The notes under the pieces: generated by a model | What the model saw: only the letters and a program-made list of their open reading frames with translations | What the model was told of the DNA's origin: nothing | The model's database searches: none | Made by a program: the position numbers and the translations under genes | Origin: a virus | Lineage: Duplodnaviria; Heunggongvirae; Uroviricota; Caudoviricetes | DNA length: 42,110 nt | Reading direction: 5' to 3' (one strand) | IMG/VR virus record: IMGVR_UViG_2541047875_000007 | Span: 1-42,110 of that record | Shown here: piece after piece, positions 1-42,110 of the stretch | Position numbering within the stretch: position 1 is the stretch's first letter | How the letters are laid out: each line of letters starts with the position of its first letter

Positions 1-1158
1 ATGCTCACCGTTAAGCAGATTGAAGCAGCAAAGCCGAAAGAAAAACCATACCGCCTACTCGATGGTAATGGCCTGTACCTTTATGTCCCTGTGTCAGGGA
101 AAAAGGTATGGCAGCTTCGCTACAAGATTGACGGTAAGGAGAAAATCCTGACCGTAGGAAAATATCCGCTTATGACTTTGCAGGAGGCAAGGGATAAAGC
201 ATGGACTGCGAGGAAAGACATCTCGGTTGGCATCGATCCGGTAAAAGCGAAAAAGGCTTCGTCTAACAACAATTCCTTTAGTGCGATTTACAAGGAATGG
301 TACGAGCACAAGAAGCAAGTCTGGTCAGTAGGCTATGCAACTGAACTTGCCAAAATGTTTGATGACGACATTTTACCCATCATCGGCGGTCTTGAGATTC
401 AGGATATTGAGCCGATGCAACTGCTGGAAGTAATCCGCAGATTTGAAGATCGCGGTGCAATGGAGCGAGCCAACAAAGCCCGCAGAAGATGCGGCGAGGT
501 TTTTCGTTACGCTATTGTCACCGGAAGGGCTAAATATAACCCGGCACCTGACCTTGCAGACGCCATGAAAGGATACCGCAAGAAGAACTTCCCGTTTCTT
601 CCAGCAGACCAGATCCCTGCATTCAACAAAGCACTGGCAACATTTTCAGGAAGCATCGTATCGCTCATTGCGACCAAAGTTTTACGCTACACAGCCCTAA
701 GAACGAAAGAGCTTCGTTCCATGCAATGGAAGAACGTCGATTTTGAAAACAGGATTATCACCATCGACGCCAGTGTGATGAAGGGGCGAAAAATTCATGT
801 GGTTCCTATGTCAGACCAGGTGATTGAACTTCTCACTACGCTAAGCTCAATCACTAAACCAGTGTCAGAGTTTGTTTTTGCCGGGCGCAACGATAAGAAG
901 AAGCCAATCTGCGAGAACGCGGTATTGCTTGTGATCAAACAAATTGGCTATGAAGGGCTGGAAAGCGGTCACGGATTCAGGCATGAATTCAGCACGATTA
1001 TGAACGAGCACGAATGGCCTGCTGATGCTATTGAAGTGCAACTGGCACATGCCAACGGCGGATCTGTGCGCGGTATTTACAACCATGCGCAATATCTCGA
1101 TAAGCGCAGGGAGATGATGCAGTGGTGGGCGGACTGGATTGATGAGAAGGTGGAGTGA
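1..1158 (+). CDS. int: Tyrosine integrase of the tRNA-associated P4/CP4-57-like family; ATG at window position 1
   Basis: 385-aa ORF; N-terminus MLTVKQIEAAKPKEKPYRLLDGNGLYLYV typical of the P4-type integrase arm-binding domain; C-terminal catalytic region with R...HxxR...Y pattern. Resembles the argW-associated prophage integrase (intS-like) from memory. Confidence 0.9.
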   Translation: MLTVKQIEAAKPKEKPYRLLDGNGLYLYVPVSGKKVWQLRYKIDGKEKILTVGKYPLMTLQEARDKAWTARKDISVGIDPVKAKKASSNNNSFSAIYKEWYEHKKQVWSVGYATELAKMFDDDILPIIGGLEIQDIEPMQLLEVIRRFEDRGAMERANKARRRCGEVFRYAIVTGRAKYNPAPDLADAMKGYRKKNFPFLPADQIPAFNKALATFSGSIVSLIATKVLRYTALRTKELRSMQWKNVDFENRIITIDASVMKGRKIHVVPMSDQVIELLTTLSSITKPVSEFVFAGRNDKKKPICENAVLLVIKQIGYEGLESGHGFRHEFSTIMNEHEWPADAIEVQLAHANGGSVRGIYNHAQYLDKRREMMQWWADWIDEKVE

Positions 1159-1182
1159 ACCACCTTAACCACTATCGAAGAG

Positions 1183-1216
1183 CACAAAGCCTTGCAATCC
1201 AGTGCAAAGCTTTGTG
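1183..1216. repeat. Nested inverted repeat (13-bp arms, one internal mismatch) 25 nt downstream of the int stop
   Basis: CACAAAGC-c-TTGCA / ATCCAG loop / TGCAA-a-GCTTTGTG read directly from the sequence. Confidence 0.5.
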
Positions 1217-1314
1217 TGTCTCAGTTTTGTTTCATAGGTAATCATGCGTTCACTACGATGCAAGAATCCATACCAAATTTTATTTAAAACTCACAAATAC
1301 ACTAGATAAAAACA

Positions 1315-1337
1315 ATCCCGCAGTTTTCATGCGGGAT
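1315..1337. terminator. Hairpin between the convergent int and tailspike genes; likely intrinsic terminator for the tailspike transcript, possibly bidirectional
   Basis: 8-bp stem ATCCCGCA/TGCGGGAT with 7-nt loop; on the minus strand it is followed by TGTTTTTAT. Confidence 0.5.
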
Positions 1338-1355
1338 ATACTGCATTTATTGCAA

Positions 1356-3839
1356 CTACATTGCCATTAATATAAACATAGCCAATTCGTCATAACGAAT
1401 TCCGTAGCGTCCACCTGCTTTTTTTACAAGAATCATATTTCCTGTTTTATATTGAGAATAAATTTTCTCACCTGTATCAGGATCTGTGCTCTCTTCAGTT
1501 ATCACCTCTTCATCCCATACGTCTGGCCATTCATCGTAACACCAAAAAGCATATTGCTCAGGATTTAAACCACGCTTTCTAAGAATATCTCCTACGGTTT
1601 GAGCGCCAACTCCAAAATGATACCTTGATAACTCCAATCCTTTAAAATTAATCGACTCATTAAACCTGAACTTGCATATAATTCCCTTTATTTCCAGCGC
1701 AGCATCACGCTCTGCCTGAGTAATGTCATATATTGTTTTAAGTGTTTCATCTGATGTGCTTATAGTCCCGGATGCAGAATAAATCTGAGCCCATCTAAAT
1801 GATGGTGCACCAAGAGATTTGCTGTTATCAATAATTGGTGAAAAATTACCTTTAATGGCAATATTTCCAGAGTCGCCGAATATATTAATAACTGTAGAGT
1901 CATCACCATGGTTTTTTACGCTTAAGTTTCTTGATGAAATATTTATATCTTTGTTATATCCACTAACATTAATCCATCTTTTACCATCAATGTGATACCC
2001 GTAAATATTTCCGTTTGATTGTTCGTCAGGTGACTCTCTAAGAACAATAGCATCTACTCCAGACGACCATTGTATTTTTGTATCTGTAGGCCTCCAGTTC
2101 TTTATAATGAACGAACCATCAGTAAACTCCGTTTTTATTTGTCTATTGTCTACAAATGCGTCTCTTGGTTTAAACTCACTTGTGTTAACGCTGCTCTGAA
2201 GATCAGAAGCAAAAAATCTAAGATTTCCTGTATAACCCTGAGTCTCGGTCAGGTTATACGCAATCATAATTCCATTTTCAAACTCAGATGATGTTATTTT
2301 AACATCACGGCAATCACCAAAAATGCAATTTCCTTTATCAAATGTTGTTTGAGCTTTGAATTTATCAAACCTTAAATTACGAACAGGGAAACCATCAACC
2401 TCTAATGCAAAGGATGCAGGAAGGCCAAAGTATTCTGATGGCTTACCTGATGTATGATCAAGAGTAGTGGCTACTGTATTCTCAAAAACAGTCCCGCTAA
2501 AATTATTACCAATTGACGGAAACCTGATTACACTTATTGTACCTTGTATTTCAGGAGAAATACCAGATAGTGTGATGTTAGTTCCATCAAATGATGCATC
2601 TGAATACGTATATACTGATTCACTGCCAGCAATTTTAAACTGTTTAACTGAAGTTATTCTCATCGACTTTTTATGTTTAAATGTCACTGAGCTTTCAGTA
2701 TTACTTACAAGATCAATCTGAGGGCTATTCCTTATCGCGATTCCTGACTGGACATAAACGTTATTAAAGTGCGTTTTTTCAGGATTTCCCTTCATTGAAA
2801 GGCTCCCGTCATTTTCTGTCAGTAGTAGTCCTTTTACCCTCCAATAGCCGACAATCTGTACGTTATCAATAACTGAATCACAGCTATCGTATACATGCAA
2901 CCCTATATCCCAGTTATCACCCAATGAATAAGAATCAGGGTTATTGTATCCTTCAATACCATTTTTACTTACCATTATTCTCAGATTGCGTAACTGTGAT
3001 GCCCTGTTGATACTAACAGCTACGCTCATGGCTTTTGGTGTAGCAGGAGTAACACCTACAGAATCTTCATTCGTAAACTCAGTGAACTTACAAGATATCC
3101 CTTCAACAATTTTAACCGGTCTTTCATTAGAGATGTTAAAAAAATATTTGTTTTTTTCTCCATCACCAGTAAATACAAGATGGGTTCCTTTACTCCAACT
3201 TTTTAATAATCTTTCAGGCGCTGGTCTATATGTATCCCAATAATCAATGCCAGATCCAACCAGTGAACACCCCTCAGGAATGTTAATATTCTTCTTGATG
3301 ATGCATATTCCTTCCGGAATTGTTATAACCGACCTTCCAGAGTTTAAAGCTTTAATAAAAGCATCTGAATCATCTGTTTCCCCATCTATTTTTGCTCCCC
3401 ACCCTCTAACATCTCCACAATCTCTCCATCGTGCCATCTGCAACTCAGGATATTTTTTAGCGCCATCTGGATCTTCTAATTGCTGCCGTAGCTGATCGGG
3501 GTCATACTTCAGCACATTGGGAAAATAAAACTGCTGCGCACCATACGCATCATAAACAGCCATAGAATGGCCTTGCACGGTAACGAATTTGGCAATCTGT
3601 CCGTTATATACCGGATATCCGGCAGCGTTAATGATGATTGGTTGCGAAACAGGAACGTGAGAGCCGTCTTCGTTCTCTACATAAACCTGAATCTGGTTTT
3701 CTGGATTTACCGGGTCAGTGTCAATTTTACCGATATAAATTTTGCCATTGGCATTTGCTTTAAACGAGCGAGCTAAAGTAAATAACTGACTTGGTTGTGA
3801 AACAACTACGTTGTATAATTGTTCTGGCATAATAAACAT
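1356..3839 (-). CDS. Tailspike protein: P22 gp9-type N-terminal head-binding domain, divergent central beta-helix receptor-binding domain, C-terminal intramolecular-chaperone (peptidase S74-like) domain
   Basis: 827-aa ORF. N-terminus [11 protein letters not shown]...[40 protein letters not shown]...[14 protein letters not shown] matches the P22/HK620/Sf6 tailspike head-binding domain. C-terminal region contains TSTSDETLK...[13 protein letters not shown]...[10 protein letters not shown] resembling the S74 chaperone motif. Confidence 0.9.
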
Positions 3840-3852
3840 TCCGGAGAAAATA

Positions 3853-4353
3853 ATGAGTAAGAGACGTCACGAGGTAGTAACTCGGGAGCGCCTTATGGAG
3901 GTTCTCGATTACAATAAAGAAACAGGAATTTTCACTTGGAAAAAGAAATTAAGCGCCAGAGGTGCTGTTGGGAAAGTTGCTGGCACAATTTCTTATGGAT
4001 ATAACGCAATTAATATTGATGGCGTAAGATATTTTGCACATAGACTTGCCTGGCTGTATGTATATGGCGAATGGCCCAAACAAGAGATTGACCACATTGA
4101 TAGAAACAGAAGAAATAACGCAATCTCAAACCTTAGGGATGTCAGCAGAGTCGTAAATGCATTAAATGTCGGACCTCGAAATAGCAATGCTGGAATCAAG
4201 GGGGTAACTTTCTGTCAAGCCAGAAATCAATGGCAAGCTCAGATAAATGTCTCAGGTAAAAACATAACCCTTGGGAGATTCAACACCATTGATGAAGCGG
4301 CTATAGCTTATAAGGCAGCAAACATGGTTGCTGACCATCTGTTGAGTAGGTAA
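3853..4353 (+). CDS. HNH endonuclease with C-terminal AP2-like DNA-binding domain (homing-endonuclease-like)
   Basis: ORF-track ORF 3811-4353 trimmed to ATG 3853 preceded by GGAG. Contains [13 protein letters not shown]...[18 protein letters not shown] (HNH) and GVTF...QWQAQI...[16 protein letters not shown] (AP2-like). Confidence 0.7.
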
Positions 4354-4420
4354 TGTCTGTCATTTAATTTGCTCCAGATACAAGGAATCGCCGCAGCATG
4401 GCTACGGTGAATTTTGGGCA

Positions 4421-4445
4421 TAAAAAAACCCAGCCGAAGCTGGGT
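4421..4445 (-). terminator. Intrinsic terminator downstream of ant (minus strand)
   Basis: Stem ACCCAGC/GCTGGGT with loop CGAA; followed on the minus strand by TTTTTTTAT. Confidence 0.55.
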
Positions 4446-4463
4446 CGTTGCGTTGGTTATCTG

Positions 4464-5366
4464 TCAGTAGTTATGTACTGAAGGAGGTAATTCTTTATTC
4501 TTAAGTCTCATCCATGCGGAAAGATTCGTTGGTCCGTCTGGCTCATTGATATCAACATCTCGTGTGTGATTGATTAAAACGTCTCTCGCCATTCCGATAA
4601 CATACGAGAACTCATGACCGTAGTCGTAGCATCTGCCTGAATAGTTCGATTGAATTTGTTTTAGCGCCGGATACAGTTCGCGGAATAATGCCTGTGAGCG
4701 GTTGGCATAATCCCATAACCATACAAGGCTGTTTGCTTCTTTTGCAGAAAGCTCGTTGGTTTTCTTCTCTTGTTTTCCGATGAACTCGCCTTCAAGCACT
4801 ACCCTGTGGATGTACTCTACTGCTTGCGGTATCTGAGATGAATCAAGCTCTTCAATACTTTCCACGTTGAAACGCTGATGAATCATTGCATAAGCTTCTG
4901 GGTACATTAGATGCTTTTTGCTGACTAGCATATTTACAGCATCACGAAGCGGAGTCCTGTCATCAACAGATGTTTTCTTACGTGCATTTTCTGCCTTTCC
5001 CTTCGTCCAGTAGTCATGCAGCACAGTAAAGCATTCTTCCTGGTACTGAATCAGTTTATCGCGAATGTCAGCACGAACTTTCTCAGGGTTGATGCTGAAC
5101 AGCCATCCATTTAACTTCTTCAAAGGAAGGCAGAGTAGCTTACGAAGCTTACCATCAGCGGCAACCATGTTCATATGAACACAGTTGAATTTGCTAATCT
5201 GCTTCATGAGTTTTGTTTGCTGCGTTGACCAGCTCATTCCAAGGTTTTCAACGATTGGCTTCATCGCAACATATGCAACTCCGGCAGTCATGGCGGTGAT
5301 AATCTGCTGACCATTGAAAGGTACGTAAGAGGTGTTCACTGCTTCTAAAATTGCTATACTATTCAT
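4464..5366 (-). CDS. ant: Antirepressor Ant (P22 immI)
   Basis: ORF-track 322-aa ORF begins at a TTG; the first ATG (5366, [10 protein letters not shown]...) gives 300 aa. Lies immediately downstream of arc as in P22 immI. Confidence 0.85.
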
Positions 5367-5434
5367 GTTGGTTTTTCTCCACGAATTTACTGACAACAGA
5401 AGCCCTGACTGTTCCCGCAGTTGGGGCTTCAACT

Positions 5435-5596
5435 TTACGCGCCAATACGCCCTTCCTTCTTAAAGCTGTCCATTACTCTCTGATAAATCTCAGAGTTAAC
5501 AGACCGACCATTCTCTTCCGCCACCTTGCGTACCAAATCCAATACTTCTTTAGGCCACCGCAAATTGAACTGCGGCATTTTGCTCATTCCTTTCAT
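5435..5596 (-). CDS. arc: Arc repressor
   Basis: 53-aa product [53 protein letters not shown], near-identical to P22 Arc from memory; GAGGTGA before the ATG. Confidence 0.9.
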
Positions 5597-5610
5597 GTTC
5601 ACCTCACAAT

Positions 5611-5660
5611 ATAGGTCCACGGTGGACCTATTGAGAATATAGTAGAGTGCTTCTATCATG
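5611..5660. promoter_or_regulatory. immI operator region: Mnt operator palindrome (5611-5631) and Arc operator (5640-5660) between the divergent arc/ant and mnt promoters
   Basis: ATAGGTCCACGGTGGACCTAT perfect palindrome; TAGTAGAGTGCTTCTATCAT with inverted TAGA half-sites; both match remembered P22 Omnt and Oarc. Confidence 0.7.
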
Positions 5661-5686
5661 TCAATACACTAACTTGGAGTGATGGC

Positions 5687-5941
5687 ATGGCTAGAGATGA
5701 TCCGCACTTTAACTTCCGCATGCCTTTGGAAGTAAGAGAAAAATTAAAATACAGAGCAGAGTCAAATGGTAGATCAATGAACTCAGAATTGTTGCAAATC
5801 GTCCAAGATGCTCTATCGAGACCATCTCCTGTAAAAGGTTATCGCAATGAAGCTGAACGATTAGCCGAGATGCAGGCTGAACAGTTCAAGTCTGTGGTAT
5901 TTGAGACACTTAAAAACATGTATGGCAAGGATGCAAAATGA
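5687..5941 (+). CDS. mnt: Mnt repressor (maintenance of lysogeny)
   Basis: 84-aa product MARDDPHFNFRMPLEVREKLKYRAESNGRSMNSELLQIVQDAL, Arc/MetJ-like ribbon-helix-helix N-terminus as in P22 Mnt; GGAG 7 nt upstream. Confidence 0.9.
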   Translation: MARDDPHFNFRMPLEVREKLKYRAESNGRSMNSELLQIVQDALSRPSPVKGYRNEAERLAEMQAEQFKSVVFETLKNMYGKDAK

Positions 5942-6519
5942 TCGATTACAACCCAGCAAAAAAAGAAATCATCGCAGCTAAAAAGTGCCTAGAGCAGATG
6001 AAATCATCTACAAACCATGATGATTTTGAAATGCACTGGCGAGAATGTCTTGGGCATATAGAAAAGTCTTTCAGTAAGTTGCTCTGTGCAACAAAGCCGG
6101 TTAGTGGAAAATTTAGCAGCCACTTCAACCAAAAGTTCATGCTTAGAAAAACAGACAAAACACTTGCTTACCTTCACCAAGCAAGAAATGCTGATCATCA
6201 TTCCACTATGGAAATCTCAAAACTTGAACCTCCTTATACTACTCTTGGGGCATTTCCTGGAGCAAGAAGCCATTATATTAAAGAGTTAATCATTGATTCA
6301 ACAGGGAAAATAGCAAAATACGAAGGCGACCCTATGATAGTTGAGTTTCATCCAGCAACAACTATGCCTATAACCGTAAGAAACCAAGGCAAAGATTATC
6401 CACCTCCAACAGAACATCTTGGCGAAAAGCTTGTTGATATACATCCATCTGTTCTTGCCCATCTCGGTATACAATTTTATGAAAAATGGATAGATGAGTC
6501 GTGTGCAACGTTTAGATAG
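5938..6519 (+). CDS. Hypothetical protein (193 aa), translationally coupled to mnt
   Basis: ATG overlaps the mnt stop (ATGA); AAGGA 6 nt upstream; no family recognised. Confidence 0.7.
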   Translation: MIDYNPAKKEIIAAKKCLEQMKSSTNHDDFEMHWRECLGHIEKSFSKLLCATKPVSGKFSSHFNQKFMLRKTDKTLAYLHQARNADHHSTMEISKLEPPYTTLGAFPGARSHYIKELIIDSTGKIAKYEGDPMIVEFHPATTMPITVRNQGKDYPPPTEHLGEKLVDIHPSVLAHLGIQFYEKWIDESCATFR

Positions 6520-6748
6520 TTATTTTTGATAATTTCAAGTATTTCCTCTTGACTTTGATTTACCCAAACGTGATCACACTCATGAAACCAGATTATGCTT
6601 CCTGTTTCGCCTTGTGCAATATAGGTGATCATGTTTTCATTAACAATTATTACTGAGTTATCATGTGCGTAATTTAGTTTTATCAATTCGCATATCCTAT
6701 CGTGACAAAGTAACTAGAAAAACTAAAGAGGTTGGTGTGTCTGATTCT

Positions 6749-7231
6749 ATGAGTTACGCTGTGCTAGTTGCCGCAACTCTATTTATGGGGATAGGGTTGC
6801 AGATTGCGTGGTTCTTTTTTTCTAGTTTTATTAAACGCAAAAGAATTGAATCAAGGATATCTGAGATTTCTATTGCCATAGGGAAAAATGCTGAAAATCC
6901 AGAGAATGAGACCTGCGCACTTAATTACCTTAAAGAAAAGTTTTCCCCTGAAAAATTTGAAAATAGAATTACTGATGCTCTTGGATTGGTAATATCAGTA
7001 ATTCATATGCCACTAAGTTTGCTGATAACAGTGTGGTACTTCGCCATGATCGCCGGAAGAATATTTGGTTTCATGAATATAGAGCCTGTAGTTCTTTGGG
7101 TTCCAATGATACTGCAACTGTTGTTAAGCGTTGCTATCTTTATTTTTTCTGTTTTTATAAAAATTGTCTTTGGAAGATACCCCGGAGAAGCTAAGGGATT
7201 TAATAAAGAATTCATAAAAACTATAAAATAA
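6749..7231 (+). CDS. Multi-pass membrane protein at the position of P22 sieA (possible superinfection exclusion); start uncertain
   Basis: Several hydrophobic segments ([58 protein letters not shown]). Alternative GTG start at 6737 has a better-spaced AAGAGG than ATG 6749. Confidence 0.55.
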
Positions 7232-7253
7232 ATGCCGTCCTTGGCTTACAGTG

Positions 7254-9095
7254 CTACTGCCGTGTCGCTTCGTTAGCTAAGAGCGGGCGCACGGCAGTAG
7301 CAGCCTGATTTAGCGCTCTTTCATAAGCTGGCGTTCCAGCTTTAGTGTTTGCCAGACGTAAGAGCGCATTCCTTGCTGCTTTGGACTCATACAAACGCAT
7401 CATTGCACCAAAACCAGCCTCAATCCCCATTGATACTCCAAGAGTCGCAGTTGCGCCAATCGTCCTTATCCTGTTGGCTTGTGATTGCCCCGTCTGAGTT
7501 ACTACATTTGCGGTGTCTGACCTTGCTGTTTGCTGTAGAACTTCATGAAGAGCATCGAGCTCTTTCATGTGCTTTCCAGAAAAAATAGTGTTGTAAATTT
7601 CACCGCCTGACTGAGATTTAAGCTTATTAACTTCAGTGATGAACTTGGCTGGAGAGTCACCGGCCTTTTCCGCTATTTTGCTGACGTAAGCTGCACGCAT
7701 AGCATCTTTCCCTTTATCATCCAATGCGCTCCAGATTCGTTTCACGTCAGATGGTTTTCTGCTTAATACAACGGTATTTATAAGTTCAGGACTGGCTTCA
7801 CTGCTTGCCTTGTTGAGCTTGTTGGCAATGTTTTTATTAAGCACCTTATTATAAACGTTTGCATAATCGGAATTTGCTTTAAGGTATTTTGCTGCGTCTG
7901 ATGCACCGAGGTTTTTAGCAACTGCGTTACGAAGGTCTTTTGACATTGCATTCTCTACCATATTGGTAGCTGCTTTTGCCTGGTTGGGGAAGACCATAGC
8001 ATCTCCCTGAACATTAGATCTAAATGCTGTTCTGTGCTGACGCAAGAGATCAAACGTAACATCCAAATCAGTTGCAGGGTTTGCTAATTCTTCGCGTAGG
8101 TTACGCAAGGATGTAAGCAGGCTTTGATTGGCAGACGTCCCAAGCCGTTCCTGTCTTGCGATCGCTGTATTCAGAGCATTCATAGTGTTTGTGGTATCAA
8201 CTGCGGCATTCCCCATTTTATTGGTGACGTCATTGATAACAGCGCCAGCGGCATCCTTCCGTCCCCTTAACGTGGTGGTCAGAGATTTCACCACATCATC
8301 CGGGTTGTACTCACCAAAACGGTCAAAATAATTACTTACCAACTTACTACGCGTTGCATATTGCTCCGCTCGCTTTGAGCCTGTCCCGAGCAAAGCCCCC
8401 TCGGCATCCTGAGTAAGGCCGCGAGTGAAAGCATTTTTCGGCGGGATAACATCAGATGTCATTGGTGTCACGCCAATCGATTCTGATGTGGCAATTTTCT
8501 TCGCCACTTCTGGCGCAATATCACCTTTTATAGCCGTTATTCCACGCCCTATTCCCTTTGCTGCTGCGGAAAGAACCCCCTGAGCGGCAAGGTTAACTCC
8601 GGCATTTTTAGCTGCATTTTGTGCGAAATCGCCTTTCTGATTTGCGGCCTCTGCCAGTGATCCAATAGCCATGCTTCCTGCCGTTCCAACTCCTGGAACT
8701 AAATACCCACCAATTGTTTCACCGGCTTGTGCGTATGGGTCTGTCGGTCTGTCTACTGGACGATAAACATCATCCAAAACCTTGGGTCCACCAAGCCCAT
8801 GACTGATTGCATTAATCAGACTTGCGCCGCCCTGCAATACGTCAAATGGTATGTTTACCAGACCACGACCAGCCTGCTCTGCAATTTGCCCTGCACTTTG
8901 ACCACCTGTGAGCCAATCGCCAGCTTGTTGCATCAATGATGGTTCTTCACGTGCTGGTTCATTATTGGCCTGATTAACTGTTTGTTGCTGAACAGCCTGA
9001 CCAGCAAAATACTCATCAATGGCGGTGCCAATATCTTCCGTGCTCGTACCATCAGGGAAGGTAAATGTCTTACCGTTTGCAGTTACTTTCATCAT
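7254..9095 (-). CDS. Ejection (DNA-transfer) protein gp16
   Basis: 613-aa ORF in the conserved P22 order gp7-gp20-gp16; start overlaps the gp20 stop. Confidence 0.85.
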
Positions 9096-10567
9096 TCCAC
9101 CGTAAATTGAATGCCTGATTTTGAGGTATATGATCCGGATTGACTCTGCTGCTGTTGGGTATTTGTCGGTTGTTGGCTATTGCTCTGTTGTTGACTATTT
9201 GCAGCACTTGAAACCACCAAAGCATCATAAACGCGACCAGACTGACCACGTAATGAGTTATATTGGCCCTGCATTTTTCGCATTTTTGTTTCAGTAGCAG
9301 CCTTGGAATCACCGGGCTGAGGCAGGTACATTTTGGAATACTCCTGCATCTCTGGCAGAGTAATTGCTGCACCTGTTTCTGGGCGCAAAATTGCATACAA
9401 GGCGTCTCTCGCATTTACCATATATTGCTGCTCCGCTGGTGATAGGCTTAAATTTGCAATAGTCCCATCACCAAGAGAGCGATTTATTAATGCAACTCGC
9501 TTAGGGTCAATGCTTTTACTAAGCTGATTCATTGAGTCCATTGAATCTTTTAATCGCAAAGCAAATCCTGCCGCCTTCTTGGAACCCTCATTAGCCTTAT
9601 CTATGATGCTTTGCGCTTGTGGCAAGCTAATTGGTTTAATGCCATCACCAGATATAGGTTGGTTTAGTTTTCCGGCTTCCTCGCTGCCATCGGTGTAATA
9701 CTTAGTTACCGAGCCATCAGGATTGGTTTCAACCTTAAGTAATTTCTTAGCATTGGGATTAATTCCCGCCGCTGCCGCAAATGCCGCTGCACCATCTGGA
9801 TCCGCCTTTAACATTTGCGCGTACTGATTGTAATTCTGCATTGCGGCTGTTGGTGCATATGCTGACGTTAACGCATTTGCTCGGCTAATATCCTGCCCTC
9901 TCGCCTGAAGTGCTTCGCTGGCCTGATTGCTGCGGATTGTCTCTGCCAGTCTGCCTCGGTCAATCTCACGACCAGCTATCTTGTCCTGAACAGCAAACGC
10001 CTTTTCTGGCCCAAGCGCACCGAGAGACATAGTAGTCAGCATGTGTGATAACTGCTCTGGATTCTGGATACCTGTCTGAATCATCCAGTCAGCATTCGCA
10101 CCAACGCGATTTAACCTGTCCTTGTTGTCAGTAATGAATTTACTGTAGGCTTCCGGTCCCTGAGAAAGAGCGACGTTAGCCCTCATGGCTAAATCGCCCA
10201 TATCGTTACGTTGCTGATCATTAAGACCGGAAAACGCCTGTTGTGCCTGTGCAACAAACGCTGGATTTTCCTGGGCAAACTTAAATAGTCCCGATGGATC
10301 ACCAGAAGCCCATGCATCAGCGTGAACCTTATTGAACGCACTAATCGCTTTCTGTTGCTGTTCCTGATTGTAAATATCAGCAACTCCAGCCAGACCACGT
10401 AACGCGGTCAGACCAACGTTATTTGCACCTGAGCGAGCCAACTCATTGTTTTCGCGGATCAGACCAAGCGTTGCGTTAATGTCGCTTGCTTTTGGCGCAT
10501 TCTCATTTTGCGCACCAATGCCAGCCAGAAAACCACCAGAATTAATACCCTGTTGCCACGTAGCCAT
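9092..10567 (-). CDS. Ejection protein gp20
   Basis: 491-aa ORF, size and position match P22 gp20. Confidence 0.85.
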
Positions 10568-10577
10568 TGATTACCCC

Positions 10578-11270
10578 TTAAAACAGTGAACCAAGAAGAC
10601 CAAGACCGCCGCCAACAGCGGCACCAATACCAGTACCAATACCGGGAACAATGCTGCCAAGCTGTGCTCCAGCAATTGCTCCAGAGGCAGCCCCGCCTAT
10701 TGCAGATTGAAGGCCGGAAGGTCTATTAGCGTTTGCCGCCGCCAGTGCCGCGCTTTGCTGTGAAATCTGGCTCATGTTGTTGGCATATGTTTGCCCGGCG
10801 TTTGCCTGCCCCTGAAGAGCGCCAAGACCAATATTTGCCAGATTCTGGTAGTTGTTCATCTGGCCAGACAGCCACTGCTGACCAAGCGTTGGTGCGATTG
10901 TTGCTAACTGATTACTGGTTGCGGTGGAACCTAATCCACCTGTTGCTTCCGCTGCCGCCAGACTCTGATAGCGCGCCTGACCAGCAAGGTCTTTGTACTG
11001 CTGAGAGTTGTAATACTGGTTAAGCGCCTGACCTTGCCCCTCCAGAGACGATAAGTTCTCGAGGCTGCCGACATACTTCTCAGCCAGAGGAGTAAACGGT
11101 TTCAGGTTGTTCATGATGGTGTTGAACTGCTGATTTTGCAGGTCTGCGGAATACTTCTGGGCTTCTGCTGCATACTTTGCGCTTTTATCGGCTCCACCTT
11201 TCCCGCCTTTTTCAGGGCAATAAGGTTCCTCGCCGCGCAGTTTTCTGCCCAGCTTAAATGCATATAACAT
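10578..11270 (-). CDS. Ejection protein gp7
   Basis: 230-aa ORF with Gly/Ala-rich hydrophobic C-terminus; size and position match P22 gp7. Confidence 0.85.
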   Translation of the reverse strand: MLYAFKLGRKLRGEEPYCPEKGGKGGADKSAKYAAEAQKYSADLQNQQFNTIMNNLKPFTPLAEKYVGSLENLSSLEGQGQALNQYYNSQQYKDLAGQARYQSLAAAEATGGLGSTATSNQLATIAPTLGQQWLSGQMNNYQNLANIGLGALQGQANAGQTYANNMSQISQQSAALAAANANRPSGLQSAIGGAASGAIAGAQLGSIVPGIGTGIGAAVGGGLGLLGSLF

Positions 11271-11272
11271 GG

Positions 11273-11731
11273 CTATCTCCCGTGATTCAGGAAGTCGATT
11301 AGTTCTTCGCGTGTGGCGCTGTAAAACGTCACGTCATCCACGCCTTTAAAGTATTTCTTGATGGTTCCGACACGCTTAAGGCCAATCATTGCGCAGTAAA
11401 TCTGCCCGTGGCGGAATTTGCGTGCGGCGAACGATGTGACGCACTGAACGGTGGTGTTAGTCAGAATGTATCGCCAGAACGCCAGCCCGATTTCCTTGCT
11501 GAATCCACGAATCTCTGGCAGGTACATGGCGTGGCAATCAAAGGTCAGCGGCTGAATCTCCTGATAGTAAACAATTCCGCCGAACTGCCCGTGCACGTTC
11601 ACCTCAAAGTAACGGCATTCAGGCTTGTAGTCGTATCCATCGCCGTTGTTGCTCCCGGCGATAATGTCAGGGTGATTTCCTACTGCTTCGATCAGGTCGA
11701 TGTTTCGCGTTGGTTTGAAATGAATCATCAC
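11273..11731 (-). CDS. Head assembly / DNA stabilisation protein gp14
   Basis: 152-aa ORF between tail needle and gp7, as in P22/Sf6. Confidence 0.75.
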
Positions 11732-12681
11732 TGCTCCGCGATTATCTTGATGGTTGTGGCAGTAAACGCCGCACCATTCGACTGAATGGTTAACGTGCTG
11801 CCATTTGTGGCAAGAAAGCCGTCTTTATCCACACTGAAGAACGTAGCTAACAGGATGTTATCGGTCGTTGTCGCCGAGTTGCGACTGCTTACCAGTGTGT
11901 CAGGAACAGAGCCGGAAAAGGTTAGCTGCATTGACCTGTTTGCGGTTCCGCTGGGCCACGTCCCGACAATCGACAGCTTGAAGAACAGGGTTTTGTTCTC
12001 GTTGAAAACAACCATCTTGTTGTTATCAGTATCGAAGAATGGTGCCAACGTCCCGGATGACGGCGTGAGCGTTTTCAGCAGGCTAACAAGGTTGGTCGGC
12101 GCTGTTGGAATGGTTACCGATACTCCTGAGTAAACAACCTCTGATTTCTTGCGCGTGGTGGCATACTCAAGCGCAGATATTCTTGTTGAGTGATCACCAA
12201 CTGTGCTTTGTAGCGTCGAAATACTTCCCTCTGCCGCTGTGAGCCTGGTATCAAGTGCGTTGATATCGGTTGTATTCTGAGTTATTCGCGCATCATGGTT
12301 TGCTAACTCAGATTCATTGGCAGCAATTCGCGTCTCGTGATCAGCCAGCTCTGTTTCGGCAGCCGTAATCCTTGTTTCATGATCTGCAAGAGTGCTTTCC
12401 GCTGCTGCGATTCTATGTTCATGATTGACGAGAGTTGCTTCAGCAGCAGCAATTCTGGATTCATGGTCTGCAAGGGTGACATCCTGCTCATCATTCTTCA
12501 CCTGTGCATCATAAGCCCCCTTCCCTGCTTCGTTGGCCTTGTTAGCCACGTTACCAACATCAGCACCCTGTGCGATAACGTACAGCAGATATGACTGCGA
12601 GAAGATATTGCGTGGAAGGACTGATGTGTCGAGTCGTGTAGCCTGAATGATTACCGGCTCATTGAGATTCGAATCAGCCAT
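11728..12681 (-). CDS. Tail needle protein (gp26-like) with coiled-coil repeats and an extended C-terminal domain
   Basis: N-terminus [43 protein letters not shown] matches the P22 gp26 N-terminus; repeated ADHE(S/T)RIAAAE heptad-like units; 317 aa versus about 233 in P22. Confidence 0.85.
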
Positions 12682-14099
12682 TACTCGATCCTTATCTGGC
12701 AGCCTGACAGAGTGACAGGTGACTTAGTGATAACACGCAATTTGAAGCCGACATTTTTCCTGATGCGCCCAACTCGCTTCCACAAAACGCGTTTGTCGTA
12801 AACGAACGGTTCATTCTGCTCAATCATCTGCTCACGCCCGTAATTGATACCGTCAGTGGTTGCAGAGAGAAAAAGGCGGTCAGCATACTGCGCAACGCCA
12901 GTTGACGATTCAACCTCAAGGTCGAACACTCTGGCGTTATCCGCTTTGAACAGTGGAGTAAACAGCAGGTGTTCCTGTTGCTTGTCGTACTGGCTGCTGA
13001 TATCGAACTGCAGTTTCCCGGTAACAGATTCCAGCTTATCGCCGCACGTTATCTGATTGCCTTCGTAAATGAAGTCGATAGCGCGGTACACATCGTCATA
13101 CAAGCCAGTTTTCAACACACACCATTGCGTACCATTGGCGCTTGAAGATGCGTCGTACACGAGAACATGGCGCGCAAGATGGATAATCAGCAACTCATGC
13201 GCATCAAATCGCAGAGACTCCATCACGCCATCAGCCAGTTCATCAGCAGTGTAGGAGCGTAGTATTTTCTCAATGCTCGCGCTGGCGATTGGTGATACCT
13301 GACCAGAGCCGATGATATACACAGACGGCGCACCTGTTGCCGGATTGCTGATGAACGCATACGAATCAGCGAACTGCGTTTTGCAGTAGGTTCCAGCGAT
13401 ACCTTTCTGCACCATTAACGATGGCTGGGCGACATACAAAGCAGCACCAACGGTGGTTGCACCCGTCAGGGAGAAATATTCAATCGTCGATGAACCAAAG
13501 CAGACGATAAAGTCTCGCCATGTACCTATGCCGATGATGCCGTCAGGCTGCGATTCTGCACGATATTGTGCGCTGTAGCGGTCAGGGTGCGATTCGTCTT
13601 CAAGGTCAGTGATAAACCATGAATCAGTACCGTCTTTTGACCACGCATAACGCCCACGTAAGCGCGTAATGTCGCGAACTGAACCTAACTCATACTGCGT
13701 AAAACCGCTGTCTGTAGGCCAGTTTGATACGGTTTTAACCGTGCCATCATAGCGATACTCGACCAGTTGACCATTAACGCCTACAGCCTGAGATGTTCGA
13801 CCATGCGCCATTGATACGCGACCACTTCCGGCGACGTCACCGACTTCACTTTCGCCTTTGTACAGCTTGCCACCACACACGCGATAAACGGCACTCTGCG
13901 CCATGTTGTACTCGACGCCGCGCGATACGCCGTTCACATCAGAACGTTTGGCAATTCCCGGGAATGAGCGAAGATATCCGCTGCTGTTCAGGATTTCTTT
14001 GGGTGTAGCCAGCATATTCACTGGCAGATAGTCGATATAGTCGGCATTTCGGAAGTCTTTGCCGACGCCTTTCATGAGCGGAAGTTGCTGAATCGGCAT
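12681..14099 (-). CDS. Tail accessory protein gp10
   Basis: 472-aa ORF, same length and position as P22 gp10. Confidence 0.85.
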
Positions 14100-14108
14100 T
14101 TATTCACC

Positions 14109-14570
14109 TCACGTACTCGGATCATCTTTCTCGATGTAAAACCGATTCCACGTATACGCGCTTTTGTTACCACTACCGCGAGGCATGTCATTTCGCCGCT
14201 CAAGTGGTGGTATTTTGGTTAAAGCGATGCAGATTGTCTGATATGCGCTGTCAGCAGCGGTAAGGAGAGCATCCGACGGCTGAATGACGTTATCCATGCA
14301 CACTTGCACAGCGAGTTTCAAAGCGACGCCATCATTTGCCCATGCAGGGATACCTGAATCATCGTCAGGTAACGGCATGATGCCGTTTTCTGTATCAGCA
14401 AACTGATATCCAAGCTCGATACCTTTCGCCTGCCATGCTGCCATCATGTCTTCGAGGTCATTAATGGCATCTTCAATTGCCTGAGGGTCGGCATCTGTCA
14501 ACGTGGCATTGGAATACAGCCCGGCTTTTCGTAAAGCCTTTAGAACGAGATCACCCTTCGTTTTCGCCAT
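14109..14570 (-). CDS. Tail accessory / head completion protein gp4
   Basis: 153-aa ORF following coat, as in P22. Confidence 0.8.
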   Translation of the reverse strand: MAKTKGDLVLKALRKAGLYSNATLTDADPQAIEDAINDLEDMMAAWQAKGIELGYQFADTENGIMPLPDDDSGIPAWANDGVALKLAVQVCMDNVIQPSDALLTAADSAYQTICIALTKIPPLERRNDMPRGSGNKSAYTWNRFYIEKDDPST

Positions 14571-14739
14571 CTTCTTCCGCCTTAGCCACTTTTTGCTTCG
14601 TTGCGGTTTCTTCAGGAGTTTTTACCCAACCTTTTTTCAGGTGAGATTTAACTTCTTCGTCATCAACAATGATGTAATCGACAGCAAACTGACCACAGGT
14701 GATCATGTTGCCCGGCTTATAGAGCATTGTTCGTGCCAT
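14551..14739 (-). CDS. Small hypothetical protein (62 aa) between coat and gp4
   Basis: ORF-track ORF trimmed to ATG 14739 with GGGAGAAG upstream; overlaps the gp4 start by 20 nt. Confidence 0.45.
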   Translation of the reverse strand: MARTMLYKPGNMITCGQFAVDYIIVDDEEVKSHLKKGWVKTPEETATKQKVAKAEEDGENEG

Positions 14740-14780
14740 TGTCTTCTCCCAATAAAAATGGGGCCGAAGCCCCACCAAAA

Positions 14781-16034
14781 TTACTGCCCGGCAATAACGA
14801 TGCCCGTATATTCAGGAACAAGTACAGAGCAGCCGTACAGAGTGGTGAAACGCGCAGTGGTTACGCCTTTGATGTGGTCGAAGGCGTAAGACATAATCAG
14901 CGTAGCGCCCTGCTCGGTGGTTGCCGTCATTACCTGTGGACCCTGACCAGTCGGGAACGCCAGTTTGCCGTACATCAGTTCAACAGAACCATCAGCCCAG
15001 AACAGGTTAGCCGGTGCGGCATTTTTGTTGAGAATGGTGATTGCTGCGCTACTTGCCGCATTAGCATCAACGTTTGCATATGGACGGCTGGCGACATCCG
15101 CGTTGTCAGGCGGCAGAATTTTCGGGGAGATAGTTACTGTCGTTCCGCTAACTGCCAGAACGCGGAATACCTGCGGCTGCCCGGTGGTATCTTTGGTGAT
15201 CTGGTGTACGGAATTCACCCCTGCGATGGTAAACGCATCGCCAACCTGCAAACCTTCAGCAGATACCGTAATGGTCCCCTGTCGGTTATCCACTGGCATT
15301 TCGTTAGCATCTTTCGCTTCAACCTTGTGCGCAGGTGCTGCTGCCAGCGTAATGGAAGTTGCTGTACCCTTCGGAACACGACCAGAAATATCGGTCTTGT
15401 AGCTATCGAAGGACGCAACCGGAGGGATCTGCGCTTTTTCGTATGCTGTCAGGGTTGCGCCCTGAGCATAGGCACGGTGACCAAGCTCGCCAGCAAGGTC
15501 TTTGTAGTTGAAGGGGTTCCAGAAAGAGCGGCGGTTGATACCCTGTGGTACACCAATCGCCGTCATGGTGGCATCAATACCTGCCGCACAGTTCCACAAA
15601 TCACGGCCCTGTGAACCAGTGGTTGAGTCAGCCATTGTGATCACGTTAGTAGCACGCTGCGTGACCATGGAAATCAGGTCAGAGTCAATCTGTGCAGCAA
15701 GGCGCATACCTGCGGCGCGACCAGCTTCAGTTTTATGTTCCGGGTCACGCATTTCACGCGCATCCAGAGTGTACAGAATGTTTTTCGGCTCCTTGAACAC
15801 AGAAGGAACAAGGCGCTGAACCAGTGCTGTTGGCGTTTTGCCGCTGAGGTCTAGGCCTTCCTCAATGTTCATGTGGTAATGCTGCGGACGATACAGAACA
15901 TCACCTGCTCGCTGCATTGCTGTATCACCGGGACGGAATTTTTTAGCGTTACGGGAAACTACGCAGGCGGCCTCAAAGCCTTCAACGTAGTTTTCGAACA
16001 TGATTTCAAGGTCTTTTGCTAATTGGTTAGCCAT
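14781..16034 (-). CDS. Major capsid (coat) protein
   Basis: 417-aa ORF; C-terminal similarity to P22 coat (FWADGS..., ...GQ terminus); position after scaffold. Confidence 0.9.
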   Translation of the reverse strand: MANQLAKDLEIMFENYVEGFEAACVVSRNAKKFRPGDTAMQRAGDVLYRPQHYHMNIEEGLDLSGKTPTALVQRLVPSVFKEPKNILYTLDAREMRDPEHKTEAGRAAGMRLAAQIDSDLISMVTQRATNVITMADSTTGSQGRDLWNCAAGIDATMTAIGVPQGINRRSFWNPFNYKDLAGELGHRAYAQGATLTAYEKAQIPPVASFDSYKTDISGRVPKGTATSITLAAAPAHKVEAKDANEMPVDNRQGTITVSAEGLQVGDAFTIAGVNSVHQITKDTTGQPQVFRVLAVSGTTVTISPKILPPDNADVASRPYANVDANAASSAAITILNKNAAPANLFWADGSVELMYGKLAFPTGQGPQVMTATTEQGATLIMSYAFDHIKGVTTARFTTLYGCSVLVPEYTGIVIAGQ

Positions 16035-16052
16035 GTTTAATGCTCCGATAGG

Positions 16053-16946
16053 TTATTTTTTTGCCTTTTTAGCGGCGAAATACGGCGTCCAGTCACCAGT
16101 TTCCAGCGCCTTGGCTTTCAATTTGCCGAGGTTGTTGATTACTGCGCCGTTGCTCCCCTTAACTGTCGGGGTTGTGGCTGCCGTGGTTTTTGCTTTTGGC
16201 ATGACTCTGGCCTTCGATTCGATACGTTCCAGCAGACGACCAATTGCTACGGGGTTGGTAGCTTCTGCCAGTTGCTTGCGCAGTTCAGCGTTGCGACCGA
16301 GCGCCAGAACAACGATTTCCGGCTTCTCTGACTCAAACAGGATCGCGTTTTGTGTCTCGATGGGGATTTCCTCGAGTACGGCCTGTTCTGCTTCCTGATA
16401 GCCAGGAACTTTGAGAGCCTTAACACGTTGCTGATATTTGGATAATCGCTCTTGATAGGCAGCCTGAAGCTCCTGCTCCTTCTGCTTGCGAGCCATCTCC
16501 TGTTGCTGGTACTTGCCGTTATCCTCTGCCCACTTAGCCATGCGTTGCTGGTAGATTTCTTCATCGAAACCGATGTCCTCATCATCCAGTTTTGGCATTC
16601 GCGGTGGTTGAGTTATTACCGGCTGCTGCTCGACGGGTTTCTGAGACTGACGCATCAGCTCTTTCAGCTCGCGGTCTTTCTCTTTAATCGTCTTGCGCAG
16701 GTGTTTTACCAGTCCATGCTCTGCGCCATCTTCGCTGGTTGGCGAATCCAGCTTTTCGTCACCAAAGTAGAATTCCTGTTCTGATTCGTCGTCATCAGTT
16801 TCAGTAGCTTCCTCTGCATCATTGCCGGAGGACTCACTGCCATCTTCTGTTTCGACTTCTTCAGCCAGTTCGACATCATCAGGAATCTGCTCTGACGCGT
16901 CGGTTTCGATTTCAACTTCTGGTGTGTTTTCTGCCATCTGGTCCAT
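16053..16946 (-). CDS. Scaffolding protein
   Basis: 297-aa highly charged E/K/Q-rich helical protein between portal and coat. Confidence 0.85.
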   Translation of the reverse strand: MDQMAENTPEVEIETDASEQIPDDVELAEEVETEDGSESSGNDAEEATETDDDESEQEFYFGDEKLDSPTSEDGAEHGLVKHLRKTIKEKDRELKELMRQSQKPVEQQPVITQPPRMPKLDDEDIGFDEEIYQQRMAKWAEDNGKYQQQEMARKQKEQELQAAYQERLSKYQQRVKALKVPGYQEAEQAVLEEIPIETQNAILFESEKPEIVVLALGRNAELRKQLAEATNPVAIGRLLERIESKARVMPKAKTTAATTPTVKGSNGAVINNLGKLKAKALETGDWTPYFAAKKAKK

Positions 16947-17036
16947 TTGTTACCCCTGTTTACTCGATGTTCAGCCCATCGGAAGGCAATAGGGTGCCAG
17001 GCCTCATAAAGACAGCCATTGCACGTTATGGGTTAA

Positions 17037-19235
17037 TTACTGCTGTGGTTGTTGCTGAGTTGATTTTTGCAGGATGCTGCTGATGTCCATGCGCTGCGCA
17101 TGACCCTGTGCCTGACTTTTCAGGACAAGCTCTGCATCAGCACGGGCATTGTCTCCTTGCTGTTGCTGGAACTGTCCGAGCAGTTTCAGAGCCTCGCGGA
17201 TATCAGATTTCTGCTGGCTATCGGCAGATGCGAGGATTTTCACAACATTTGCCGCTGCAACCTGAGCATCAGTCTGTGCCTGGAATGCTTTAACCTGAAT
17301 GGCTGCCTGTTCGTTCTGCGCTTTCTGCAATTCAGCCTGACCAGCAAGAAGCTGACCTTGCGCAGCAACCATAGCCGGATCTGGCTGACTGGCCTGTTGT
17401 TGTTTCGCCTGCTCAACCATCTGCTGTTCTTCTGGCGTTCTCGGCTTGATAACTCCAGACAGAAGCAACTGATTGCGGTTGTATTCTTTCAGGTCGTCCA
17501 TCCCTTCTCCGTCCATATTGTCGAGAATCATCGACGATACAAGGTCGTGCTTCGGCGTCCCTGGCGGGATAAGTGCCAGCATGGAAAGTAACGACTTAAC
17601 CGTTGCATCACGGCGAGTAGCGAACGACTGACCGACATCGACAGTCACTTCGTAGTTACCCTGCGAAAGGTCGTTAAGCGCGATAACCTGCCCTGTCTGA
17701 CGGTCAACCACTTCACCAGTCATCAGCGCCACGTCATCGCTGCCGTCCTCATTAACGATACGCATCGGCGTATCGCTGCCATAGACTTCACGCGCCATAG
17801 AAAGCCACACAACGCCAGCGCGACGCATAGATTTAGCCATGTTGTCCATGTAGATATAGGACTGCGTGTCCATCCGGTTAAAGATGCTATCAACGGTATC
17901 GGTGGCGACGTTGCTCGGCATGTTCTCAAGCTGCGACGCACCTGTAATTTGCTGAATAGCCGTTCCGGTGTACTGCAATAGCCCGGCAAGAGCTGGAGGC
18001 ATTTGTGTCGGAGGCGTATAACTGCTGACCTGAGCCTGCGCAGTAATATCTCCGTTTTTGTTTTTCAAACTGACCATCGGCAGGAACGCCGGGCGCTTTT
18101 TGTTGCGCTCCGCCCAATGAGTGGCAAGAGGACCAGGAATCATGTCAACATCAACTACAGGAATGCCATCACCGCCAGCCTGAGTAGCGTTATCTGCAAT
18201 CATGGAAACCATCAGGTTCTCAAGACGCTGTGCATCCATCGCTTTTGCTGCGTGGCCTTCGATTCGCTCCTGATTATCAACAAATGAACGACGCCCATAT
18301 ACCGGGATGAGAGGAATATGTTCGCCCGGAATACGCTTCGGTTCTTCCAGCCATTCAGCGCCAGACAGAAGACCGCAATAAACTCGGCGTTTCTTCACCG
18401 TTCGCTCGCCAATCAGTTCGAATGCACCATCGGTCAGCTCGTCGACAATATCTTTGATTTGCTCTTCATCATAGATTGCCGTTTCTCCGCTGACAGGGTT
18501 ACGCCATGCTGTGAGCTTCACCTTCTCTATGCGAACTTCGTAGTAGCGACCAACATAGATAGCATCAGGAGTTGACCAGTCATATTGAGTGCCAGTGTCA
18601 TCACGAGAAAGGCTTGCCGCGATGGAATCAGGGTATTCAGCCTCGAACGCTTTAGGCGTCATGGAGAACATTTCCATAGCCCACATAGCATCAGAGCGGT
18701 CATATTGCTTGCTGTCCTGATCGAAGAAGACGCATGTCGCTGGGTCGTAAACAGGAAGAAGGCTGATGCGTCGCTGCTCGTTACTCGGATCCATTTCATC
18801 TTCGTAATCGGCACACATGCGGAAACAACCGAATCCGCCCGTTACAGCATCATCAAATGCGTTATCACACGCTTCGCCACCGGATGTTTCCTGATAGTCA
18901 GCGCGGAATTTGCCGTTCATCTTTTCGGCTAACGCTTCCGATGCCTTGTCATCCTTCGGCCTGAATTTAACGCTGATGCGATTCTGTCGATACTCGCCAA
19001 TGATGCGATCACATTCACGGGCAATCTTATTCAGCTCAAAGCGCGGGTAATGCTCAAACCTGCCTTCATCAAATGAGTAACCAGCGTTTGTGCTGCCTTC
19101 CCACTGTGCGCCGGACACCCGGACGAAACGTTGAGCTTCAATAATCTGCTCACGCATATCCTGCGTTGCTGACCAGGCATTATCAAAGTTGCACAGCACC
19201 TTGCGATGCCAGTCAGTCATCTTTTTTTCTGCCAT
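17037..19235 (-). CDS. Portal protein
   Basis: 732-aa ORF downstream of the large terminase with a Q-rich C-terminal barrel-like tail; P22 portal is about 725 aa. Confidence 0.9.
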   Translation of the reverse strand: MAEKKMTDWHRKVLCNFDNAWSATQDMREQIIEAQRFVRVSGAQWEGSTNAGYSFDEGRFEHYPRFELNKIARECDRIIGEYRQNRISVKFRPKDDKASEALAEKMNGKFRADYQETSGGEACDNAFDDAVTGGFGCFRMCADYEDEMDPSNEQRRISLLPVYDPATCVFFDQDSKQYDRSDAMWAMEMFSMTPKAFEAEYPDSIAASLSRDDTGTQYDWSTPDAIYVGRYYEVRIEKVKLTAWRNPVSGETAIYDEEQIKDIVDELTDGAFELIGERTVKKRRVYCGLLSGAEWLEEPKRIPGEHIPLIPVYGRRSFVDNQERIEGHAAKAMDAQRLENLMVSMIADNATQAGGDGIPVVDVDMIPGPLATHWAERNKKRPAFLPMVSLKNKNGDITAQAQVSSYTPPTQMPPALAGLLQYTGTAIQQITGASQLENMPSNVATDTVDSIFNRMDTQSYIYMDNMAKSMRRAGVVWLSMAREVYGSDTPMRIVNEDGSDDVALMTGEVVDRQTGQVIALNDLSQGNYEVTVDVGQSFATRRDATVKSLLSMLALIPPGTPKHDLVSSMILDNMDGEGMDDLKEYNRNQLLLSGVIKPRTPEEQQMVEQAKQQQASQPDPAMVAAQGQLLAGQAELQKAQNEQAAIQVKAFQAQTDAQVAAANVVKILASADSQQKSDIREALKLLGQFQQQQGDNARADAELVLKSQAQGHAQRMDISSILQKSTQQQPQQ

Positions 19236-19236
19236 A

Positions 19237-20652
19237 TCAACCTACACCACAAGGAATTGAGTAACTGGAATAGTCGGGTTGCGCAGCCGACTCCGGGCAA
19301 TGCATACACATCATCAACGCATCAGCCAGGTTAGGAGATGGAATACCGAGCTTCTGCTTCATTTCGACCTTAGTCATTAGCTCCAGCTTCCCGTTATTAT
19401 TGAATTTGCGCTGAATCTGCGTCAGTTCTGCAAACAGCTTCTCCAGCATCTTCTCGCCTATCGCTTCTTTGTCGAAACTCAGCATGTCGTCTGGGTCTGC
19501 ATACTCACCGTAGACAACCGCCCGATATGTCAGATACAGCCTGTCAGCCAGCGCGTAATAGAATTGCGCTCGCTTATTGCGGAATACATCGCCAATAGTG
19601 CGAACATTGTCGCCCTGTACGACTTCATCAGCCCATGCTCCGGCCTGATATGGCGCATCTTCATCGAATGGCGATTCGCTGCCCTTGAACATCGTGGCGG
19701 TGATTTTCTTGCCGGAGAACGCTTCCGTTGTCTGCCTGCGTAGCCCGGCACCAACACCATCACCATCCCACAGGTAGTGGTCAGCGCCGTCTTCAATCGC
19801 CAGCGAAGTAGCCCAGTCAGCACCCTCGTTGATGTCCATCAGCAGACCTTCGGCAATGCGCTTAACTACCGAACCGTGGCGCGATGCATAACCTTTGGCA
19901 TCCGGCCCTGTATCTGATGGGTCATGCGCAGAGACAACAGCGCCTTTCGCTTTCCATCCGAGTTTCTTGTGCGCATCGGTAGCAGCTTCAAGCCATTCAC
20001 GTTTGATGATTGCCATATCACTTGCGCTTACTGGCTCACCAAGCCAGATGTGACGATACAGTGTCGGATTTCTGCGTTTGCACTCTTCCATCTCCAGACG
20101 GAGAACTTCAGGAAAGTGCGGGTTGTCGGTGTAGTTCACCGTCAGCAGACAAATATCATCAGGAGGGTTTACGACGAATCGCTGATAGGTATCGTCGAGG
20201 ATGTTTTTCGGGTTGAAGCTCACCCATATTTCGGAAAACGGCTTGCGGATGGTTGGTATCAGGATGTCCCATGATTCCTTCGTTACCGCTTCCGCTTCTT
20301 CCACCCAGCAGATATCAATGCCTTCGAGCGATTTAATCTTCGTCGGGTTGTTTTTTATGCCGTAGAACATGAATTCAGCATTCGTTCCGAGATGACGAAT
20401 CATTGAACGCTGAATTTCAAACTCAGCCGAATACCCTTCCCGCTCTATGGTGTCTTCAAGCAACCGGATTACCGAATCGCTGATACTGTTTTGCAGTTCA
20501 CGAGCGCAGAGAATACGCACTGGCTGCCGACGCGCCGCTTCAACAAGCAGCCTCGCAATTGCCCATGATTTACCGCTACCTCGACCGCCTTTGGCGACTT
20601 TGTAGCGATGCGCCTCAATGAACGGTTCAAAGATAGGATTAATCGAGGTCAT
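19237..20652 (-). CDS. Terminase large subunit
   Basis: 471 aa; Walker A GGRGSGKS near the N-terminus; nuclease domain in the C-terminal half. Confidence 0.95.
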   Translation of the reverse strand: MTSINPIFEPFIEAHRYKVAKGGRGSGKSWAIARLLVEAARRQPVRILCARELQNSISDSVIRLLEDTIEREGYSAEFEIQRSMIRHLGTNAEFMFYGIKNNPTKIKSLEGIDICWVEEAEAVTKESWDILIPTIRKPFSEIWVSFNPKNILDDTYQRFVVNPPDDICLLTVNYTDNPHFPEVLRLEMEECKRRNPTLYRHIWLGEPVSASDMAIIKREWLEAATDAHKKLGWKAKGAVVSAHDPSDTGPDAKGYASRHGSVVKRIAEGLLMDINEGADWATSLAIEDGADHYLWDGDGVGAGLRRQTTEAFSGKKITATMFKGSESPFDEDAPYQAGAWADEVVQGDNVRTIGDVFRNKRAQFYYALADRLYLTYRAVVYGEYADPDDMLSFDKEAIGEKMLEKLFAELTQIQRKFNNNGKLELMTKVEMKQKLGIPSPNLADALMMCMHCPESAAQPDYSSYSIPCGVG

Positions 20653-21074
20653 TTTCCGAATAGAGTGCTCATCGGTGATGTTTCAATCTGGATTGCGCCG
20701 CCGTCCTTACCGACAAGCTCGTTAGTTACCTTGTCGCCATACTTACGGGGATTCATTCGGGCCAGCGCCCATTTGCGGGTATCAACGCGAAGTCTTGCCT
20801 TTGCCACCTCAGCAGCATCTGGAATCGCAGTGTCAGCAATTTCGAATATCTCTTCGAAAATAGAATCAGCTCGTGCCTCAGTTGCCTTCGCGTACTTGTC
20901 TCTAAATTCTTCATGCTCTGACAGCCAGCGAAATACAGTAGCCTTTGCTGGCATGCCGGGGCGCTTGCAAACCTTAACCAGACTTTCCCCGGAGGCAAGC
21001 AGCGCACAGATATCATCAGCCACCTCCGGCAGGTAATCCGAAGGGCGACCGACATTCTTTTTCTCAGTCGCCAT
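20649..21074 (-). CDS. Terminase small subunit (Sf6 gp1-like)
   Basis: 141 aa, MATEKKNVGRPSDYLPEVADDICALLASGESLVKVCKRPGMP... closely matches the remembered Sf6 small terminase. Confidence 0.9.
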   Translation of the reverse strand: MATEKKNVGRPSDYLPEVADDICALLASGESLVKVCKRPGMPAKATVFRWLSEHEEFRDKYAKATEARADSIFEEIFEIADTAIPDAAEVAKARLRVDTRKWALARMNPRKYGDKVTNELVGKDGGAIQIETSPMSTLFGK

Positions 21075-21153
21075 ATTGATTATTTCCCTTCTGCTTGCTT
21101 ATCCCATTCATCGCGGAATTTGGATGGGTTGTCGAAACCTTGAGTTGCCATGT

Positions 21154-21396
21154 TTATGCTCCGGTAGTGAACAGGTCTAACGCTTCCTTCGATTTACGCA
21201 CCGCTTCGATAGTGCGGGTCGTGATATCTGAATTAGCGCCACCTGACTGGAAGTGAATTTTGAATAGCTCAAGCTTCAGTTCGTCAGTACCAATGAACTG
21301 AAATGCTTCTTCTGCGGCTGCGTTCTGGTTCATGACCAGCTTGTAAATCTCTAACTGGAATTTCTGTTCTTCAGTCATGGGAATAATCTCTGCCAT
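21154..21396 (-). CDS. Hypothetical protein (80 aa) upstream of the terminase genes
   Basis: ATG with GGAG 7 nt upstream. Confidence 0.55.
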   Translation of the reverse strand: MAEIIPMTEEQKFQLEIYKLVMNQNAAAEEAFQFIGTDELKLELFKIHFQSGGANSDITTRTIEAVRKSKEALDLFTTGA

Positions 21397-21652
21397 TGTT
21401 GGCTCCGTTTATCCGTTAAAAGGGATATCAGTTAAGTTATCCCGTGTAGGGTATAAGCCATTGTCGAGACCACTCATTGAATGGTCTCTGCAATAACCGA
21501 TGTCTTTCCATCAGTCCGCCACCACAAAGAATCTTTTTTGCCATAAGGCAGGAGGTTCATCTTTCAGTGGCTGCCAGTGTTATTTCCCCACTTACTGGCT
21601 TGGGTTGTTTCGTGGTACTGCCGTAATGCAAAAACTGGATTAACCTGCGAAA

Positions 21653-22183
21653 TCACACCATTCCGGGCAAATACATTTGCACTTCATTTGCCGCTCTCTC
21701 ACGTGCAACATGAAGCAATCTTTTTCGCCCACCAACGCCCCACTTAGCCATTTGGCTTGCGCACTGGCTTATCGCTTTGGTTTCAGTATTGATGATGTGA
21801 TCTATTCTATTCAGACGGGACATTGCGCCAACGCCGAGACGGACAACCGTTTTGAAAACTTCATAAACTTCGATTTCAAATTCCGGCTTAATCCATGCTG
21901 CATATCTGATTGCCAGAAGTTCAACACCCCACACACCTGGTTCTGCACCACCTTTGATTATTTTAAGTGGTTGAATTTGTTCCAAAGTGCTTTTTTGCAC
22001 TTTGGCCTCCAGTGCTTTTATGAAGCGTTTTATCTGCGCGCTACGCAAAAACTGGCTTGGGCGCTGTTGCTCTGTAGCCTCTCCATTTGCAACTGCTGCT
22101 GCATGGAGATCGTTTAAGTTGTAGCGTCCATCCTCATCAACACGAACGGACACACCATTGACAATAACTGTTGGGTACTTCAT
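21653..22183 (-). CDS. KilA-N domain protein
   Basis: 176 aa; LNDLH...RPSQFLR...GVWGVELLAIRYAAWIKPEFEIEVYE fits the KilA-N pattern. Confidence 0.65.
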   Translation of the reverse strand: MKYPTVIVNGVSVRVDEDGRYNLNDLHAAAVANGEATEQQRPSQFLRSAQIKRFIKALEAKVQKSTLEQIQPLKIIKGGAEPGVWGVELLAIRYAAWIKPEFEIEVYEVFKTVVRLGVGAMSRLNRIDHIINTETKAISQCASQMAKWGVGGRKRLLHVARERAANEVQMYLPGMV

Positions 22184-22329
22184 CAGTGATCACCTTTTAG
22201 TGATGAACCTTGTCACACAGGATTCCGGCCCACAGAAAGGCACCGATCACCAAACCGGCATCCTCAAGGGTCATCCTGAAAGGTTCTGTGTTCATAAGTC
22301 GCGCGTGTGAAGCGCGTTTACTGCGGACA

Positions 22330-22353
22330 TAAAAAAGCCCCGCATCGCGAGGC
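22330..22353 (-). terminator. Candidate intrinsic terminator downstream of the lysis cassette
   Basis: Minus strand GCCTCGC-GAT-GCGGGGC (one U-G pair) followed by TTTTTTAT. Confidence 0.4.
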
Positions 22354-22385
22354 TCATTAAATGGACTTTGTGATTTGCAAAAAAA

Positions 22386-22823
22386 TTATTTCAGGCACTG
22401 AGTCCTGATGTACTCCTGCAGGTAGTTAACCTGCGCGGTTATCCTGTCGATTCCAATTCGGAGACGGTAATAATTGAGTTCAGCATCTGCTGTAAGTCTT
22501 GGGCTTTCTCCATTGCCCATGCCGCTGGCTCCGGTCGTTGACTTTGCACAGGTGGCGGCGACTTGCAGGCGCTTACGACCAGCAGAAACATCAGCACGGA
22601 GACTTTCGATAGTCGCGTTAGCATCAGCAAGCTCCTTTGTGTATCTGGCGTCAAGTTCTGCTACATCACGTTGACGCTTCTGCATGTCAGCGATTGTGGA
22701 TGTGGCTTTATCGCGCTGCTCTTTGTAGGCGATGGCGTTATCACGGTAATGATTGACCGCCCACGACAGACAGACGACGATGCAGATAATCAGAGCAGAT
22801 ATAATCGCGGTTACTCTGCTCAT
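22386..22823 (-). CDS. Rz: Rz i-spanin
   Basis: 145 aa, N-terminal TM segment then coiled-coil; immediately after R; start overlaps the R stop. Confidence 0.85.
22439..22624 (-). CDS. Rz1: Rz1 o-spanin, embedded in the +1 frame of Rz
   Basis: ATG 22624 with AAGGAG 7 nt upstream; lipoprotein signal ...[10 protein letters not shown] followed by Pro-rich segment, like lambda Rz1. Confidence 0.7.
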
Positions 22824-23296
22824 ACCTCAATCTCTCTGACCGTTCCGCCAGCTTCTTTGAATTTTGCAATCAGGCTGTCAGCCTTATGCTCGAACTGGCC
22901 ATAACCAGCGCCCGGAAGTGAAGCCCAGATATTGCTGCAACGGTCGATTGCCTGACGAATATCGCCGCGGTCAATCATCGGTAAAGCGCCACGCTCTTTA
23001 ATCTGTTGCAATGCCACAGCGTCCTGGCTTTTCGGAGAGAAGTCTTTCAGTCCAAGCTGCTTGCGGTAGGCATCCCACCAACGGGAAAGAAGCTGGTAAC
23101 GTCCGGCTGCTGTTGATTTGAGTTTTGGGTTTAGCGTGACAAGTTTGCGAGGGTGATCGGAGTAATCAGTGAATAGCTCTCCGCCAACAATGACGTCATA
23201 ACCATGATTTCTGGTTTTCTGACGTCCGTTATCAGTTCCCTCCGACCACGCCAGCATATCGAGGAACGCCTTACGTTGATTATTGATTTCCACCAT
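22820..23296 (-). CDS. R: Endolysin R (lambda-type lytic transglycosylase)
   Basis: 158 aa, [39 protein letters not shown]... essentially identical to lambda R from memory. Confidence 0.95.
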
Positions 23297-23603
23297 CTTC
23301 TACTCCGGCTTTTTTAGCAGCGAAGCGTTTGATAAGCGAACCAATCGAGTCAGTACCGATGTAGCCGATGAACACGCTCGTTATATAAGCGAGATTGCTA
23401 CTTAGTCCGGCGAAGTCGAGAAGGTCACGAATGAACCAGGCGATAATGGCGCACATCGTTGCGTCGATTACTGTTTTTGTAAACGCACCGCCATTGTATC
23501 TGCCGCGAAGGTACGCCATTGCAAACGCAAGGATTGCCCCGATTCCTTGTTCCTTTGCCGCGAGAATGGCGGCTAACAGGTCATGTTTTTCTGGCATATT
23601 CAT
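23280..23603 (-). CDS. S: Holin S (lambda class I holin with dual-start motif)
   Basis: 107 aa, [39 protein letters not shown]... matches lambda S; Met1-Asn2-Met3 dual start. Confidence 0.95.
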
Positions 23604-23728
23604 GTCTTACCCCCAATAAGGGGATTTGCTCTATTTAATTAGGAATAAGGTCGATTACTGATAGAACAAATCCAGGCTACTGTGTTTAGTAATCAGATTT
23701 GTTCGTGACCGATATGCACGGGCAAAAC

Positions 23729-23758
23729 GGCAGGAGGTTGTTAGCGCAACCTCCTGCC
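23729..23758 (-). terminator. tR'-like intrinsic terminator of the late leader
   Basis: GGCAGGAGGTTGCGCTAACAACCTCCTGCC hairpin followed by GTTTTGCCC on the minus strand; matches the remembered lambda tR' region. Confidence 0.7.
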
Positions 23759-23904
23759 ACCCGATTTCACGAAGGCAGCCATTGAGCTGGTTTTGTTTTA
23801 TGCAAAGCACACCGCACCGTAGCCACAGCGGATAAGGTGATTATTTTGGTCTGTCTGGTATTTGGTTTGATGTGCTTTCAGAAAGGCCGTGCTTAAAACG
23901 CAAA

Positions 23905-23932
23905 AAGCCCCGAGCTATTAACTCAGGGCTTT
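23905..23932 (-). terminator. Promoter-proximal hairpin plus U-tract downstream of pR'
   Basis: Minus strand AAAGCCCTGAG-TTAATA-GCTCGGGGCTTTTTGCGTTTT. Confidence 0.5.
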
Positions 23933-23957
23933 ATTTAACGAGTGCATTTATCCATCG

Positions 23958-23994
23958 TTAGGTCAAATTTACCCAACTTTATTCAATAAGTCAA
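23958..23994 (-). promoter_or_regulatory. Late promoter pR' with overlapping qut (Q-utilisation) region
   Basis: Minus strand TTGACT - 17 bp - TAAATT, followed by a -10-like AACGAT pause element in the initial transcribed region; placed just downstream of Q as in lambda. Confidence 0.6.
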
Positions 23995-24036
23995 TATCAT
24001 GCCGTTAATATGTTGCCATCCGTGGCAATCATGCTG

Positions 24037-24660
24037 CTAACGTGTGACCGCATTCAATATGTTGTCTGCGATTGACTCTTCTTTGTGGCATTGCACCACC
24101 AGAGAGTCATACAGCGGCTTAACAGTGCGTGACCAGGTGGGTTGAGTAAGGTTTGGGATTAGCATCGTTACAGCGCGATATGCGGCGCTTGCTGGCATTC
24201 TTGAATAGCCGACACCTTTGCATCTTCCGCATTCTTTCTCAACAACTCTCCCCCACTGCTCTGTTTTGGCTATATCAACCGCACGGCCTGTACCGTGGCA
24301 ATCTCTGCATCTTGCGCCCGGCGTCGCGGCACTACGGCAATAATCCGCATAAGCGAATGTTGCGAGCACTTGCAGTACCTTTGCCTTAGTATTTCCTTCG
24401 AGCTTTGCCACACCACGGTATTTCCCCGATACCTTGTGTGCAAATTGCATCAGATAGTTGATAGCCTTTTGTTTGTCGTTCTGGCTGAGTTCATGCTTAC
24501 CGCAGAATGCAGCCATTCCGAATCCGGCTTGTGATTGTGCCATCCCCATAGCAGCCATCACATCAGTACCGGAAAGAGAGTCAGACGCCGTGGCCCGTGG
24601 TGAGTCACTCATCATCGGGCTTTTTGGCGAATGAAATTTAGCTACACTTTCGAGTCTCAT
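24037..24660 (-). CDS. Q: Late antiterminator Q (lambda-type)
   Basis: 207 aa, MRLESVAKFHSPKSPMMSDSPRATASDSLSG...CRDCHGTGRAVD... essentially identical to lambda Q from memory. Confidence 0.95.
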   Translation of the reverse strand: MRLESVAKFHSPKSPMMSDSPRATASDSLSGTDVMAAMGMAQSQAGFGMAAFCGKHELSQNDKQKAINYLMQFAHKVSGKYRGVAKLEGNTKAKVLQVLATFAYADYCRSAATPGARCRDCHGTGRAVDIAKTEQWGRVVEKECGRCKGVGYSRMPASAAYRAVTMLIPNLTQPTWSRTVKPLYDSLVVQCHKEESIADNILNAVTR

Positions 24661-24845
24661 GGTCTACCCCTCTTGCCCTGTTTGACCATCAGGACGCCGT
24701 TAACTATTACGTGACGCTCACCTTTGCTGTCTCGGTTGTACTTGAGCACTGTTCCTCTTGCGCAGGAAAGCATCCTCGCCACTTCGGTCTGATTGCCTCG
24801 TGTCTGGATAAGAAGCTCTGGTATCGTTTGAATTGTGGCGTTCAT
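24657..24845 (-). CDS. ninH: NinH-like protein
   Basis: 62 aa, ...GNQTEVARMLSCARGTVLKY...VIVNGVLMV resembles lambda NinH. Confidence 0.7.
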   Translation of the reverse strand: MNATIQTIPELLIQTRGNQTEVARMLSCARGTVLKYNRDSKGERHVIVNGVLMVKQGKRGRP

Positions 24846-25204
24846 ACGTTCTCCAGTTCGGTGATTTTTATTCCAAGCCTTCCGCCTGGTACTTTCACAC
24901 CACGAATTACGCGAATGTCATCGAATTGCTCGTCGTCTTCCGCAAATCCGGCGTGGATAAGTGAGTCGAGTAAACCTTTCAGGATGTTGTCGAGGTCGCG
25001 GCGGCGGGAGTCTGGAACGTCTGCGATGACTTTGATACGGAGTCGTGATTTGGTAAAAATGTCTAACTTGAGTTGGCGGATGATTTTCTGAACGTCTTTT
25101 CGGTATTTCTGGCCTTTATCGCTTATGTAATATTGGCTTCCCCGTCTTCGCCAGTAGGTATTCAGCGACGGTGGGTATGGAAGTACAAACTGATATTCGT
25201 TCAT
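24842..25204 (-). CDS. rusA: Holliday-junction resolvase RusA
   Basis: 120 aa; LPYPPSLNTYWR...DRRRRDLDNILKGLLDSLIHAGF...GGRLGIKITE matches the RusA family. Confidence 0.9.
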   Translation of the reverse strand: MNEYQFVLPYPPSLNTYWRRRGSQYYISDKGQKYRKDVQKIIRQLKLDIFTKSRLRIKVIADVPDSRRRDLDNILKGLLDSLIHAGFAEDDEQFDDIRVIRGVKVPGGRLGIKITELENV

Positions 25205-25491
25205 GGCTTAATCTTCCCCTCCTTCAGCAGTATCGCCTGCGTCCTGATCACGCCTTCGAGGTGGTAAAGTCTGGCGTCTTTGTTGTCGAGAATCCGGGTG
25301 CGTCGGTCGATCTCCGCGTGGCAGTCACTACAAGCCCATGCGCAGATCAGGTCGTCAGGCTTCATTCCCGTTCCGCAAATTCCAGCCATCCGGTAATGTG
25401 CCAGAACTGTAGTTTCAGGATTACCATTGCATACGCCGTAAATACGTACCTGGCATTCTCTTCCGCGCGCTTCTTTGCGTAGGTTAGCCAT
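25201..25491 (-). CDS. YbcO-like protein (DUF1364; putative nuclease)
   Basis: 96 aa with Cys/His cluster (CQVRIYGVCNG...CAWACSDCH); sits immediately upstream of rusA like ybcO in DLP12. Confidence 0.6.
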   Translation of the reverse strand: MANLRKEARGRECQVRIYGVCNGNPETTVLAHYRMAGICGTGMKPDDLICAWACSDCHAEIDRRTRILDNKDARLYHLEGVIRTQAILLKEGKIKP

Positions 25492-25696
25492 TTACCTTCC
25501 CTCGCAATTGAAGAATTGACTGAAGGTCTTTTTTAATAAATATGCGAGTGCGAATTGAGCAGTAGTTTTCCTTCATTCTGGCGTAGTAATAGTCTTTTCT
25601 TTGCTTAAGCTTGTTGGCATCCGCTGTCATCCAGTCTTTTACAGCAAACTTAATTAACCAGCGGTGGTAGAGATACCATTTCAGGTAATCATTCAT
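25484..25696 (-). CDS. Hypothetical protein (70 aa)
   Basis: ORF in the coupled nin gene string; no family recognised. Confidence 0.5.
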   Translation of the reverse strand: MNDYLKWYLYHRWLIKFAVKDWMTADANKLKQRKDYYYARMKENYCSIRTRIFIKKDLQSILQLRGKVNG

Positions 25697-25865
25697 CGTC
25701 TTCTTCCTCGTACATTGAGCTATTCGGATCGCTCATCAGTTCTGCACAGCAGTGCTCACACACGTGAACTTCCAGCACATGCAGCTTCTGACCGCAGTTA
25801 GCGCACGTTAAAGCCCGCTCGACGCTTTCTTTCTGGTATTGAATGGATTGGGATGGGCTAAGCAT
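25689..25865 (-). CDS. ninF: NinF-like protein
   Basis: 58 aa from ATG 25865 (the track's ORF begins at an upstream TTG); [58 protein letters not shown] matches lambda NinF. Confidence 0.8.
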   Translation of the reverse strand: MLSPSQSIQYQKESVERALTCANCGQKLHVLEVHVCEHCCAELMSDPNSSMYEEEDDE

Positions 25866-26808
25866 TAACAACCTCCATACAAACTTTCACGAATGCCGTT
25901 GCTACTTCTGCATTGATTGCGTTTCCATATCCAATAATTCGCTGATCTTGATTGCGCTTTGCCATTCTTCCCAGTGTGGACTTGCCTCGTCCCAAGCTTT
26001 TGGCAATGCCATTAACCATCGGGAATGAGCCGGGTCTAACTGGACGATATTTTTCATCTCTACAGTAAAGCCAGTCTGCATCTCTCCAGAAGCCGTTAAC
26101 CGGTAATGGGTACATAGCTTCACCGTCCCGGGAAGTTTCAAGCAGATTCTTGGGGTTCCGCTCTTGTCTTTTCCGCTGTAGCAATGCGTTGAACCTGTTG
26201 CATCGTTCGCTAAAGGAGTTTGCCATCCCGCTAGTCTCACGCATCCAGATAGGTTCTGAATTCCCCTGCGCGTCTCTGGCTGAAAGTTGATATTTGTCGT
26301 TGGAGTAGGCCACCCAATACAATCGCTGCCTAATGTGCGGAGAACCGAAGCCCGCAGCGCAAATATCGGTACCTGCAGAGGTGTAGTTCGCACCTTCCAA
26401 GTCAGTTTGTACAAGGTCGAGCCAAGCGAGGCCGTCTGCGCTTGCAACCTGTTCGCCAATAACGATGCCAGGATTGCATTTTTCAATAAGCCAGAAGAAT
26501 GCCGGCCATAAGTGCCGCTCGTCATCAACCCCTTTTCCTTTGCCTGCCGAGCTGAAAGGTTGGCATGGGCAACTTCCTGTCCAGATACTCTTGTTGTCTG
26601 GCCATCCTGCTTTTCTAAGTGCATAGCTCCAAACTCCGATTCCTGCAAAAAAGTGGTGCTGGGTAAATCCTCGCAAATCACCTGGTGTGACATCTTCAAT
26701 ACTCCTTTCATCTACATAACCGGGGGCAATTTCTCCAGCGTCAATTAAGTTACGCAGCCATTGCGCTGCATACGGATCTATTTCGTTGTAATACGCAGTC
26801 ATCGTCAT
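25858..26808 (-). CDS. DNA cytosine-5 methyltransferase (orphan; no adjacent restriction endonuclease)
   Basis: Motif I FFAGIGV and motif IV catalytic [13 protein letters not shown]. Start is either ATG 26808 (overlaps the ninE stop) or ATG 26802 (GAGGAA 8 nt upstream). Confidence 0.85.
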
Positions 26809-26981
26809 TTCCTCGCACGATGTCTTAGCCACCGGATATCCCACAGGTGAGCCGTGTAGTTGAAGGTTTTTACGTCAGATTCTTTTGGGATTGGCTTGCG
26901 TTTATTTCTGGAGCGTTTCGTTGGAAGGTATTTGCAGTTTTCGCAGATGATGTCGGTGAAACTTCGTCGCTGTCGTCTCAT
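26805..26981 (-). CDS. ninE: NinE (58 aa); missed by the ORF track because under 60 aa
   Basis: Translation [58 protein letters not shown] matches lambda NinE; ATG overlaps the ninB stop (ATGA). Confidence 0.8.
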
Positions 26982-27388
26982 TCGTACCTCCTGTCGGTAA
27001 ATCTGACACCCTGACCAATAGCCCAGGCTGTTGTGTACTCAATCAGACTTGCCATACGCTTCACACTCATCTGCGCGCTGCTTTCGCGGATGTTGACGTA
27101 TTCGCCTTCAAGCCCGGGCAAAACATCAGCTTCCTGCTTTGTTGCCACTGCATGACCGCTGATCAACAAAACCTTCCATTGTTCTGGTTTTAACCATTTA
27201 TCGCGCCACTGAACTTGCCTGGCGATATCTGCGACCATCGCGTGAAATTTTGCGTTCTGGTCAAGATTTCGCTTGTAGTCAGTAATGCGGATGGTGACTG
27301 GCTTGTCTTTATCGAGTGGTGTTGCGAGGATGGCGTTGATTGCGGCTTGCTGTTGTTGCTTACTCCTGAGGAAAATTGTCTGTTTCAT
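26978..27388 (-). CDS. ninB: NinB recombination protein (Orf family)
   Basis: 136 aa; ...[25 protein letters not shown]... resembles lambda NinB. Confidence 0.85.
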
Positions 27389-27396
27389 GGAATTCC

Positions 27397-27609
27397 TCAG
27401 TATGCGTAAAGGCTGTATCCATTTTTATTTGTCCTGGTGCCATAGCCATATAGGCTCCAGCCATCCTGTTTTCTCTCACCAAAAATATGCTTGCGGTATT
27501 CTTCCTGCTGGCGTCTCCATATTTCCATCATGTCTGGCTGGTTCTTTTCTCGCATTTTTCGGATCTGCTCAAGGATGAACTCTATTTGCTGCTGATTTGT
27601 CATGCTCAC
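27397..27609 (-). CDS. Hypothetical protein (70 aa)
   Basis: ORF between the helicase and ninB; no family recognised. Confidence 0.5.
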   Translation of the reverse strand: MSMTNQQQIEFILEQIRKMREKNQPDMMEIWRRQQEEYRKHIFGERKQDGWSLYGYGTRTNKNGYSLYAY

Positions 27610-27613
27610 TCCT

Positions 27614-27829
27614 TCACTTTAAATCCAGGTTCCGGATAATTCTGTCACACTGAAAATCAGTATCGATTTTAACCAACCGGCGAAGAACGCGGTCACGCGG
27701 ATAGCTCCGTGGCTTAGGGGCGTTTTTCTGTCTCTCGCCAGTCGGAAGTCTGGAAGCAGACCAGTACCGCTTTGCACGACCAATGTTCTCCTGAAAGTCG
27801 GCGCGGACAAGCTCAGCTATCGTACTCAT
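27614..27829 (-). CDS. Hypothetical protein (71 aa) at the lambda ren position
   Basis: ATG overlaps the stop of the upstream 30-aa ORF; basic protein, no family recognised. Confidence 0.5.
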   Translation of the reverse strand: MSTIAELVRADFQENIGRAKRYWSASRLPTGERQKNAPKPRSYPRDRVLRRLVKIDTDFQCDRIIRNLDLK

Positions 27830-27918
27830 TTCTTAAAGCCTCCAATTACTCTCCCCCAAATAAAAAGGCCTGCGATTACCAGCAGGCCTGTTATTAGCTC
27901 AGTGATGTAGATGGTCAT
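27826..27918 (-). CDS. Putative 30-aa hydrophobic peptide, translationally coupled between the helicase and the next gene
   Basis: [30 protein letters not shown]; ATG overlaps the helicase stop (ATGA) and its stop overlaps the next ATG; not in the ORF track. Confidence 0.4.
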
Positions 27919-29291
27919 ACGTCAGCCCCTTGTGCATATCGTCTGCCACGCGCAGCAGGTGCATTTGATGCTGTGCAAATCTGTCTGGCTTCATCCTGGT
28001 CACATGCAACAAAGTGTCCGTTGCAGAACCGCTGGTAAACCGTACCAAGTGAGCCAAAACGGTTTTTCGTCACAATGATTTCAGCAAATGGCGCGGCGCT
28101 ACTGTTCTCGTCATATACAGCTTCCCGATAGAGCATGATGATTGAGTCTGCGTCCTGTTCAATGCTTCCTGAATCACGCAAATCTGCGTTTGTCGGGCGT
28201 TTGTTTGGTCGCTTCTCAACATCGCGCGAAAGCTGACTCAGGGAGATAACAGGCGTTTTCAGGTCTTTCGCCATCGCCTTCAGGCTTCCGGAGATGTGAG
28301 CAATTGCGAGGTCGTTGCGATCTGCTTTCGGCTTCTCAATCAGGCCAAGATAATCCACCATGATGAGTGACAGGTTTGGATTTTCCTGTTTGTGCCGTTC
28401 TGCGATTGAGCGTATTTCTTCGACCGATAACCGCGAGGCATCGACTACCCATACATCCAAATCTGCAAGCTGACTCATGCCGTTAGCAACGCGCGCCCAG
28501 CCTTCGTCATCCATCGATGCAGGATTTCGCAGCACACTAACCGACATCCTCCCGGCGTTGGCAATACTTCGCTCTGCAATCTGCAATGCGCTCATTTCCA
28601 TTGAGAAAATCAACACTCCGCGCCGGACGTCAGAACCAGGAATAACGCGGCTTGCAACGCCTTCGGCAATCTTCAGCGCCAGTTCGGTTTTACCCATACC
28701 GGGACGAGCGGCGATAATCACCAGGTCTTCTGCGTTCATCCCTCCGGTGATGGCGTCAAGTTCGTCGATTCCGGTCTTCAGGGTATCTGACTCTTCTCCG
28801 TTCCTCAGACGCCTGTCAAGCGTGTCAGTGTAGTCAGTGATGATTTCCCCTAACCGTACCGGTTTAACCTCGTCACGGGGCTTTCTGATGGCTGAAAGAC
28901 GCTTTACAAGTTCATCCATCGCCTGACTCGATGCGTCGATGGTTCCGCTCTGAATTGGTTCACGCATTTCATCCATGATTTCCAGCACCAGACGGCGGTG
29001 ATAGTTATCCGCGACCATTCCGGCATATCCCTTCAGGTTTGCGGCACTCGGGCAGTTTTTGCTGGTCATCAGGATTGACGTGAAATGCTCCTCTCCGCAC
29101 GCCTCGGCAACCATCAGCGCGTCGATTAAATTTCTGTTTCGCGCCTGCTTGCGGATAACCTCGAAGGCTTTCCGGTAGAGCGGAATTGAAAACGCTTCCG
29201 GCTCCAGCGTTGCCAGAACGTCGCTGGCGGTTGGAGTTAATCCACCAATCAGCAGGCCACCGATAACGCTCGCTTCGATATCCTGTCTCAT
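27915..29291 (-). CDS. Replicative DNA helicase (DnaB family; P22 gene 12-like)
   Basis: 458 aa; Walker A GMGKTE, DnaB-type motifs, typical DnaB N-terminal domain. Confidence 0.9.
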
Positions 29292-30235
29292 GCAATCCCC
29301 CTGTCTGCAAACTTCCCTTCCCGTACTCCCGTTAACGAATCTTCCCTCAACAGGTAATCAAAATCAGCCGTCCAGCCCGTGTCGTTGTCTCCGAAGTAAA
29401 ACGGCTTGGCCTGATGCACAAACGCCCTGACATACGCTCTGAAACCGTCCACGTTTGGCGTTTTCAGTTGCGGGATGATTTTCTTCAGGCGGCGTTTGCG
29501 TTTCTCGTTGACTGCAACAGCATGTGGAAGTCTGTCACCGACTTCGGTGTTGTAGGCGTTCAGGAAGGATTCGTAGTCGATTCGTTCTGCCTTGCGACGT
29601 TCAGGTTTAACCTGCCCATCGCCGCCCCCATTGGGGGGTAGGGGGGTATTATTTATATTCTTGTTAATACCTTCTTGTTCATGATGTGCGGTTGTTTGTG
29701 CGGCTTCATGTGCGCTTTCATGTGCGGAATGTGCGCTGAAAGCTGCGCCATTACTGGCTTCGTCATGTGCGGCATCATGTGCGGTTGTTTGTGCGGCATC
29801 ATGTGCGGGTAAATTGTCCATTTTTTGAGCATATTCATGGTAATTTGTGATGGTGATCACACGACCTTTTTGCTTCTCTCCATCAATGGAGATCATCCCT
29901 TCTTTCACAAAAACCTGAAGCATCCGCTCAACCTGATCACGGCTTGCTGGCTTGCCATGTCTGTCGCATAACTGAAGACCTAAATCAGCTGCTGTCACAA
30001 CCAGTTGACCGGGTTGCAGATGCCATTCATGACCTTTGAAATTCGCTTTGTATGGCTTTCTGGCGGCATTCAGGAGAAGGTTTTCCCACAGGGTGCGAAG
30101 ATAAACATCTTTCGCCCATGACTGTTTCAGAATGCTCCGGTACAACGGAATGTAACCAGTTTTCTGGTTCTCCATCCTGTTGCTCCTGCGCTCGTGTGCG
30201 GCGCTGAAATCGTAGATTTTTGCTGTATTGCTCAT
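29288..30235 (-). CDS. Replication initiator (lambda O / P22 gene 18-like) with internal His/Ala-rich low-complexity linker
   Basis: 315 aa; N-terminus [10 protein letters not shown]... resembles the lambda O N-terminus; linker [40 protein letters not shown] is encoded by the iteron repeats. Confidence 0.8.
29646..29810 (-). repeat. Putative origin of replication: about 9 direct repeats of a TGTGCG(G/C) core inside the initiator gene, flanked by an AT-rich segment (29646-29672)
   Basis: Repeats at roughly 10-12-bp spacing (CATCATGTGCGGTTGTTTGTGCGGC occurs twice); adjacent TATTATTTATATTCTTGTTAATACC; arrangement parallels lambda ori within O. Confidence 0.6.
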
Positions 30236-30237
30236 AA

Positions 30238-30510
30238 CTACCTGCCTTGACGAAAGACCTTAAGAACATCGTTAAACTGACTTACGGATATGTCTTCTTT
30301 GAGAAGCTTTTCCAGAAATGCGTTTGGAATGAACGTATATCCCTCCTCTTTTGGTAGAGACGGGAGCAACGCCCTCGCCTCAGCCTTCAGAAGCTCAGTT
30401 CTGGCAACTTTCACAAAAGAGATTTGAGTTCTTTCATCAATGGAACGAAGGAAGCGCAAACGCTTAGCTTCTTTGTGTGTATCAGGTGGATTAAAGCCTT
30501 TGTTTCGCAT
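30238..30510 (-). CDS. Hypothetical protein (90 aa) between cII and the replication initiator
   Basis: ORF-track ORF 30238-30783 trimmed to ATG 30510 (GAGGT 7 nt upstream); the upstream part of the long ORF overlaps cII in another frame. Confidence 0.55.
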   Translation of the reverse strand: MRNKGFNPPDTHKEAKRLRFLRSIDERTQISFVKVARTELLKAEARALLPSLPKEEGYTFIPNAFLEKLLKEDISVSQFNDVLKVFRQGR

Positions 30511-30532
30511 ATAATTACCTCGTTGGATGTTG

Positions 30533-30826
30533 TTAAAATTCCATTTGTATTTGATCAGAACGCTCGGTTGCCGCCGGGCGTTTTTTATTGGTGAGAATCG
30601 AAGCAACTTGTCGTGCCAATCGAGCCATGTCGTCGTCAACGACGCCCCATTCAAGAACAGCAAGCAGCATTGAGAACTTTGGAATCCAGTCCCTCTTCCA
30701 CCTGCTGATCTGCGACTTATCAACTCCCACAGCTTCCGCTGTCTTCTCAGTTCCAAGCATTGCGATTTTGTTAAGCAACGCACTCTCGATTCTTAGAGCC
30801 TCGTTGCGTTTGTTTGCACGAACCAT
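30533..30826 (-). CDS. cII: Transcriptional activator CII (lambda-type)
   Basis: 97 aa from ATG 30826: MVRANKRNEALRIESALLNKIAMLGTEKTAEAVGVDKSQISRWKRDWIPKF... matches lambda CII. Confidence 0.95.
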   Translation of the reverse strand: MVRANKRNEALRIESALLNKIAMLGTEKTAEAVGVDKSQISRWKRDWIPKFSMLLAVLEWGVVDDDMARLARQVASILTNKKRPAATERSDQIQMEF

Positions 30827-30905
30827 ATGTAAGTATTTCCTTAGATAACAATTGATTGAATGTATGCAAATAAATGCATACACCATAGGTGTGGTTTAAT
30901 TTGAT

Positions 30906-30937
30906 GCCCTTTTTCAGGGCTGTGATGTGTAAGAGCG
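30906..30937 (-). promoter_or_regulatory. nutR: boxA (30930-30937) and boxB (30906-30920)
   Basis: Minus strand CGCTCTTA ... GCCCTGAAAAAGGGC, identical to remembered lambda nutR boxA/boxB; immediately downstream of cro. Confidence 0.8.
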
Positions 30938-30945
30938 AGAATGTC

Positions 30946-31161
30946 TTAAGCGGCTTTGTGTTCCGGCGGGAACACGTCATCAAGACTGACTTTTGCGCCT
31001 AACTTGTTTAGGCACTCAACAAGAGCACGGCATGTTTTAAGGTCTGGGAAGCGACGACCAGATTCCCAATGTCCGATAGCTCCCTGTGTGCATCCAACTG
31101 CCTTAGCAAGTGTTGTTTGAGAGATATTCAGTGACTCTCGATATTTTCGTAGGTTGCTCAT
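30946..31161 (-). CDS. cro: Cro-like repressor (HTH, XRE family)
   Basis: 71 aa from ATG 31161 (GGAGG upstream); helix-turn-helix ISQTTLAKAVGCTQGAIGHWESG; divergent from cI. Confidence 0.8.
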   Translation of the reverse strand: MSNLRKYRESLNISQTTLAKAVGCTQGAIGHWESGRRFPDLKTCRALVECLNKLGAKVSLDDVFPPEHKAA

Positions 31162-31273
31162 ATGCCCTCCATAGTAACCATGAAACAATAATACGATATG
31201 TACTTTTAGAATGCAAACAAAAAAATACATCTTGTGCATGGATGGTTTTAGTACAGAGCGTAATAATAATGGT
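31162..31273. promoter_or_regulatory. OR region: PR (minus; -35 TTGCAT at 31211-31216, -10 TATTAT at 31188-31193), putative PRM for leaderless cI, and two copies of a 12-bp operator motif (31192-31203, 31251-31262)
   Basis: Motif GTACA-N3-CGTA occurs at the PR -10/spacer (reverse orientation), near the PRM -10, and again at PL (32072-32083). Confidence 0.6.
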
Positions 31274-31933
31274 ATGAAAATGAAATGGTATGAACTGGCT
31301 AGATCCAGAATGAAAGAGCTCGGCATAACTCAAGAGAGGTTAGCTGAAGAGCTTGGTATGACGCAGGGTGGAATTGGTCACTGGTTGCGCGGATCTCGTC
31401 ATCCATCTCTTGACGAGATTGGTGTGGTGTTTAAATACCTTGGTATTGATAACGTCTCATTCAACCACGACGGTACATTTTCACCTGTTGGCGAATACTC
31501 TCTGCCCCCGTTAAAAAAACAATATGAGTACCCTGTTTTTTCTCATGTTCAGGCCGGGATGTTCTCGCCTGAGCTTAGAACCTTTACCAAAGGTGATGCG
31601 GAGAGATGGGTCAGCACAACCAAAAAAGCCAGTGATTGTGCGTTCTGGCTTGAAGTTGAAGGTAATTCCATGACCGCGCCAACAGGATCCAAGCCAAGCT
31701 TTCCTGACGGGATGTTAATTCTCGTTGACCCTGAGCAGGCTGTTGAGCCAGGTGATTTCTGCATAGCCAGACTTGGTGGTGACGAGTTTACCTTCAAGAA
31801 ACTGATCAGGGATAGCGGTCAGGTGTTCCTACAGCCACTAAACCCGCAATATCCAATGATTCCATGCAATGATAGCTGTTCCGTAGTAGGGAAAGTTATC
31901 GCCAGCCAGTGGCCTGAAGAGACATTTAGTTAA
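31274..31933 (+). CDS. cI: CI-type prophage repressor (HTH plus LexA-like S24 peptidase domain); start uncertain (ATG 31274 or 31280)
   Basis: [28 protein letters not shown]; C-terminal S24 features (AG cleavage-site context, GNSM, and a Lys-containing DEFTFKKL segment). The track's upstream ATG 31211 lies inside the PR -35. Confidence 0.85.
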
Positions 31934-31963
31934 CAGCCTCACAACTCTAAAATACACAACAAT

Positions 31964-31993
31964 AACCCGACCTTAGCGTCGGGTTTTCTTTTT
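31964..31993 (+). terminator. Intrinsic terminator downstream of cI
   Basis: AACCCGAC-CTTAGC-GTCGGGTT hairpin followed by TTTCTTTTT. Confidence 0.6.
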
Positions 31994-32058
31994 CCAAAAT
32001 ATAAACCCATTAAATACAAAGCGTTATAAAAAACTAATTATATTTAGAACATTTTGTA

Positions 32059-32094
32059 TTGACTCAATAAAGTACAAATCGTACTATTTAGCCA
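32059..32094 (+). promoter_or_regulatory. PL promoter with overlapping OL operator (32072-32083)
   Basis: TTGACT - 17 bp - TACTAT, then ATCAGCAGGACGCACT matching the remembered lambda PL transcript start; operator GTACAAATCGTA in the spacer. Confidence 0.7.
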
Positions 32095-32125
32095 TCAGCA
32101 GGACGCACTAACCACCATGAAGGTG

Positions 32126-32156
32126 AGGCTCTTAAAAATTAAGCCCTGAAGAAGGG
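32126..32156 (+). promoter_or_regulatory. nutL: boxA (32126-32133, GGCTCTTA) and boxB (32142-32156, GCCCTGAAGAAGGGC)
   Basis: boxB identical to remembered lambda nutL boxB; boxA differs from CGCTCTTA at one position. Confidence 0.85.
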
Positions 32157-32340
32157 CGGCATTCAAAGCAGAAAGCTTTGGGGTGTGGTGAAGCTCAACG
32201 GCGAGCTAGGGAATAGTTTTGCGGTGAAGATTCTAGACAACTAACCGCAGGATGCGCGTAACCCAATCGGCAGCGCACCGATGGAAGCTGGTTCGACTCC
32301 AGCCACCACACCACCAAAGCTAACTGACAGGAGAATCCAG

Positions 32341-32667
32341 ATGGATGCACAAACACGCCGCCGCGAACGTCGCGCAGAGAAACAGGCTCAATGGAAAGCA
32401 GCAAATCCCCTGTTGGTTGGGGTAAACGCAAAACCAGTTAACCGCCCTATTCTCTCGCTGAATCGCAAACCGAAATCACGAGTAGAAAGCGCACTGAATC
32501 CGATAGACCTTACGGTGCTGGCTGAATACCACGAACAGATTGAAAGCAACCTGCAACGTATTGAGCGCAAGAATCAGCGCACATGGTACAGCAAGCCACG
32601 CAGTGAAATGGGTGTGACTTGTGTTGGTCGCCAGAAAATGAAATTAGGCAGCAAACCACTTATTTGA
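32341..32667 (+). CDS. N: Antiterminator N (lambda-type)
   Basis: From ATG 32341: MDAQTRRRERRAEKQAQWKAANPLLVGVNAKPVNRPILSLNRKPKSRVESALNPIDLTVLAEYHEQIES... matches lambda N including the Arg-rich motif. Confidence 0.95.
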   Translation: MDAQTRRRERRAEKQAQWKAANPLLVGVNAKPVNRPILSLNRKPKSRVESALNPIDLTVLAEYHEQIESNLQRIERKNQRTWYSKPRSEMGVTCVGRQKMKLGSKPLI

Positions 32668-32675
32668 GGTGATAT

Positions 32676-32864
32676 ATGGAACGTAAATTTGAAATTTGGT
32701 TGGATTCCGGCGCAAACATTCATTCTTGCAAAAAGACAGTTGTAACACTCGATGATCTTGGCTTATCCGAGAATGAGTGGAATGAAATGGATCAGGACGA
32801 AAAAGACGAAAACATGCGTGATGTAGCATTTGAAACGCTTGATTGGGGATGGAAGGAAATTTAA
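32676..32864 (+). CDS. Hypothetical acidic protein (62 aa) immediately downstream of N
   Basis: ATG with GAGGTGA upstream; no family recognised. Confidence 0.6.
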   Translation: MERKFEIWLDSGANIHSCKKTVVTLDDLGLSENEWNEMDQDEKDENMRDVAFETLDWGWKEI

Positions 32865-32869
32865 GTGAT

Positions 32870-32895
32870 GGCCGCATAGTCGGCCTTTATTTTTG
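32870..32895 (+). terminator. Candidate intrinsic terminator in the early-left operon
   Basis: GGCCG-CATAGT-CGGCC followed by TTTATTTTT. Confidence 0.5.
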
Positions 32896-32916
32896 GCATA
32901 AACAACAGAGGCTAAC

Positions 32917-33213
32917 ATGGAATTTAAAGGTACTGAAGGTAAGTGGGAAATAATGATGGATGGCGATGAGATTAAAATCATCCAGGCAGACTCACTTGAA
33001 AATGGCGCAGGCTGGCGTTCGTATATTGCAATCTGTGAGGAAGTTCAATGCATTGAAGATGCCAATCTAATAGCGGCAGCACCTGACCTTCTCGAAGCAC
33101 TTCAGTTATTACTTAAGCAAACCAAAAATAGAACAACGACAACATATCCAGAATGGTATGGAGCTGTTAATAAAGGTCTCGCAGCAATAAGAAAAGCTCT
33201 TGGGGATAAGTAA
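32917..33213 (+). CDS. Hypothetical protein (98 aa)
   Basis: ATG with AGAGG upstream; no family recognised. Confidence 0.6.
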   Translation: MEFKGTEGKWEIMMDGDEIKIIQADSLENGAGWRSYIAICEEVQCIEDANLIAAAPDLLEALQLLLKQTKNRTTTTYPEWYGAVNKGLAAIRKALGDK

Positions 33214-33401
33214 TGAAAGTAAAAATAACTGCTTCTAATACCAGTTTTGTTAGTGTTGGTGATATTACAGAAGTAATAACAAACCATGATGGAACACAAG
33301 TTATGTGGTCTGATTTTTGTAAAAGATATGAGCGAGTCACTTGGTGTAAACTCGTATGGGGCGTCGAATACGAAGAATTACCTGAAATGCATGACGAATA
33401 A
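33213..33401 (+). CDS. Hypothetical protein (62 aa)
   Basis: Start overlaps the preceding stop (TAATG). Confidence 0.55.
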   Translation: MKVKITASNTSFVSVGDITEVITNHDGTQVMWSDFCKRYERVTWCKLVWGVEYEELPEMHDE

Positions 33402-33404
33402 GCA

Positions 33405-33432
33405 CTGTGTATTCATTCCAACGAGTGAATAC
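33405..33432 (+). repeat. Perfect 9-bp inverted repeat with 10-nt loop
   Basis: GTGTATTCA-TTCCAACGAG-TGAATACAC read directly from the sequence. Confidence 0.5.
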
Positions 33433-33496
33433 ACGGAGCAATGTCGCTCGTAACTAAACAGGAGCCGACTTGTTCTGATTATTGGAAATCTTCTTT

Positions 33497-33521
33497 GCCC
33501 TCCAGTGTGAGGGCCTTTTTA
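33497..33521 (+). terminator. Candidate intrinsic terminator upstream of the cIII-like gene
   Basis: GCCCTC-CAGTGTG-AGGGC followed by CTTTTTA. Confidence 0.55.
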
Positions 33522-33586
33522 TATGCATACCAATAACGCTTCACTCGAGGCGTTTTCGTTATGCAATCAAACAGAAGGAGCATCCT

Positions 33587-33757
33587 ATGCAACAGTTCGC
33601 TATTGCAGGGGCGGCATCGGTTCGCCCTTTCAACCCGATTTTATCGGTACAGCATTCACGAAAAAATATTTTAACCGGAGCAGACTTTAAACAACCAAGA
33701 ATGAAAAGTTTGCTCGAAAAGATTTGGGATATTTTGAAACAACAAGGCCGTCCATGA
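33587..33757 (+). CDS. Possible CIII-like protein (56 aa)
   Basis: ATG 33587 with AAGGAG 6 nt upstream; MQQFAIAGAAS...SLLEKIWDILKQQG weakly resembles lambda CIII (MQYAIAG...SLLERI...DILNQPG) at the expected map position. Confidence 0.45.
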   Translation: MQQFAIAGAASVRPFNPILSVQHSRKNILTGADFKQPRMKSLLEKIWDILKQQGRP

Positions 33758-33912
33758 GTTTTACAGATAACTGTTCAGACGAAGAATTCATTCGTCAGAT
33801 GAAAGAATTAATCGGTAACGAAGGAGATATTCATGTCACTTGCAACCACAGTGAAGGAGAGCAAGTTACAGAGGCGCATGTACACGCAGAAAGCTCTCTG
33901 GTATCGCCATAA
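33754..33912 (+). CDS. Hypothetical small protein (52 aa), coupled to the preceding gene
   Basis: ATG 33754 overlaps the previous stop (ATGA). Confidence 0.4.
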   Translation: MSFTDNCSDEEFIRQMKELIGNEGDIHVTCNHSEGEQVTEAHVHAESSLVSP

Positions 33913-34011
33913 TGGCGACCGCGAAGGAATGCGGGTATGCCTTAATTTGTCCCGAGTCGAAGTATTAAATCAGCGTTATTTCCTTGGGCCGTGTCCATTC
34001 TGAGGTGAATT

Positions 34012-34719
34012 ATGGATTTGAACAAATTCGATGAGCCATTCAGCCCTGAAGATATCGAATGGCGAATACAGCAAAGCGGTAAAACACGCGATGGAAAGGT
34101 GTGGGCTATGGTGCTGGCTTATGTCACGAACAGGGCAATCATGAAACGCCTGGACGATGTTTGCGGCAAAGCAGGATGGCGCAATGAATACCGCGATATT
34201 CCCAACAACGGCGGCGTTGAATGCGGCATATCAATAAAGATTGATTCCGAATGGGTAACCAAATGGGATGCTGCTGAAAACACGCAGGTAGAAGCCGTCA
34301 AAGGTGGTCGTTCCGGTGCAATGAAGCGCGCTGCCGTTCAGTGGGGAATCGGTAGGTATCTGTATAACCTTGAGGAAGGTTTCGCACAAACATCTCTCGA
34401 TAAAAAGCAGGGGTGGCACAGGGCAAAACTGAAGGATGGAACAGGATTTTACTGGCTCCCTCCATCACTTCCGGGATGGGCAATCCCAGCATCAGATAAC
34501 AAACCATCACCAGAAAATACCAACCAGAAATCTCCATCGGTTGACTGCGAACAAATCCTGAAAGACTTCAGCGATTATGCAGCGACAGAAACTGACAAGA
34601 AAAAACTCATCGAGCGTTATCAGCGTGACTGGCAATTAATGGCTGGCAACGAGGAGGCGCAGGCTAAATGCGTTCAGGTAATGAACATCAGAGTTAACGA
34701 ACTAAAACAGGCGGCATAA
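34012..34719 (+). CDS. Single-strand annealing protein, Rad52/Sak-like
   Basis: 235 aa; ...GGRSGAMKRAAVQWGIGRYLYNL... recalled as the conserved Rad52-like annealing-protein motif; directly upstream of ssb. Confidence 0.6.
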   Translation: MDLNKFDEPFSPEDIEWRIQQSGKTRDGKVWAMVLAYVTNRAIMKRLDDVCGKAGWRNEYRDIPNNGGVECGISIKIDSEWVTKWDAAENTQVEAVKGGRSGAMKRAAVQWGIGRYLYNLEEGFAQTSLDKKQGWHRAKLKDGTGFYWLPPSLPGWAIPASDNKPSPENTNQKSPSVDCEQILKDFSDYAATETDKKKLIERYQRDWQLMAGNEEAQAKCVQVMNIRVNELKQAA

Positions 34720-35235
34720 ATGGCAAGCAGAGGCGTAAATAAGGTGATCATTATTGGTCGCCTTGGGCATGATCCAGAAATCAGATATTCACCATCAGGA
34801 ACGGCATTTGCAAACCTTACCGTTGCTACGTCAGAACAATGGCGTGATAAGAAAACTGGAGAGCAAAAGGAGCAGACGGAGTGGCACCGCGTGGTAATGA
34901 GCGGGAAACTGGCAGAAATTGCCAGCGAATATCTGCGAAAAGGCTCTGAGGTTTATCTTGAAGGCAAATTGCGGACAAGAAAATGGCAGGATCAAAGCGG
35001 ACAGGATCGGTTCACTACCGAAGTCATCGTGGGCGTTGGTGGAACCATGCAAATGCTTGGTGGCAAGCAAGGAGGCAATGAACAGTCTTCACCTCAGCGA
35101 AATAATGGTCAGCAACAAAGACAGCAACCTCAGCAGCAGGGAAATCACAGCGAACCACCTATGGATTTTGACGACGATATCCCCTTTGCACCAGTAACTC
35201 TCCCTTTCCCTCGTCACGCTATTCACGCAATTTAA
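34720..35235 (+). CDS. ssb: Single-stranded DNA-binding protein
   Basis: N-terminal OB fold ([36 protein letters not shown]...), Gly/Gln-rich linker, acidic C-terminal tip DFDDDIPF. Confidence 0.9.
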
Positions 35236-35243
35236 GGACTTAC

Positions 35244-35792
35244 ATGAATCACTTGATGGTTGACCTTGAAACAATAGGCAACGGGCCATACGCGCCAGTT
35301 ATTTCTATTGGGGCGGTATTCTTTGACCCGAATACCGGAGAAACAGGAGAAGAGTTCTCGGTAAATATCTCGCTTGAGTCATCAATGCGATATCGAGCGC
35401 GTCCTGACGCTTCAACGATTTTATGGTGGATGGAACAGAGTGAAGAAGCCAGAAAATCGCTAACCAGCAACACTCAGGAGCTTTCAACGGCTCTTTCATG
35501 GTTATCTGAATTCATCATAAAGAACGCTAACCACAAATTCGTTCAGGTTTGGGGGAATGGAGCATCATTTGACTGCGTTATTCTCCGAAACAGTTATTCG
35601 CTGACAGGGCAGCCAGTTCCGTGGCAGTGGTGGAATGACCGCGACGTAAGAACAATCGTCGAGCTTGGAAAGGTAATAGGATTCGACCCTAAGCGAGATA
35701 TGCCATTCAAAGGAACTCGCCACAACGCTCTTGATGATGCCATTCACCAAGCCAAATACGTTTCAGCGATCTGGAAAAAGTTAGCTAAATAA
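35244..35792 (+). CDS. 3'-5' exonuclease (DEDDh / DnaQ-like)
   Basis: Exo I motif MVDLETIG and Exo III motif HNALDDAIHQAKY. Confidence 0.75.
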   Translation: MNHLMVDLETIGNGPYAPVISIGAVFFDPNTGETGEEFSVNISLESSMRYRARPDASTILWWMEQSEEARKSLTSNTQELSTALSWLSEFIIKNANHKFVQVWGNGASFDCVILRNSYSLTGQPVPWQWWNDRDVRTIVELGKVIGFDPKRDMPFKGTRHNALDDAIHQAKYVSAIWKKLAK

Positions 35793-35808
35793 TCAACAGG
35801 AGAAAACC

Positions 35809-36102
35809 ATGCCAGCGCCTCTGTATGGTGCGGATGACGCGCGCCGCTGTTCCGGCAATTCCGTATCGGAGGTGCTGGATAAATTCAGGAAAAACTACGA
35901 CCGGATAATGTCGCTACCGCAGGAAACGAAAGAGGAAAAGGAATTTCGCCATTGTATATGGCTTGCAGAGAAAGAAGAACGCGAGCGAATTTACCAGACA
36001 TCAATCCGACCATTCCGCAAAGCCACATATACCCACTTCCCTGAAATTGACCCGCGCCTGCGTAATTACCGCTCACGCTATGGCGCTATCAGTAATGACT
36101 GA
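35809..36102 (+). CDS. Hypothetical protein (97 aa)
   Basis: ATG with GGAG upstream. Confidence 0.55.
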
Positions 36103-36112
36103 GGAATTTACC

Positions 36113-36277
36113 ATGAGAGGACTTGCATACAATCCCGGCATTCTTCCGGCAGAAATGATTATTCGCCAACGCGTAAAGCCAATGCCATCGAGAGAGGAAT
36201 TGCTTAAGAGAAATTCTTTTCCATCAGTGAATCAAAACAAATATCTGAATGCGATGTGGCGGAGTGGGAAAAAATGA
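36113..36277 (+). CDS. Hypothetical small protein (54 aa)
   Basis: ATG 36113 with GAGGAA 6 nt upstream; the ORF-track ORF 35963-36277 overlaps the previous gene and was trimmed. Confidence 0.45.
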
Positions 36278-36711
36278 AACAAATGTCACTAATTGAGATG
36301 GATGGTTTTCTGAAAGGTAAATGCATCCCACGAGATTTAAAGGTTAACGAAACAAACGCTGAATATCTGGTGCGTAAATTTGCTGAAGCGGAGGCCAAGT
36401 GCGCGGCGCTGGCTGCTGAAGTTGAGGCTGTGAAATCAGCACATCAAGATGCTGTAAACACCATCATGTATACCGCCAATCGAACGGGTGTTTTATACAC
36501 AGAGAAGGCAATTCAAATGTCCTGCAAAACCCCGGCCACCGATGCTTTCCTGACTGAAGTCCGGGCTAAGGCGTTTGATGACCTTTGCGCGGCGTTCGTT
36601 AAGCACGCGTCGGTGTCCGGGCTGGACGATGGCGACTGCGTTACGGTGAAAGAGGCGACTGACGCCCTGCTGCATTGTGCGGAACAGCTTCACAAGGGAG
36701 TGCATTCATGA
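36274..36711 (+). CDS. Hypothetical protein (145 aa)
   Basis: ATG 36274 overlaps the previous stop (ATGA); GGAG upstream. Confidence 0.55.
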
Positions 36712-36941
36712 GCAACCTACTACCATGTCCATTCTGTGGCGGTGCAGCGCACGTTGCCAGCGAAGCAGATCACCCTGAATATGGCTCTGGCGGTCGATTC
36801 TATTTCGTTCGATGCGGTACGTGTCGCGCTCAATCTGGTAGCAAATATGCAGCGCCTGGAAATGACTGCGCGATTTTTTATTCAGAGGTTAGAGCAGAGT
36901 GGAATCAGCGAGCAAAGGAGGCAACCAGTGAGCAAGATTGA
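36708..36941 (+). CDS. Lar-family restriction-alleviation-like zinc-ribbon protein
   Basis: [12 protein letters not shown]...FVRCGTCRAQSG...AEWNQR fits the remembered Lar-family pattern; ATG overlaps the preceding stop. Confidence 0.6.
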   Translation: MSNLLPCPFCGGAAHVASEADHPEYGSGGRFYFVRCGTCRAQSGSKYAAPGNDCAIFYSEVRAEWNQRAKEATSEQD

Positions 36942-37335
36942 CTATCAGGCACTGCGTGAAGCGGCAGAGAAAGCCGGTGAAGATAAGTGGCAGGCTAAAA
37001 AAATAAATGGTGATTTTTTCGTTATTCGTCACGGTAGTTATACAAGACAGCATGGCTACACATCGTATCAACCCATTGCGGAGATTGATTGTAAGCCAGT
37101 CCGGGATTTTGTTGCCAAGGCTAATCCGGCTACCGTGCTGGAATTACTGGATGAACTGGAAGCAGCAAAAAAGCGCATTGCAGAACTGGAAGCGCGGGAA
37201 ATATCGCTCCCGGAACGTAGCAGCATGCTTCATCGAACAGATTTTCACGATGATTACCAAACGGTAATGGCATACAAAGTTTCTGAAGTCATCGATGCAA
37301 TCCGCGCTACTGGCATTCGCATCAAAGGAGAGTGA
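36928..37335 (+). CDS. Ead/Ea22-like protein (135 aa); GTG start
   Basis: GTG 36928 preceded by AGGAGG; VSKIDYQALREAAEKAGEDKW... and coiled-coil ELLDELEAAKKRIAELEARE resemble Ead/Ea22-family proteins; overlaps the Lar-like gene by 14 nt. Confidence 0.5.
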   Translation: MSKIDYQALREAAEKAGEDKWQAKKINGDFFVIRHGSYTRQHGYTSYQPIAEIDCKPVRDFVAKANPATVLELLDELEAAKKRIAELEAREISLPERSSMLHRTDFHDDYQTVMAYKVSEVIDAIRATGIRIKGE

Positions 37336-37336
37336 T

Positions 37337-37852
37337 ATGGCGTTAACACACAGCGAACTCTGTCAGATTGCGTACAAGTTCCTTAAGCGCAACGGGTTCA
37401 AGGTTTATTTTCATGACCGCTTTATAGCTGTAACCAGTACCGGAGAACAGCCAGATGCTATGGGATTCAGAAATTCAGCATCATGCCTGATAGAGGCGAA
37501 GTGTTCTCGTGCTGACTTGTTGGCAGATAGAAAAAAGCGTTTCCGTAAAAATCCGTCTTTTGGAATGGGCGACTGGCGATTCTTTATTAGTGAGCCGGGA
37601 ATTATTTCAATTGAGGATTTACCTCCCGGCTGGGGATTACTTCACGTTGTTAACGGAAGAGTACGGAAAGTACATGGGTGGCCCAAGGGTAATTGCTGTT
37701 GGGGTAATCCTGACGATAAGCCATTTACTGGAAATAAGCAGGTTGAATGCGATTACATGTTATCTGCATTAAGGCGCATGGAGTTGAGAGGGCACCTTAA
37801 TGAAATATATGACGGTGTAATTGTTAATAAGAAAGAAGGAAACGCGGCATGA
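37337..37852 (+). CDS. Hypothetical protein with a PD-(D/E)xK nuclease-like motif
   Basis: ATG 37337 with AGGAG upstream; GEQPDAMGF...CLIEAKCS fits a PD...ExK signature; Cys-rich segment GNCCWGN. Confidence 0.45.
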   Translation: MALTHSELCQIAYKFLKRNGFKVYFHDRFIAVTSTGEQPDAMGFRNSASCLIEAKCSRADLLADRKKRFRKNPSFGMGDWRFFISEPGIISIEDLPPGWGLLHVVNGRVRKVHGWPKGNCCWGNPDDKPFTGNKQVECDYMLSALRRMELRGHLNEIYDGVIVNKKEGNAA

Positions 37853-38676
37853 TCACGATTACCAAAGAGTTCACCAAAGAGCAGTTGATTGAGCAGGCTA
37901 AGAAGAATATTGAGGTTCTTCGCGTTGCGGTGGAAAGAGTCCCAGGCGCTTATGATGCGGCGGTTATTCACCTCAAGCTGGCTGAAATTACGCTGGCATC
38001 GCTGGAAGCAGAGCCAGTGGCAAAGATTATAGCTCACTACCCATTAGGAATTGACGTAGGCAAACAAAAGTTCGTACAGGCCATTGGAGAGCTTCCTGAT
38101 TTTGGCGGATATCTATTCGCTGTGCCGCCAGCGCCGATAGCGTTGGAGGCTATTGAAAATGCAATTGAATACATTCGCAGTATCGCTTTTCACATAGATG
38201 AAGACGATTACCACGGCAAACATATTGCGTATTTCATGCGACAAGCATTGGCCTGGCTGGAAGGGCGTTCATGCAGCGACGACAGACTGGGTAAAGCCGA
38301 GAATCAACCAGTACGCGGCAATGAGTGGACTGGCAATCCTGATATTGATAACGCCATCATCATGCTCGACCGCATAGATACGCTGGAAAATTGTGATGAT
38401 GACCGTATTGAGGGTGTTAAGGCTGTTTTGCGCAGACTGGCTGTCAACTATCCGGTAACTCCGGATGGTTGGATAAGCTGTAGTGAGCGAATGCCGGATA
38501 GCAAAACAGCTGTTCTTGTTGCCAAGGAGTTTGATAGGAAAGGTGACTGGCGAATGAAATGGGCGACTTACATACCGGGGCATCCTGACGCTAATGATGG
38601 TTGGATAATTCCTGGTGCGTCGTGGAAACCGTCACACTGGATGCCGCTACCAGAACCGCCGCAGGAGGCAAAATGA
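37849..38676 (+). CDS. DUF551-domain protein
   Basis: 275 aa; C-terminal GWISCSERMPDSKTAVLV...WIIPGASWKPSHWMPLPEPP matches the remembered DUF551 pattern. Confidence 0.6.
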   Translation: MITITKEFTKEQLIEQAKKNIEVLRVAVERVPGAYDAAVIHLKLAEITLASLEAEPVAKIIAHYPLGIDVGKQKFVQAIGELPDFGGYLFAVPPAPIALEAIENAIEYIRSIAFHIDEDDYHGKHIAYFMRQALAWLEGRSCSDDRLGKAENQPVRGNEWTGNPDIDNAIIMLDRIDTLENCDDDRIEGVKAVLRRLAVNYPVTPDGWISCSERMPDSKTAVLVAKEFDRKGDWRMKWATYIPGHPDANDGWIIPGASWKPSHWMPLPEPPQEAK

Positions 38677-38933
38677 TGGATGTAAAAGAGAAGGTTTTGC
38701 AGGTGATGCGTTCCCGGGCTGCCCTGCAAGATAAAGCTCTCGGCGGGGAATATCCATTCAGGATGGCAACCTGGAATCTGCGGTTGGCAATGGAGAAGGA
38801 ATTTCCTGATGAAGAATGGCGTTCGGCAGATTTGCGCAAAATTCTTATGGAGCTGGCTAAAGACGGAACAGTATCCAAAGATACCCATGCCAGCCGGATT
38901 GGTCAGGCGGTATGGAGACTGGAGGTGAGGTAA
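38673..38933 (+). CDS. Hypothetical protein (86 aa)
   Basis: ATG 38673 with AGGAGG upstream; overlaps the previous stop. Confidence 0.55.
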   Translation: MMDVKEKVLQVMRSRAALQDKALGGEYPFRMATWNLRLAMEKEFPDEEWRSADLRKILMELAKDGTVSKDTHASRIGQAVWRLEVR

Positions 38934-39217
38934 TGGCTAACCTGCAACTTGCCGTTAAAGGTGAATACTTCGATGCCATGATTCGCGGGGAGAAAACGGA
39001 AGAGTATCGCCTGTGTAATGACTACTGGAATAAGCGCCTCGTTAACCGTAAGTATGACCGCCTGATTATCACAAAGGGATATCCGAAGCGCGACGATTCC
39101 AGCCGCAGAATTGACGTCCCGTATGACGGATATGAAATCAAGACAATCACACATCCCCACTTCGGCGATAAACCGGTAAAGGTGTTCGCGATAAAGGTGA
39201 ATATCGGCAATGAATAA
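38933..39217 (+). CDS. ASCH/DUF3850-like (PUA-fold) protein
   Basis: MANLQLAVKGEYFDAMIRGEKTEEYRLCNDYW...YDRLIITKGY fits the ASCH-like pattern; TAATG overlap with the previous gene. Confidence 0.45.
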   Translation: MANLQLAVKGEYFDAMIRGEKTEEYRLCNDYWNKRLVNRKYDRLIITKGYPKRDDSSRRIDVPYDGYEIKTITHPHFGDKPVKVFAIKVNIGNE

Positions 39218-39288
39218 CAATCCTCGAACTCGCGGGGATTTCTTTTATCTGAACTCGCTACGGCGGGTTTTGTTTTATGGAGATGATT

Positions 39289-39588
39289 ATGGCCTGTTCA
39301 ACATTCAACCATCTAACGTTACAGAAATACCAGCCAGACCCTGAAGATTTATGCTCACTGTGTGGCGGAAATCATGGTAAAGCCGCCATGATCGAATGTA
39401 AGGACAAAATCCACATTTGCCTTAATTGCGTTGATGTCCTCGTTGATATCAAAAATGAGAGAGAAGATAAAAAGCGTAGCGAGGCTATTCGCGCATTAGA
39501 TTCATGGATGCGAGATGGGTATAGTGCTGCGCAAATTTATGACTTCGCAATATCAAAAGGCGAAATACCAGGAGTGCGCATCGAATAA
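39289..39588 (+). CDS. Hypothetical zinc-ribbon protein
   Basis: ATG 39289 with GGAG 5 nt upstream; CSLCGG...CLNC cysteine pairs. Confidence 0.5.
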   Translation: MACSTFNHLTLQKYQPDPEDLCSLCGGNHGKAAMIECKDKIHICLNCVDVLVDIKNEREDKKRSEAIRALDSWMRDGYSAAQIYDFAISKGEIPGVRIE

Positions 39589-39630
39589 GACGTAACCAAT
39601 ATTCGAATTGAAGAACTGAAAGAACACCAA

Positions 39631-39652
39631 GCCGCCTGATGGCGGTTTTTTA
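39631..39652 (+). terminator. Intrinsic terminator
   Basis: GCCGCC-TGAT-GGCGG followed by TTTTTTATT. Confidence 0.55.
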
Positions 39653-39665
39653 TTGGAGACAAGAA

Positions 39666-40010
39666 ATGTCAGATTTGGCTATGAAGATTTTGAAATGGCA
39701 AACGACTGGCGATGTTGGCATCAGTAGCGCAACTCTTGCCTCAATCGCATGTGGACTGAAAAAGAATATCTATGGTCATCACTTCGGCGCTCCACATGAC
39801 GCAGCAGATTTCCGACGATGCGTTGCACTTGTTGAGCAGATTCCAGAAGTCAGAGATTCATTCGACAAGGTTGCAAAGCGTGTTCCGGCATTCAAAGGCA
39901 TTCTCAACGAATGGGATTCCCTCGTTGCTCTGTTGAAGTCTGAAATGAAGATACACGGAAACAAAGCACCAGAGACTTACAGAAGAATTAGCGAGTTACG
40001 CAAGGATTAA
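39666..40010 (+). CDS. Hypothetical protein (114 aa)
   Basis: ATG 39666 with GGAG 7 nt upstream. Confidence 0.55.
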   Translation: MSDLAMKILKWQTTGDVGISSATLASIACGLKKNIYGHHFGAPHDAADFRRCVALVEQIPEVRDSFDKVAKRVPAFKGILNEWDSLVALLKSEMKIHGNKAPETYRRISELRKD

Positions 40011-40068
40011 CCACAGCCTCACACTCGATGAGGCCTGTTCATTTCTCAAGATATCCAGACCTACCATC

Positions 40069-40089
40069 GCCGCATCAATGCGGTTTTTT
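40069..40089 (+). terminator. Intrinsic terminator upstream of xis
   Basis: CCGCAT-CAA-TGCGG followed by TTTTTTATT. Confidence 0.55.
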
Positions 40090-40098
40090 ATTACCTGA

Positions 40099-40115
40099 TT
40101 TGCAGGTTCGATTCC
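40099..40115 (+). other. tRNA-derived fragment (T-arm 5' strand plus T-loop), not a complete tRNA
   Basis: TTTGCAGGTTCGATTCC contains the canonical GGTTCGATTCC T-loop; no complementary T-stem or acceptor stem follows. Confidence 0.4.
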
Positions 40116-40134
40116 CTATTCGGAGATAGCACTC

Positions 40135-40335
40135 ATGCAACACGAACTACAGCCTGATTCACTGGTTGATTTGAAATTCATCATGGCCGATACTGGCTTT
40201 GGTAAAACCTTCATCTACGACCGGATTAAGTCCGGCGACCTGCCAAAAGCCAAAGTTATCCACGGGCGAGCAAGATGGTTATATCGTGACCATTGTGAAT
40301 TCAAAAATAAGCTCTTAAGCCGCGCCAATGGGTAA
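40135..40335 (+). CDS. xis: AlpA-family excisionase / DNA-binding regulator
   Basis: 66 aa; ...LKFIMADTGFGKTFIYDRIKSGDLPKAKVIHGRARWLYRD... HTH of the AlpA/Xis type; GGAG upstream; lies next to the att core. Confidence 0.75.
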   Translation: MQHELQPDSLVDLKFIMADTGFGKTFIYDRIKSGDLPKAKVIHGRARWLYRDHCEFKNKLLSRANG

Positions 40336-40408
40336 AATAGCGGGTAAAATATTTCTCACATCTAAAAAACACCATTCTAATCAATCCCCTGCCGCGTCAA
40401 GTAGATGT

Positions 40409-40423
40409 CTGCAGGGGACACCA
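40409..40423 (+). other. Putative attR core: 15-bp copy of the 3' end of a tRNA-Arg (argW-type) gene including CCA
   Basis: CTGCAGGGGACACCA matches the remembered 3' end of E. coli argW; no upstream tRNA body is present, so it is a partial copy as expected at the tRNA-distal prophage junction. Confidence 0.55.
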
Positions 40424-40862
40424 GATACCCTTCAAACGATATCTACCTTCACCCCGTAAAAGATAAGTTTGGCAGCACATTTGCCCTATCTACTCATTTT
40501 TCCTGCAACAGGTTGAAATCTCAACACGGTCAGAAAACGCTGATGACTAAACAGCCCTGGGCTGGGCGATGTAACCATCACACACAATCCTGATCGCGAA
40601 ATATGGCGTGACTTGATACTTCACTCCACAATGCTTTCCTTGATGAATTCGCAGGCCCGTGATACACGGGACAGGTCGCTGAATTACGACAATGCCCTGG
40701 AAATCAGCGAGCCGTGTATCCGGAGTACATTTGAGCGACTGTACCAGAACATGAATGAGGCGTTTGGATTAGGCGATTATTAGCAGGGCTAAGCATTTTG
40801 GTATTATTATTTTCCGGTTGAGGGATATAGAGCTATCGACAACAACCGGAAAAAGTTTACGT

Positions 40863-42110
40863 TTATATTGCTGAAGGTACTGGCGTTTCCATCACTATTT
40901 GCTCACGTTTTTTACTCAGGAAGAAAATGCCAAATAGCAACATCAGGCAGACAATACCCGAAATTGCGAAAAAAACCGTCTGGTAGCCTGCGTGGTCAAA
41001 GAGTATCCCAGTCGGCGTTGAAAGCAGCACAATCCCCAACGAACTGGCAATTTGAAAACCAATCAGAAAGATCGTCGACGACAGGCGCTTATCAAAATTT
41101 GCCACGCTGTATTTGAAGACGGATATGACACAAAGTGGAACCTCAATGGCATGTAACAGCTTCACTAATGAAATAATCCAGGGGTTAACGAATAGCGCGC
41201 AGGAAAGGATACGCAACGCCATAATCACAACACCGATAAGTAATGCATTTTTTGGCCCTACCCGATTCACAAAGAAAGGAATAATCGCCATGCACAGCGC
41301 TTCGAGTACCACCTGGAATGAGTTGAGATAACCATACAGGCGCGTTCCTACATCGTGGGATTCGAATAAACCTGCATAAAAGACAGGAAAGAGTTGTTGA
41401 TCAAAAATGTTATAGAAAGACCACGTCCCCACAATAAATATGACGAAAACCCAGAAGTTTCGATCCTTGAAAACTGCGATAAAATCCTCTTTTTTTACCC
41501 CTCCCACATCCGCCGCTACGCACTGGTGTTCCTGCTCTTTAAAACGCATGTTGATCATCATAAATACAGCGCCAAATAGAGAGACCAACCAGAAGTTGAT
41601 ATGGGGACTGATACTAAAAAATATGCCAGCAAAGAATGCGCCAATAGCATAGCCAAAAGATCCCCAGGCGCGCGCTGTTCCATATTCGAAATGAAAATTT
41701 CGCGCCATTTTTTCGGTGAAGCTGTCAAGCAAACCGCATCCCGCCAGATACCCCAGACCAAAAAAGAGCGCCCCCAGAATTAAACCTACAGAAAAATTGC
41801 TTTGCAGTAACGGTTCATAAACGTAAATCATAAACGGTCCGGTCAAGACCAAGATGAAACTCATACACCAGATGAGCGGTTTCTTCAGACCGAGTTTATC
41901 CTGAACGATGCCGTAGAACATCATAAATAGAATGCTGGTAAACTGGTTGACCGAATAAAGTGTACCTAATTCCGTCCCTGTCAACCCTAGATGTCCTTTC
42001 AGCCAAATAGCGTATAATGACCACCACAGCGACCAGGAAATAAAAAAGAGAAATGAGTAACTGGATGCAAAACGATAGTACGCATTTCTGAATGGAATAT
42101 TCAGTGCCAT
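40863..42110 (-). CDS. cscB: LacY-family oligosaccharide:H+ symporter, sucrose permease CscB-like (host gene flanking the prophage)
   Basis: 415 aa, 12-TM MFS protein; sequence recalled as CscB; the csc locus is known to lie near argW in sucrose-positive E. coli. Confidence 0.7.
   Translation of the reverse strand: MALNIPFRNAYYRFASSYSFLFFISWSLWWSLYAIWLKGHLGLTGTELGTLYSVNQFTSILFMMFYGIVQDKLGLKKPLIWCMSFILVLTGPFMIYVYEPLLQSNFSVGLILGALFFGLGYLAGCGLLDSFTEKMARNFHFEYGTARAWGSFGYAIGAFFAGIFFSISPHINFWLVSLFGAVFMMINMRFKEQEHQCVAADVGGVKKEDFIAVFKDRNFWVFVIFIVGTWSFYNIFDQQLFPVFYAGLFESHDVGTRLYGYLNSFQVVLEALCMAIIPFFVNRVGPKNALLIGVVIMALRILSCALFVNPWIISLVKLLHAIEVPLCVISVFKYSVANFDKRLSSTIFLIGFQIASSLGIVLLSTPTGILFDHAGYQTVFFAISGIVCLMLLFGIFFLSKKREQIVMETPVPSAI

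Follow-up and report, generated by a model that had tools for sequence, protein, structure and literature searches.

Late transcription in lambdoid phages is Q-antiterminated, and bidirectional intrinsic terminators between convergent genes are known, for example from full-length RNA profiling in E. coli. The closest described counterpart of the locus analysed here is found in phage HK620 (AF335538), where a feature spanning the record origin (38289..23) is annotated as 'terminator for prophage excision transcript' and reads ACAAAACCTTGCAATCCAGTGCAAAGCTTTGT. It lies 27 nt past the stop codon of int. Another HK620 feature, 'terminator of late transcription; tR'' after gene 9, is placed past the tailspike gene, and an O-antigen modification gene (36788-38014) sits between the excision-transcript terminator and the tailspike. 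The role of this slot as a site of gtr cassettes in P22-like phages has been described for epsilon-34 (PMC2629481). Its content varies: gtrA-gtrB-gtrS follow intS in K-12 CPS-53, whereas Sf101 carries oacB, HK620 its O-antigen modification gene and JEP4 a small ORF. In lambda, the sib/tI hairpin is distal to int and overlaps a terminator, with attP located between int and the hairpin. The intS promoter is dedicated, autoregulated and overlaps attL (Panis et al. 2010, PMC2951348). The hairpin downstream of intS fell outside the scope of both that study, which concerned the promoter, and the epsilon-34 paper, which concerned gtr cassettes.

The window, i.e. the whole 42,110-nt stretch of DNA that we analysed, opens with the ATG of a 385-aa integrase gene, whose product contains Phage_integrase, Phage_int_M and Arm-DNA-bind_3 domains (Pfam). 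An identical gene in E. coli Combat2C1 is annotated 'prophage integrase IntS' and adjoins tRNA-Arg. Identical DNA is present in the Combat2C1 chromosome, in the order yfdC, tRNA-Arg (argW), intS, tailspike. The tailspike gene converges on int from the other side; it is recognized by Pfam as Head_binding (2e-64) and annotated in RefSeq as 'phage tailspike protein', with the start there placed at 3830 and a product of 824/827 aa. The stop codons occupy 1156-1158 (int) and 1358-1356 (tailspike, TAG on the minus strand), leaving a spacer of 197 nt (1159-1355) between the converging genes. Since the only copy of the 16-nt att core (CTGCAGGGGACACCAT in HK620) in the window is at 40409-40424, and given the gene order in Combat2C1, the window is a P22-like (Lederbergvirus-type) prophage at argW plus ~1.7 kb of host DNA at the right end. 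This copy of the core marks the prophage end, and attL is situated immediately before position 1, outside the int-tailspike spacer; in relatives, too, the att core is upstream of int. We also considered an attP core or a tRNA fragment within the spacer and ruled this out, as the window is without a tRNA and the att core corresponds to the 3' end of argW. The attR core itself reads CTGCAGGGGACACCAG and departs at a single position from the attP core of HK620 and from the end of argW. A minus-strand ORF at 40863-42110 resembles a host membrane-transporter gene.

We read the spacer as the place where two converging transcription units meet, each bringing a terminator-type hairpin at its 3' end, and put the probability of this reading at about 0.6. 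The hairpin past int (HP1), the hairpin past the tailspike gene (HP2) and the associated features are collected in Table 1. The original prediction had placed two separate structured elements in the spacer, one shortly beyond each of the converging stop codons. Our coordinates agree with this placement, and folding and repeat analysis recover both elements beyond chance. With both strands folded as RNA, HP1 and HP2 are both stable, and both are conserved in related prophages.

Table 1 Coordinates of the features at the int-tailspike junction, numbered from the first base of the window
Feature	Position	Strand	Basis
intS-type tyrosine integrase gene (upstream gene, 3' end precedes HP1)	1..1158	+	ORF list; Pfam
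HP1, 34-nt palindrome, int-module hairpin	1183..1216	.	folding, repeat analysis, HK620 match
CAAAGCYTTG near-palindrome, 2 copies of 10 nt each (direct repeat D1)	1185-1194, 1205-1214	.	repeat analysis
T-rich tail of HP1 (TGTCTCAGTTTTGTTTCAT), end of the conserved int module	1217..1235	+	similarity end-points
T-tract TGTTTTTATC directly 3' of HP2	1305..1314	-	terminator scan, sequence
HP2, probable tailspike/late-transcript terminator	1315..1337	-	folding, terminator scan, conservation
Tailspike gene, N-terminal P22-type head-binding domain	1356..3839	-	ORF list, Pfam, RefSeq

HP1 has the form CACAAAGCCTTGCA-ATCCAG-TGCAAAGCTTTGTG, in which two 14-nt arms, 93% complementary, enclose a 6-nt loop; it begins at the 25th nt past the int stop, i.e. 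after 24 nt. The single mismatch is C.A on the plus strand and U.G on the minus strand, which makes the minus-strand stem perfect. HP1 forms 13-14 pairs, with folding energies of -15.9 kcal/mol (plus strand) and -19.7 kcal/mol (minus strand) and corresponding z-scores of -5.0 and -6.0, and none of the 200 shuffles folds as well. Scanning the window for hairpins with 14-bp arms, at most one mismatch and a loop of 3-8 returned HP1 as the sole hairpin of its class in the 42 kb, compared with an average of 0.07 in dinucleotide shuffles. The palindrome is nested because each arm holds one copy of the near-palindrome CAAAGCYTTG, the two copies being 20 nt apart. The sequences bordering HP1 on its two sides are ACAAA and TTTGTG, and its stem can be extended to AGAGCACAAAGC...GCTTTGTGTGTCT (1179-1221, ~17 bp) at -19.2 kcal/mol. 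Aligned to window positions 1184-1215, the 32-nt HK620 terminator differs by one substitution, and it occupies the same place, behind an int with a 98%-identical C-terminus. HP1 is therefore the element already annotated in HK620, where the annotation is a prediction rather than a mapped 3' end. The two loci differ in what follows, as the window passes directly to the tailspike cassette while HK620 has its O-antigen modification gene in between. A scan of the spacer for promoters found none. A known structured RNA was ruled out, the best Rfam 15 scores in 1000-1500 being 9-18 bits against thresholds of 37-99.

HP2 reads ATCCCGCA-GTTTTCA-TGCGGGAT, a perfect 8-bp stem with five G-C pairs and a 7-nt loop, situated 18 nt past the tailspike stop. 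Its folding energy is about -12 kcal/mol (-11.8; z-scores -4.4 and -5.0). As a class, hairpins with a perfect 8-bp stem are not rare (13 in the window versus 4.6 expected), and HP2 is meaningful because it is placed directly after a stop codon with a T-run. The terminator scan found it on the minus strand, with a tail of at least 5 T in 8. Its nT is 3.2-3.8 and its d-score about 0 to +0.8, at the threshold, compared with +7.5 to +28.5 for the controls. Taking a stem-loop to be a stem of 5-14 bp with a loop of 3-8 nt, HP2 shows the anatomy of a standard intrinsic terminator: a G+C-rich stem-loop, a U-tract, and both placement and conservation after the last gene. Together with the tailspike 3' end (424 nt) it occurs in 35 complete E. 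coli genomes out of 5,426, and the matches fall into three bands of identity. Each of the five diverged versions of this 3' end that we fetched retains HP2 and its T-rich tail; among them are an argW prophage (94%), two bioA-ybhB (att-lambda) prophages (92%) and the tail-fibre gene of a phage of another type (88% identity). One of these contexts is a different phage in which lysis genes come next. In the predicted folds, the loop ranges from 4 to 10 nt across versions, and the most distant version carries one compensatory change of a stem pair, from T-A to C-G. The late terminator annotated in HK620 is placed like HP2, past the tailspike gene, but has another sequence and belongs to another tailspike allele. 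We read HP2 as part of the tailspike cassette, and each tailspike allele brings its own terminator. Structure, placement and conservation together argue strongly that HP2 is the canonical intrinsic terminator of the tailspike/late transcript. Counting against this are the d-score, which just reaches the threshold, and Q-antitermination, under which HP2 may stop late transcription only in part.

The ~390-nt tailspike 3' end is found, 88% identical, in genes annotated as 'tail fiber domain-containing' in another phage type (L151). The C-terminus of the protein (1359-1700) gives a weak, sub-threshold Pfam match to an endosialidase tailspike domain (E=6e-4). The sequence comparisons suggest that the tailspike C-terminus is an exchangeable module.

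HP1 departs from the standard anatomy that HP2 shares. Its stem-loop is stable, though the stem is A/U-rich, and it lies after a stop codon and is conserved with int; its U-tract is poor, with no U-rich tract directly 3' of the stem on either strand, and it stays below threshold. The terminator scan did not call it. The tails of the full stem, TGTCTCAG on the plus strand and CTCTTCGA on the minus strand, contain an interrupted T-tract, and an inner stem would be followed by TTTGTGTG or TTTGTGCT but would reach merely -5.6 or -9.4 kcal/mol. Scores of the d'Aubenton-Carafa type are negative in both directions (-19 to -52), in sharp contrast to those of three control terminators (+7.5 to +28.5). 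Like bidirectional terminators, HP1 is symmetric, has A-rich 5' and T-rich 3' flanks and lies between convergent genes; unlike them, it has its A/T tracts within the long stem, where they are short and interrupted. In gtr-carrying relatives, the genes flanking HP1 are co-directional rather than convergent.

We further examined variation of the stem and the neighbourhood of related integrases. Across 49 distinct variants of HP1, 85.9% of cells are paired and no covariation rises above shuffles, a comparison with little power given the close kinship of the variants. The minus strand pairs better in 30 of the 49, mostly through one inherited C.A / U.G position, so this preference is no independent evidence. 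Past the stop codons of distant IntS homologues, the hairpins in the following 85 nt have a median of -10.7 kcal/mol versus -9.6 inside the gene, which is not significant (p=0.06), while textbook terminators follow a few of these homologues (L100, L104, L107, L133). Neither intS nor yfdG appears in the supplementary tables of 3'-end mapping in E. coli K-12 (PMC7815308); expression of intS is poor (PMC2951348). Given its own promoter at attL, intS also needs its own 3' end. We infer with moderate confidence that HP1, a widely distributed element of weak terminator type, acts as a terminator or bidirectional barrier.

The distribution of HP1 is indeed broad. The int 3' end with HP1 and ~20 nt beyond it is present at 2,973 places in 2,360 of 5,426 complete E. 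coli genomes and is matched in 167 phage records, and HP1 is present in 66 of the 96 loci fetched for an IntS of 80% identity or more, one Citrobacter locus included. When 104 related loci are compared with the window, similarity mostly breaks off at 1227-1235 (37 loci) or at the 3' edge of the stem (1212-1223). Phage matches also stop at ~1230-1235, with unrelated modules beyond. Judged from these end-points, the main mosaic junction lies at ~1228-1235, at the boundary of the int module. Since the junctions fall just 3' of HP1, HP1 behaves as the end of that module. Where the spacer between converging int and tailspike genes is 63-114 nt (L046, L047, L051, L033, L081, L086), HP1 is the lone stable hairpin, and in L013-type loci an unrelated hairpin with a 10-bp stem occupies the same offset.

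HP1 can also be damaged, lost or separated from its gene. Its stem is weakened in several variants, and at least nine loci that keep an intact int have had HP1 removed. Seven loci (L035, L048, L054, L058, L063, L073, L082) read CACAAAGCCTTGTGTGTCTC, i.e. one copy of CAAAGCYTTG with the loop gone; the CAAAGCYTTG copies thus appear to mediate clean deletion of HP1 in a recurrent set of related prophages. Conversely, an int 3' fragment with HP1 is found without a complete int in Stx-converting phages, in 434 and mEp234-type phages and in att-lambda prophages. Such intS remnants lie at 1946-2074 in L007 (Stx2 phage 1717) and at ~2297-2500 in L149 and L150 (att-lambda), with unrelated modules adjoining. 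In the two att-lambda prophages, the remnant with HP1 sits directly beside the tailspike terminator region of the window, which indicates that the whole spacer can move with the tailspike cassette.

Under the reading we prefer, HP2 and its T-tract would form the Rho-independent terminator for the tailspike gene, with which the late operon ends, and HP1 would be the 3'-end hairpin of the intS transcript. HP1 would most likely be bidirectional: for int it would weakly terminate transcription or stabilise the 3' end, and from the other side it would form a second barrier against late transcription running antisense into int. The analysis establishes the structures with their positions, conservation and module membership, and the single-base difference between HP1 and the HK620 element; that transcription actually stops at them is an inference, a strong one in the case of HP2 and a moderate one in that of HP1.

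The main rival, which we regard as unlikely, holds that HP1 is an inherited scar that hitch-hikes with the intS 3' end by recombination and has little or no present function. A scar would suit the poor terminator scores, the lack of covariation, the degraded stem of several variants and the clean loss from at least nine loci with an intact int, as well as the survival of the int 3' fragment with HP1, but without a complete int, in Stx-converting and 434/mEp234-type phages and in att-lambda prophages. It sits badly with the near-intact state of HP1 in most of the ~3,000 E. coli genome places and with the many short spacers where HP1 is the sole hairpin between converging genes; the non-homologous hairpin at its offset in L013-type loci further suggests that a hairpin is wanted there. 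Distinctly less probable is a role for HP1 as a regulatory hairpin of IntS-type integrases, be it a sib-like RNase III/mRNA-stability element or a bidirectional insulator. In the insulator version, the perfect minus-strand stem would stop Q-antiterminated late transcription from silencing int by antisense. If a regulatory reading were true, the carriage of HP1 in thousands of E. coli prophages would reflect selection for this function.

The sib-like mechanism taken by itself, as a retroregulator of the lambda kind, we consider very improbable. Transcripts ending at the hairpin would be stable, while read-through would form the ~17-bp stem, be cut by RNase III and destabilise int mRNA. The extendable stem is compatible with this, and, judging from the HK620 gene order, early transcripts running leftward on the circular phage genome would pass through attP into int. 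The HP1 stem is shorter than typical RNase III substrates. In lambda, moreover, attP separates int from sib/tI, whereas here attP is upstream of int, as seen from tRNA-Arg/attL before int, the upstream attP core of HK620 and the attR core at 40409-40424. Integration therefore cannot separate HP1 from int, and the key feature of sib is absent. HP1 is distal to int, as is sib/tI in lambda (PMC2951348). Panis et al. give other means of intS control, namely autorepression and TorI (PMC2951348). We give least credence to the idea that HP1 acts as DNA, either as a protein-binding site (two CAAAGCYTTG copies spaced 20 bp, or two helical turns, apart) or as a recombination hotspot promoting module exchange. 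Mosaic junctions do cluster at and just after HP1, yet any end of a gene or module would be expected to show this. The near-palindromic arms with copies 20 nt apart, the conservation of sequence beyond pairing alone, including most loop positions, and the deletions arising between the two copies would agree with action at the DNA level, but no protein is known or predicted to bind HP1. The repeats annotated in HK620 as att arm-type do not look like these copies and are found inside int or upstream of it, and the replacement of HP1 by an unrelated hairpin favours structure over sequence. We thus retain the reading of two converging units with a terminator-type hairpin each. The junction is an ordinary one and essentially known, and its value lies mainly in annotation, in that it defines where the int unit and the late unit have their 3' ends and puts the int-module boundary at ~1228-1235.

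The original prediction had further held that the 197-nt spacer leaves no room for the gtr or oac genes of related phages. This proved correct: CPS-53, Sf101 and HK620 carry such genes, while the spacer has no ORF longer than 32 aa, and tblastn with GtrA, GtrB, GtrS, Sf101 OacB and the HK620 O-modification protein gave no match in the whole window. Host O-antigen modification via the usual gtr/oac genes is therefore not expected from this prophage. The absence of gtr and oac represents an empty cargo slot, a state common in the group. Among 86 sampled IntS loci, the spacer measures at most 250 nt in ~29 (about a third), gtrA/gtrB are present in ~20, an oac-like gene in ~8 and other inserts of 1-2 kb in ~14; 28 complete genomes carry the 197-nt spacer in full. 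A short spacer free of conversion genes is thus among the commonest arrangements in this prophage group. The frequency of empty slots, HP1 as the sole hairpin of short spacers and the allele-specific terminators are comparative data that may be of use for annotating P22-like prophages.

Two minor observations concern the surroundings. Downstream of HP1, gtr-carrying relatives and HK620 have CATCAACCACAGCAAGTCATCGATCGATTGAGACTTGGATGATAGAC in common, with GATC sites (~3060-3150 in L003; 2998-2930 on the minus strand in L004), and the window retains just the first ~20 nt of this region, to 1235. We take the region to resemble the Dam/OxyR phase-variation region of P22 gtr operons. At the other end of the tailspike gene, between its start and an antirepressor-like gene (4464-5432, minus strand), an ORF on the plus strand (3811-4353) encodes HNH_3 and AP2 domains and is homing-endonuclease-like; RefSeq annotates it as 'HNH endonuclease signature motif containing protein', and its frame overlaps the first tailspike codons on the opposite strand.

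Follow-up and report, generated by a model that had tools for sequence, protein, structure and literature searches.

CUS-3 is the P22-like, K1-specific prophage of E. coli RS218, and it combines a P22-type N-terminus with an endosialidase. Most characterised P22-like tailspikes, P22 among them, are O-antigen endoglycosidases. The tailspike described here lies in a 42,110-nucleotide stretch of DNA, hereafter the window, and was originally predicted to consist of three modules: a P22-type head-binding domain, a divergent beta-helix and an S74-like C-terminal intramolecular chaperone. Each module was confirmed by independent tests, among them sequence matches in Pfam, PHROGs and the PDB, which supports this reading. 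The three-part architecture is neither new nor unusual for P22-like coliphages, and CUS-3 is the precedent; of 120 homologue clusters listed, at least 20 contain PF09008 together with PF13884, and the CUS-3-like cluster P0092 contains PF09008, endosialidase domains and PF13884. The architecture alone matters little, as it is the standard receptor-binding cassette swap of P22-like and many other phages. The novelty lies in the association of the tailspike with the K14 capsule across O types. We observed the domain composition, a conserved catalytic site, the folds in prediction and the joint occurrence with the K14 locus; on these grounds, the protein is very likely a P22-like prophage tailspike with S74 self-cleavage and a K14-directed body, where cleavage, activity and specificity are what we infer.

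The longest open reading frame called on the window spans positions 1356..3839 (-) and encodes 827 aa, as originally stated. According to the RefSeq annotation, and also by homology to P22 gp9, translation begins at Met4 (nt 3830). The tailspike CDS thus runs over 1356..3830 (-), with the stop codon at 1356-1358 (-), and its product of 824 aa is identical to WP_021549864.1, which RefSeq already labels a tailspike. A 100% identical gene, annotated as 'phage tailspike protein', is present in E. coli Combat2C1 and FDAARGOS_1256. Residue numbers given here refer to the 827-aa frame unless the 824-aa numbering is indicated; due to the start at Met4, published numbering would run 3 lower. The strings quoted in the original prediction were found in the translation (SDETLK at residues 696-701, two strings of 10 letters at residues 741 and 813, and one of 12 letters at residue 146), except that the motif read as TSTS is ISTS, within a segment of 11 letters. 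A hairpin followed by a T-run, resembling an intrinsic terminator (1315..1337, (-)), lies 19 nt past the stop codon and terminates the tailspike transcript ahead of the integrase gene. The gap between int and the tailspike is only 197 bp.

The tailspike belongs to a P22-like temperate phage, which in E. coli FDAARGOS_1256 (O6, K14-type kps) is integrated at argW/intS. The first 27.4 kb of the window are 99.5% identical to the Combat2C1 prophage, whose annotation includes the P22-family capsid, portal, gp4, gp10, tail needle knob, DNA transfer proteins, Arc/antirepressor and IntS; through this matching segment, a P22-like virion module was located beside int. The Combat2C1 annotation was rejected for the window as a whole because the two differ at 27.4-33.7 kb, where the window is 100% identical to FDAARGOS_1256, and therefore the IS100 insertion of Combat2C1 is not attributable to the window. 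The prophages carrying this tailspike occupy two sites, argW and sbcB/dacD. A search for a capsule-modifying enzyme analogous to NeuO of CUS-3 gave no Pfam match in the two small ORFs between Arc and the ejection genes.

The first module is a P22/Sf6-type head-binding (virion attachment) domain covering residues 4-116 (3492..3830, (-)). By sequence comparison, this match is far beyond chance: PF09008 was matched with E 2e-64 and 215.3 bits against a gathering threshold of 24, over profile positions 1-113 of 113. Among solved structures, the domain matched Sf6 gp14N (7sg7, E 7e-61; ~89% identity) and P22 gp9N (E ~1e-47; 62-74% identity), so the N-terminus is P22 gp9-like, as first proposed. The AF2 monomer model was oddly weak in this domain, with pLDDT from 31 to 53, against a mean of 82.5 for the whole tailspike. 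The domain is followed by an alpha-helical neck or linker (residues ~117-146; 3402..3491, (-)), the point at which the resemblance to other P22-like head-binding domains stops and similarity to the exchangeable body module starts; the match of phage SD2 to the tailspike, for instance, begins at residue 117.

The second module, a right-handed parallel beta-helix body (residues ~147-652; 1884..3401, (-)), is a predicted polysaccharide depolymerase and receptor-binding domain. Its predicted fold is that of the pectin-lyase-fold phage depolymerases, and the family alignment contains conserved acidic residues, e.g., D305, D308, E351 and E477 (824-aa numbering). The GC content of this module is 36.5%, versus 47% for the window. 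Between the body and the predicted cleavage site lies a short stalk (residues 653-695; 1755..1883, (-)), delimited by a PF12219 (End_tail_spike) match and by the alignment to 4uw8. On trimerisation, this stalk is expected to fold into a triple beta-helix. The PF12219 match covers profile positions 118-160 of 160 with 20.4 bits, below the gathering threshold of 25 bits, and the AF2 monomer model is poor in this segment (pLDDT <50 at residues 675-690, 824-aa numbering).

The body also occurs on other phage backbones. It was found on epsilon15-like prophages in 9 genomes, and the body-plus-chaperone module is 91-99% identical in the epsilon15-like prophages and Phi05_1387 B, 57% identical in the Justusliebigvirus SD2 and 45% identical in the Vectrevirus DIJ06P1. 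Homology with these relatives extends from the neck (residue ~117-150) through to the C-terminus, whereas their N-terminal adaptors differ (PF18668, PF03906, PF12571 or an epsilon15-type N-terminus), which indicates that the receptor-binding cassette passes from one phage type to another. The substrate of the 45-57% identical relatives SD2 and DIJ06P1 may differ from that of the tailspike described here.

The receptor was approached through the surface polysaccharide genes of the carriers. The same group 2 capsule (kps) region 2 was present in all 20 complete genomes with this tailspike and in eight of the nine genomes with the body on an epsilon15-like prophage, compared with 80 of the 5,397 remaining genomes (Fisher p = 1.5e-48, not corrected for phylogeny, in a sample that includes the near-clonal carriers E20, E50, E57 and E67). 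GF43, which harbors the body on an epsilon15-like backbone, does not have the K14 fragment. The O-antigen wzx/wzy genes of the carriers, in turn, correspond to O6 (Combat2C1 and FDAARGOS_1256), O15 (O15_8X) and O5 (DP051), and carriage is thus limited to one K type across several O types.

This region 2 comprises three genes. One encodes a 760-aa protein in which a GT2 domain is joined to a KpsC/S-like Kdo-transferase domain, and the other two encode a GalE-type epimerase and a hexapeptide acetyltransferase. In gene content, cluster length (13,916 bp here versus 13,918 bp in the K14 reference) and published tables, it matches the K14 locus. The reference gene K14_8 encodes 761 aa with an N-terminal glycosyltransferase domain, and the K14 polysaccharide, whose structure was solved from an O6:K14:H31 strain, contains Kdo. 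K14 is the type assigned to ST127 O6:H31 and to part of ST131, and the ST131 strain JJ1886 has the same region 2. The 760-aa K14 polymerase gave no phmmer matches against solved structures. K52, a first guess derived from O15:K52, was rejected, as the published K52 K-specific genes are numbered to 13 and region 2 has three; the Kdo-transferase-like domain in one of these three genes further disfavours K52.

Since region 2 is shared despite the O5, O6 and O15 backgrounds and matches K14, the tailspike is most likely a K14 capsule depolymerase and not an O-antigen enzyme. The different receptor specificity that was originally suspected for the central domain can therefore be worded more precisely, the receptor probably being the K14 capsule. 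It may be an enzyme that lacks a characterised close relative and cleaves a beta-Kdo or a beta-GalNAc linkage.

It is unlikely that the K14 co-occurrence reflects hitch-hiking or shared ancestry, with another glycan, colanic acid or a protein as the true receptor. The Fisher test does ignore phylogeny, and some of the carriers are clonal; however, the association recurs in at least three O-types, at two integration sites and on two phage backbones that are unrelated. Linkage cannot explain it either, as the prophage sites lie 0.6-1 Mb away from kps. As for colanic acid, PHROG 8280, labelled 'colanic acid degradation', matches residues 10-368, and the wca cluster was present in all hosts examined. 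The PHROG 8280 score, however, owes much to the shared head-binding domain, and its label is an unverified annotation; additionally, since nearly all strains have wca, an enzyme acting on colanic acid would not favour one K type over another.

It is very unlikely that the tailspike is specific for an O-antigen, as those of P22, Sf6 and HK620 are, and that lineage structure produced the capsule association as a side effect. This reading would agree with the activity of most characterised P22-like tailspikes, whose beta-helix fold the body shares, but it predicts one shared O-type, and the rfb clusters of four carriers gave O6, O6, O15 and O5. The O5, O6 and O15 clusters are unrelated, so one O-specific enzyme could not be active on all carriers, whereas the kps region 2 is common to them. 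Moreover, no O-antigen-modifying gtr/oac genes were found in the gap between int and the tailspike.

The third module, an S74-type intramolecular chaperone/autoprotease domain of 15.3 kDa (residues 696-827; 1359..1754, (-)), was identified by Pfam, by sequence matches to solved structures and by AF2/Foldseek. A Pfam search and a structure prediction had been proposed as checks of the S74 assignment. In the first, the PF13884 match starts exactly at Ser696 (residues 696-756, profile positions 1-56 of 58) and narrowly missed the gathering cut-off, with 19.6 bits (E 0.0012) versus 22 bits; close homologues pass PF13884 in the precomputed Pfam annotation. The phmmer search against solved structures resulted in significant matches to Kp7 gp51 (7y5s, E 2.9e-16), 9vvr (9.1e-14), T5 pb1 (4uw8, 1.2e-12), AS12 gp42 (6eu4, 2.8e-11), the K1F endoNF chaperone (3gw6, 4.7e-9) and phi29 gp12 (3gud, 9.1e-7). 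As sequence matches, these are far beyond chance (E 3e-16 to 9e-7).

In the second check, the AF2 model of the chaperone region reached pLDDT values of 77-94 per 10-residue block, mostly greater than 85, and contained three helices, long beta-hairpins and a C-terminal helix, in agreement with the description of the T5 chaperone. Foldseek assigned this model a probability of 1.00 to 3gw6 (E 1.4e-9), 4uw8 and 3gud, with a TM of 0.73-0.74 to 3gud. The predicted fold is therefore the helical core with beta-hairpin 'tentacles' of S74 domains, and the C-terminus is S74-like, not P22-like, as had been proposed.

The catalytic motif Ser696-Asp-Glu-Thr-Leu-Lys701 (S-D-x-x-x-K; 1737..1754, (-)), with the codons of Ser696 at 1752-1754 and of Lys701 at 1737-1739, was assigned by alignment to K1F and T5. 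Ser696 and Lys701 align with K1F Ser911 (Ala mutant) and Lys916 and with T5 Ser1264 (Ala mutant) and Lys1269. The alignment to 4uw8 additionally pairs Asp671 and Arg682 of the stalk with T5 pb1 Asp1239 and Arg1250, and Thr695 corresponds to Thr1263. Hence, the five-residue catalytic set of T5 pb1, whose roles were taken from PMC4690869, is kept at the sequence level, including the Asp, Arg and Thr that the upstream stalk of S74 proteins contributes to the oxyanion hole, the Arg from a neighbouring chain. Among 63 homologues, Thr695, Ser696 and Lys701 are each conserved in 61, Asp697 in 58, Asp671 in 47 and Arg682 in 46. An S-D...K motif has also been described for MYRF (S578-D579...K583).

From this conservation, we infer that the tailspike cleaves itself. 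By analogy with T5 pb1 and K1F, the scissile bond is expected to be Thr695/Ser696, with the serine leaving together with the chaperone, and the predicted products are of 76.6 kDa and 15.3 kDa. Cleavage had originally been placed after Ser696, which put this residue on the mature side and gave a chaperone of 131 residues (nt 1359-1751); the corrected domain has 132. The solved models of Kp7 gp51 (505 of 668 residues) and AS12 gp42 (587 of 716) end before the chaperone-aligned region, and model length thus suggests that the chaperone is missing from both mature proteins. A C-terminal domain that does not cleave itself and stays on the virion, with a structural or binding role at its distal end, would fit the sub-threshold Pfam score and the missing Ser/Lys pair in 2 of the 63 homologues. 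This is extremely unlikely, given that all five T5 catalytic-site residues are conserved, that the Kp7 gp51 and AS12 gp42 models appear to lack the corresponding region, and that in T5 the binding tip is covered by the chaperone as long as the protein is uncleaved, so that it cannot block infection.

With self-cleavage and a K14-directed body, the proposed mechanism would proceed as follows. Three chains of ~92 kDa each would be synthesised, and their S74-type domains (696-827) would trimerise, nucleating the folding of the triple-beta-helix stalk and of the beta-helix body. In the correct trimer, Arg682 of the neighbouring chain would complete the active site with Asp671 and Thr695, and Lys701 would activate Ser696, so that the Thr695/Ser696 bond is cut. 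The chaperone would then be released, leaving a mature subunit of ~76.6 kDa that ends in ...SGTIST. The head-binding domain would dock the trimer on the tail hub, like P22 gp9 and Sf6 gp14, and the beta-helix body would bind and depolymerise the surface polysaccharide, allowing the virion to reach the outer membrane. This polysaccharide is most likely the Kdo-containing group 2 capsule K14 and not the O-antigen. The phage would thus be the K14 counterpart of the K1-specific, P22-like CUS-3.

Of the E. coli capsule types seen in human disease, K14 is one of the four or five most common, and its estimated invasive potential is the second highest (odds ratio 8.9; PMC13171598). Our search for a K14-specific coliphage enzyme covered the searchable literature, with older subscription literature outside its scope, and found no description of one. 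It is somewhat probable that the tailspike represents the first identifiable E. coli K14-specific depolymerase, carried as a mobile receptor-binding cassette by at least two families of temperate phages, the P22-like and the epsilon15-like, whose circulation is confined to K14 strains, e.g., those of ST127 O6:H31 and some of ST131. If so, it would be a ready-made reagent to type or strip one of the K types of highest estimated invasive potential, with uses in capsule typing, as an anti-virulence enzyme and as a building block in the engineering of therapeutic phages. The predicted cleavage site guides the choice of construct, as the full-length protein should self-process to Met4-Thr695. The locus also provides a clean genomic example of E. 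coli prophage tailspikes that track the K type and not the O type, which bears on the genome-based prediction of phage host range.

Compared with known systems, the C-terminal domain shares with the chaperones of K1F endoNF, T5 pb1, phi29 gp12, Kp7 gp51 and AS12 gp42 the S-D-x-x-x-K motif, the upstream Asp and Arg, the predicted fold of helices and long beta-hairpins, and the place directly after a triple-beta-helix stalk. However, those proteins have another body and another virion adaptor, and the identity is only ~20-30%. With P22 gp9, Sf6 gp14 and HK620 gp9, the tailspike shares the head-binding domain (62-91% identity), the position beside int/att, the trimeric beta-helix depolymerase body and the virion role. 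CUS-3 resembles it in the P22-like prophage backbone and in the order of head-binding domain (83% identical over residues 4-166), capsule depolymerase and C-terminal PF13884 chaperone; if the assignment to K14 is right, both target a group 2 capsule and not the O-antigen. The bodies, in contrast, are unrelated: CUS-3 carries a sialidase beta-propeller (PF12217, PF12218 and PF12195) acting on polysialic acid, whereas the tailspike described here has a pectin-lyase-type beta-helix with K14 as the predicted substrate.

A single long minus-strand ORF, 1356..3839, encodes the tailspike (827 aa). RefSeq starts the protein (WP_021549864.1, 824 aa) at the second ATG, Met4 (nt 3830), which we read from the sequence as the best fit to the P22 gp9 start; residue numbers here refer to the 827-aa ORF and are 3 higher than those of RefSeq. 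The original prediction of a three-module tailspike stands, after minor changes in the start codon, the spelling of one motif and the scissile bond. The quoted motifs were found in place; for the one given as TSTS, the sequence has [11 protein letters not shown]. The gene is 100% identical in nucleotide sequence to "phage tailspike protein" genes of the complete E. coli genomes Combat2C1 and FDAARGOS_1256, and 18 further genomes carry it at 98.4-99.1% identity over at least 96% of its length, giving 20 carriers among 5,426 complete genomes.

The window is a P22-like prophage, and its first 27.4 kb are 99.5% identical to the Combat2C1 prophage. The latter is annotated with IntS, the tailspike, an HNH endonuclease, an antirepressor, two Arc-family repressors, DNA-transfer (ejection) proteins, tail needle knob, gp10, gp4, P22-family capsid, scaffold, portal, and terminase, and adjoins tRNA-Arg and yfdC, that is, the argW site. 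The early region at 27.4-33.7 kb is unlike that of Combat2C1 and 100% identical to that of FDAARGOS_1256 (NZ_CP069451.1). The Combat2C1 prophage has a different early region and an IS100 (istA/istB) in a replication gene (30758-32559 of its locus), whereas the window has no IS100; even so, the two tailspike genes are identical.

Just upstream of the tailspike and divergent from it lies a homing-endonuclease-like gene with HNH_3 and AP2 domains (3895-4353, plus strand), which in its longest reading (ORF from 3811) overlaps the tailspike start. Lying next to a tailspike cassette that can be exchanged, such a free-standing HNH gene could aid the movement of the cassette. Two more HNH endonuclease annotations occur in the Combat2C1 prophage (34707-35886 of its locus), and window positions 33402-33555 align to 35171-35324 within that stretch. 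Further on, the Arc/Mnt-like immunity genes are separated from the ejection-protein genes by two plus-strand ORFs of 193 and 188 aa (5938-6519 and 6665-7231), at the usual place of superinfection-exclusion or surface-modification genes in P22-like phages. The GC content is low, at 36.5% over 6001-7000, and a Pfam search of both ORFs gave no match; they could encode a capsule-related lysogenic-conversion function. On the other side of the tailspike, a hairpin followed by a T-run (a terminator; 1337-1315, minus strand) begins 19 nt past the stop codon, inside the 197-bp gap (1159-1355) that separates the tailspike from the integrase gene. In P22 and Sf6, the tailspike-integrase region holds O-antigen-modifying genes (gtrABC, oac); these are absent from 1159-1355, consistent with a phage that makes no use of the O-antigen.

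The P22 gp9-like N-terminus was confirmed by a Pfam match of PF09008 to residues 4-116, covering all 113 profile positions (E 2e-64). The best solved relatives of this domain are Sf6 gp14N (7sg7, E 7e-61) and P22 gp9N (E ~1e-47). The central domain had been proposed to match neither P22 nor HK620; the likeness to both tailspikes stops at residues 121-127, whereas the match to the Sf6 tailspike runs on to residue 261 with 45.6% identity. Pfam recognizes only the first coils of the body (PF12708, residues 144-199, 27.2 bits against a cut-off of 27). The AlphaFold2 model, built from an alignment of 63 sequences and with a mean pLDDT of 82.5, shows a helical neck at about residues 114-147 and then a long series of short strands, with pLDDT mostly 85-97, to about residue 660. 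The head-binding domain (residues 1-110) received a pLDDT of only 31-53 despite its very strong homology to solved structures, likely because it is present in part of the alignment only and its fold is trimer-dependent; the low score does not mean that the domain is absent. The GC contents of the body (36.5%) and C-terminal domain (37.1%), compared with 42.7% for the head-binding domain and 47% for the whole window, fit an imported cassette.

For the C-terminal domain, the Pfam match to Peptidase_S74 (PF13884) has Ser696 as its first profile position, but its 19.6 bits fall narrowly below the cut-off of 22. Likewise, the last 43 positions of PF12219 (endosialidase stalk) match residues 653-695 and fall just short, with 20.4 bits against a cut-off of 25. 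We regard as decisive for the predicted chaperone the phmmer matches of residues 655-827 to solved structures: Kp7 gp51 (7y5s, E 2.9e-16), 9vvr (E 9.1e-14), T5 pb1 (4uw8, E 1.2e-12), AS12 gp42 (6eu4, E 2.8e-11), the K1F endoNF chaperone (3gw6, E 4.7e-9), and the phi29 gp12 chaperone (3gud, E 9.1e-7). The structure prediction agreed, with pLDDT of 77-94 per 10-residue block (mostly above 85) over helices, two long beta-hairpins and a terminal helix; Foldseek matched this region to 3gw6 (E 1.4e-9), 4uw8, and 3gud (TM 0.74) with probability 1.00 each.

In these phmmer alignments, Ser696 aligns with the residue engineered from Ser to Ala in 3gw6 and in 4uw8, and Lys701 with the catalytic lysine of both. 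In T5, Lys1269 activates Ser1264, and the oxyanion hole is formed by Arg1250 of the neighbouring chain, held between Asp1239 and Thr1263 (PMC4690869). Counted along the alignment, T5 Ser1264, Lys1269, Arg1250, Asp1239, and Thr1263 correspond exactly to Ser696, Lys701, Arg682, Asp671, and Thr695. Among the 63 homologues, the Thr, Ser, and Lys are each found in 61, Asp697 in 58, Asp671 in 47, and Arg682 in 46. The cleavage had been placed after Ser696. However, the mature T5 fibre shows no density for Ser1264, and the same holds for K1F (PMC4690869); in MYRF, the serine S578 is the first residue of the C-terminal product. The phi29 model, less convincingly, has the serine as the final residue of the mature chain (PMC4690869). 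With the serine on the C-terminal side in T5, K1F, and MYRF, the expected bond by analogy is Thr695|Ser696, one residue earlier, which would yield products of 76.6 kDa (Met4-Thr695) and 15.3 kDa (Ser696-Met827). The solved model of Kp7 gp51 covers 505 of 668 residues and that of AS12 gp42 covers 587 of 716, which would agree with the aligned C-terminal domain having been lost and gives indirect support to the self-cleavage that we infer here.

A shared O-antigen, expected at the outset, was ruled out by the differing wzx/wzy labels (PGAP) of four carriers: O6 in Combat2C1 and FDAARGOS_1256, O15 in O15_8X, and O5 in DP051. In DP051, the tailspike prophage sits between sbcB and dacD rather than at argW (NZ_CP156034.1, 1843553-1890985), which implies that phages of this one tailspike-bearing type differ in their integrase module. 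Only ~45 kb separate this prophage from the O5 antigen cluster.

At the end of its pheV island, Combat2C1 carries a group 2 kps cluster, whose region 2 comprises three genes, encoding a CatB-like acetyltransferase, a 760-aa protein, and GalE. Of the 5,426 genomes, 107 contain region 2 (4.4 kb) with a coverage of at least 80%, and seven of the tailspike carriers are among the first 60 of these. We then searched with a concatenated query of 1,501 nt of the tailspike body and 701 nt of the 760-aa gene, which matched at least two separate places in all 20 carriers. The tailspike alone matched one place in 16 carriers, so their second place must be the capsule fragment; the other four had two tailspike places and three joint-query places, of which at most two are tailspike-related, so the capsule fragment is present there too. 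In DP051, which was examined directly, kpsT and kpsS flank the same three genes. Additionally, nine further genomes carry the same body in a "tail fiber domain-containing protein" (99.3-99.5% over 1,353 nt), in ECONIH2 within an epsilon15-like prophage and adjoining holin and endolysin genes. Eight of the nine have the capsule region and are also among the 107 genomes, whereas it was not found in GF43. As a result, the capsule fragment occurs in 28 of 29 body-bearing genomes and in 80 of 5,397 others, which have it without the body (Fisher p = 1.5e-48, which overstates independence, as several carriers are clonal). The association nevertheless holds over two phage backbones, two integration sites, and hosts of three O-types, and linkage cannot explain it, since the tailspike and kps loci lie 0.6-1 Mb apart.

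The four genomes with three joint-query places (Combat2C1, NZ_OZ040490.1, E57, and ECE170) appear to hold the body twice, probably once on a P22-like and once on an epsilon15-like prophage. If so, two different temperate phages with one receptor specificity reside in a single cell.

The 760-aa protein combines an N-terminal GT2-type domain (PF10111, E 7e-32) with PF05159 of the KpsC/KpsS Kdo-transferase family. This gene content indicates a predicted O-acetylated disaccharide polymer of Kdo and a sugar supplied by a 4-epimerase. K14 consists of beta-GalNAc-(1-5)-beta-Kdo repeats that bear O-acetyl groups. K52, the first guess, was excluded, as its K-specific genes are numbered up to 13 versus three here. 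In a 2026 capsule catalogue, K14 is among the Kdo-containing types with GT99/GT107-like domains and one of the four commonest types with the highest ST diversity (PMC13171606). Its supplement gives a K14 reference cluster of 13,918 bp, a K14_8 protein of 761 aa with an N-terminal nucleotide-sugar transferase domain, and a structure cited from an O6:K14:H31 strain; kpsF to kpsM in Combat2C1 spans 13,916 bp. ST127 O6:H31 and ST131 O25:H4 clade B isolates are typed as K14 in a companion paper (PMC13171598). Gene content, cluster length, and published typing, rather than alignment to the K14 reference, thus make a strong but indirect case for K14. The region 2 galE of Combat2C1 (11693-12711 of its kps locus) is annotated as frameshifted, whereas the DP051 copy (35064-36083 of its kps locus) is intact. 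The frameshift may cause capsule loss or alteration in the lysogen; it could also be harmless, as other galE copies are present, one in the O6 cluster.

The three-module architecture is of a known kind and not unusual. CUS-3, HK620, Sf6, and P22 share a common N-terminal domain, and the CUS-3 endosialidase also occurs on K1F (PMC5380687). In homologue cluster P0092, with 3,581 members, endosialidase domains are found along with PF09008 and PF13884, and PF09008 and PF13884 occur together in about 20 among the 120 homologue clusters listed, several with hundreds of members. The body-plus-chaperone cassette also stands behind other adaptors, including PF18668 (Ackermannviridae-type), PF03906 (T7-type), PF12571, and an epsilon15-type N-terminus. 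It is 57% identical in Justusliebigvirus SD2, 45% in Vectrevirus DIJ06P1, and 91% over residues 149-697 in Uetakevirus Phi05_1387 B. In the latter, an epsilon15-like phage with an UNVERIFIED record, the homologue (3366-4754) is broken into two ORFs and departs directly past the chaperone SD motif (…SINTSDGREKV…), probably through a sequencing frameshift, although a truncated chaperone could also account for it. This analysis adds that it is the K14 capsule, and not the O-antigen, that the cassette tracks. The literature searched, which did not extend to older subscription literature, contained no description of a K14-specific coliphage enzyme. From this tracking, we infer both enzymatic activity and substrate: the tailspike is therefore a probable K14 depolymerase and, if K14 is its substrate, the phage would be the K14 analogue of CUS-3.

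Follow-up and report, generated by a model that had tools for sequence, protein, structure and literature searches.

The window, that is the whole stretch of 42,110 nucleotides analysed here (positions 1 to 42,110 of IMG/VR record IMGVR_UViG_2541047875_000007), is a P22-like (Lederbergvirus) genome whose nearest relatives are Kapi1, phiv205-1 and CUS-3. Between its tailspike gene and the antirepressor gene ant, both encoded on the minus strand, lies an endonuclease gene on the opposite strand. The region includes the following features, each given with the evidence on which it was assigned.

1356..3830, minus strand: tailspike gene, with a P22-type head-binding domain followed by a window-specific receptor-binding part (Pfam Head_binding, 2e-64)
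3783..3830, minus strand: replacement tailspike start, consisting of ATG 3830 and recoded codons 1-16, MPEQLYN... (comparison with CUS-3)
about 3783..4348, no strand: cassette, the DNA found only in alleles that bear the homing endonuclease gene (HEG), made up of the recoded tailspike 5' end, a divergent spacer and the body of the HNH ORF (BLAST)
3814..3819, plus strand: TATAAT, candidate -10 element of the HNH gene, inside the recoded tailspike codons (read from the sequence)
3843..3846, plus strand: GGAG, Shine-Dalgarno of the HNH gene, 6 nt upstream of its ATG (read from the sequence)
3853..4353, plus strand: HNH-AP2 endonuclease gene, 166 aa (ORF, Pfam, PHROG, fold)
4301..4363, minus strand: junk ORF of 20 codons, opened by the old tailspike start and running antisense into the HNH gene (translation)
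4349..4363, minus strand: remnant of the ancestral tailspike start, ATG ACA GAC ATT ACC, MTDIT (alignment with HEG-less phages)
4372..4375, minus strand: GGAG, ancestral tailspike Shine-Dalgarno, now orphaned (alignment with HEG-less phages)
4417..4446, minus strand: intrinsic terminator of ant, tANT (terminator scan)
4464..5366, minus strand: antirepressor gene ant, the right-hand neighbour (Pfam P22_AR_N and P22_AR_C)

On the right-hand side of the locus, the ant DNA is 90-98% identical to that of P22 and epsilon34, and the ant terminator, placed near 4421-4445 in the first-pass annotation, is indeed there, with a minus-strand stem at 4446-4427, a T-run extending to about 4417, and homology to the annotated terminators of epsilon34, P22 and HK620. 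On the left, the tailspike body beyond the Head_binding domain is pectate-lyase-like according to Pfam, and the tailspikes of Kapi1 and the window are alike only over the N-terminal 115 codons or so. The gtrABC genes are absent between int (1-1158) and the tailspike gene in the window.

The endonuclease gene is an uninterrupted frame of 166 codons that begins with ATG and ends with a TAA at 4351-4353, within the remnant of the old tailspike start; the intact HNH-AP2 frame described at first is thus correct. Its product matches Pfam HNH_3 over residues 60-103 with 59.7 bits (cutoff 24.8) and PHROG 99, 'HNH endonuclease', with an E value of 7e-63. The motif DHxDxNxxNNxxxNLR is conserved among 55 homologues, in which D80, N89, N93 and N105 are invariant and H81 is nearly so; this motif aligns with that of I-HmuI, an intron-encoded HNH nicking endonuclease of Bacillus phage SPO1, and the catalytic and metal-binding residues D-H...N...N are present. 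The AP2 domain (residues 114-156) reached 27.6 bits in Pfam (E 3.6e-6), below the curated cutoff of 33.3; the domain search that had been proposed therefore recovered HNH_3 by its score, and AP2 only through its fold. In the AF2 model computed from the 55-homologue alignment (pLDDT 89), the AP2 part consists of strands at 118-143 and a helix at 146-165, and it superposes on the AP2 domain of TEM1 (7ET4, 7ET5) with an rmsd of 1.3-1.4 A over 41-43 residues, 38-40% identity and probability 1.00; against AtERF1 (1GCC) the target-normalised TM-score from the fold search was 0.65. The modelled fold thus confirms the AP2 domain in spite of its sub-cutoff Pfam score. For the protein as a whole, the top PDB match in Foldseek was I-HmuI (1U3E), with probability 1.00, 96 columns and an rmsd of 3.5 A; the match covers residues 20 to 110 approximately (the N-terminal two-thirds), which include a beta-hairpin DNA-binding region and the beta-beta-alpha-metal HNH motif, and its modest E value (4e-3) and TM-score (0.39) are explained by the alignment of a single domain. 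A search of the PDB by sequence gave weak matches only (I-HmuI, E 0.07; WRI1, E 0.011). A chance ORF was also considered, and it is ruled out by the domains, by conservation and by the ratio of synonymous to non-synonymous changes described below.

The endonuclease and tailspike genes are arranged head to head. The longest tailspike ORF begins at an additional in-frame ATG at 3839, and for this ORF the distance of 13 bp to the HNH ATG given in the first-pass annotation holds. The ATG that is conserved in diverged relatives, and that was used by the annotators of Kapi1, is that at 3830 and not that at 3839; the tailspike therefore likely starts at 3830, which leaves a gap of 22 bp. The codons that follow this ATG are unusual. 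In the replacement start 23 of 48 nt are identical to CUS-3, against 344 of the next 389 nt of the gene (88%), and the homology of six HEG-less phages to the window ends at 3782 on the left and restarts at 4350 on the right.

The sequence to the right of the endonuclease gene reveals where the interruption lies. In HEG-less phages the minus strand reads GGAGCAAATTAA ATG ACA GAC ATT ACA GCC AAT..., that is MTDITAN..., and in CUS-3, 611R6, N7, epsilon34, phiv205-1 and P22 the counterpart of the MTDIT remnant runs on into the tailspike ORF. In the window, the frame opened by the old start comprises its five native codons and 15 junk codons (in another variant it stops after 5 codons), and the working tailspike ORF begins again, with its own ATG, 520 bp beyond the old start. 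The TAA with which the HNH gene ends corresponds, on the other strand, to part of the old tailspike codons ATT-AC. Since the old Shine-Dalgarno, ATG and five codons lie beyond the HNH stop, the tailspike start as it now stands is part of the insert; moreover, all 20 IMG/VR contigs or loci that carry the recoded 23-mer ATGCCAGAACAATTATACAACGT have an adjoining HNH gene, so the new start is a part of the cassette and not an independent tailspike allele. The empty site can be written as SD-ATG ACA GAC ATT AC(A/C)|GCC AAT..., and in occupied alleles codons 5 and 6 are separated by a cassette of about 570 bp, which on the tailspike strand contains, in this order, the antisense HNH gene, a short spacer, and a new ATG, after which equally new first codons lead back into the tailspike frame. 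The HNH ORF takes up 501 of the approximately 566 inserted bases, and about 65 non-ORF bases remain. Judged from these alignments, the insert did not enter the spacer but the ancestral tailspike gene itself, where it separates codon 5 from codon 6. The earlier description of an antisense insert between the ant terminator and the tailspike start was right as to the orientation, and it had overlooked that the site is inside an ancestral ORF of which the Shine-Dalgarno and ATG survive as a remnant. The same comparison shows that this essential gene is kept whole with neither an intron nor an intein, and that its five old codons are a dead stub.

The distribution of the gene among relatives was examined in phage records, in IMG/VR and in complete E. 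coli genomes; the occupancy counts given below come from the last two collections. Megablast against phage records identified Kapi1 (MT813197) as the sole phage with the same gene at the same place (Kapi1_066, 'HNH endonuclease'); it is 99.6% identical to the window over 3490-4600, and no close copy was found in other sequenced phage isolates. Both flanks are matched, with no HNH gene between them, in CUS-3, 611R6, phiv205-1, N7, EC.P3, HZ41, epsilon34 and P22, and HK620 likewise has no HEG; the earlier statement that P22 has no gene in the ant-tailspike interval is therefore borne out. The gene and its flanks were present in 15 of 5426 complete E. coli genomes, and the flanks were matched in approximately 1150. 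The comparison of this interval across P22-like relatives, which the first-pass annotation had called for, thus shows a polymorphic insert that most of them lack although their flanks are 88-99% identical to the window, and together with the HNH and AP2 domains this agrees with its proposal of a free-standing homing-endonuclease insert. Conservation in all relatives with a structural role, or a disrupted ORF, had been named there as evidence to the contrary; the gene has no structural role, its ORF is intact and most relatives lack it. By these sequence comparisons the HNH gene is a presence/absence polymorphism at one defined site among homologous genomes, the pattern by which a HEG is recognised. 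Copies of this HEG are found with no fewer than five different receptor-binding domains and with several different right-hand neighbours. A scan for the junction in a collection with one genome per species gave no match.

The same site is occupied by two other HNH-AP2 genes. The first, from E. coli NRG 857C (NRG857C type), encodes a protein of 169 aa that is 42% identical to the window protein over 92 residues, and occurs in another 15 E. coli genomes; the second (ET479/L014 type) encodes 162 aa, is 35-42% identical to the other two, and occurs in seven. Hence, among the approximately 1150 E. coli genomes with matching flanks, the three types occupy 15, 15 and 7. The three genes, mutually 35-42% identical, share the junction ...TAG(G/A)|TAATGTCTGTCAT: the NRG857C type, which has the junction of the window, ends in ...GGTAGG|TAATGTCTGTCAT, and the ET479/L014 type in ...TTTAG(G/A)|TAATGTCTGTCAT. 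Each type carries a replacement N-terminus of its own, MPEQLYN in the window type, MTDSINAN in the NRG857C type and MSNIVPN in the ET479/L014 type. In the NRG857C type the replacement start reads AGAGAAATTAAA ATG ACA GAT TCA ATA AAT|GCC AAT (MTDSIN|ANVVV), with the insert falling cleanly between codon 5 and codon 6.

The junction is also shared by two lineages of right flanks. Among the 124 IMG/VR loci listed with the right flank of the window, 99 are empty and encode MTDITAN, 9 encode the HK620-type MTDSINAN, 2 encode MSNITAN, 11 carry one of the three HEGs and 2 carry an unrelated insert of approximately 270 bp. In this last insert (L060 and L115), which lies at the same place, a tblastn search for HNH remnants found nothing convincing. 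The second flank lineage, whose tailspike start is diverged, is represented by a sample of 116 IMG/VR loci, 100 of which show the empty site GGAGCAATGAA ATG TCA GAT ATC ACC|GCA AAT (MSDITAN), and 15 a HEG, of the window type in 9 and of the NRG857C type in 6; in these the junction has the same nucleotide position, with an MSDIT remnant and with TGA, not TAA, as the HNH stop. The sequence 'TAGG' was considered as a conserved cassette end of all three HEGs and discarded: the MSDIT lineage shows that 'GG' is recipient codon 5 (ACC), and the common part is 'TA'.

The polymorphisms around the junction allow its position to be narrowed. Codon 5 is ACC in occupied MTDIT alleles and in the MSDIT lineage, and ACA or ACT in empty MTDIT alleles, and therefore recipient sequence changes to donor sequence inside a stretch of 3 nt, ATT^A^C^C. 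At the other end, NRG857C-type alleles have GCC, as in the donor, and polymorphisms of the recipient type reappear within 12 nt of it. Given that the right flanks of the two lineages are unrelated past about 30 nt, ordinary homologous exchange cannot have put a crossover at the junction. Sharp junctions at a fixed position and short co-conversion tracts are the expected trace of repair at a break in the insertion site, and it is to such a break that these data point. HK620, which has no HEG, has the N-terminus MTDSINAN, identical to that of the NRG857C-type cassette, behind the original GGAGC Shine-Dalgarno, and the NRG857C-type cassette is flanked by direct repeats of 7-16 bp, AAATTAA(A)ATGACAGA. 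The HK620 N-terminus could have been derived by deletion between these direct repeats, or could be the source of the start in the cassette.

The endonuclease gene bears the marks of selection on its protein. All 21 full-length copies of the window type are open, and of their 18 polymorphic sites 14 are synonymous and 4 non-synonymous (expected synonymous fraction 0.215, p = 6e-7), an excess which implies purifying selection. The NRG857C type is open in 8 of 8 copies, with 12 synonymous and 3 non-synonymous sites (p = 8e-7), so that, counting both types, none of the 29 full copies is disrupted. A search of 5.8 billion proteins detected a clade 67-84% identical to the window protein in Salmonella, Citrobacter, Serratia, Mixta and metagenomes. 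Five of its members, which come from Salmonella, Serratia, Mixta and metagenome contigs, were examined in their context; all five are in P22-like prophages, divergent from a Head_binding tailspike gene and 14-34 bp from it, and in four of them the old Shine-Dalgarno, ATG and a stub of 4-7 codons come right after the HNH stop, the stub being absent at one Serratia sp. locus. A relative at approximately 50% identity is found in a different phage context. A domesticated, vertically inherited gene would likewise be expected to stay beside the tailspike in different genera.

With respect to expression, the NRG857C-type HEG carries the same TTGTATAAT 28 nt upstream of its own ATG, a distance similar to that of the perfect TATAAT in the window. 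A consensus scan of 3400-4700 gave no complete sigma-70 promoter on either strand, for which reason the TATAAT at 3814-3819 is considered only a candidate. Kapi1_066 is not among the genes given as undetected in stranded RNA-seq of Kapi1 lysogen cultures (PMC12922286), and this weakly favours expression of the HNH gene. As for the tailspike, the Shine-Dalgarno-like element of the new start is weaker than the old one (GGA in the window, AGAG in the other two variants). Late transcripts would meet first the strong old Shine-Dalgarno and ATG, from which the junk ORF of 20 codons would be translated, then some 470 nt antisense to the HNH gene, and lastly the start with the weaker Shine-Dalgarno; the antisense position may, as the first-pass annotation suggested, affect tailspike expression. 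Kapi1 is a viable temperate phage that forms infectious particles and binds and uses the O-antigen (PMC8787464); since its cassette is identical, the rebuilt tailspike gene works.

Taken together, we consider it likely, from comparative sequence evidence, that the HNH gene is a free-standing HNH-AP2 HEG of a lineage specialised on the first tailspike codons of P22-like phages. According to this proposal, the enzyme would be expressed from its own weak sigma-70-type promoter (with the TATAAT at 3814-3819 as a candidate and the Shine-Dalgarno GGAG), and would recognise, through its AP2 domain and N-terminal beta region, the conserved stretch around ATGACAGACATTACAGCCAAT of HEG-less phages. The HNH site would nick or cut at or beside ATT^A^C^, at the boundary of codons 5 and 6, and the break would be repaired from a HEG-bearing genome, for instance a prophage against a superinfecting phage or one of two co-induced prophages. 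Repair would copy the cassette in, together with a short and variable co-conversion of the tailspike 5' end. Its route across diverged right flanks is assumed to be annealing on microhomology, because the right flanks of the recipients are too diverged for ordinary strand invasion. HEG-bearing alleles would be immune, since in them the site is interrupted and the tailspike gene begins with recoded codons.

The purifying selection on the HNH gene, its constant place beside the tailspike gene across Enterobacterales at 67-84% protein identity, and the Kapi1 RNA-seq listing would also be understandable if the gene were a domesticated or accessory one, stably and vertically inherited in the tailspike module and no longer homing, which acts as an AP2-type regulator of the tailspike gene or ant, or as a nuclease that excludes related phages. 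We regard this as unlikely: near-identical copies adjoin two right flanks that are unrelated to each other, and five or more receptor-binding domains, a single junction is common to three distant HEGs, and 85-90% of otherwise near-identical loci have no HEG. In addition, exclusion by cutting the empty site makes use of the homing biochemistry, and is therefore no true alternative to homing. The gene could instead have been captured once by illegitimate recombination and be spreading, with its nuclease idle, by linkage to the head-binding segment, which recombines often; the region of the tailspike start and ant terminator is a known mosaic boundary, called 'boundary sequence' in the CUS-3 annotation, and the receptor-binding domains beside the HEG vary among copies. 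Such a passive passenger seems improbable, given that it leaves unexplained why three different HEGs are found at one and the same nucleotide, why two flank lineages share a junction at which each has its own type of remnant, and why synonymous changes are in such strong excess. That the insert is an intron or intein, removed at the RNA or protein level with the old start MTDIT still in use, has in its favour that exact removal of the NRG857C-type cassette would give MTDIT|ANVVV, and is hardly credible considering that the HNH ORF is antisense to the tailspike gene and leaves only some 65 inserted bases free, that the ORF of the old start ends after 20 codons, that every variant has its own in-frame ATG, and that a search of Rfam with both strands of the whole window returned only sar RNA and no intron of any kind.

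The reading of the gene as a HEG can be compared with known systems. The HNH-AP2 proteins form an established family of HEGs (Magnani et al. 2004, as cited in PMC10055350), which includes the 'IPA-HNH' genes of the vibriophage ICP1 (Barth et al. 2023); the neighbourhoods described for the family consist mostly of polymerase, RNR and terminase genes. The window gene resembles these in combining an N-terminal HNH_3 nuclease with a C-terminal AP2 domain in a free-standing phage gene beside an essential one; unlike the ICP1 IPA-HNH proteins, its product matches canonical HNH_3. The published account of HNH-AP2 genes includes neither a P22-like tailspike site, nor a replacement start borne by the cassette, nor a junction shared by several lineages (PMC10055350). 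I-HmuI is the best structural match and acts close to its insertion site, as would the window protein; in contrast, it is encoded within a self-splicing group I intron and has helix-turn-helix C-terminal modules, whereas the window gene has no intron and its product has AP2 instead, and the two proteins are only about 25% identical in sequence.

It is well established that phages carry free-standing HEGs next to essential genes (PMC2988022, PMC10055350). For the seg and mob genes of T4, 'intronless homing' proceeds by double-strand-break repair with co-conversion of flanking markers, and the resistance of the carrier stems from differences in the target sequence (PMC2988022, PMC2790892). The window element is similar to these in being a stand-alone HEG at essential phage genes, and differs from them in that it lies inside a coding sequence, that its junctions indicate a break at the insertion site, and that it is found in a temperate phage or prophage. 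An enzyme that cuts where its own gene is inserted would be unusual in this class, as the characterised free-standing enzymes of T4 are intergenic and usually cut hundreds to thousands of bp away from their own genes (PMC2988022). The nearest precedent for the replacement start is nrdA of Aeromonas phage Aeh1, which is split by the insertion of mobE into 'genes-in-pieces' (Friedrich et al. 2007, as cited in PMC2988022). There too, in the form in which the case is cited, a free-standing HNH-family HEG lies inside an essential coding region with no intron or intein, and the downstream part has a new translation start; in Aeh1, however, both halves are described as translated and assembling into the enzyme, whereas in the window the 5-codon stub would be discarded and the cassette supplies replacement codons. 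The locus was also considered as a case of genes-in-pieces of the Aeh1 nrdA type, and was not assigned to it, since its upstream fragment consists of 5 native and 15 junk codons.

Full-text literature searches that joined Kapi1, P22-like phages and their tailspike, or Lederbergvirus with HNH or homing endonucleases gave no account of the element; the HNH fusion in the early-left operon reported in the epsilon34 paper is unrelated. As judged from the sequences, the differences from known HEGs are the place inside an ORF with neither intron nor intein, the start supplied by the cassette, the indication of a break at the insertion site, and the use of one site by three distant lineages in a family of temperate phages.

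A broader reading that joins these observations is offered tentatively, with a little under an even chance of being right. HNH-AP2 HEG cassettes would form a guild in which at least three lineages compete for one nucleotide position of the tailspike gene of P22-like phages across Enterobacterales, and they would enter an essential ORF, without intron or intein, by bringing along a ribosome-binding site and a start codon for it, both portable, together with first codons that are recoded. As 22 bp separate the cassette from the tailspike ORF, homing would drag along the donor tailspike 5' end, and sometimes the receptor-binding domain, and so act as a gene drive for host-range alleles. The HK620-type N-terminus would be the scar of a lost cassette or the source of its start.

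To our knowledge, homing endonucleases have been thought to persist inside genes only by way of introns or inteins, and otherwise between genes. The locus described here represents a third arrangement, in which the element lies inside an essential ORF and mends the damage by bringing a new start for the gene. Kapi1 and its host E. coli MP1 constitute a ready experimental system, and the enzymes might find use as new nickases or nucleases whose site specificity comes with an AP2 reader. For the P22-like phages, the conserved 5' end of the tailspike gene emerges as a contested landing site for several nuclease lineages, in E. coli, Salmonella, Serratia and Mixta, and it adjoins the spacer that carries the mosaic-boundary annotation in CUS-3. 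If the enzymes cut there, they would place recombination breaks exactly at the point where the tailspike, that is the host-range module, is exchanged, and would provide a mechanistic reason for this mosaic boundary.

The tailspike of phage HK620 (L039, AF335538, 1560-1700) begins with MTDSINAN, the same N-terminus that is supplied as the replacement start by the NRG857C-type cassette, which carries the second HNH-AP2 homing endonuclease gene (HEG) found at this junction (compare L008:2655-2830). In HK620 this start is preceded by the original GGAGC Shine-Dalgarno sequence and the HEG is absent. Among the matches listed, HK620-type loci with the MTDSINAN allele and no HEG account for 9 of the 124 IMG/VR loci. 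Judged from sequence, the HK620 start could be a scar, left when the cassette was lost by deletion between short direct repeats; alternatively, the cassette could have obtained its start from this allele.

Other inserts and indels were observed in the region between tailspike and ant. Two IMG/VR loci, L060 and L115, carry an insert that is unlike the HEG cassette, being AT-rich, non-coding and about 270 bp long; it is located about 330 bp to the left of the conserved flank CATTTAATTTGCTCC, after the old-start stub (ATGACAGATATTATAAAT...), which is the remnant of the ancestral tailspike start, and beyond it the tailspike restarts with MPDITPNVVIG. A tblastn search of this insert for HNH remnants gave nothing convincing; the insert may represent a cassette that has decayed, or this hotspot may also have taken up DNA of another type. 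P22 (L005, P22-pbi, about 1380-1530) has about 110 extra bp between the start of gene 9 and the ant terminator, bounded by the direct repeat AGC(A/G)TGGCTACGGTGAATTTT and missing in CUS-3, epsilon34, N7 and the window, which makes it a further small indel within this boundary region.

The HEG-bearing loci also vary. In Escherichia coli 30COLEC (L010, 3296-3750) the window-type HNH gene ends early, at about codon 151, where it is joined to an ASCH-domain gene, a tyrosine recombinase and a DUF6387 gene; this prophage was truncated at the HNH gene by a different element or by a deletion. A member of the HEG clade in Serratia sp. (L272, GCA_052616605.1, 3501-4100), 78% identical, adjoins a tailspike that starts with MPEQSYN; this gene is followed directly by an intrinsic terminator and has no old-start stub, so not every member of the clade carries one.

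The features of the window that flank the tailspike, or that lie in or next to the immI region, are as follows.

1-1158, + strand: integrase gene, converging on the tailspike 3' end (1356)
5367-5434, + strand: sar antisense RNA (Rfam RF00262, 91 bits, full-length)
about 5435-5659, - strand: arc, beside sar
5687-5941, + strand: mnt, beside sar
5938-6519, + strand: 193-aa ORF that comes immediately after mnt and overlaps the mnt stop

Only 197 bp separate the integrase gene from the tailspike, and neither gtrABC nor any other O-antigen-modification gene is present in 1-1355; the gene order is the vegetative (attP-joined) permutation and not that of the prophage.

Peptidase_S74 is an intramolecular chaperone domain. 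The C-terminus of the window tailspike (1356-1900, - strand, residues about 650-760) gives weak, sub-threshold Pfam matches to End_tail_spike (endosialidase) and Peptidase_S74, which suggest a self-cleaving C-terminal chaperone; in its receptor-binding part this tailspike is unlike that of Kapi1. Given that the full-length sar RNA overlaps the start of ant, with arc and mnt alongside, the immI region of the window is P22-like and apparently complete.

Follow-up and report, generated by a model that had tools for sequence, protein, structure and literature searches.

A predicted solitary HEPN-like ribonuclease gene between mnt and sieA in the immI region of a P22-like Escherichia coli prophage

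In the present study, a window of 42,110 nucleotides (the whole stretch of DNA that was analysed) from a P22-like prophage in E. coli was examined around its immI region, which holds mnt, a gene of 193 codons that we call ORF193, and sieA, all on the (+) strand. The promoter scan placed Pmnt at 5631-5659 (+; TTGAGA-17-TATCAT), a site shared in part with the divergent Pant promoter and with the operators for Mnt and Arc. In the P22 record BK000583 the mnt promoter annotation covers an identical sequence, and the Pmnt/Pant/operator region as a whole matches P22 almost base for base. The maintenance repressor gene mnt (5687-5941, +) encodes a ribbon-helix-helix (RHH) domain followed by the Mnt C-terminal domain (Pfam Arc, E 2.8e-27; Repressor_Mnt, E 3.4e-11), and its product is 79% identical to P22 Mnt. 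The sar RNA (5367-5434) was the sole Rfam match within the window. The tailspike gene (1356-3839) and gp16 (7254-9095) both lie on the (-) strand, so that sieA has the homologue of gene 16 on one side and that of gene 9 on the other, the order known from P22. The GC content of the ORF193-sieA block is 35-39% vs 44-50% in the flanks, and such AT-richness is usual in prophage cargo. The original prediction had described two uncharacterised genes on the lysogen side of immI in the same orientation as mnt. Their position and orientation were confirmed and the locus is indeed a sensible spot for seeking a defence gene, but only ORF193 is new; the locus thus consists of one known gene (sieA) and one new gene.

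The membrane gene was at first delimited by the mechanical list of open reading frames, which puts it at 6665-7231 with a GTG start. The start that corresponds to that of P22 sieA lies further on, at the GTG of position 6737, and yields a protein of 164 aa (6737-7231, +). Over its full length this protein is identical to P22 SieA at 150 of 164 residues (91%, E 2e-113), and it also matches the 'SieA-like' phrog_7745 (E 2e-108). SieA is an inner-membrane exclusion protein that has been characterised experimentally, and FxRYPxEAxxFNK is a cytoplasmic motif conserved in it (Leavitt et al. 2024, PMC10883804); here this family motif was matched at residues 145-157. The Kyte-Doolittle hydropathy plot contains three or four strongly hydrophobic segments (approximately residues 5-32, 78-113 and 112-150), by which SieA is predicted to be a multi-pass inner-membrane protein. 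The expectation of a multi-pass membrane protein at the P22 sieA position was therefore borne out by the hydropathy segments and by the gene 16/9 order, while the description of it as uncharacterised gives way to the 91% identity over 164/164 residues. Judged by its sequence, the gene is sieA, an ordinary type-A superinfection-exclusion gene, and by analogy its product would stop P22-like phages from delivering their DNA. The likeness to P22 extends to the GTG start, the Shine-Dalgarno site, the FxRYPxEAxxFNK motif and the slot between gene 16 and immI. The differences are that the host is E. coli here and Salmonella in P22, and that the ORF193 module stands in place of PsieA and of the mnt terminator before it, both of which are missing here. 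The promoter scan gave no clear sigma-70 promoter for sieA in the spacer that precedes it.

This spacer (6520-6736) is AT-rich and its last 18 nt or so carry the sieA Shine-Dalgarno site. Its length is 217 bp when sieA is taken to start at the GTG of position 6737; measured up to the first ATG it is 229 bp, which agrees with the 230 bp given for it earlier. Alignment with P22 gave no similarity, the terminator scan found no terminator-like site in the 217 bp, and folding of the spacer RNA gave nothing unusual (z-score -0.29). The spacer accompanies ORF193 and is retained in prophages that have another downstream gene. Related prophages keep ORF193 together with the spacer and exchange sieA for other small ORFs, so the two genes do not form one fixed module.

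An antisense ORF noticed across the spacer (6477-6686, -) is indeed present, with 69 codons and a TTG start, and on its homology and substitutions it is most likely non-coding. If it encoded a small product after all, perhaps an antitoxin or a regulator partnering ORF193, this would agree with the length of 69 codons amid AT-rich DNA, with the AGGA located 8 nt 5' of the TTG, and with its prediction by some gene callers, in full or in a shorter form of 51 aa. Its homologues, however, are confined to the same locus, where they are at least 94% identical, and none was found beyond it. Among related prophages it has 8 substitutions, all 8 non-synonymous and 0 synonymous, and one of them changes W to a premature stop; furthermore, the downstream genes at distant ORF193 loci are unrelated to it. 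That it is a functional gene is thus very improbable, and the antisense ORF was dropped as a candidate for lack of outside homologues and because all of its substitutions are non-synonymous.

ORF193 (5938-6519, +) is an intact frame of 193 codons and is the predicted ribonuclease gene of the title. Its ATG (5938-5940) overlaps the TGA of mnt (5939-5941) by 4 nt in an ATGA (5938-5941), and direct reading of the sequence places a Shine-Dalgarno-like AAGGA (5927-5931, +) 6 nt ahead of this start codon, still within the 3' end of mnt; a 193-aa frame that starts on the mnt stop codon with a good ribosome-binding site had been predicted, and both elements were found. That ORF193 shares a transcript with mnt is strongly suggested by the conservation of Pmnt, by the overlap of 4 nt and by the Shine-Dalgarno site. 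In P22, the same place is occupied by orf59a, the mnt terminator and PsieA. The two genes have in common the slot downstream of mnt and the strand, whereas their sequences are unrelated: orf59a encodes 59 aa vs 193 aa for ORF193, and it lies approximately 100 bp from mnt with a terminator after it, whereas ORF193 overlaps mnt.

ORF193 is a real protein-coding gene under purifying selection, because related prophages differ in it by 12 synonymous vs 7 non-synonymous substitutions. It is carried as an annotated CDS in RefSeq E. coli genomes and was found in 21 of 5,426 complete E. coli genomes; searches of 50,697 deposited phage records by blastn and tblastn gave no match. The family itself is large. 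With a cut-off of E<=1e-3 an exhaustive search collected 1,772 cluster representatives, of which 1,297 also pass E<=1e-10; these are stand-alone proteins of roughly 190-200 aa, called 'hypothetical' in every source and assigned a Pfam domain in none. Searches with ORF193 against Pfam, NCBIfam, PADLOC and PHROGs returned only the unannotated phrog_23516, and the same databases gave no significant match to a described family for 132 individual members or for the family and sub-clade consensus sequences. PDB sequence searches with profiles of 8 and 132 sequences produced chance-level matches only, Foldseek against viral predicted structures gave nothing significant, and no description of ORF193 was found in the literature on the accession and on immI cargo genes. 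The protein without a recognisable family therefore kept that description, with no Pfam, NCBIfam, PADLOC or PDB match.

The genomic contexts of the homologues were compared, and further loci were sought with a narrow alignment, biased towards members carrying QARNAD. The homologues are solitary and mostly occupy prophage cargo positions beside tailspike, lysis, tail or immunity genes. Neighbour clustering across about 25 distinct loci detected no shared partner gene; small convergent downstream genes of distant loci were considered as partners and dropped, being related neither among themselves nor to the antisense ORF. A homologue at locus L064 (62% identical) has the same ATGA junction after a different RHH gene. 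An RHH gene followed by a toxin gene is a classic layout, with the 4-nt ATGA overlap now seen behind two different RHH genes, and HEPN toxins are common among toxin-antitoxin systems (PMC3710099). It may therefore be asked whether ORF193 encodes the toxic half of a type II toxin-antitoxin or addiction system with the upstream RHH protein (Mnt here, another in L064) as antitoxin. Its task would then be to keep the prophage stable, or to make cell fate depend on the state of immI, instead of sensing foreign phages. The second RHH protein, however, is a Mnt-like immI paralogue that also lies upstream of mnt in another locus (L026), and therefore common descent and exchange at gene boundaries explain the shared layout better. 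Moreover, an RHH gene with the ATGA overlap occurs only in the P22-like immI loci (the window and L064) and is absent from all other contexts examined; outside them, family members have no conserved upstream gene at all, and Mnt already has a complete and well-known repressor function. We regard an addiction pair as quite unlikely.

Homologues of ORF193 are also carried by unrelated prophage types without immI (P2-like, siphovirus-like and T7-capsid-like), and some of them adjoin IS elements and restriction-modification (R-M) genes. In a type I R-M operon, one homologue is found between hsdS and hsdR, beside a Fic/DOC gene. These contexts bear on another reading, by which ORF193, as an RNase or a protein that binds RNA, would act for the prophage itself and have no anti-phage role; it might, for instance, process transcripts running through immI (late-operon read-through or the ant, sar and mnt RNAs), or change the physiology of the host as a lysogenic-conversion factor. 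The location of immI within the late operon, where RNA regulation already operates (the sar RNA), would suit such a protein; many prophage cargo genes have functions other than defence, and a classical defence island was seen in only one of about 14 distinct contexts. The homologues away from immI nevertheless argue against an immI-specific role, and the solitary HEPN proteins of prophages have so far been abortive-infection effectors (PMC13043305). A role confined to the prophage itself is, in our estimation, unlikely.

The residues conserved in the family were counted in 132 diverse members, which share only about 25-45% identity with the protein of the window. Five of them are invariant (W34, Y78, R83, H88 and P157) and three more are near-invariant (R70, D73 and H160). 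R83 and H88 form an R-x4-H motif (R83-N-A-D-H-H88; 6184-6201, +), a putative catalytic pair. HEPN domains are defined by an Rx4-6H motif with a polar residue, mostly N, D or H, after the R; the motif stands at the end of core helix 3, where the connection to helix 4 starts, inserts between helices 2 and 3 are frequent, and helix 2 has an acidic residue, often within Ex3[KR] (Anantharaman et al. 2013, PMC3710099). The ORF193 family has the conserved Rx4-6H with R83 and H88 invariant, and the residue after the R is N in 53%, D in 24%, H in 11% and G in 11% of members, which makes N, D or H 88%. The structure model of ORF193 is a confident one (pLDDT 96.6). It has a helix at residues 27-51, an extra helix at 53-72, a helix at 74-88 that ends at H88, the beta insert and a closing helix at 170-192, so that the motif comes at the end of core helix 3 in an up-down bundle of helices and an insert lies between helices 2 and 3; both the place of the motif and this insert agree with the HEPN description. 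For the acidic residue of helix 2, the window protein reads E31-x3-R35. Position 31 is acidic in 74% of members, while K or R stands at position 35 in only 43% and the two occur together in 53 of 132; E42, acidic in 65%, is an alternative candidate.

Two further elements follow the motif. The beta insert, of about 75 residues, comes directly after R-x4-H and its eight strands occupy residues 94-154 in the secondary structure of the model (6217-6399, +), between the motif and the last helix; we infer that it is a candidate sensor or partner-binding domain. The second is a P156-P157-x-x-H160-L-G162 loop (6403-6423, +) before the last helix, with P157 invariant, H160 present in 95% and G162 in 86% of members, and H160 is possibly an additional active-site residue.

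The relation to described HEPN families was also examined by profile. The RT-associated HEPN model of PADLOC (RTasHEPN) gave weak recurrent matches to 8 of 132 members (best E 0.0019), and it was the only PADLOC model matched repeatedly by the family. In the one case for which match coordinates were taken, a sub-clade consensus, residues 61-101 aligned with positions 61-101 of the 148 in the profile (E 0.037), which covers the region of the motif. No described HEPN family was matched significantly at normal thresholds in searches of Pfam, NCBIfam, PADLOC and the PDB sequences, and in the structure comparison no PDB chain aligned with more than 116 of the 193 residues. ORF193 could then be a non-catalytic helical bundle that works, for example, as an adaptor or structural decoy or by inhibiting a host defence; its R...H pair would serve binding or folding, and the HEPN resemblance would be superficial. 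The want of a profile-level link to any HEPN family is in line with this, and non-catalytic HEPN-like domains do exist (PMC3710099). Against it, the invariant residues are mainly polar or aromatic (R, H, Y and W), together with the near-invariant R70, D73 and H160, in a family of this divergence, and therefore they resemble an active-site signature and not a binding surface; the motif, the residue after the R, the candidate acidic residue of helix 2 and the position of the motif also fit HEPN jointly. A non-catalytic bundle thus has, in our view, a low probability.

Our preferred reading, to which we give an even chance, is that ORF193 is a trigger-activated solo HEPN abortive-infection nuclease expressed in the lysogen and analogous to HepS. 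As a member of the HEPN superfamily, in which RNase activity depends on the R and the H and usually sits at a dimer interface, it would be a metal-independent ribonuclease, and it would be made in the lysogen off the mnt transcript by translational coupling. Until it detects some component of a superinfecting phage, a task perhaps performed by the beta insert, the protein would stay in an inactive and probably oligomeric state. Once activated, it would cleave tRNA or mRNA and the infection would be aborted, and ORF193 could in this manner act as a backup to the entry block by SieA.

A broader proposal is advanced more tentatively, and we would put its chances clearly below even. ORF193 would found a widespread and so far unrecognised HEPN branch (at least 1,700 clusters at 50% identity) of single-protein, trigger-activated abortive-infection RNases with their own beta-domain sensor after the motif; in P22-like coliphages such an enzyme would be coupled to mnt, made only under stable repression and placed as a post-entry layer behind SieA. 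If these proposals are true, a function would be obtained for an unnamed protein family with well over a thousand members, and a new single-gene anti-phage nuclease missed by PADLOC, Pfam and NCBIfam would be added to those described. As a protein of 193 residues that has no partner and offers a clear motif for mutation, it would be a compact and tractable test case, from which one could learn how a solitary HEPN enzyme stays silent until it is switched on and what role is played by a beta insert right behind the catalytic motif. The classical immI region of P22 would then carry exchangeable defence cargo on the mnt transcript. If they are false, it is still useful that the membrane protein is a plain sieA product and that the antisense ORF can be dropped.

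Among known systems, the closest in design is HepS of the Salmonella prophage Gifsy-1 (PDB 9OIJ), a solo, constitutively expressed and default-inactive HEPN abortive-infection protein, which is harmless until it is activated by a phage structural protein (Sargen et al. 2026, PMC13043305). Both are single small prophage proteins with a conserved R-x4-H and no partner gene or inhibitor, and both stand in a cargo slot expressed in the lysogen, which for ORF193 is suggested by the coupling to mnt and by Pmnt. ORF193 differs in the beta insert after the motif and in its residence in another phage type and locus, the immI of a podovirus; PDB sequence searches detected no homology between HepS (STM14_3211, PDB 9OIJ) and ORF193. 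The R-x4-H is likewise common to ORF193, the HEPN toxins of HEPN-MNT toxin-antitoxin systems (for example 7AE2, 5YEP and 8XDJ) and minimal HEPN domains (4NQF, 1WWP and 1WOL), to which its identity is only 6-12% without a profile match. In contrast to the former, ORF193 has no nucleotidyltransferase antitoxin partner, and in contrast to both it has the beta insert and the extra conserved PPxxHxG loop. The PrrC and RloC anticodon nucleases, RnlA/LsoA, AbiD/F, AbiU2 and AbiV (PMC3710099) have Pfam models that match 0 of 132 members of the ORF193 family, and they possess extra domains (ATPase and others) that ORF193 lacks. With them, ORF193 would share the metal-independent RNase chemistry that is predicted for it and the abortive-infection logic that is expected of it, and one of its homologues occupies, like prrC, the space between hsdS and hsdR in a type I R-M operon.

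In the present study, the window was found to be a P22-like (Lederbergvirus-type) E. coli prophage with the P22 gene order (integrase, tailspike, ant, arc, mnt, genes 16, 20 and 7, head genes). The prophage of E. coli Combat2C1 (NZ_CP019243.1) is 99.5% identical to it across the first 27.4 kb; the immunity and replication modules (window 27388-33400) differ, and the Combat2C1 replication gene is interrupted by IS100. The immI control region is essentially that of P22, with Pmnt, Pant and both operators nearly base-for-base the same, and the sar antisense RNA (5367-5434, plus strand; Rfam RF00262, 91 bits) lies where ant meets arc, the position it has in P22. Mnt shares 79% identity with its P22 counterpart. 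This phage group also has a second Mnt-like ribbon-helix-helix gene, of 83-87 aa; in the related locus L026 (3722-3985) it lies upstream of mnt, and in L064 (1328-1579) it replaces mnt immediately before the homologue of ORF193, the 193-aa gene that follows mnt. An HNH-endonuclease-motif gene (3895-4353, plus strand) lies between the tailspike gene and ant, oriented against the late genes, and marks a further cargo slot of the variable gene 16-gene 9 region.

The AT content of the ORF193-sieA block exceeds that of its flanks. The original prediction placed two uncharacterised genes and an antisense ORF here; the locus holds one known gene, one ORF that is probably an artefact and one gene of an unnamed family. 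The expected hydrophobic protein gene is indeed downstream of ORF193, but it is sieA (6737-7231, plus strand, GTG start at 6737), and its 164-aa product is 91% identical to P22 SieA and matches the SieA-like PHROG (E 2e-108). It carries the 13-residue motif FxRYPxEAxxFNK of SieA proteins described by Leavitt et al, who found type A or type B SieA at this position in E. coli P22-like prophages (PMC10883804). Hence, the sieA half of the finding was already known. The part differing from P22 is upstream of sieA, where similarity restarts only about 18 nt before the start codon, so P22 PsieA and the mnt terminator are gone from the window. In the 217-bp spacer (6520-6736), a terminator-like site and unusual RNA structure were looked for and neither was found; thus, read-through from Pmnt into sieA appears possible. 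A promoter-like TTGTTA-17-TATATT (6618-6646, minus strand, 9/12 matches), directed back into the ORF193 3' end, could yield an antisense RNA, and such matches occur at chance frequency in the AT-rich DNA here.

The antisense ORF (6477-6686, minus strand, 69 codons) is present as predicted, and was considered as a gene. Its database relatives come from the same locus only (at least 94% identity), and among related prophages all eight substitutions are non-synonymous, one of them a stop codon, with none synonymous, compared with 12 synonymous and 7 non-synonymous changes in ORF193. On these grounds the candidate was rejected, and it is probably not a gene.

ORF193 (5938-6519, plus strand) is a real gene, as yet unnamed. 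The noted junction with mnt was confirmed: the ORF193 start codon (ATG at 5938) and the mnt stop codon (TGA, 5939-5941) overlap, with an AAGGA site 6 nt ahead of the ATG. It is also independent of sieA. Close relatives retain ORF193 and the spacer, and in place of sieA they have small ORFs for unrelated membrane or secreted proteins, namely a single-TM ORF of about 105 aa (L018, L021, L022, L026) or an ORF of about 128 aa with a signal-peptide-like start (L024). The junction falls at the sieA Shine-Dalgarno site and GTG (window 6719-6740); since ORF193, the spacer and both these signals are kept, the point of exchange coincides precisely with the start codon.

ORF193 is labelled 'hypothetical' in RefSeq and was found in 21 of 5,426 complete E. 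coli genomes; it was absent from all deposited phage genomes and had no match in Pfam, NCBIfam, PADLOC or PDB sequences. A word-indexed search returned seven relatives only, and an exhaustive profile search 1,772 cluster representatives (E<=1e-3), almost all of them 185-205 aa long and stand-alone. None of the 91 clusters of a second profile search had a Pfam domain or a name beyond 'hypothetical protein'. In L062, a 257-aa ORF (270-1043, plus strand) without a Pfam match directly precedes the homologue (1070-1687); it contains PVARNADAF, like the family motif QARNADxH minus the histidine, and may be a degenerate tandem paralogue.

Across 132 diverse members, only W34, Y78, R83, H88 and P157 are invariant, R70, D73, A82 and H160 are nearly so, and the core motif is RKxDPLLxYLxxAR[N/D/H]A[D/E]xH. 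AlphaFold2 with a deep alignment (pLDDT 96.6, pTM 0.89) gave helices at 5-23, 27-51, 53-72, 74-88 and 170-192 and an eight-strand beta region at 94-154. In HEPN proteins, Rx4-6H stands where core helix 3 ends and the connection to helix 4 begins, R is followed by a polar residue, N, D or H, helix 2 often has an acidic residue, extra elements are frequent between helices 2 and 3, and long inserts are occasional (Anantharaman et al, PMC3710099). In ORF193, helix 74-88 is predicted to end in the R-x4-H; 88% of members have N, D or H at position 84, and position 31, a candidate for the helix-2 residue, is acidic in 74% (E31-x3-R35 in the window protein). In the model, helix 53-72 would be the additional element that separates core helix 2 from core helix 3, and the beta region would be inserted where helix 3 connects to helix 4. 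This fit makes a HEPN-type RNase likely rather than certain; a profile-level link to HEPN was looked for and not found. That the modelled helices belong to a non-catalytic protein is unlikely.

In P22-like prophages mnt always precedes ORF193 with the identical overlap, and the L064 homologue (62% identical) has the ATGA junction behind a different Mnt-like gene. Pairing with Mnt as toxin and antitoxin would suit this layout, but conservation of the partner is lacking, and such a pair is very improbable. The distant homologues examined were all solitary, with no conserved neighbour. They adjoin a tailspike at a prophage end, a tape-measure module, hipBA with an S24 repressor in a prophage, or IS1595 elements, lie between a glycosyltransferase cargo gene and a lysis cassette, or follow a P2-like tail module. 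One, in a Rhodoferax MAG (L009), belongs to a type I R-M operon (2326-10756), where it sits after hsdS and before hsdR; the gene order there is HsdM, Fic/DOC, HsdS, a 148-aa protein, a possible 50-aa ORF, the homologue and HsdR, so that several accessory genes were inserted within one R-M locus. This distribution is as expected for mobile accessory or defence cargo and falls short of proof of defence; a role in phage-internal RNA processing is improbable.

The analysis established the gene structure of ORF193, its coupling signals, conserved motif and predicted fold class, and that it occurs alone and in cargo positions. In the mechanism we propose, ORF193 would be expressed from Pmnt in the lysogen as a HEPN RNase that is inactive at rest; a component of a superinfecting phage would activate it, with the beta insert as candidate sensor, and cleavage of RNA would then abort the infection. 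As a possible new abortive-infection nuclease of the solo HEPN-like kind, ORF193 is both credible and testable. Candidates of this sort have become common, but this one goes unseen by the annotation and defence-finding tools in current use and lends itself unusually well to testing. The recently described HepS of the Salmonella prophage Gifsy-1, a HEPN protein that acts solo and is expressed constitutively, works by this logic (PMC13043305); since no relatedness between ORF193 and HepS is detectable, the likeness is not one of family membership but of mode of action.

Follow-up and report, generated by a model that had tools for sequence, protein, structure and literature searches.

The junction between the lysis and packaging modules is already known as a mosaic joint in P22-like and other lambdoid phages, and a KilA-N gene at this position is common, so the value of one more cargo island is small. 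The closest described arrangements are those of HK620 (hkbK-hkbL-hkbM-hkbN), P22 (rha-orf25-orf80-orf59c) and Sf6 (genes 65-68, flanked by the Rz/gene 15 spanin gene and that of the small terminase subunit). In all three, the spanin gene is followed by a variable gene of the DNA-binding type, a conserved non-coding block, a gene for a DUF2560 protein, a small ORF, and TerS. Lambdoid phages also carry morons, in the sense of Juhala and Hendrix, an example being the bor gene of lambda, located between Rz and cos. A further element relevant to this locus is Proteo-phage-1 (RF03044), described by Weinberg et al. in 2017 (PMC5737381), where the main text contains no discussion of the motif. Our literature search returned no paper on Proteo-phage-1 or RF03044, and the papers on epsilon34, phage L and Salmonella prophage transcriptomes contained nothing specific on the lysis-terminase joint.

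The stretch of 42,110 nucleotides analyzed here (the window) is a P22-like (Lederbergvirus) prophage of Escherichia coli, and we call it a prophage because positions 21040-22420 are 100% identical to the chromosome of E. coli FDAARGOS_1256. An earlier note had described the interval 21075-22385 as a cargo island in a part of the late operon that is usually compact. The features it listed are all present where it placed them, on the minus (late-operon) strand. On the left, the lysis cassette ends with the Rz i-spanin gene (22386-22823, minus strand; Pfam Phage_lysis, 2.4e-36), with the frame of the Rz1 lipoprotein embedded in it (within the ORF at 22439-22654, minus strand; lipobox LLVVSAC), as is also annotated in CUS-3, P22, and Sf6. 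On the right, the packaging module starts with a TerS of the Sf6 type (20649-21074, minus strand; PF20901 Sf6_terminase, 9.6e-45), after which come TerL (19237-20652) and the portal gene (17037-19235). Rz, a terminator, one or more variable genes, a conserved non-coding block, DUF2560, one or more small ORFs, and TerS follow one another in HK620, CUS-3, P22, Sf6, epsilon34, and UPF_BP1, while HK97, HK022, and the Stx phages have part of this order; the shared skeleton was also compared in ST64T, Dewey, Huey, and Stx phage 1717. The comparison with Sf6 and HK620 that the note had proposed gave the same order and orientation in both. As this skeleton is the norm in P22-like phages (HK620 hkbK-hkbN, P22 rha-orf80-orf59c, Sf6 genes 65-68), the late operon is not unusually loose here. 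The note had named the same arrangement in all relatives, with characterized housekeeping roles, as the outcome that would count against cargo; the arrangement is indeed present in many relatives, but the genes of the joint have no characterized housekeeping role, so that outcome was not the one observed. We regard the interval as probably an ordinary mosaic joint between the lysis and packaging modules of a lambdoid (P22-like) late operon. Of 5426 complete E. coli genomes, 54 have the whole arrangement exactly as here and 2804 have parts of it.

The exchangeable slot is real, but it is narrower than the interval originally called an island. We compared 131 related loci, 114 of which have Rz upstream. 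Among these 114, the distance from the Rz stop codon to the conserved block varies from about 100 to 1550 bp, and the slot holds some nine or more unrelated gene families: Rha, other KilA-N proteins, Tad2-like, GIY-YIG, and HNH proteins are found in relatives, or the slot is empty. In ST64T, where the gap is 106 nt, and in 14 other loci, any ORFs between Rz and the block are shorter than 45 aa. The junctions of the swapped segments fall at 22354, at the terminator, where homology with CUS-3 and epsilon34 resumes exactly, and at 21624-21626, the 5' edge of the conserved block, which is sharp regardless of what lies upstream. Only the cassette between them (21627-22354, minus strand; about 0.73 kb, consisting of a 150-nt leader and the KilA-N gene) is exchangeable. 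When lambdoid phages share a host, homologous recombination in the conserved flanks may exchange such cassettes between them. G+C content is approximately 43-47% across 21150-22200, versus 50-55% in the flanks. The cassette is collinear throughout with those of the Salmonella phages UPF_BP1 and S.Inf 5-2, with an identity to UPF_BP1 of 90.7% over a longer alignment (22418-21134) and of 92.6% in the megablast piece.

The cargo gene itself codes for a protein of 176 aa (21653-22183, minus strand), whose KilA-N domain, already recognized in the note, is borne out by PF04383 (residues 9-113; 64.8 bits against a cutoff of 23.8). The protein also matches phrog_129, annotated as a transcriptional regulator (1.6e-60), the gene is preceded by the Shine-Dalgarno sequence AAGGTG, and the same allele is present in 15 of the 114 loci. 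The other P22-like phages differ at this point, HK620 carrying hkbK and hkbL and P22 carrying Rha and ORF11CD3, while the slot of Sf6, unlike that of the window, holds only the small gene 65 ORF, with gp66 inserted inside the block. An additional ORF of 32 aa with a hydrophobic stretch (22197-22295, minus strand) lies after the terminator and before the KilA-N gene, and was not in the earlier list. We consider it doubtful as a gene. It matches only the C-terminal part of phrog_16173 (positions 23-54 of 63), has no good Shine-Dalgarno sequence, and is not called by PGAP. Its counterpart in UPF_BP1 has 54 aa and starts before the terminator hairpin, the frame in the window being broken by a 4-nt deletion.

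Sequence comparison assigns three elements to the shared backbone, present in nearly all relatives: the terminator, the DUF2560 gene, and about 230 bp of the non-coding stretch. The 80-aa ORF that had been counted as cargo exists (21154-21396, minus strand), but it is this DUF2560 gene (PF10834, 147.7 bits against a cutoff of 25, 1.1e-43), homologous to P22 orf80, HK620 hkbM, and Sf6 gp67. Together with the block, it has 92-98% nucleotide identity to its counterparts in these three phages. The family is confined to Enterobacterales, where it forms 93 clusters, many of them truncated or chimeric. The AF2 model of the protein has four helices (pLDDT 82), and its comparison with PDB and BFVD gave no informative fold match; a literature search on DUF2560 yielded nothing useful.

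The hairpin that had been described as terminator-like at 22330-22353 is an intrinsic terminator (22329-22355, minus strand) and forms the left edge of the slot. It has the G+C-rich hairpin and U tract of a rho-independent terminator, with a stem at 22355-22335 (nine pairs, six of them G-C, a 3-nt loop, and a dG of -14.1 kcal/mol) and a run of six T's that extends to 22329. It is located 30 nt past the Rz stop codon, and in epsilon34 and Emek terminators are annotated at the same place. The late promoter PR' (approximately 23994-23966) and tR' are located upstream of the holin gene. A sigma-70 consensus scan of the minus strand found no site at 22335-22184, between the terminator and the KilA-N start, or at 21397-21652, the gap for which the note had suggested promoter prediction, although scans of this type miss weak or activator-dependent promoters. 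As neither place has a predicted sigma-70 promoter, expression of the cargo probably relies on the Q-antiterminated late transcript and, as far as the sequence can tell, the gene is probably not a classical moron.

This bears directly on whether the KilA-N cassette is autonomously transcribed, expressed from the prophage, and a source of a fitness trait for the lysogen, as a moron would be. Like lambda bor, the cargo is an accessory gene in the same location of the late operon, missing in some relatives and of lower G+C content than its flanks. The elements on either side of it are neighbors in relatives that have no cargo, such as ST64T, and the same slot carries genes of the anti-defense type (Tad2-like) in other phages. 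However, this insertion between otherwise adjacent elements is the only defining feature of a moron that we found, the cassette having neither a promoter of its own (by the consensus scan) nor a terminator of its own downstream. The sole strong terminator (22355-22335) precedes the KilA-N gene instead of following it, the gene is co-oriented with the late operon, and its stop codon is only 27 nt from the conserved block. We thus judge a classical moron improbable. In the late-transcript model that we prefer, Q-modified RNA polymerase would read the whole interval on the minus strand from PR', ignoring both tR' and the post-Rz terminator. In the prophage, the terminator would keep the cargo and the head genes free of read-through by unmodified polymerase, and the cargo would be an accessory gene expressed late and not a moron expressed in the lysogen.

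The 256-bp non-coding stretch lies between the KilA-N and DUF2560 genes (21397-21652, minus strand). It is present as had been described, but about 230 bp of it (21397-21626) are not cargo; they are the conserved backbone block that forms the right edge of the slot and contains a core similar to Proteo-phage-1 (21569-21604, minus strand). The block is composite, with the RNA motif in the left part (21626-21499), while the right part (21497-21397) is the 5' untranslated region of the DUF2560 gene. A weak hairpin with a run of four U's, at approximately 21437-21408 and unlisted by the terminator scan, lies within this conserved untranslated region. A coding reading of the gap was rejected: its longest ORF has 35 aa and no Shine-Dalgarno sequence, and variation shows no 3-nt periodicity and includes non-triplet indels. 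A search of the window with ARAGORN gave neither a tRNA nor a tmRNA.

The core consists of a hairpin in which CCC (21604-21602) pairs with GGG (21589-21587) around the loop AAGCCAGUAAGU, followed by an A-rich linker and the tail CUGGCAGCC, with a possible pseudoknot between GCCAG of the loop (21599-21595) and CUGGC of the tail (21577-21573). The RNA folding z score of the block is -3.8. At gathering thresholds, Rfam gave nothing in the interval (the sole match in the window was sar, at 5367-5434), and RF03044 matched only weakly at 21569-21640, with E values of 0.42 over 1.6 kb and 0.079 over 301 nt. We then used a model (R1) built from 33 non-enteric instances retrieved by sequence pattern, so that the conservation of their loop and tail is by construction. 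R1 has a single significant match in the window, at 21564-21644 (29.6 bits, E of about 1.6e-5). The sequences behind it include bona fide RF03044 members, and true members score 49-84 bits. In the model alignment, helix positions are paired in 92.7% of the cells, versus 78.5% in shuffles and 20-43% in slid controls. In the second hairpin (helix 3), which bears the conserved loop, the five pairs are 94.5% paired across phages, and four of them have changes on both sides. Covariation in the pseudoknot amounts to one event, a double change from G-C to A-U, and 13 enteric copies have an A-C mismatch there. RNAalifold, run on a MAFFT alignment, returned just the invariant pairing of loop and tail, which is uninformative because those bases had been fixed by the search pattern.

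Compared with Proteo-phage-1, the window element has the same hairpin loop (AAGCCGGnnAGU), A-rich linker, and tail (AACnCCGGCAGCC), the same phage late-operon context, and a loop-tail pairing that is kept through the double change. The second hairpin of RF03044, with its conserved loop AAGCCGGnnAGU(G), appears as CCC[AAGCCAGUAAGU]GGG at 21604-21587, and the 3' tail AAaAACaCCGGCAGCC, which pairs with the loop, appears as AAAUAACACUGGCAGCC. Unlike Proteo-phage-1, the window element reaches only 21.7 bits against a gathering threshold of 42, shows no clear P1 hairpin, and has a P2 stem of just 3-4 bp. In the P1 region, the model aligns GUUUU.../...GAAAC with mismatches, and this region, which varies with the cargo type, extends beyond the conserved block. 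The position in the operon is also different, as the motif of the window is mid-operon, after a cargo gene, whereas in about half of the diverse contexts scanned (24 of 50) a canonical terminator ends 15-130 nt upstream of it. DUF2560 is downstream of the motif in 97 of the 131 loci, and in other phages the downstream gene is a holin, spanin, or terminase gene. Association with a tRNA was seen in only one (L136) of 20 loci checked. With regard to a possible role as a PR' leader ("6S-like") RNA, no sigma-70 promoter was found upstream of the motif in L136.

The gap could instead have no function as RNA, being a recombination linker or the remnant of a decayed gene conserved through recent exchange, with the motif match as a relic. 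About 200 phage records, those of HK97, HK022, and the mEp siphoviruses among them, have the block at 92-99% identity, which is similar to the identity of the flanking genes; in phages with recent exchange, identity by itself is no proof of constraint. Insertions split the block in Sf6-type phages (a gene at approximately 21498), Huey, and P22 (at 21438-21410), and in SPN3UB the motif itself is cut and 49 bp remain. Gene callers have placed short ORFs in it (Dewey CDS 73 and 74, P22 orf25, and the N terminus of ST64T orf118), and the Rfam score is below threshold. On the other hand, across 62 unique enteric copies, the core is almost invariant and varies less than any other part of the block, and the insertions all spare the left part with the motif. 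The lack of 3-nt periodicity together with indels of 1 and 2 nt makes a coding remnant unlikely, the same loop and tail sequences with covarying stems occur in unrelated Proteobacterial phages, and the block is kept across P22-like, HK97-like, and HK022 head modules. A gap that is functionless as RNA seems to us somewhat unlikely. The block is also reminiscent of the "boundary sequences" (bsq) of Sf6 and CUS-3, which are short and conserved, lie at module junctions, and could provide anchors for homologous exchange. These are annotated near the Q-S junction and inside Rz, and none is annotated on this block, which, unlike bsq, also bears a structured-RNA motif found outside the lambdoid group. 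In the functional reading, the block would be retained for a structured RNA in its left part that acts in cis and, with hairpin and pseudoknot, belongs to the Proteo-phage-1 kind; our guess is that this RNA serves in the processing or stabilization of the head-gene message downstream.

The third variable position of the interval lies just before TerS, where the window has a gene for a 23-aa microprotein (MATQGFDNPSKFRDEWDKQAEGK; 21080-21151, minus strand) and HK620 and P22 have the 59-aa hkbN and orf59c, respectively. The ORF and its peptide are exactly as had been reported, although its description as a possible leader of TerS does not hold: it is a conserved protein gene, under purifying selection as judged from sequence variation. 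It has a GGAG sequence 7 nt upstream of the ATG, and neither GenBank nor PGAP annotates it. An identical copy is present in 17 related loci from public collections. Tracing the family by tblastn within the phage collection, we found homologous ORFs (23-27 aa), which usually have a Shine-Dalgarno sequence of their own, in different neighborhoods in Emek, HK544, Pm34, Brookers, PSTNGR2lys, MStein, and ES2. They share the pattern G-F/S-D/N/Q-N/K-P-x-K/Q-F-R-D/E/K-E-W/L-D, and in all 21 pairs pN/pS is 0.13-0.66, with synonymous sites near saturation. The match of the peptide to DUF2740 (PF10872) is below the cutoff (13.2-13.6 bits against 27, E of about 0.06), and no paper on DUF2740 was found in our literature search. 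Three diverged homologues match the same segment of this profile (19-32 of 43), which we note as a lead only.

That translation of the ORF regulates TerS and the peptide itself is irrelevant is, in our opinion, very unlikely. Only 5 nt separate the stop codon of the ORF from the TerS ATG, and the 3' end of the ORF contains the Shine-Dalgarno region of TerS, so coupling is physically plausible. A regulatory leader would have an unconserved peptide and be tied to one downstream gene, but here it is the amino acids that are conserved, and the homologues are not before TerS in Emek (before DUF2560), in Pm34, Brookers, and PSTNGR2lys (after the Rz terminator), or in ES2 (between Q and the lysis genes). 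Moreover, CUS-3 and HK620 have a TerS of the Sf6 type or related to it without the ORF, and there are neither regulatory codon runs nor a downstream attenuator. The ORF would then be a real and separately mobile microprotein gene that, in this phage, may be translationally coupled to TerS.

The lysis-terminase slot is thus ordinary overall, with modest new detail in the Proteo-phage-1-like core of the gap and the unannotated 23-residue gene. We propose, tentatively and at less than even odds, that the block is a functional cis-acting RNA of the late operon (a minimal Proteo-phage-1 pseudoknot) and that the 23-aa ORF codes for a late microprotein that is functional and moves independently. If so, the RNA would act on the late transcript, in its processing or stability or as an element that binds a factor or the polymerase and keeps the head-gene message expressed, and it would double as a fixed anchor beside which cargo genes swap. 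In many Proteobacterial phages, Proteo-phage-1 marks the start of late or packaging units, often behind a terminator. Our results give this orphan Rfam motif a genomic context, that of late-operon leaders, and extend it, in minimal form, to hundreds of enterobacterial prophages. The microprotein belongs to an unannotated 23-residue family, in some cases hidden by annotations in the wrong frame, that is conserved across lambdoid phages infecting Escherichia, Salmonella, Proteus, Providencia, Cronobacter, and Enterobacter. Last, with its precise conserved edges and the anti-defense-type (Tad2-like) genes found there in relatives, the slot is a good site for mining accessory genes.

Downstream of the Q gene (24037-24660), the P22-like late operon carries on the minus strand a PR'-like promoter (TTGACT-17-TAAATT, 23994-23966), at which the late transcript covering the Rz-TerS interval presumably starts, and, between this promoter and the holin gene, the 13-bp terminator tR' (23932-23904). 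The genes for holin (23280-23603), endolysin (22820-23296) and Rz (22386-22823) precede the interval, and those for TerS (20649-21074), TerL (19237-20652) and portal (17037-19235) follow it, all on the minus strand. On the same strand, the interval itself contains a strong intrinsic terminator (stem 22355-22335, then U6; dG -14.1 kcal/mol), a 32-aa ORF (22197-22295), a KilA-N gene (21653-22183; PF04383, 64.8 bits), a 256-bp ORF-poor stretch (21397-21652), an 80-aa DUF2560 gene (21154-21396) and a 23-aa ORF (21080-21151). The observation in the earlier note is confirmed: all the features it listed sit between Rz and TerS, and its list lacked the 32-aa ORF. PGAP labels TerS (locus L220) a "hypothetical protein" despite a match to the Sf6-type small terminase family (PF20901, 1e-44). 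Elsewhere in the window, a sar antisense RNA (5367-5434, plus strand; 91 bits with RF00262, whose gathering score is 43) indicates that the prophage has a P22-type immI (ant) region. Positions 21040-22420 are 100% identical to a prophage of E. coli FDAARGOS_1256, and of 5426 complete E. coli genomes, 54 have the full arrangement and 2804 have parts of it.

Comparison of gene order with HK620 and Sf6 showed that the outline of the arrangement is already known there, and in P22. A megablast search matched the region to 432 phage records, always with less than 80% of it in a single piece, which is the signature of a mosaic. A shared skeleton (spanin gene, in some cases the terminator, variable gene or genes, non-coding block, DUF2560, small ORF or ORFs, TerS) was read from annotated regions of HK620, CUS-3, UPF_BP1, P22, epsilon34, ST64T, Sf6, Dewey and Huey, all nine of which show it; its first part stands ahead of other packaging genes in HK97, HK022, Stx phage 1717 and SPN3UB. 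In pairwise mapping against phages with different cargo, homology ends at the terminator foot (22354) and returns abruptly at 21624-21626, so that only about 0.73 kb is exchangeable. The earlier reading of the interval as a "cargo island" is partly right: the slot is genuine and sharply bounded, but it is one that phages of this group typically have, and most of the interval is conserved backbone. Salmonella phage UPF_BP1 has the entire cassette collinear with the window (90.7% over the 22418-21134 alignment).

Among 131 block-carrying loci from IMG/VR and GenBank, an Rz homologue lies upstream in 114, at about 100 to 1550 bp, and DUF2560 lies downstream of the block in 97. The slot holds the 176-aa KilA-N protein of the window in 15 loci and lacks any ORF of 45 aa or longer in another 15; other contents are Rha plus ORF11CD3 proteins, KilA-N plus P63C, Tad2-like proteins (PF11195), GIY-YIG/T5orf172 proteins, an HNH endonuclease and hkbL-like proteins. 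In L053, Huey (1937-2437) and three other IMG/VR loci, the protein replacing KilA-N has 159-173 aa and a Thoeris anti-defence 2-like domain (PF11195, 3.9e-26); the Huey record labels the protein at this position "anti-CRISPR". The 32-aa ORF is doubtful as a gene: its similarity to phrog_16173 is limited to the C-terminal half of that family, and a deletion of 4 nt, seen by comparison with UPF_BP1, has removed the N-terminal frame.

A consensus scan of the late strand turned up no sigma-70-like promoter in the stretch from the terminator to KilA-N or in the 256-bp gap, and the sole terminator of the interval precedes the cargo. From this promoter pattern scan we infer that the cargo would be transcribed as part of the Q-antiterminated late transcript, with the terminator stopping unmodified polymerase; on this reading, the KilA-N cassette would not be a classical moron.

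The right-hand edge of the slot is the start of the non-coding block (21626-21397, about 230 bp), which is 92-99% identical across about 200 phage records, including siphoviruses with unrelated head modules. This identity by itself proves nothing, because the adjacent genes are about equally similar. The Rfam Proteo-phage-1 model (RF03044), however, has its best sub-threshold match here, scoring 21.7 bits where the gathering score is 42, with matching positions clustered in the conserved loop and tail of the family. IMG/VR pattern scans yielded an enterobacterial set of more than 120 near-identical copies and a diverse set of 80 copies from other Proteobacterial phages; 5 of 10 tested representatives of the latter reached the Rfam threshold (49-84 bits). 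A covariance model, R1, built from 33 non-enteric instances only, gave one significant match in the 42-kb window, at 21564-21644 (29.6 bits, E ~1.6e-5). Its runner-up (16171-16256, minus strand; 13.5 bits, E ~0.1), which contains AAAAACCACGGCAGCC and lies downstream of the portal gene, well past its end, is probably a chance match.

Across 54 distinct sequences, in an alignment fitted to the model, 92.7% of cells are paired, against 78.5% in shuffles and 20-43% with slid partners, and in the two covarying helices 9 of 10 pairs changed on both sides. The loop-tail pseudoknot, whose loop and tail were set by the retrieval pattern, is invariant in all pairs but one. At that pair most sequences have G-C and the enteric lineage has A-U, while a minority of enteric copies in the IMG/VR pattern set show an A-C mismatch. 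Variation among 62 unique enteric copies shows no triplet periodicity and is lowest in the core (21604-21569). A canonical terminator ends 15-130 nt upstream of the motif in 24 of 50 unique diverse contexts, and the genes that follow the motif encode holin and spanin or terminase subunits, so that the motif is a late-operon element; in cargo-poor enteric relatives, too, a G+C-rich hairpin precedes the block by about 40 nt. A literature search found no paper on the motif. The IMG/VR phage locus L189 contains a pair of Proteo-phage-1 copies separated by about 1.6 kb (280-369 and 1905-1992, minus strand; 66.8 and 48.9 bits), and in L136 tRNA-Gly and tRNA-Met genes (2854-3011) lie about 110 nt downstream of the motif copy. 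L136 (2744-2790), like other RF03044-type loci, has an extra hairpin directly 3' of the Rfam model end, followed by a U run in the L143 group; its arms seem by eye to covary (e.g., CGCGCACCCUGG...CCAGGGUGGCGCG), so the natural RNA may exceed the 82-nt model.

Insertions in Sf6 and P22 split the block downstream of the motif, and all that SPN3UB retains is a truncated motif; these observations speak against the block being strictly required. The split marks a second variable point (about 21498), seen in 45 of the loci surveyed, where Sf6-type phages carry gp66 (Sf6 gp66/N4 gp49 family, PF13876; 2152-2532 in the Sf6 locus) and near which the P22 insertion lies. DUF2560 occurs only in Enterobacterales, and many of its 93 clusters are truncated or chimeric; its AlphaFold model has four helices (pLDDT 82) and gave no informative structural neighbour. 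HK97 and HK022 keep the block and the first 27 DUF2560 codons (2729-2866 in both loci) and then diverge into an unannotated 45-aa ORF before an HNH endonuclease, so that the mosaic junction falls inside the gene. Between DUF2560 and TerS, a third variable point has three spacing classes, with nothing (about 260 bp), the 23-aa ORF (about 320 bp) or hkbN/orf59c (about 440 bp) between them.

The 23-aa ORF has a GGAG 7 nt 5' of its ATG, and 5 nt separate its end from the TerS ATG. Sixteen phage records contain members of its peptide family, which are 23-27 aa long (G-F/S-D/N/Q-N/K-P-x-K/Q-F-R-D/E/K-E-W/L-D), and all inspected homologues except one have their own Shine-Dalgarno sequence. The neighbourhoods read differ: homologues lie inside the conserved block ahead of DUF2560 in Emek and, by record position alone, correspondingly in HK544; directly 3' of the post-Rz terminator in Proteus phages Pm34 and Brookers; 3' of a terminator-like hairpin, among neighbours all annotated as hypothetical, in Providencia phage PSTNGR2lys; and, in Cronobacter ES2, with Q on one side and the lysis genes on the other. 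An N15-like Enterobacter phage has one as well. With pN/pS at 0.13-0.66 in all 21 pairs, synonymous differences being near saturation, and with such differing neighbourhoods, the ORF is a genuine gene for a protein and moves as a small unit; it is not a leader specific to TerS. Most records leave it unannotated, PGAP makes no call, and the overlapping other-frame ORFs in Emek (orf53, 1490-1651) and Pm34 (gp6, 1461-1607) are probably mis-annotations. Pfam DUF2740 gives weak but consistent matches, which at about 13 bits (cut-off 27) amount to no more than a lead.

Modestly new, and with a putative function only in each case, are the minimal Proteo-phage-1-type RNA core, which bounds the slot on the right as its fixed edge, and the conserved gene for a 23-residue protein that is absent from the annotation.

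What the first reader, a model, noticed from the sequence alone, without database searches (positions are those of the whole stretch)
25858..26981. Orphan C5 cytosine methyltransferase embedded in the nin region
A 315-aa Dcm-like methyltransferase with intact motifs I and IV is wedged between lambda-like ninE and ninF with ATGA-type overlaps on both sides, and there is no adjacent restriction endonuclease. It is probably an anti-restriction or epigenetic cargo gene expressed with the delayed-early operon.
Basis: partly seen in the sequence, partly recalled or inferred. Interest (0 to 1): 0.45.

Follow-up and report, generated by a model that had tools for sequence, protein, structure and literature searches.

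The report
Phage orphan cytosine methyltransferase, swapped motifs
A real but fairly ordinary phage gene for a stand-alone DNA cytosine-5 methyltransferase sits in the nin region of a P22-like E. coli prophage; its one unusual feature, shared with its whole large phage family, is that the cofactor-binding motif I lies after motifs II-III instead of at the start of the protein.

Summary
The ORF is real. It lies on the minus strand at 25858-26802 (314 aa; an alternative ATG at 26808 gives 316 aa), between ninE and ninF of a P22/HK620-like prophage. The finding's coordinates also include ninE. RefSeq already annotates the identical gene as 'DNA cytosine methyltransferase', and it matches phage family phrog_363 over its full length (E 2e-92).

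The most likely function is a lytic-cycle (delayed-early) solitary 5mC methyltransferase that marks replicating phage DNA against restriction. Its target sequence is unknown.

Motif I is present but displaced: the protein starts at motif II, and the FxGxG segment lies between motifs III and IV. Moving that segment back to the N-terminus in silico raises the Pfam score by 12-15 bits in three divergent members. 376 of 389 homologues share this order.

The gene is ordinary; the motif order of its family is a modest curiosity.

The parts
25858..26802 (-). Methyltransferase CDS, 314 aa (stop TAG 25858-25860; start ATG 26800-26802). An alternative ATG at 26806-26808 gives 316 aa.
   Evidence: (PGAP WP_077635079.1 on the identical locus); GAGGA at 26810-26814 lies 7 nt before ATG 26802; the family consensus begins MTAYYNEID
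26689..26796 (-). N-terminal motifs II-III (residues 3-38: [17 protein letters not shown] ... [10 protein letters not shown]). The protein starts here, with no motif I ahead of it.
   Evidence: TIGR00675 aligns the N-terminus to profile position 23; colinear with HhaI 35-63 after de-permutation; AF2 elements E3-6, H10-21, E28-31
26602..26670 (-). Displaced motif I plus following helix (residues 45-67: [23 protein letters not shown]), inserted between motifs III and IV
   Evidence: F52 and G54 invariant, G56 nearly invariant in 74 sequences; moving the segment to the N-terminus raises the PF00145 score 52.5 -> 71.7 bits and extends the match to profile position 5, while a shuffled control gives 59.4; aligns to HhaI 17-33; AF2 E48-51 and H57-64
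26551..26577 (-). Motif [11 protein letters not shown], with the catalytic Cys80
   Evidence: read directly from the sequence; P79, C80, Q81 invariant; aligned to HhaI GFPCQAFS
26446..26457 (-). Motif VI, GEQV (canonical ENV; Glu117 kept, Asn replaced by Gln throughout the family)
26317..26340 (-). Motif [12 protein letters not shown] (Arg158 and Arg160 invariant)
26098..26301 (-). Hypervariable region (residues 168-235), presumed target-recognition part. It has one 'GMAN'-headed module; relatives have 0-4.
   Evidence: alignment gaps and length variation; 54-303 aa in relatives; tetrapeptide count 195 against 11.6 +/- 3.7 in shuffles; low pLDDT
26011..26097 (-). Conserved C-terminal block [29 protein letters not shown] (residues 236-264), family-specific, in the position of motif IX and the small domain
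   Evidence: W239, W244, C247, D249, R253, P254, P261 invariant or nearly so; no Pfam match when searched alone
25909..25929 (-). Motif X, YGNAINA (Asn294 retained)
   Evidence: compared by eye with FGNSV, the HhaI motif X recalled from memory
26805..26981 (-). ninE (58 aa). Its stop TGA at 26805-26807 lies 2 nt before the methyltransferase ATG.
   Evidence: Pfam NinE E 4.2e-43
25689..25865 (-). ninF (58 aa). Its ATG at 25863-25865 overlaps the methyltransferase 3' end by 8 nt. Its first 11 codons belong to the inserted module.
   Evidence: Pfam NinF E 1.9e-12
25832..26807 (-). Mosaic module absent from HK620 (976 nt here replace 33 nt there)
   Evidence: blastn of the junctions: homology at 97-98% ends at 26808 and resumes at 25831; HK620 ninE and ninF are adjacent
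27866..27889 (-). tR2-like intrinsic terminator upstream of the nin genes, marking the start of the antitermination-dependent stretch
   Evidence: the same position as the annotated tR2 of HK620
24037..24660 (-). Late antiterminator Q, at the end of the same transcription unit

Best explanation
This is a phage-encoded solitary (orphan) S-adenosylmethionine-dependent DNA cytosine-5 methyltransferase.

Shown:
- It has the C5-methyltransferase catalytic fold and all catalytic residues: the Cys nucleophile in CPCQ, the motif VI Glu, the motif VIII Arg-x-Arg and the motif X Gly-Asn.
- It has an FxGxG cofactor loop that lies after motifs II-III in the chain rather than before them.
- It has no endonuclease partner.
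- It is a mosaic insertion between ninE and ninF.

Inferred:
- It is transcribed from PR through the tR2-like terminator under N antitermination, and translated in the coupled nin gene chain. It would therefore be made during lytic growth or induction, not in the repressed lysogen.
- It then methylates cytosines at a still unknown target sequence in replicating phage DNA before packaging.
- Progeny genomes would thus enter the next host pre-protected against restriction enzymes that are blocked by 5-methylcytosine.
- The hypervariable 168-235 region, together with the conserved C-terminal block, presumably forms the target-recognition domain.
For: Gene reality and family:
- Pfam PF00145 scores 52.5 bits against a cut-off of 22. 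phrog_363 matches over the full length at E 2e-92.
- Motifs IV-VIII align to M.HhaI.
- In 74 diverse homologues, F52, G54, P79, C80, Q81, E117, Q118, V119, R158 and R160 are invariant, and Y292, G293, N294 nearly so.
- The family is very large and conserved: 3234 50%-identity clusters at E<=1e-30.
- Some members carry an intein right at the catalytic PCQ, a position typical of functionally indispensable sites.

Solitary status:
- PGAP annotation of the identical prophage lists no endonuclease.
- Unknown ORFs in the window have no Pfam or PADLOC hits to nucleases or defence partners.

Phage-replication context in distant members:
- Neighbours include DNA polymerase, primase-helicase, PD-(D/E)XK and Enc34 ssDNA-binding genes, plus adjacent Dam-like or N6/N4 methyltransferases, and no endonuclease.
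- A 52% homologue sits directly upstream of ninF in Erwinia phage 59.
- The family occurs in 243 phage records, including virulent coliphages.

Operon context:
- There is no promoter-like site on the gene's strand, and terminator-like sites flank the nin-Q block.

Rationale from the literature:
- P22 and lambda virion DNA is under-methylated by host Dam and Dcm (PMC8022706).
- The same prophage also carries Lar and an anti-RecBCD gene.
Against: - No member of this swapped-motif family was found with a measured activity or target, so activity is inferred from conservation only.
- Motif VI is EQV, not the near-universal ENV.
- Motif I is displaced. Its 3D placement could not be inspected, because no coordinates were available.
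- The curated dcm model TIGR00675 scores 42.7 bits, below its 100.65 cut-off.
- The C-terminal 147 aa match no Pfam family and are modelled with low confidence.
- From established knowledge, 5-methylcytosine makes DNA a target for the type IV enzymes McrA, McrBC and Mrr that are common in E. coli, so the benefit depends on the host.
- The gene is rare at this locus: 11 of 5426 complete E. coli genomes.
Confidence: 0.7

Rival explanations
1. It is lysogen-expressed epigenetic cargo (a moron). The enzyme would be made in the prophage state and would methylate the host chromosome, changing gene expression or 'vaccinating' the host against incoming restriction-modification systems.
For: Prophage-encoded orphan methyltransferases with host phenotypes are documented (e.g. 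PMC12435837, PMC10746215, listed). The gene is a mosaic insertion that is variably present among related prophages.
Against: No promoter-like site lies on its strand between the tR2-like terminator and the gene. It is translationally chained to ninE and ninF inside the repressor-controlled PR operon. The family also occurs in virulent phages and in replication modules.
Confidence: 0.12
2. It is a C5-methyltransferase-like enzyme that installs something other than a methyl group, for example a CmoX-type carboxymethyltransferase using host Cx-SAM as a handle for hypermodification.
Against: CmoX is defined by an Arg replacing the motif X Asn and by an SPPC motif (PMC12783734). Here the motif X Asn294 is kept (YGNAI) and motif IV is CPCQ. 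No CmoA, amide ligase or ParB-domain gene is in the window. The sequence match of the family profile to 8yf3 is marginal (E 0.0058).
Confidence: 0.04
3. It is a catalytically dead or repurposed methyltransferase homologue, for example a DNA-binding or base-flipping protein that acts as a decoy or regulator. The rearranged cofactor site and the EQV motif VI would have abolished methyl transfer.
For: Motif I is displaced, motif VI is non-canonical and the curated dcm model scores below its cut-off. No biochemical data were found for the family.
Against: FxGxG, the motif II Glu, PCQ, the motif VI Glu, RxR and GN are all invariant or nearly so across thousands of clusters. This is not expected after loss of catalysis. 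An intein sits at the catalytic Cys in some members.
Confidence: 0.07
4. It is the modification half of a restriction-modification or other defence system (type II R-M, Druantia- or DISARM-like) whose partner lies elsewhere.
For: PADLOC gives weak partial hits to generic MTase_II, DruM and DrmMII models (best 3.9e-17, motifs IV-VIII mainly).
Against: No endonuclease, helicase or other defence component is in the 42-kb window or in the annotated identical prophage. The neighbouring ORFs of 58-96 aa are standard nin genes. Distant homologues also lack endonuclease neighbours.
Confidence: 0.03

Closest known systems
M.HhaI (the structural archetype of bacterial C5 cytosine methyltransferases)
   Different: About 24% identity. 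Motif I and helix A come after motifs II-III instead of first. Motif VI is EQV rather than ENV. The target-recognition region is unrelated. There is no partner endonuclease.
E. coli Dcm (solitary CCWGG methyltransferase with Vsr)
   Same: A solitary C5 methyltransferase of the same superfamily.
   Different: Only 23% identity over 134 aa, motifs IV-VIII. hhalign of the family profile against Dcm aligns only those motifs. There is no Vsr neighbour. It is phage-borne, and there is no reason to assume CCWGG specificity.
phrog_363 phage 'DNA methyltransferase' family (e.g. Salmonella phage epsilon15 'cytosine methylase', Burkholderia phage BcepC6B gp33, coliphage K1H 'C-specific methylase', Erwinia phage 59 gp69)
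   Same: Full-length match (E 2e-92). 49-56% identity. Same N-terminal architecture. In Erwinia phage 59 the position directly upstream of ninF is also the same.
   Different: The variable region and the host differ. No sequenced phage isolate is closer than about 56% over the full length. I found no experimental characterisation of any of these.
Naturally permuted C5 methyltransferases: M.BssHII / M2.Eco31I (zeta class, 'topology F') and plant DRM enzymes
   Same: C5 methyltransferases in which the order of conserved motifs departs from I-X (bioRxiv 10.1101/2023.12.13.571470; PMC3227630).
   Different: Those are circular permutations of whole subdomains. Here only the motif I/helix A unit has changed places with the motif II-III unit inside the cofactor-binding half (order II-III-I-IV...X). 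This is not a circular permutation of the protein.
CmoX, phage DNA cytosine C5-carboxymethyltransferase (PDB 8yf3)
   Different: It lacks the CmoX Arg and the SPPC signature, and it lacks CmoA or ligase neighbours.

Membership tests
C5 cytosine DNA methyltransferase superfamily (Pfam PF00145, HhaI-like) | Score above the curated Pfam gathering threshold | tested here: met
   52.5 bits against a cut-off of 22. Only profile positions 64-196 of 324 are matched.
C5 cytosine DNA methyltransferase superfamily (Pfam PF00145, HhaI-like) | Motif IV Pro-Cys-Gln with the catalytic cysteine | tested here: met
   GSCPCQPFS at 26551-26577. P79, C80 and Q81 are invariant in 74 homologues.
C5 cytosine DNA methyltransferase superfamily (Pfam PF00145, HhaI-like) | Motif VI Glu-Asn-Val | tested here: inconclusive
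   The Glu is present and invariant (E117), but the Asn is Gln in the whole family (EQV). The consequence is unknown.
C5 cytosine DNA methyltransferase superfamily (Pfam PF00145, HhaI-like) | Motif VIII Arg-x-Arg and motif X Gly-Asn | tested here: met
   R158 and R160 are invariant. Y292, G293 and N294 are nearly invariant.
C5 cytosine DNA methyltransferase superfamily (Pfam PF00145, HhaI-like) | Canonical motif order, with motif I (FxGxG) at the N-terminus before motifs II-III | tested here: not met
   The protein starts at motif II, and FxGxG is at residues 52-56, after motif III. The de-permutation test gains 12-15 bits over the native, deleted and shuffled controls in three members. 376 of 389 homologues have the order II<I<IV.
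C5 cytosine DNA methyltransferase superfamily (Pfam PF00145, HhaI-like) | Class I methyltransferase catalytic fold resembling solved C5 methyltransferases | tested here: met
C5 cytosine DNA methyltransferase superfamily (Pfam PF00145, HhaI-like) | SAM-dependent formation of 5-methylcytosine in DNA | not testable with these tools
   Needs expression followed by bisulfite, EM-seq or LC-MS.
NCBIfam TIGR00675 'dcm' | Score above the curated cut-off | tested here: not met
   42.7 bits against 100.65.
E. coli Dcm / Vsr-linked CCWGG methyltransferases | Close sequence similarity including the target-recognition domain, and an adjacent vsr | tested here: not met
   23% identity over motifs IV-VIII only. 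There is no vsr in the window.
Type II restriction-modification system | A cognate endonuclease gene adjacent or nearby | tested here: not met
   No endonuclease in the PGAP annotation of the identical 41-kb locus. Unknown ORFs have no nuclease or defence hits.
CmoX carboxymethyltransferases | Arg in place of the motif X Asn, an SPPC motif, and a CmoA or amide-ligase neighbourhood | tested here: not met
   Asn294 is kept, motif IV is CPCQ, and no such neighbours are present.
PHROG 363 (phage DNA methyltransferase) | Full-length profile match | tested here: met
   E 2.1e-92; residues 11-327 of the 328-aa ORF match profile positions 5-317 of 327.
Lambdoid nin-region gene chain (delayed-early, N-dependent) | Same strand, between tR2 and Q, with tightly overlapping or abutting reading frames | tested here: met
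   Terminator-like site at 27889-27866, Q at 24037-24660, TGAcgATG and ATGCTTAG junctions, and HK620 synteny. Transcription itself was not tested.

The most novel reading that the evidence does not exclude
The whole phage family to which this gene belongs may be a third natural topology of C5 DNA methyltransferases. In it the beta1/Gly-loop/helix A unit (motif I) has swapped places in the chain with the beta2-alphaB-beta3 unit (motifs II-III), giving the order II-III-I-IV-...-X. This is not a circular permutation. It implies either an unusual crossover connection or a relocated helix in the cofactor site. The two classifications of C5 methyltransferase permutations that I could read do not list it. 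The number of ~35-40-aa 'G-M-A-N'-headed modules in the variable region (0-4) might additionally set mono- versus multi-specificity.
Probability: 0.4. Interest if true: 0.45.

Novelty: new member of a known kind. Interest (0 to 1): 0.3.

Why it matters
For the locus itself it matters little. It is one more phage-borne solitary cytosine methyltransferase. It is useful to know about when predicting restriction evasion, McrBC sensitivity or methylome changes for P22-like prophages of ST131 and APEC-type E. coli.

The wider point concerns the family. It is abundant (thousands of clusters and 243 sequenced phages of Proteobacteria) and routinely annotated as 'DNA cytosine methyltransferase'. As far as I could find, it has no measured activity or target. 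It also builds its cofactor site from motifs in a non-canonical order. That explains why curated profiles match only half of the protein. If activity is confirmed, it would show that the C5-methyltransferase fold tolerates an internal segment swap.

Tried and rejected
- Near-identical phage relatives: megablast of 25600-27400 against phages matched only the flanks (ninB, ninE, ninF); the methyltransferase itself has no close phage relative.
- Target prediction: the C-terminal 147 aa hit no Pfam family. The family profile aligns to solved structures only over motifs IV-VIII. No target can be predicted.
- Experimental characterisation of the family: ten literature searches found nothing for this family. 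The ST131 methylome paper (PMC4659465) did not assay 5mC. The Durham phage modification paper (PMC13390438) does not mention it.
- Paracoccus lead: the prophage m5C methyltransferases JCM7686_0772 and JCM7686_2655 have relaxed specificity (PMC3925955). I could not show that they belong to this swapped family. tblastn with a Rhodobacter phage member, a protein search and a genome scan did not retrieve P. aminophilus. I left this as an untested lead.
- Bujnicki 2002 (PMC102321) on methyltransferase permutations is not held, so prior description of this motif order there cannot be excluded.
- The GTG start at 26844 (328 aa) was rejected. It overlaps ninE by 40 nt and adds residues absent from all homologues.
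- The 269-aa ORF 25902-26711 in another frame of the same strand has no family hit and is taken as spurious.
- Base composition shows no anomaly over the insert (GC 0.46-0.52).
- I could not verify the sheet order of the model, because the tools return no coordinates.
Full report
**1. The observation**

Listing ORFs over 23500-29500 shows a minus-strand ORF at 25858-26844, counted from a GTG. Inside it are two ATGs, at 26808 and 26802.

The coding strand reads GCGAGGAAATGACGATGACTGCG. GAGGA (26814-26810) lies 1 nt before the first ATG and 7 nt before the second. PGAP uses the second ATG on the identical E. coli locus (WP_077635079.1, 314 aa). Homologues begin 'M-x-AYYNEID'. The gene is therefore 25858-26802, 314 aa.

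The neighbours on the same strand are NinE (26805-26981; Pfam E 4e-43) and NinF (25689-25865; Pfam E 2e-12). Further out are NinB, YbcO/DUF1364, RusA, NinH and Q.

The ninE stop (TGA, 26807-26805) lies 2 nt before the preferred ATG. It forms an ATGA only with the less likely ATG at 26808. At the other end, the ninF ATG (25865-25863) overlaps the methyltransferase stop (TAG, 25860-25858) by 8 nt. The ninF Shine-Dalgarno sequence GGAGG lies inside the methyltransferase's last codons.

A 269-aa ORF in another frame (25902-26711) has no family match and is disregarded.

**2. Where the window comes from**

The window is a P22/HK620-like (Lederbergvirus-type) prophage of E. coli. It is 100% identical to NZ_CP069451.1 over the methyltransferase ORF query (987 bp).

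The full gene occurs in only 11 of 5426 complete E. coli genomes, at 99.1-100% identity. It occurs in no sequenced phage isolate at more than about 56% protein identity over the full length. The flanking nin genes are 94-96% identical to many lambdoid and P22-like phages.

In HK620, ninE and ninF abut each other. Homology at 97-98% stops at window 26808 and resumes at 25831. A 976-nt module (25832-26807) therefore replaces 33 nt and brings its own first 11 ninF codons.

Erwinia phage 59 carries a 52%-identical homologue in the same place, directly upstream of ninF. Base composition over the insert is unremarkable.

**3. What the protein is**

- Pfam PF00145 matches at 52.5 bits (cut-off 22), but only over profile positions 64-196 of 324.
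- The curated dcm model TIGR00675 reaches 42.7 bits, below its 100.65 cut-off. It aligns the N-terminus to profile position 23 rather than 1.
- PHROG 363 ('DNA methyltransferase') matches over the full length at E 2e-92.
- phmmer against PDB sequences finds M.HhaI over motifs IV-VIII only (query 68-169 to HhaI 70-174, 31.6 bits).
- E. coli Dcm is 23% identical over the same stretch, and hhalign of the family profile against Dcm aligns only those motifs. 'Dcm-like' therefore holds only at superfamily level.

An exhaustive HMMER search finds 16111 50%-identity clusters at E<=1e-3 and 3234 at E<=1e-30.

In an alignment of 74 diverse members, the invariant residues include F52, G54, P79, C80, Q81, E117, Q118, V119, R158, R160 and R253. 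The nearly invariant ones include N6, E7, G56, Y292, G293 and N294. The catalytic Cys, the motif VI Glu, the motif VIII arginines and the motif X Gly-Asn are therefore all under strong constraint. The one systematic departure is EQV in place of ENV.

**4. The displaced motif I**

By eye, the protein starts with '[17 protein letters not shown]'. This is the motif II signature (compare HhaI VYSNEWDKYAQEVYEMNF). The FxGxG sequence '[19 protein letters not shown]' comes only at residues 49-67, between motif III and the CPCQ of motif IV.

I tested this with artificial sequences scored against Pfam PF00145. Scores are in bits, with the profile positions matched in brackets.

| Variant | Window protein | P0224 | P0197 |
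|---|---|---|---|
| Native | 52.5 (64-196) | 40.0 | 52.0 |
| Segment 45-67 deleted | 58.2 (26-210) | 40.4 | 52.4 |
| Segment moved to the N-terminus | 71.7 (5-209) | 54.5 | 67.1 |
| Segment moved and shuffled | 59.4 (23-209) | 41.4 | 53.2 |

P0224 and P0197 are two divergent members. Against HhaI, the de-permuted sequence aligns colinearly from HhaI residue 17 (LFAGLGG) to 174, at 42.3 bits against 31.6 for the native sequence.

The AF2 secondary-structure elements map one-to-one onto HhaI beta2, alphaB, beta3, a short turn, beta1, alphaA and beta4. They are E3-6, H10-21, E28-31, H40-43, E48-51, H57-64 and E73-77.

The arrangement is a property of the family:
- All 74 aligned sequences have it, most with 0-9 residues before the first motif.
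- 376 of 389 retrieved homologues have the order II<I<IV.
- A tblastn with only the first 89 residues finds 243 phage records covering at least 80% of them. The named host genera are Proteobacteria: Escherichia 74, Klebsiella 50, Salmonella 23, Rhodobacter 23, Burkholderia 19, Xanthomonas 13, Pseudomonas 9 and others.

What I could not do is inspect coordinates. That strand 48-51 occupies the beta1 slot is therefore inferred from sequence and secondary structure. Whether helix 57-64 packs where helix A normally does, which would require an unusual crossover to beta4, remains open.

The classification of prokaryotic methyltransferase topologies that I could read lists only the canonical arrangement and the zeta / M2.Eco31I type for m5C enzymes. 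Jurkowski & Jeltsch mention only the DRM circular permutation. Bujnicki 2002 was not available. I therefore cannot claim that this order has never been described.

**5. Solitary status and context**

PGAP's annotation of the identical 41-kb locus has no restriction endonuclease, Vsr or CmoA. The immediate neighbours are 58-136-aa nin proteins. The unknown ORFs of the window have no nuclease or defence hits:
- 5938-6519, 6665-7231, 39639-40010 and 25484-25696 have no significant hit in Pfam or PADLOC.
- 7254-9095 and 37295-37852 have no Pfam hit.
- 36256-36711 has no PADLOC hit.

PADLOC itself gives only generic partial methyltransferase hits for the protein.

Two distant family members lie in phage replication modules. 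P0224 sits next to DUF4406, a Dam-like methyltransferase and a family A DNA polymerase. P0197 lies between an N6/N4 methyltransferase and a primase-helicase. Neither has an endonuclease nearby.

The promoter and terminator scan finds no promoter-like site on the minus strand near the gene. It finds terminator-like hairpins at 27889-27866, which is the position of tR2 in HK620, and at 23932-23904 after Q.

**6. The mechanism I commit to**

The gene encodes an active solitary C5 DNA methyltransferase made in the delayed-early phase. Transcription would run from PR through the tR2-like terminator under N antitermination, with translation coupled to ninE and ninF. The enzyme would methylate replicating phage DNA, so that packaged genomes are pre-protected in the next host.

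The steps shown are identity, conserved catalytic residues, fold, solitary status and operon position. The steps inferred are activity, timing and benefit.

The rationale is established. Solitary phage methyltransferases protect against restriction, and P22 and lambda virion DNA is under-methylated by the host Dam and Dcm (PMC8022706). The same prophage also carries Lar and an anti-RecBCD gene. The cost is also established: 5mC exposes DNA to McrA, McrBC and Mrr. My confidence is 0.7.

**7. Rivals**

- A lysogen-expressed epigenetic moron (0.12) is disfavoured by the lack of a promoter and by the family's presence in virulent phages.
- A CmoX-like carboxymethyltransferase (0.04) fails the defining features. 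CmoX has an Arg in place of the motif X Asn, an SPPC motif and CmoA or ligase neighbours (PMC12783734). Here the protein has Asn294, CPCQ and no such genes.
- A dead or repurposed homologue (0.07) is hard to reconcile with the invariance of every catalytic and cofactor residue, or with the inteins that sit exactly at the catalytic PCQ in some members.
- A hidden restriction-modification or defence partner (0.03) was not found.

**8. Target specificity**

The target is unknown. The region between motif VIII and the conserved C-terminal block is hypervariable: 54-303 aa in relatives and 77 aa here. It is built from 0-4 modules headed by G-[LMVI]-[AG]-[DN], with 195 occurrences in 160 proteins against 11.6 +/- 3.7 in shuffles. 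The window protein has one such module.

This recalls the tandem target-recognition modules of multispecific Bacillus phage methyltransferases, which I cite from my own knowledge, but the comparison is speculation. Two Paracoccus prophage m5C methyltransferases were shown to have relaxed specificity (PMC3925955). I could not establish whether they belong to this family.

**9. Verdict**

The finding is real and its identification is essentially right, with corrections to strand, coordinates, length, overlaps and the position of motif I. The gene is an ordinary kind of phage cargo that automated pipelines already annotate. The non-canonical motif order of its large, uncharacterised family is a modest structural curiosity that deserves a structure and an activity assay.

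Interest is 0.3. Novelty is 'new member of a known kind'.

Noticed in passing
homologues P0162 (766 aa) and P0249 (842 aa), not in the window: Some family members carry an intein (Hint_2, LAGLIDADG_3 and Intein_splicing domains) inserted immediately before the catalytic PCQ of motif IV.
   Followed up: partly
window 26098-26301 (-) and the same region of 160 homologues: The hypervariable region consists of 0-4 modules of about 35-40 aa, each headed by G-[LMVI]-[AG]-[DN]. There are 195 occurrences against 11.6 +/- 3.7 in shuffles. The window protein has one (GMAN). This may be a variable number of target-recognition modules.
   Followed up: partly
window ~36708-36941 (+) and ~35809-36102 (+): On the identical annotated locus, the same prophage encodes a Lar-family restriction-alleviation protein and a phage anti-RecBCD protein. 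It therefore carries several anti-restriction or anti-nuclease functions.
   Followed up: no
window 5938-6519 (+) and 6665-7231 (+): Two adjacent ORFs of 193 and 188 aa lie on the opposite strand to the tail genes, between the P22-type antirepressor and the DNA-injection genes. They have no Pfam or PADLOC match. The position looks like a moron, and the function is unknown.
   Followed up: partly
window 25832-25865 (-): The first 11 codons of ninF belong to the inserted module rather than to the HK620-like backbone. Erwinia phage 59 also has a homologous methyltransferase directly upstream of ninF. The methyltransferase-ninF junction therefore seems to travel as a unit.
   Followed up: partly
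window 25484-25696 (-): A 70-aa ORF between ninF and ybcO/DUF1364 occupies the place where HK620 has roi. It has no significant family match.
   Followed up: no
L004 and L006 (metagenomic contigs with distant homologues): Distant family members sit next to a second solitary methyltransferase (Dam-like or N6/N4 type) inside phage replication modules. In L006 the neighbouring helicase also carries an intein.
   Followed up: no

Follow-up and report, generated by a model that had tools for sequence, protein, structure and literature searches.

The 30-codon open reading frame (ORF) that follows the replicative helicase gene of this lambda-like prophage is ninA (phrog_5907), a short frame of lambdoid phages, and the main known function of its bases is that of the transcription terminator tR2. 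Read from the sequence, the arrangement very probably represents ninA with the tR2 of lambda inside it and an N-gated nin region, ninA being one link in a chain of genes coupled by ATGA overlaps. The initial annotation had described three small linked ORFs at positions 27397-27918 of the 42,110-nucleotide stretch of DNA analysed here (the window), the first of them as a newly noticed peptide; the three ORFs are all present, on the minus strand, but the peptide frame is already annotated as ninA in P22, HK620 and mEp506. Both the element and the name ninA have been in the literature since 1982, and what was found is genuine but unremarkable, because the ORF is the known ninA and the next two genes are common accessory genes of phages.

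The rightward early operon of the prophage runs on the minus strand in the order cro, nutR, cII, an O-like initiator, a DnaB-type helicase, ninA, a DUF7301 gene, a gene for a 68-residue protein, and ninB through to a Q-like antiterminator. The genes around ninA are the following:

27915..29291, minus strand: DnaB-type replicative helicase of the P22 gene 12 type (phrog_19, E=1e-136; Pfam DnaB_C and DnaB)
27826..27918, minus strand: ninA, 30 codons plus stop, frame of a hydrophobic single-helix micropeptide (ORF; phrog_5907)
27614..27829, minus strand: 71-residue basic protein, DUF7301 (PF23975, phrog_1785), accessory gene of the nin region (Pfam, PHROG)
27397..27603, minus strand: 68-residue protein, phrog_18758 (PHROG E=8.1e-44, residues 3-70 on profile positions 1-68 of 68)
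26978..27388, minus strand: NinB/Orf recombination mediator, first canonical nin gene (Pfam NinB, E=5e-53)

The helicase gene, whose product is named 'replicative DNA helicase' in RefSeq, ends with the codons GAC GTA TGA, and the ATGA at 27915-27918 is common to its stop and to the ATG of ninA, with no gene between the two. In turn, ninA ends with AAA TGA, and the ATGA at 27826-27829 is common to its stop and to the ATG of the 71-residue ORF; both overlaps had been pointed out in the initial annotation and are exactly as it described them. The 68-residue ORF begins 10 nt past the stop of the 71-residue ORF, and ninB begins 8 nt past the stop of the 68-residue ORF. The base composition of the region is unremarkable.

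The assignment of the 30-codon ORF to phrog_5907 (E=5.2e-17) aligns residues 1-26 with positions 1-26 of a profile of 27. Its first 23 codons are identical to those of lambda, in which ninA is an unannotated 26-codon ORF located after ren, and the versions of P22 (26 aa) and HK620 (27 aa) differ by I9V alone. The window shares with lambda, P22 and HK620 a ninA start that overlaps the preceding stop, a tR2 inside the frame, and a ninA stop that overlaps the next start; the layout in which a replication gene or ren is followed by ninA and then by the nin genes is common to all of them and to phage 21. As in P22, ninA of the window is placed directly after the helicase gene, without ren between them. 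The frame has 30 codons here versus 26-27 elsewhere because the next gene is the DUF7301 gene and not ninB, and the ribosome-binding region of this gene encodes the last seven residues (VIGGFKK). The exact variant with this tail is found in four records, two of which are the window and its copy in RefSeq, and one further locus carries it with I9V. In the records of HK620, P22, phage 21 and mEp506 the frame is labelled ninA or Orf26-like, and it is unannotated in RefSeq NZ_CP069451.1, an E. coli record that is 100% identical to the window. According to the papers that cite them, Kroger & Hobom named ninA in 1982.

The elements that bear on transcription through ninA are the following:

27849..27918, minus strand: block of 70 nt (ATG...GGGGGAGAG) with ninA codons 1-23, tR2 and a G-rich Shine-Dalgarno sequence for the next gene (lambdoid alignment)
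27858..27889, minus strand: tR2 intrinsic terminator, within ninA codons 10-21 (terminator scan; identity to lambda)
30906..30920, minus strand: nutR boxB GCCCTGAAAAAGGGC, of the exact lambda type, upstream of tR2 in the same rightward operon (motif search)
32143-32157, plus strand: nutL boxB (motif search)
32281..32667, plus strand: lambda-type N antiterminator gene (MDAQTRRRERRAEKQAQWKAAN...) (ORF translation)

In the terminator scan, tR2 is made of an 8-bp stem with 6 GC pairs (AGGCCTGC/GCAGGCCT) and an 8-nt loop, at 27866-27889, followed by the U-tract TTTTATTT at 27858-27865; the energy of the hairpin is about -15.1 kcal/mol. Hairpin and U-tract are identical to those of lambda, P22, HK620 and phage 21, and the identical sequence is labelled 'tR2' in the HK620 record and 'terminator' in the phage 21 record, in both cases inside the ORF. 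Between lambda and the window there is no difference in tR2 at the sequence level, and in both it sits between the replication genes and the nin region. The hairpin had been overlooked in the initial annotation. For lambda tR2, a termination efficiency of about 0.9 has been published. When the hairpin was considered as a bidirectional terminator or as part of an antisense RNA, nothing exceeded chance; the opposite strand has a single promoter-like site, versus a mean of 1.8 by chance, and no relevant Rfam match was obtained between 24000 and 33500.

The two boxB matches of the window compare with 0.01 expected by chance, and the ORF at 32281..32667 we take to be a lambda-type N from what is established about the N sequence. 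Since lambda-type N, nutL and nutR are all found in the window, tR2 should gate everything downstream of it. From the identity to lambda, unmodified RNA polymerase is expected to stop at tR2 and polymerase modified by N at nutR to read through it, so that the DUF7301 gene, the 68-residue gene, ninB and the remaining nin region up to Q would be delayed-early and N-dependent.

The two genes placed immediately after the terminator are ordinary, full-length members of DUF7301/phrog_1785 and phrog_18758. The 71-residue protein matches DUF7301 with 85.9 bits versus a cut-off of 27 (Pfam, E=2e-24), and its basic character, already noted in the initial annotation, is reflected in a pI of 10.6 and in 17 K+R versus 9 D+E. 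The motif YPRDRVL is invariant in this protein and 16 homologues, and its AlphaFold model has three predicted helices (pLDDT 78). Its gene carries its own ribosome-binding sequence within ninA:

27839..27843, minus strand: GGAGG Shine-Dalgarno sequence of the DUF7301 gene, inside the tail codons of ninA (read from sequence)

The third ORF does follow the 71-residue ORF as had been stated, but the length of 70 residues then given to it requires a GTG start at 27609. It is better read as a protein of 68 residues from the ATG at 27603, because the AAGGAG at 27609-27614, 5 nt before it, would serve this ATG, and both the 68-position PHROG profile and RefSeq start there. The AlphaFold model of the 68-residue protein consists of a helical hairpin and a disordered Tyr/Gly-rich tail (pLDDT 69). 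Foldseek at E<=0.001 gave no match in the PDB (DUF7301 model only) or in BFVD (both models), profile searches of PDB sequences gave nothing relevant, and literature searches found no paper on DUF7301/PF23975. In 40 loci the DUF7301 gene is always located between ninA/tR2 and ninB; the 68-residue gene occurs in just five loci, always in the order DUF7301, 68-residue gene, NinB, and the homologues of both proteins are confined to prophages of Escherichia, Shigella and Salmonella. The two genes are optional cargo of the nin region.

It had been proposed that these ORFs occupy the ren position. This placement has to be abandoned, because ren of lambda lies upstream of ninA/tR2 whereas the 71- and 68-residue genes of the window lie downstream of it; with Ren they have in common no more than a small size and the neighbourhood, past the replication genes and ahead of ninB. 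Ren identity was also rejected for both proteins by BLASTP, in which neither aligned with lambda Ren at E <= 100.

The 70-nt block is almost identical across lambdoid phages despite unrelated flanks, as seen in the alignment of the window, lambda, P22, HK620 and phage 21: its identity is 98.6-100% in lambda and phage 21, and the portion from the hairpin through GGGGGAGAG is invariant in the five sequences. Of 5426 complete E. coli genomes, 2052 (~38%) carry the block, in up to 6 copies each and with roughly 3,000 copies in all; no copy of NinA/tR2 was found in DLP12 of E. coli K-12, where the renD region and ylcH were checked. A block with about 100% nucleotide identity amid unrelated flanks is what would be expected of a cis element or a recombination joint, and the 30-codon frame could accordingly be no gene at all, having arisen by accident across a terminator or recombination 'linker' conserved purely at the DNA or RNA level. 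In line with this, RefSeq does not call the ORF, and the terminator is found without it in HK022-type loci and in more distant relatives. In HK022 there is no hairpin within the ORF, and the canonical tR2 appears about 690 nt further on, past an inserted gene of 203 aa; in loci of this type the stop codon of a different gene is placed directly against the tR2 hairpin. In a NinB-anchored scan of species-representative genomes (8 loci), the terminator is retained by Buttiauxella and Dryocola, where a C-G pair replaces T-A and a wobble pair occurs without loss of the hairpin structure, but these relatives have no ORF and no start codon for the frame. Structure is likewise kept in the differing hairpin sequences of the HK97 type and of a variant with a U-A to C-G swap. 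Conservation of the 29 nt ahead of the hairpin could also reflect constraints on the RNA; in the study of lambda tR2 by Li et al. (2016), the natural upstream sequence by itself raised the efficiency of termination at short distances.

An accidental frame is nonetheless very improbable in view of how the ends and the codons of ninA behave among its relatives. Conservation of the frame in related phages, proposed as a check in the initial annotation, turned out in its favour: the frame is open in >230 related loci, and among 124 loci anchored on the hairpin it starts at the same ATG and stays open in all except five. The region just ahead of this ATG contains the following sequence in the window:

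27926..27931, minus strand: Shine-Dalgarno-like AAGGGG, 7 nt 5' of the ninA ATG, within the last codons of the helicase gene (read from sequence)

This is the commonest among seven unrelated upstream contexts, and a Shine-Dalgarno 4-mer is located at -16 to -5 in all seven of them, versus a background of 8.5-12% (p about 3e-8 to 3e-7). At the other end, at least 12 different genes downstream have their start close to the ninA stop, which lies at -23 to +6 nt relative to that start, mostly in an ATGA or GTGnnTGA overlap. The changes in codons 2-10 show a third-position and synonymous bias, seven of 12 distinct substitutions being synonymous versus 23% expected (p=0.009, on 12 changes and uncorrected for shared ancestry), and the amino acid replacements caused by the remaining five (two I to V, and one each of I to M, T to A and T to S) are all conservative. 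In addition, mutation of the ribosome-binding site or the AUG of lambda NinA altered the expression of an upstream reporter (Li et al. 2016). On these comparative grounds ninA looks translated, and the data suggest that its frame is more than an accident, while the sequence of the peptide itself appears weakly selected.

The preferred reading, ninA with tR2 inside and N control of the genes beyond, also takes ninA to be translated, as part of a series of nin genes coupled through ATGA overlaps. Ribosomes that leave the helicase gene would re-initiate at the overlapping ATG of ninA and, on read-through transcripts, would cross the region of the terminator and end translation right at the start codon of the gene that follows. 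The first nine codons of ninA would also hold the stop codon of the helicase gene at a distance of 25 nt from the hairpin. In published constructs with lambda tR2 the terminator was almost fully repressed by a stop codon at short distance, and when the natural lambda upstream sequence was present, 18 bp already sufficed for an efficiency of about 0.8. This coupling role is not required everywhere: in HK620, by its own annotation, about 200 nt separate ninA from ninB, the HK022-type loci depart from the arrangement, and the ORF is absent from Buttiauxella and Dryocola.

The position of the terminator within the frame also raises the question of whether ninA acts like a leader peptide, whose translating ribosomes tune tR2, either by melting the hairpin and allowing read-through without N, or by running off the 3' end of terminated transcripts and so creating messages without a stop codon, which tmRNA would clear with a decrease in the expression of the replication genes from terminated transcripts. 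The terminator lies 30 nt past the AUG and ends ahead of the ninA stop codon, so terminated transcripts would carry no stop; besides, the upstream stop codon, at its 25 nt from the hairpin, is in the range where the position of the ribosome affects termination. In the work of Li et al. (2016) the initiation site of lambda NinA 'is not weak', as deduced from the reduced expression of the upstream reporter, which was approximately halved with an active NinA start and restored by mutation of the ribosome-binding site or the AUG; the authors ascribed this effect to non-stop decay. However, it was obtained with a reporter on a plasmid and not in the phage, and translation from the NinA AUG, 30 bp ahead of tR2, lowered the efficiency of termination by just ~10%, therefore melting of the hairpin would be a weak effect. 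Given that passage through tR2 is established to occur by N antitermination, and that relatives without the ORF manage, we regard a regulatory role of this kind as unlikely.

The hydrophobic, single-helix character attributed to the 30-residue peptide in the initial annotation agrees with a Kyte-Doolittle value of 2.04 in its best 19-residue window; among the 147 small ATG-ORFs of the whole stretch, only some 6% reach 1.6, and the product is predicted to be a very hydrophobic single-helix micropeptide. It could be argued that this peptide is itself the point of the locus, as a single-pass membrane toxin, an exclusion factor or a host-directed effector, with the terminator merely superimposed. 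The mostly synonymous changes before the hairpin, the conservative nature of the replacements and the ribosome-binding site kept in the seven upstream contexts are consistent with this possibility, and so are the products of other phages. HK97 gp56, HK446 gp46, the 'NinA' of mEp506 and HK022 gp56 have their first 10-11 codons, MTIYITE[LI]I[TA]G, in common with ninA of the window; they are also hydrophobic and likewise located after a helicase or P gene. The versions of the HK97 and HK022 types use other nucleotides; the HK97 type has another terminator hairpin, GGGGCUAUU/AGUAGCCCU followed by U6, and the HK022 type has none within the ORF. Three nucleotide solutions keep a hydrophobic helix, with Kyte-Doolittle values of 2.04 (lambda type), 1.52 (HK97) and 2.19 (HK022).

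In contrast, several features point away from a peptide effector, and we find it a doubtful explanation. In one of the two open frames, F/L/I and G/A/L codons tend to result from a U-tract and a GC stem, and for that reason much of the hydrophobicity of ninA could be a by-product; the tail of the HK022 type is AT-rich, a composition that would favour I/L/Y/K/N codons. The C-terminal tail is simply what the ribosome-binding site of the next gene encodes, and it varies freely in length and charge among loci, the frame is fused to the downstream gene in single loci, and the terminator of Buttiauxella and Dryocola persists without a start codon for the frame. In published descriptions the nin region, ninA included, is listed as non-essential and deletable. 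The suggestion that such a peptide might be a toxin or an exclusion factor found no supporting evidence, and PADLOC and NCBIfam gave no match for any of the three small proteins at E <= 1.

A last alternative would combine several of these elements: NinA as a selected single-pass membrane micropeptide overprinted on tR2, made in full just from N read-through transcripts, while the terminated, stop-less messages are tagged by tmRNA and degraded. This seems to us quite improbable. If true, the peptide would both report on the early-to-delayed-early switch and help to bring it about, the decay of terminated transcripts would trim the expression of the replication genes, and its function would have stayed unassigned in 40 years of lambda work.

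The understanding of early transcription in lambdoid phages is unchanged by these results, and what they offer is mainly a lesson for annotation. The very common ninA/tR2 element is usually left unlabelled: among 13 RefSeq records with the block that were inspected, a CDS other than the neighbours is annotated in just one and a terminator feature in none, and therefore a bare reading of the ORFs can make the element look like a hidden toxin. Taken as what it is, ninA/tR2 is a neat case of a protein frame and a terminator on one stretch of DNA.

On the minus strand of the window, three linked small ORFs follow the helicase gene, as the initial annotation had described. The coordinates, both ATGA overlaps and the ORF starts bear this observation out, except that the 70 aa attributed to the third product are counted from an in-frame GTG (27609), whereas both the PHROG profile and RefSeq start it at ATG 27603, which gives 68 aa.

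Gene layout around the three small ORFs
27915-29291, minus strand, DnaB-type helicase (phrog_19, E=1e-136; Pfam DnaB_C), last codons GAC GTA TGA
27826-27918, minus strand, 30-codon ORF (ninA), ATG within the ATGA shared with the helicase stop, terminal codons AAA TGA
27614-27829, minus strand, 71-aa ORF (DUF7301), ATG within a second ATGA, shared with the stop of the 30-codon ORF
27397-27603, minus strand, 68-aa ORF, ATG at 27603, 10 nt past the 71-aa stop and 5 nt past AAGGAG
26978-27388, minus strand, NinB, 8 nt after the 68-aa ORF

The 30-codon ORF is ninA, with the lambda terminator tR2 inside it. It matches the phrog_5907 profile (E=5e-17), and a terminator scan detected an 8-bp stem, AGGCCTGC/GCAGGCCT, with six GC pairs and an 8-nt loop (27889..27866, minus strand) followed by TTTTATTT; folded alone, the hairpin gives about -15.1 kcal/mol. 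This identity, evident from the profile match and the lambda-identical hairpin, had been missed in the initial annotation. Alignment revealed that the window, lambda, P22, HK620 and phage 21 share a block of 70 nt running from the ATG as far as GGGGGAGAG; it is invariant from the hairpin on, its few varying positions all lie before the hairpin, and both flanks are unrelated. In lambda the block sits between ren and ninB; the HK620 record has the labels "ninA" for the ORF and "tR2" for the hairpin, the phage 21 record places a "terminator" within an "Orf26-like" CDS, and ninA is annotated in P22 and mEp506. The element has been known since 1982; the literature treats ninA as one of the nin genes that are not essential and credits the description of the ATGA-linked chain to Kroger & Hobom (1982).

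Of 5426 complete E. coli genomes, 2052 contain the 70-nt block (window 27849-27918) at 95% identity or more, with a maximum of six copies in one genome, and in 13 inspected RefSeq records the block carries a CDS other than its neighbours once and a terminator feature never. The window is 100% identical to a prophage of E. coli FDAARGOS_1256, where RefSeq lists a LexA-type repressor, an HTH/cro-like protein, cII, a hypothetical protein, a replication protein, the helicase, DUF7301, the 68-aa hypothetical protein, NinB, NinE, a cytosine methyltransferase, NinF, RusA, NinH and an antitermination protein; no feature is placed on the 30-codon ORF. The gene that RefSeq names DNA cytosine methyltransferase (25858-26844, minus strand) is inserted between NinE and NinF. 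Within the O-like replication initiator gene, a CATGTGCGG-containing unit is repeated at 12-nt spacing (29678-29820), and this array probably represents the origin iterons. Like tR2, the N gene and both nut sites are lambda-type in sequence, and exact lambda boxB occurs twice in the window (0.01 matches expected by chance).

Antitermination elements of the window
32281-32667, plus strand, lambda-type N gene, recognised as such from its ORF translation
30906-30920, minus strand, nutR boxB, exact lambda sequence
32143-32157, plus strand, nutL boxB, exact lambda sequence

Conservation of ninA was analyzed in 119 IMG/VR loci retrieved by an exact-hairpin search and in 120 further loci retrieved with the first 21 nt of ninA plus a non-canonical continuation. 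The frame is conserved in relatives; with five exceptions, the 124 hairpin-anchored sequences keep it open from the same ATG. A Shine-Dalgarno 4-mer lies at -16 to -5 in all seven unrelated upstream gene ends (background 8.5-12%, p ~3e-8 to 3e-7), and for 12 or more different genes that follow, the ninA stop falls at -23 to +6 nt from their start codon, mostly in ATGA or GTGnnTGA overlaps. In codons 2-10, which lie outside the hairpin and were unconstrained by the first search, 7 of 12 distinct substitutions are synonymous, where 23% would be expected (p=0.009); the remaining five are I to V (two cases), I to M, T to A, and T to S. Using lambda tR2 with its natural upstream sequence, Li et al. 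2016 (PMC4824070) reported that the NinA translation initiation site halved upstream reporter expression, an effect they attributed to non-stop messages; mutating the RBS or the AUG restored expression, and the site was judged "not weak". Taken together, the open frame, the Shine-Dalgarno motifs, the stop/start coupling, the substitutions and these lambda reporter data make it likely that ninA is translated.

The peptide is hydrophobic, as had been proposed: a KD score of at least 1.6 is reached by ~6% of the window's 147 small ORFs. It also recurs in different nucleotide forms.

Versions of the peptide (KD, best 19-residue window)
Lambda type (lambda, P22, this window): canonical tR2 in the ORF, KD 2.04
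HK97 type (HK97, HK446, mEp506): first ~10 codons the same, then GAIYTVALFYWIK..., different hairpin in the ORF, KD 1.52
HK022 type (HK022 gp56): first ~10 codons the same, then LSLLMVLTVYIIKYILYANKKTN, no hairpin (-0.9 kcal/mol over the same span), KD 2.19

These forms give a weak hint of selection for a hydrophobic helix; it is weak because codons for F/L/I and G/A/L arise of themselves from a U-tract and a GC stem in one of the two open frames (the remaining two frames read as 13 residues and as QACW*), because the HK022 tail is AT-rich DNA, and because the C-terminal tail is the ribosome-binding region of the next gene. In the window this tail, VIGGFKK, overlaps the GGAGG serving DUF7301, and it varies freely among loci.

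The terminator is conserved more deeply than the peptide. Prophages of Buttiauxella and Dryocola carry a homologous terminator in the same place, after replication/ren-like genes and before nin genes (AGGCUCGC...GCGGGCCU plus U6, -13.5 kcal/mol), whose stem, relative to that of lambda, shows a compensatory change of one T-A pair to C-G and a single wobble pair. In these loci there is no start codon for the ninA frame, and the TAA of the upstream gene abuts the hairpin.

tR2-like terminators in comparison loci
L130:2636-2681, Buttiauxella brennerae
L131:1947-1992, Dryocola sp.

In HK022-type loci the canonical hairpin directly follows the TAA of a different, inserted 203-aa gene. In HK022 itself (L136:11-115, L136:700-750) the ninA N-terminus runs into a different hydrophobic 34-aa ORF lacking a hairpin, with canonical tR2 ~690 nt downstream, a layout common to ~20 IMG/VR loci. 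An HK97-type hairpin variant in locus L141 shows a compensatory U-A to C-G change. Rare in-frame fusions of ninA to the downstream gene occur; at L141:993-1400 the hairpin variant continues straight into a ~100-aa gene, and protein P0020 is a 101-aa NinA-DUF7301 fusion. E. coli K-12 DLP12 (L255:4249-4315, L255:8369-8470) contains no ninA/tR2 block, emrE directly following the disrupted renD; its 33-aa ylcH, which has an ATGA overlap with ybcN, is unrelated to NinA.

The basic 71-aa protein (pI 10.6) belongs over its full length to Pfam DUF7301 (85.9 bits, cut-off 27) and also matches phrog_1785; its 31 database relatives are confined to Escherichia, Shigella and Salmonella and share an invariant YPRDRVL motif, and its AlphaFold model has three helices (pLDDT 78). 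The 68-aa protein matches phrog_18758 and has 19 relatives; its model shows a helical hairpin and a disordered tail rich in Tyr/Gly (pLDDT 69). Nothing relevant was found for either protein with PDB sequence profiles or Foldseek (PDB for DUF7301, BFVD for both models); NCBIfam, PADLOC and the literature gave no match. Neither aligns with lambda Ren. The initial interpretation was half right: the frame is conserved and hydrophobic and is probably translated, but ninA/tR2 went unrecognised, the toxin or exclusion role finds no support in the NCBIfam and PADLOC searches, and the "ren position" label is unsupported as well. Of ~240 loci that contain ninA, 40 have a DUF7301 homologue, always between ninA/tR2 and ninB, and 5 have the 68-aa gene, each time with DUF7301 before it and NinB after it; the description that fits both genes best is optional nin-region cargo.

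In the experiments of Li et al. 2016 (PMC4824070), a stop codon a short way off repressed tR2 almost completely; when the upstream sequence was the natural one, termination efficiency was ~0.8 at 18 bp and ~0.9 beyond 30 bp, and translation from the NinA start reduced termination by only ~10%. The first nine ninA codons leave 25 nt between the helicase stop codon and the hairpin, and ninA probably acts as one link of an ATGA-coupled chain, handing ribosomes from the helicase gene past the terminator region and on to the start codon that follows. Unmodified polymerase would halt at about 27858-27865 and N-modified polymerase would continue, which would make DUF7301, the 68-aa gene and the nin genes as far as Q delayed-early.
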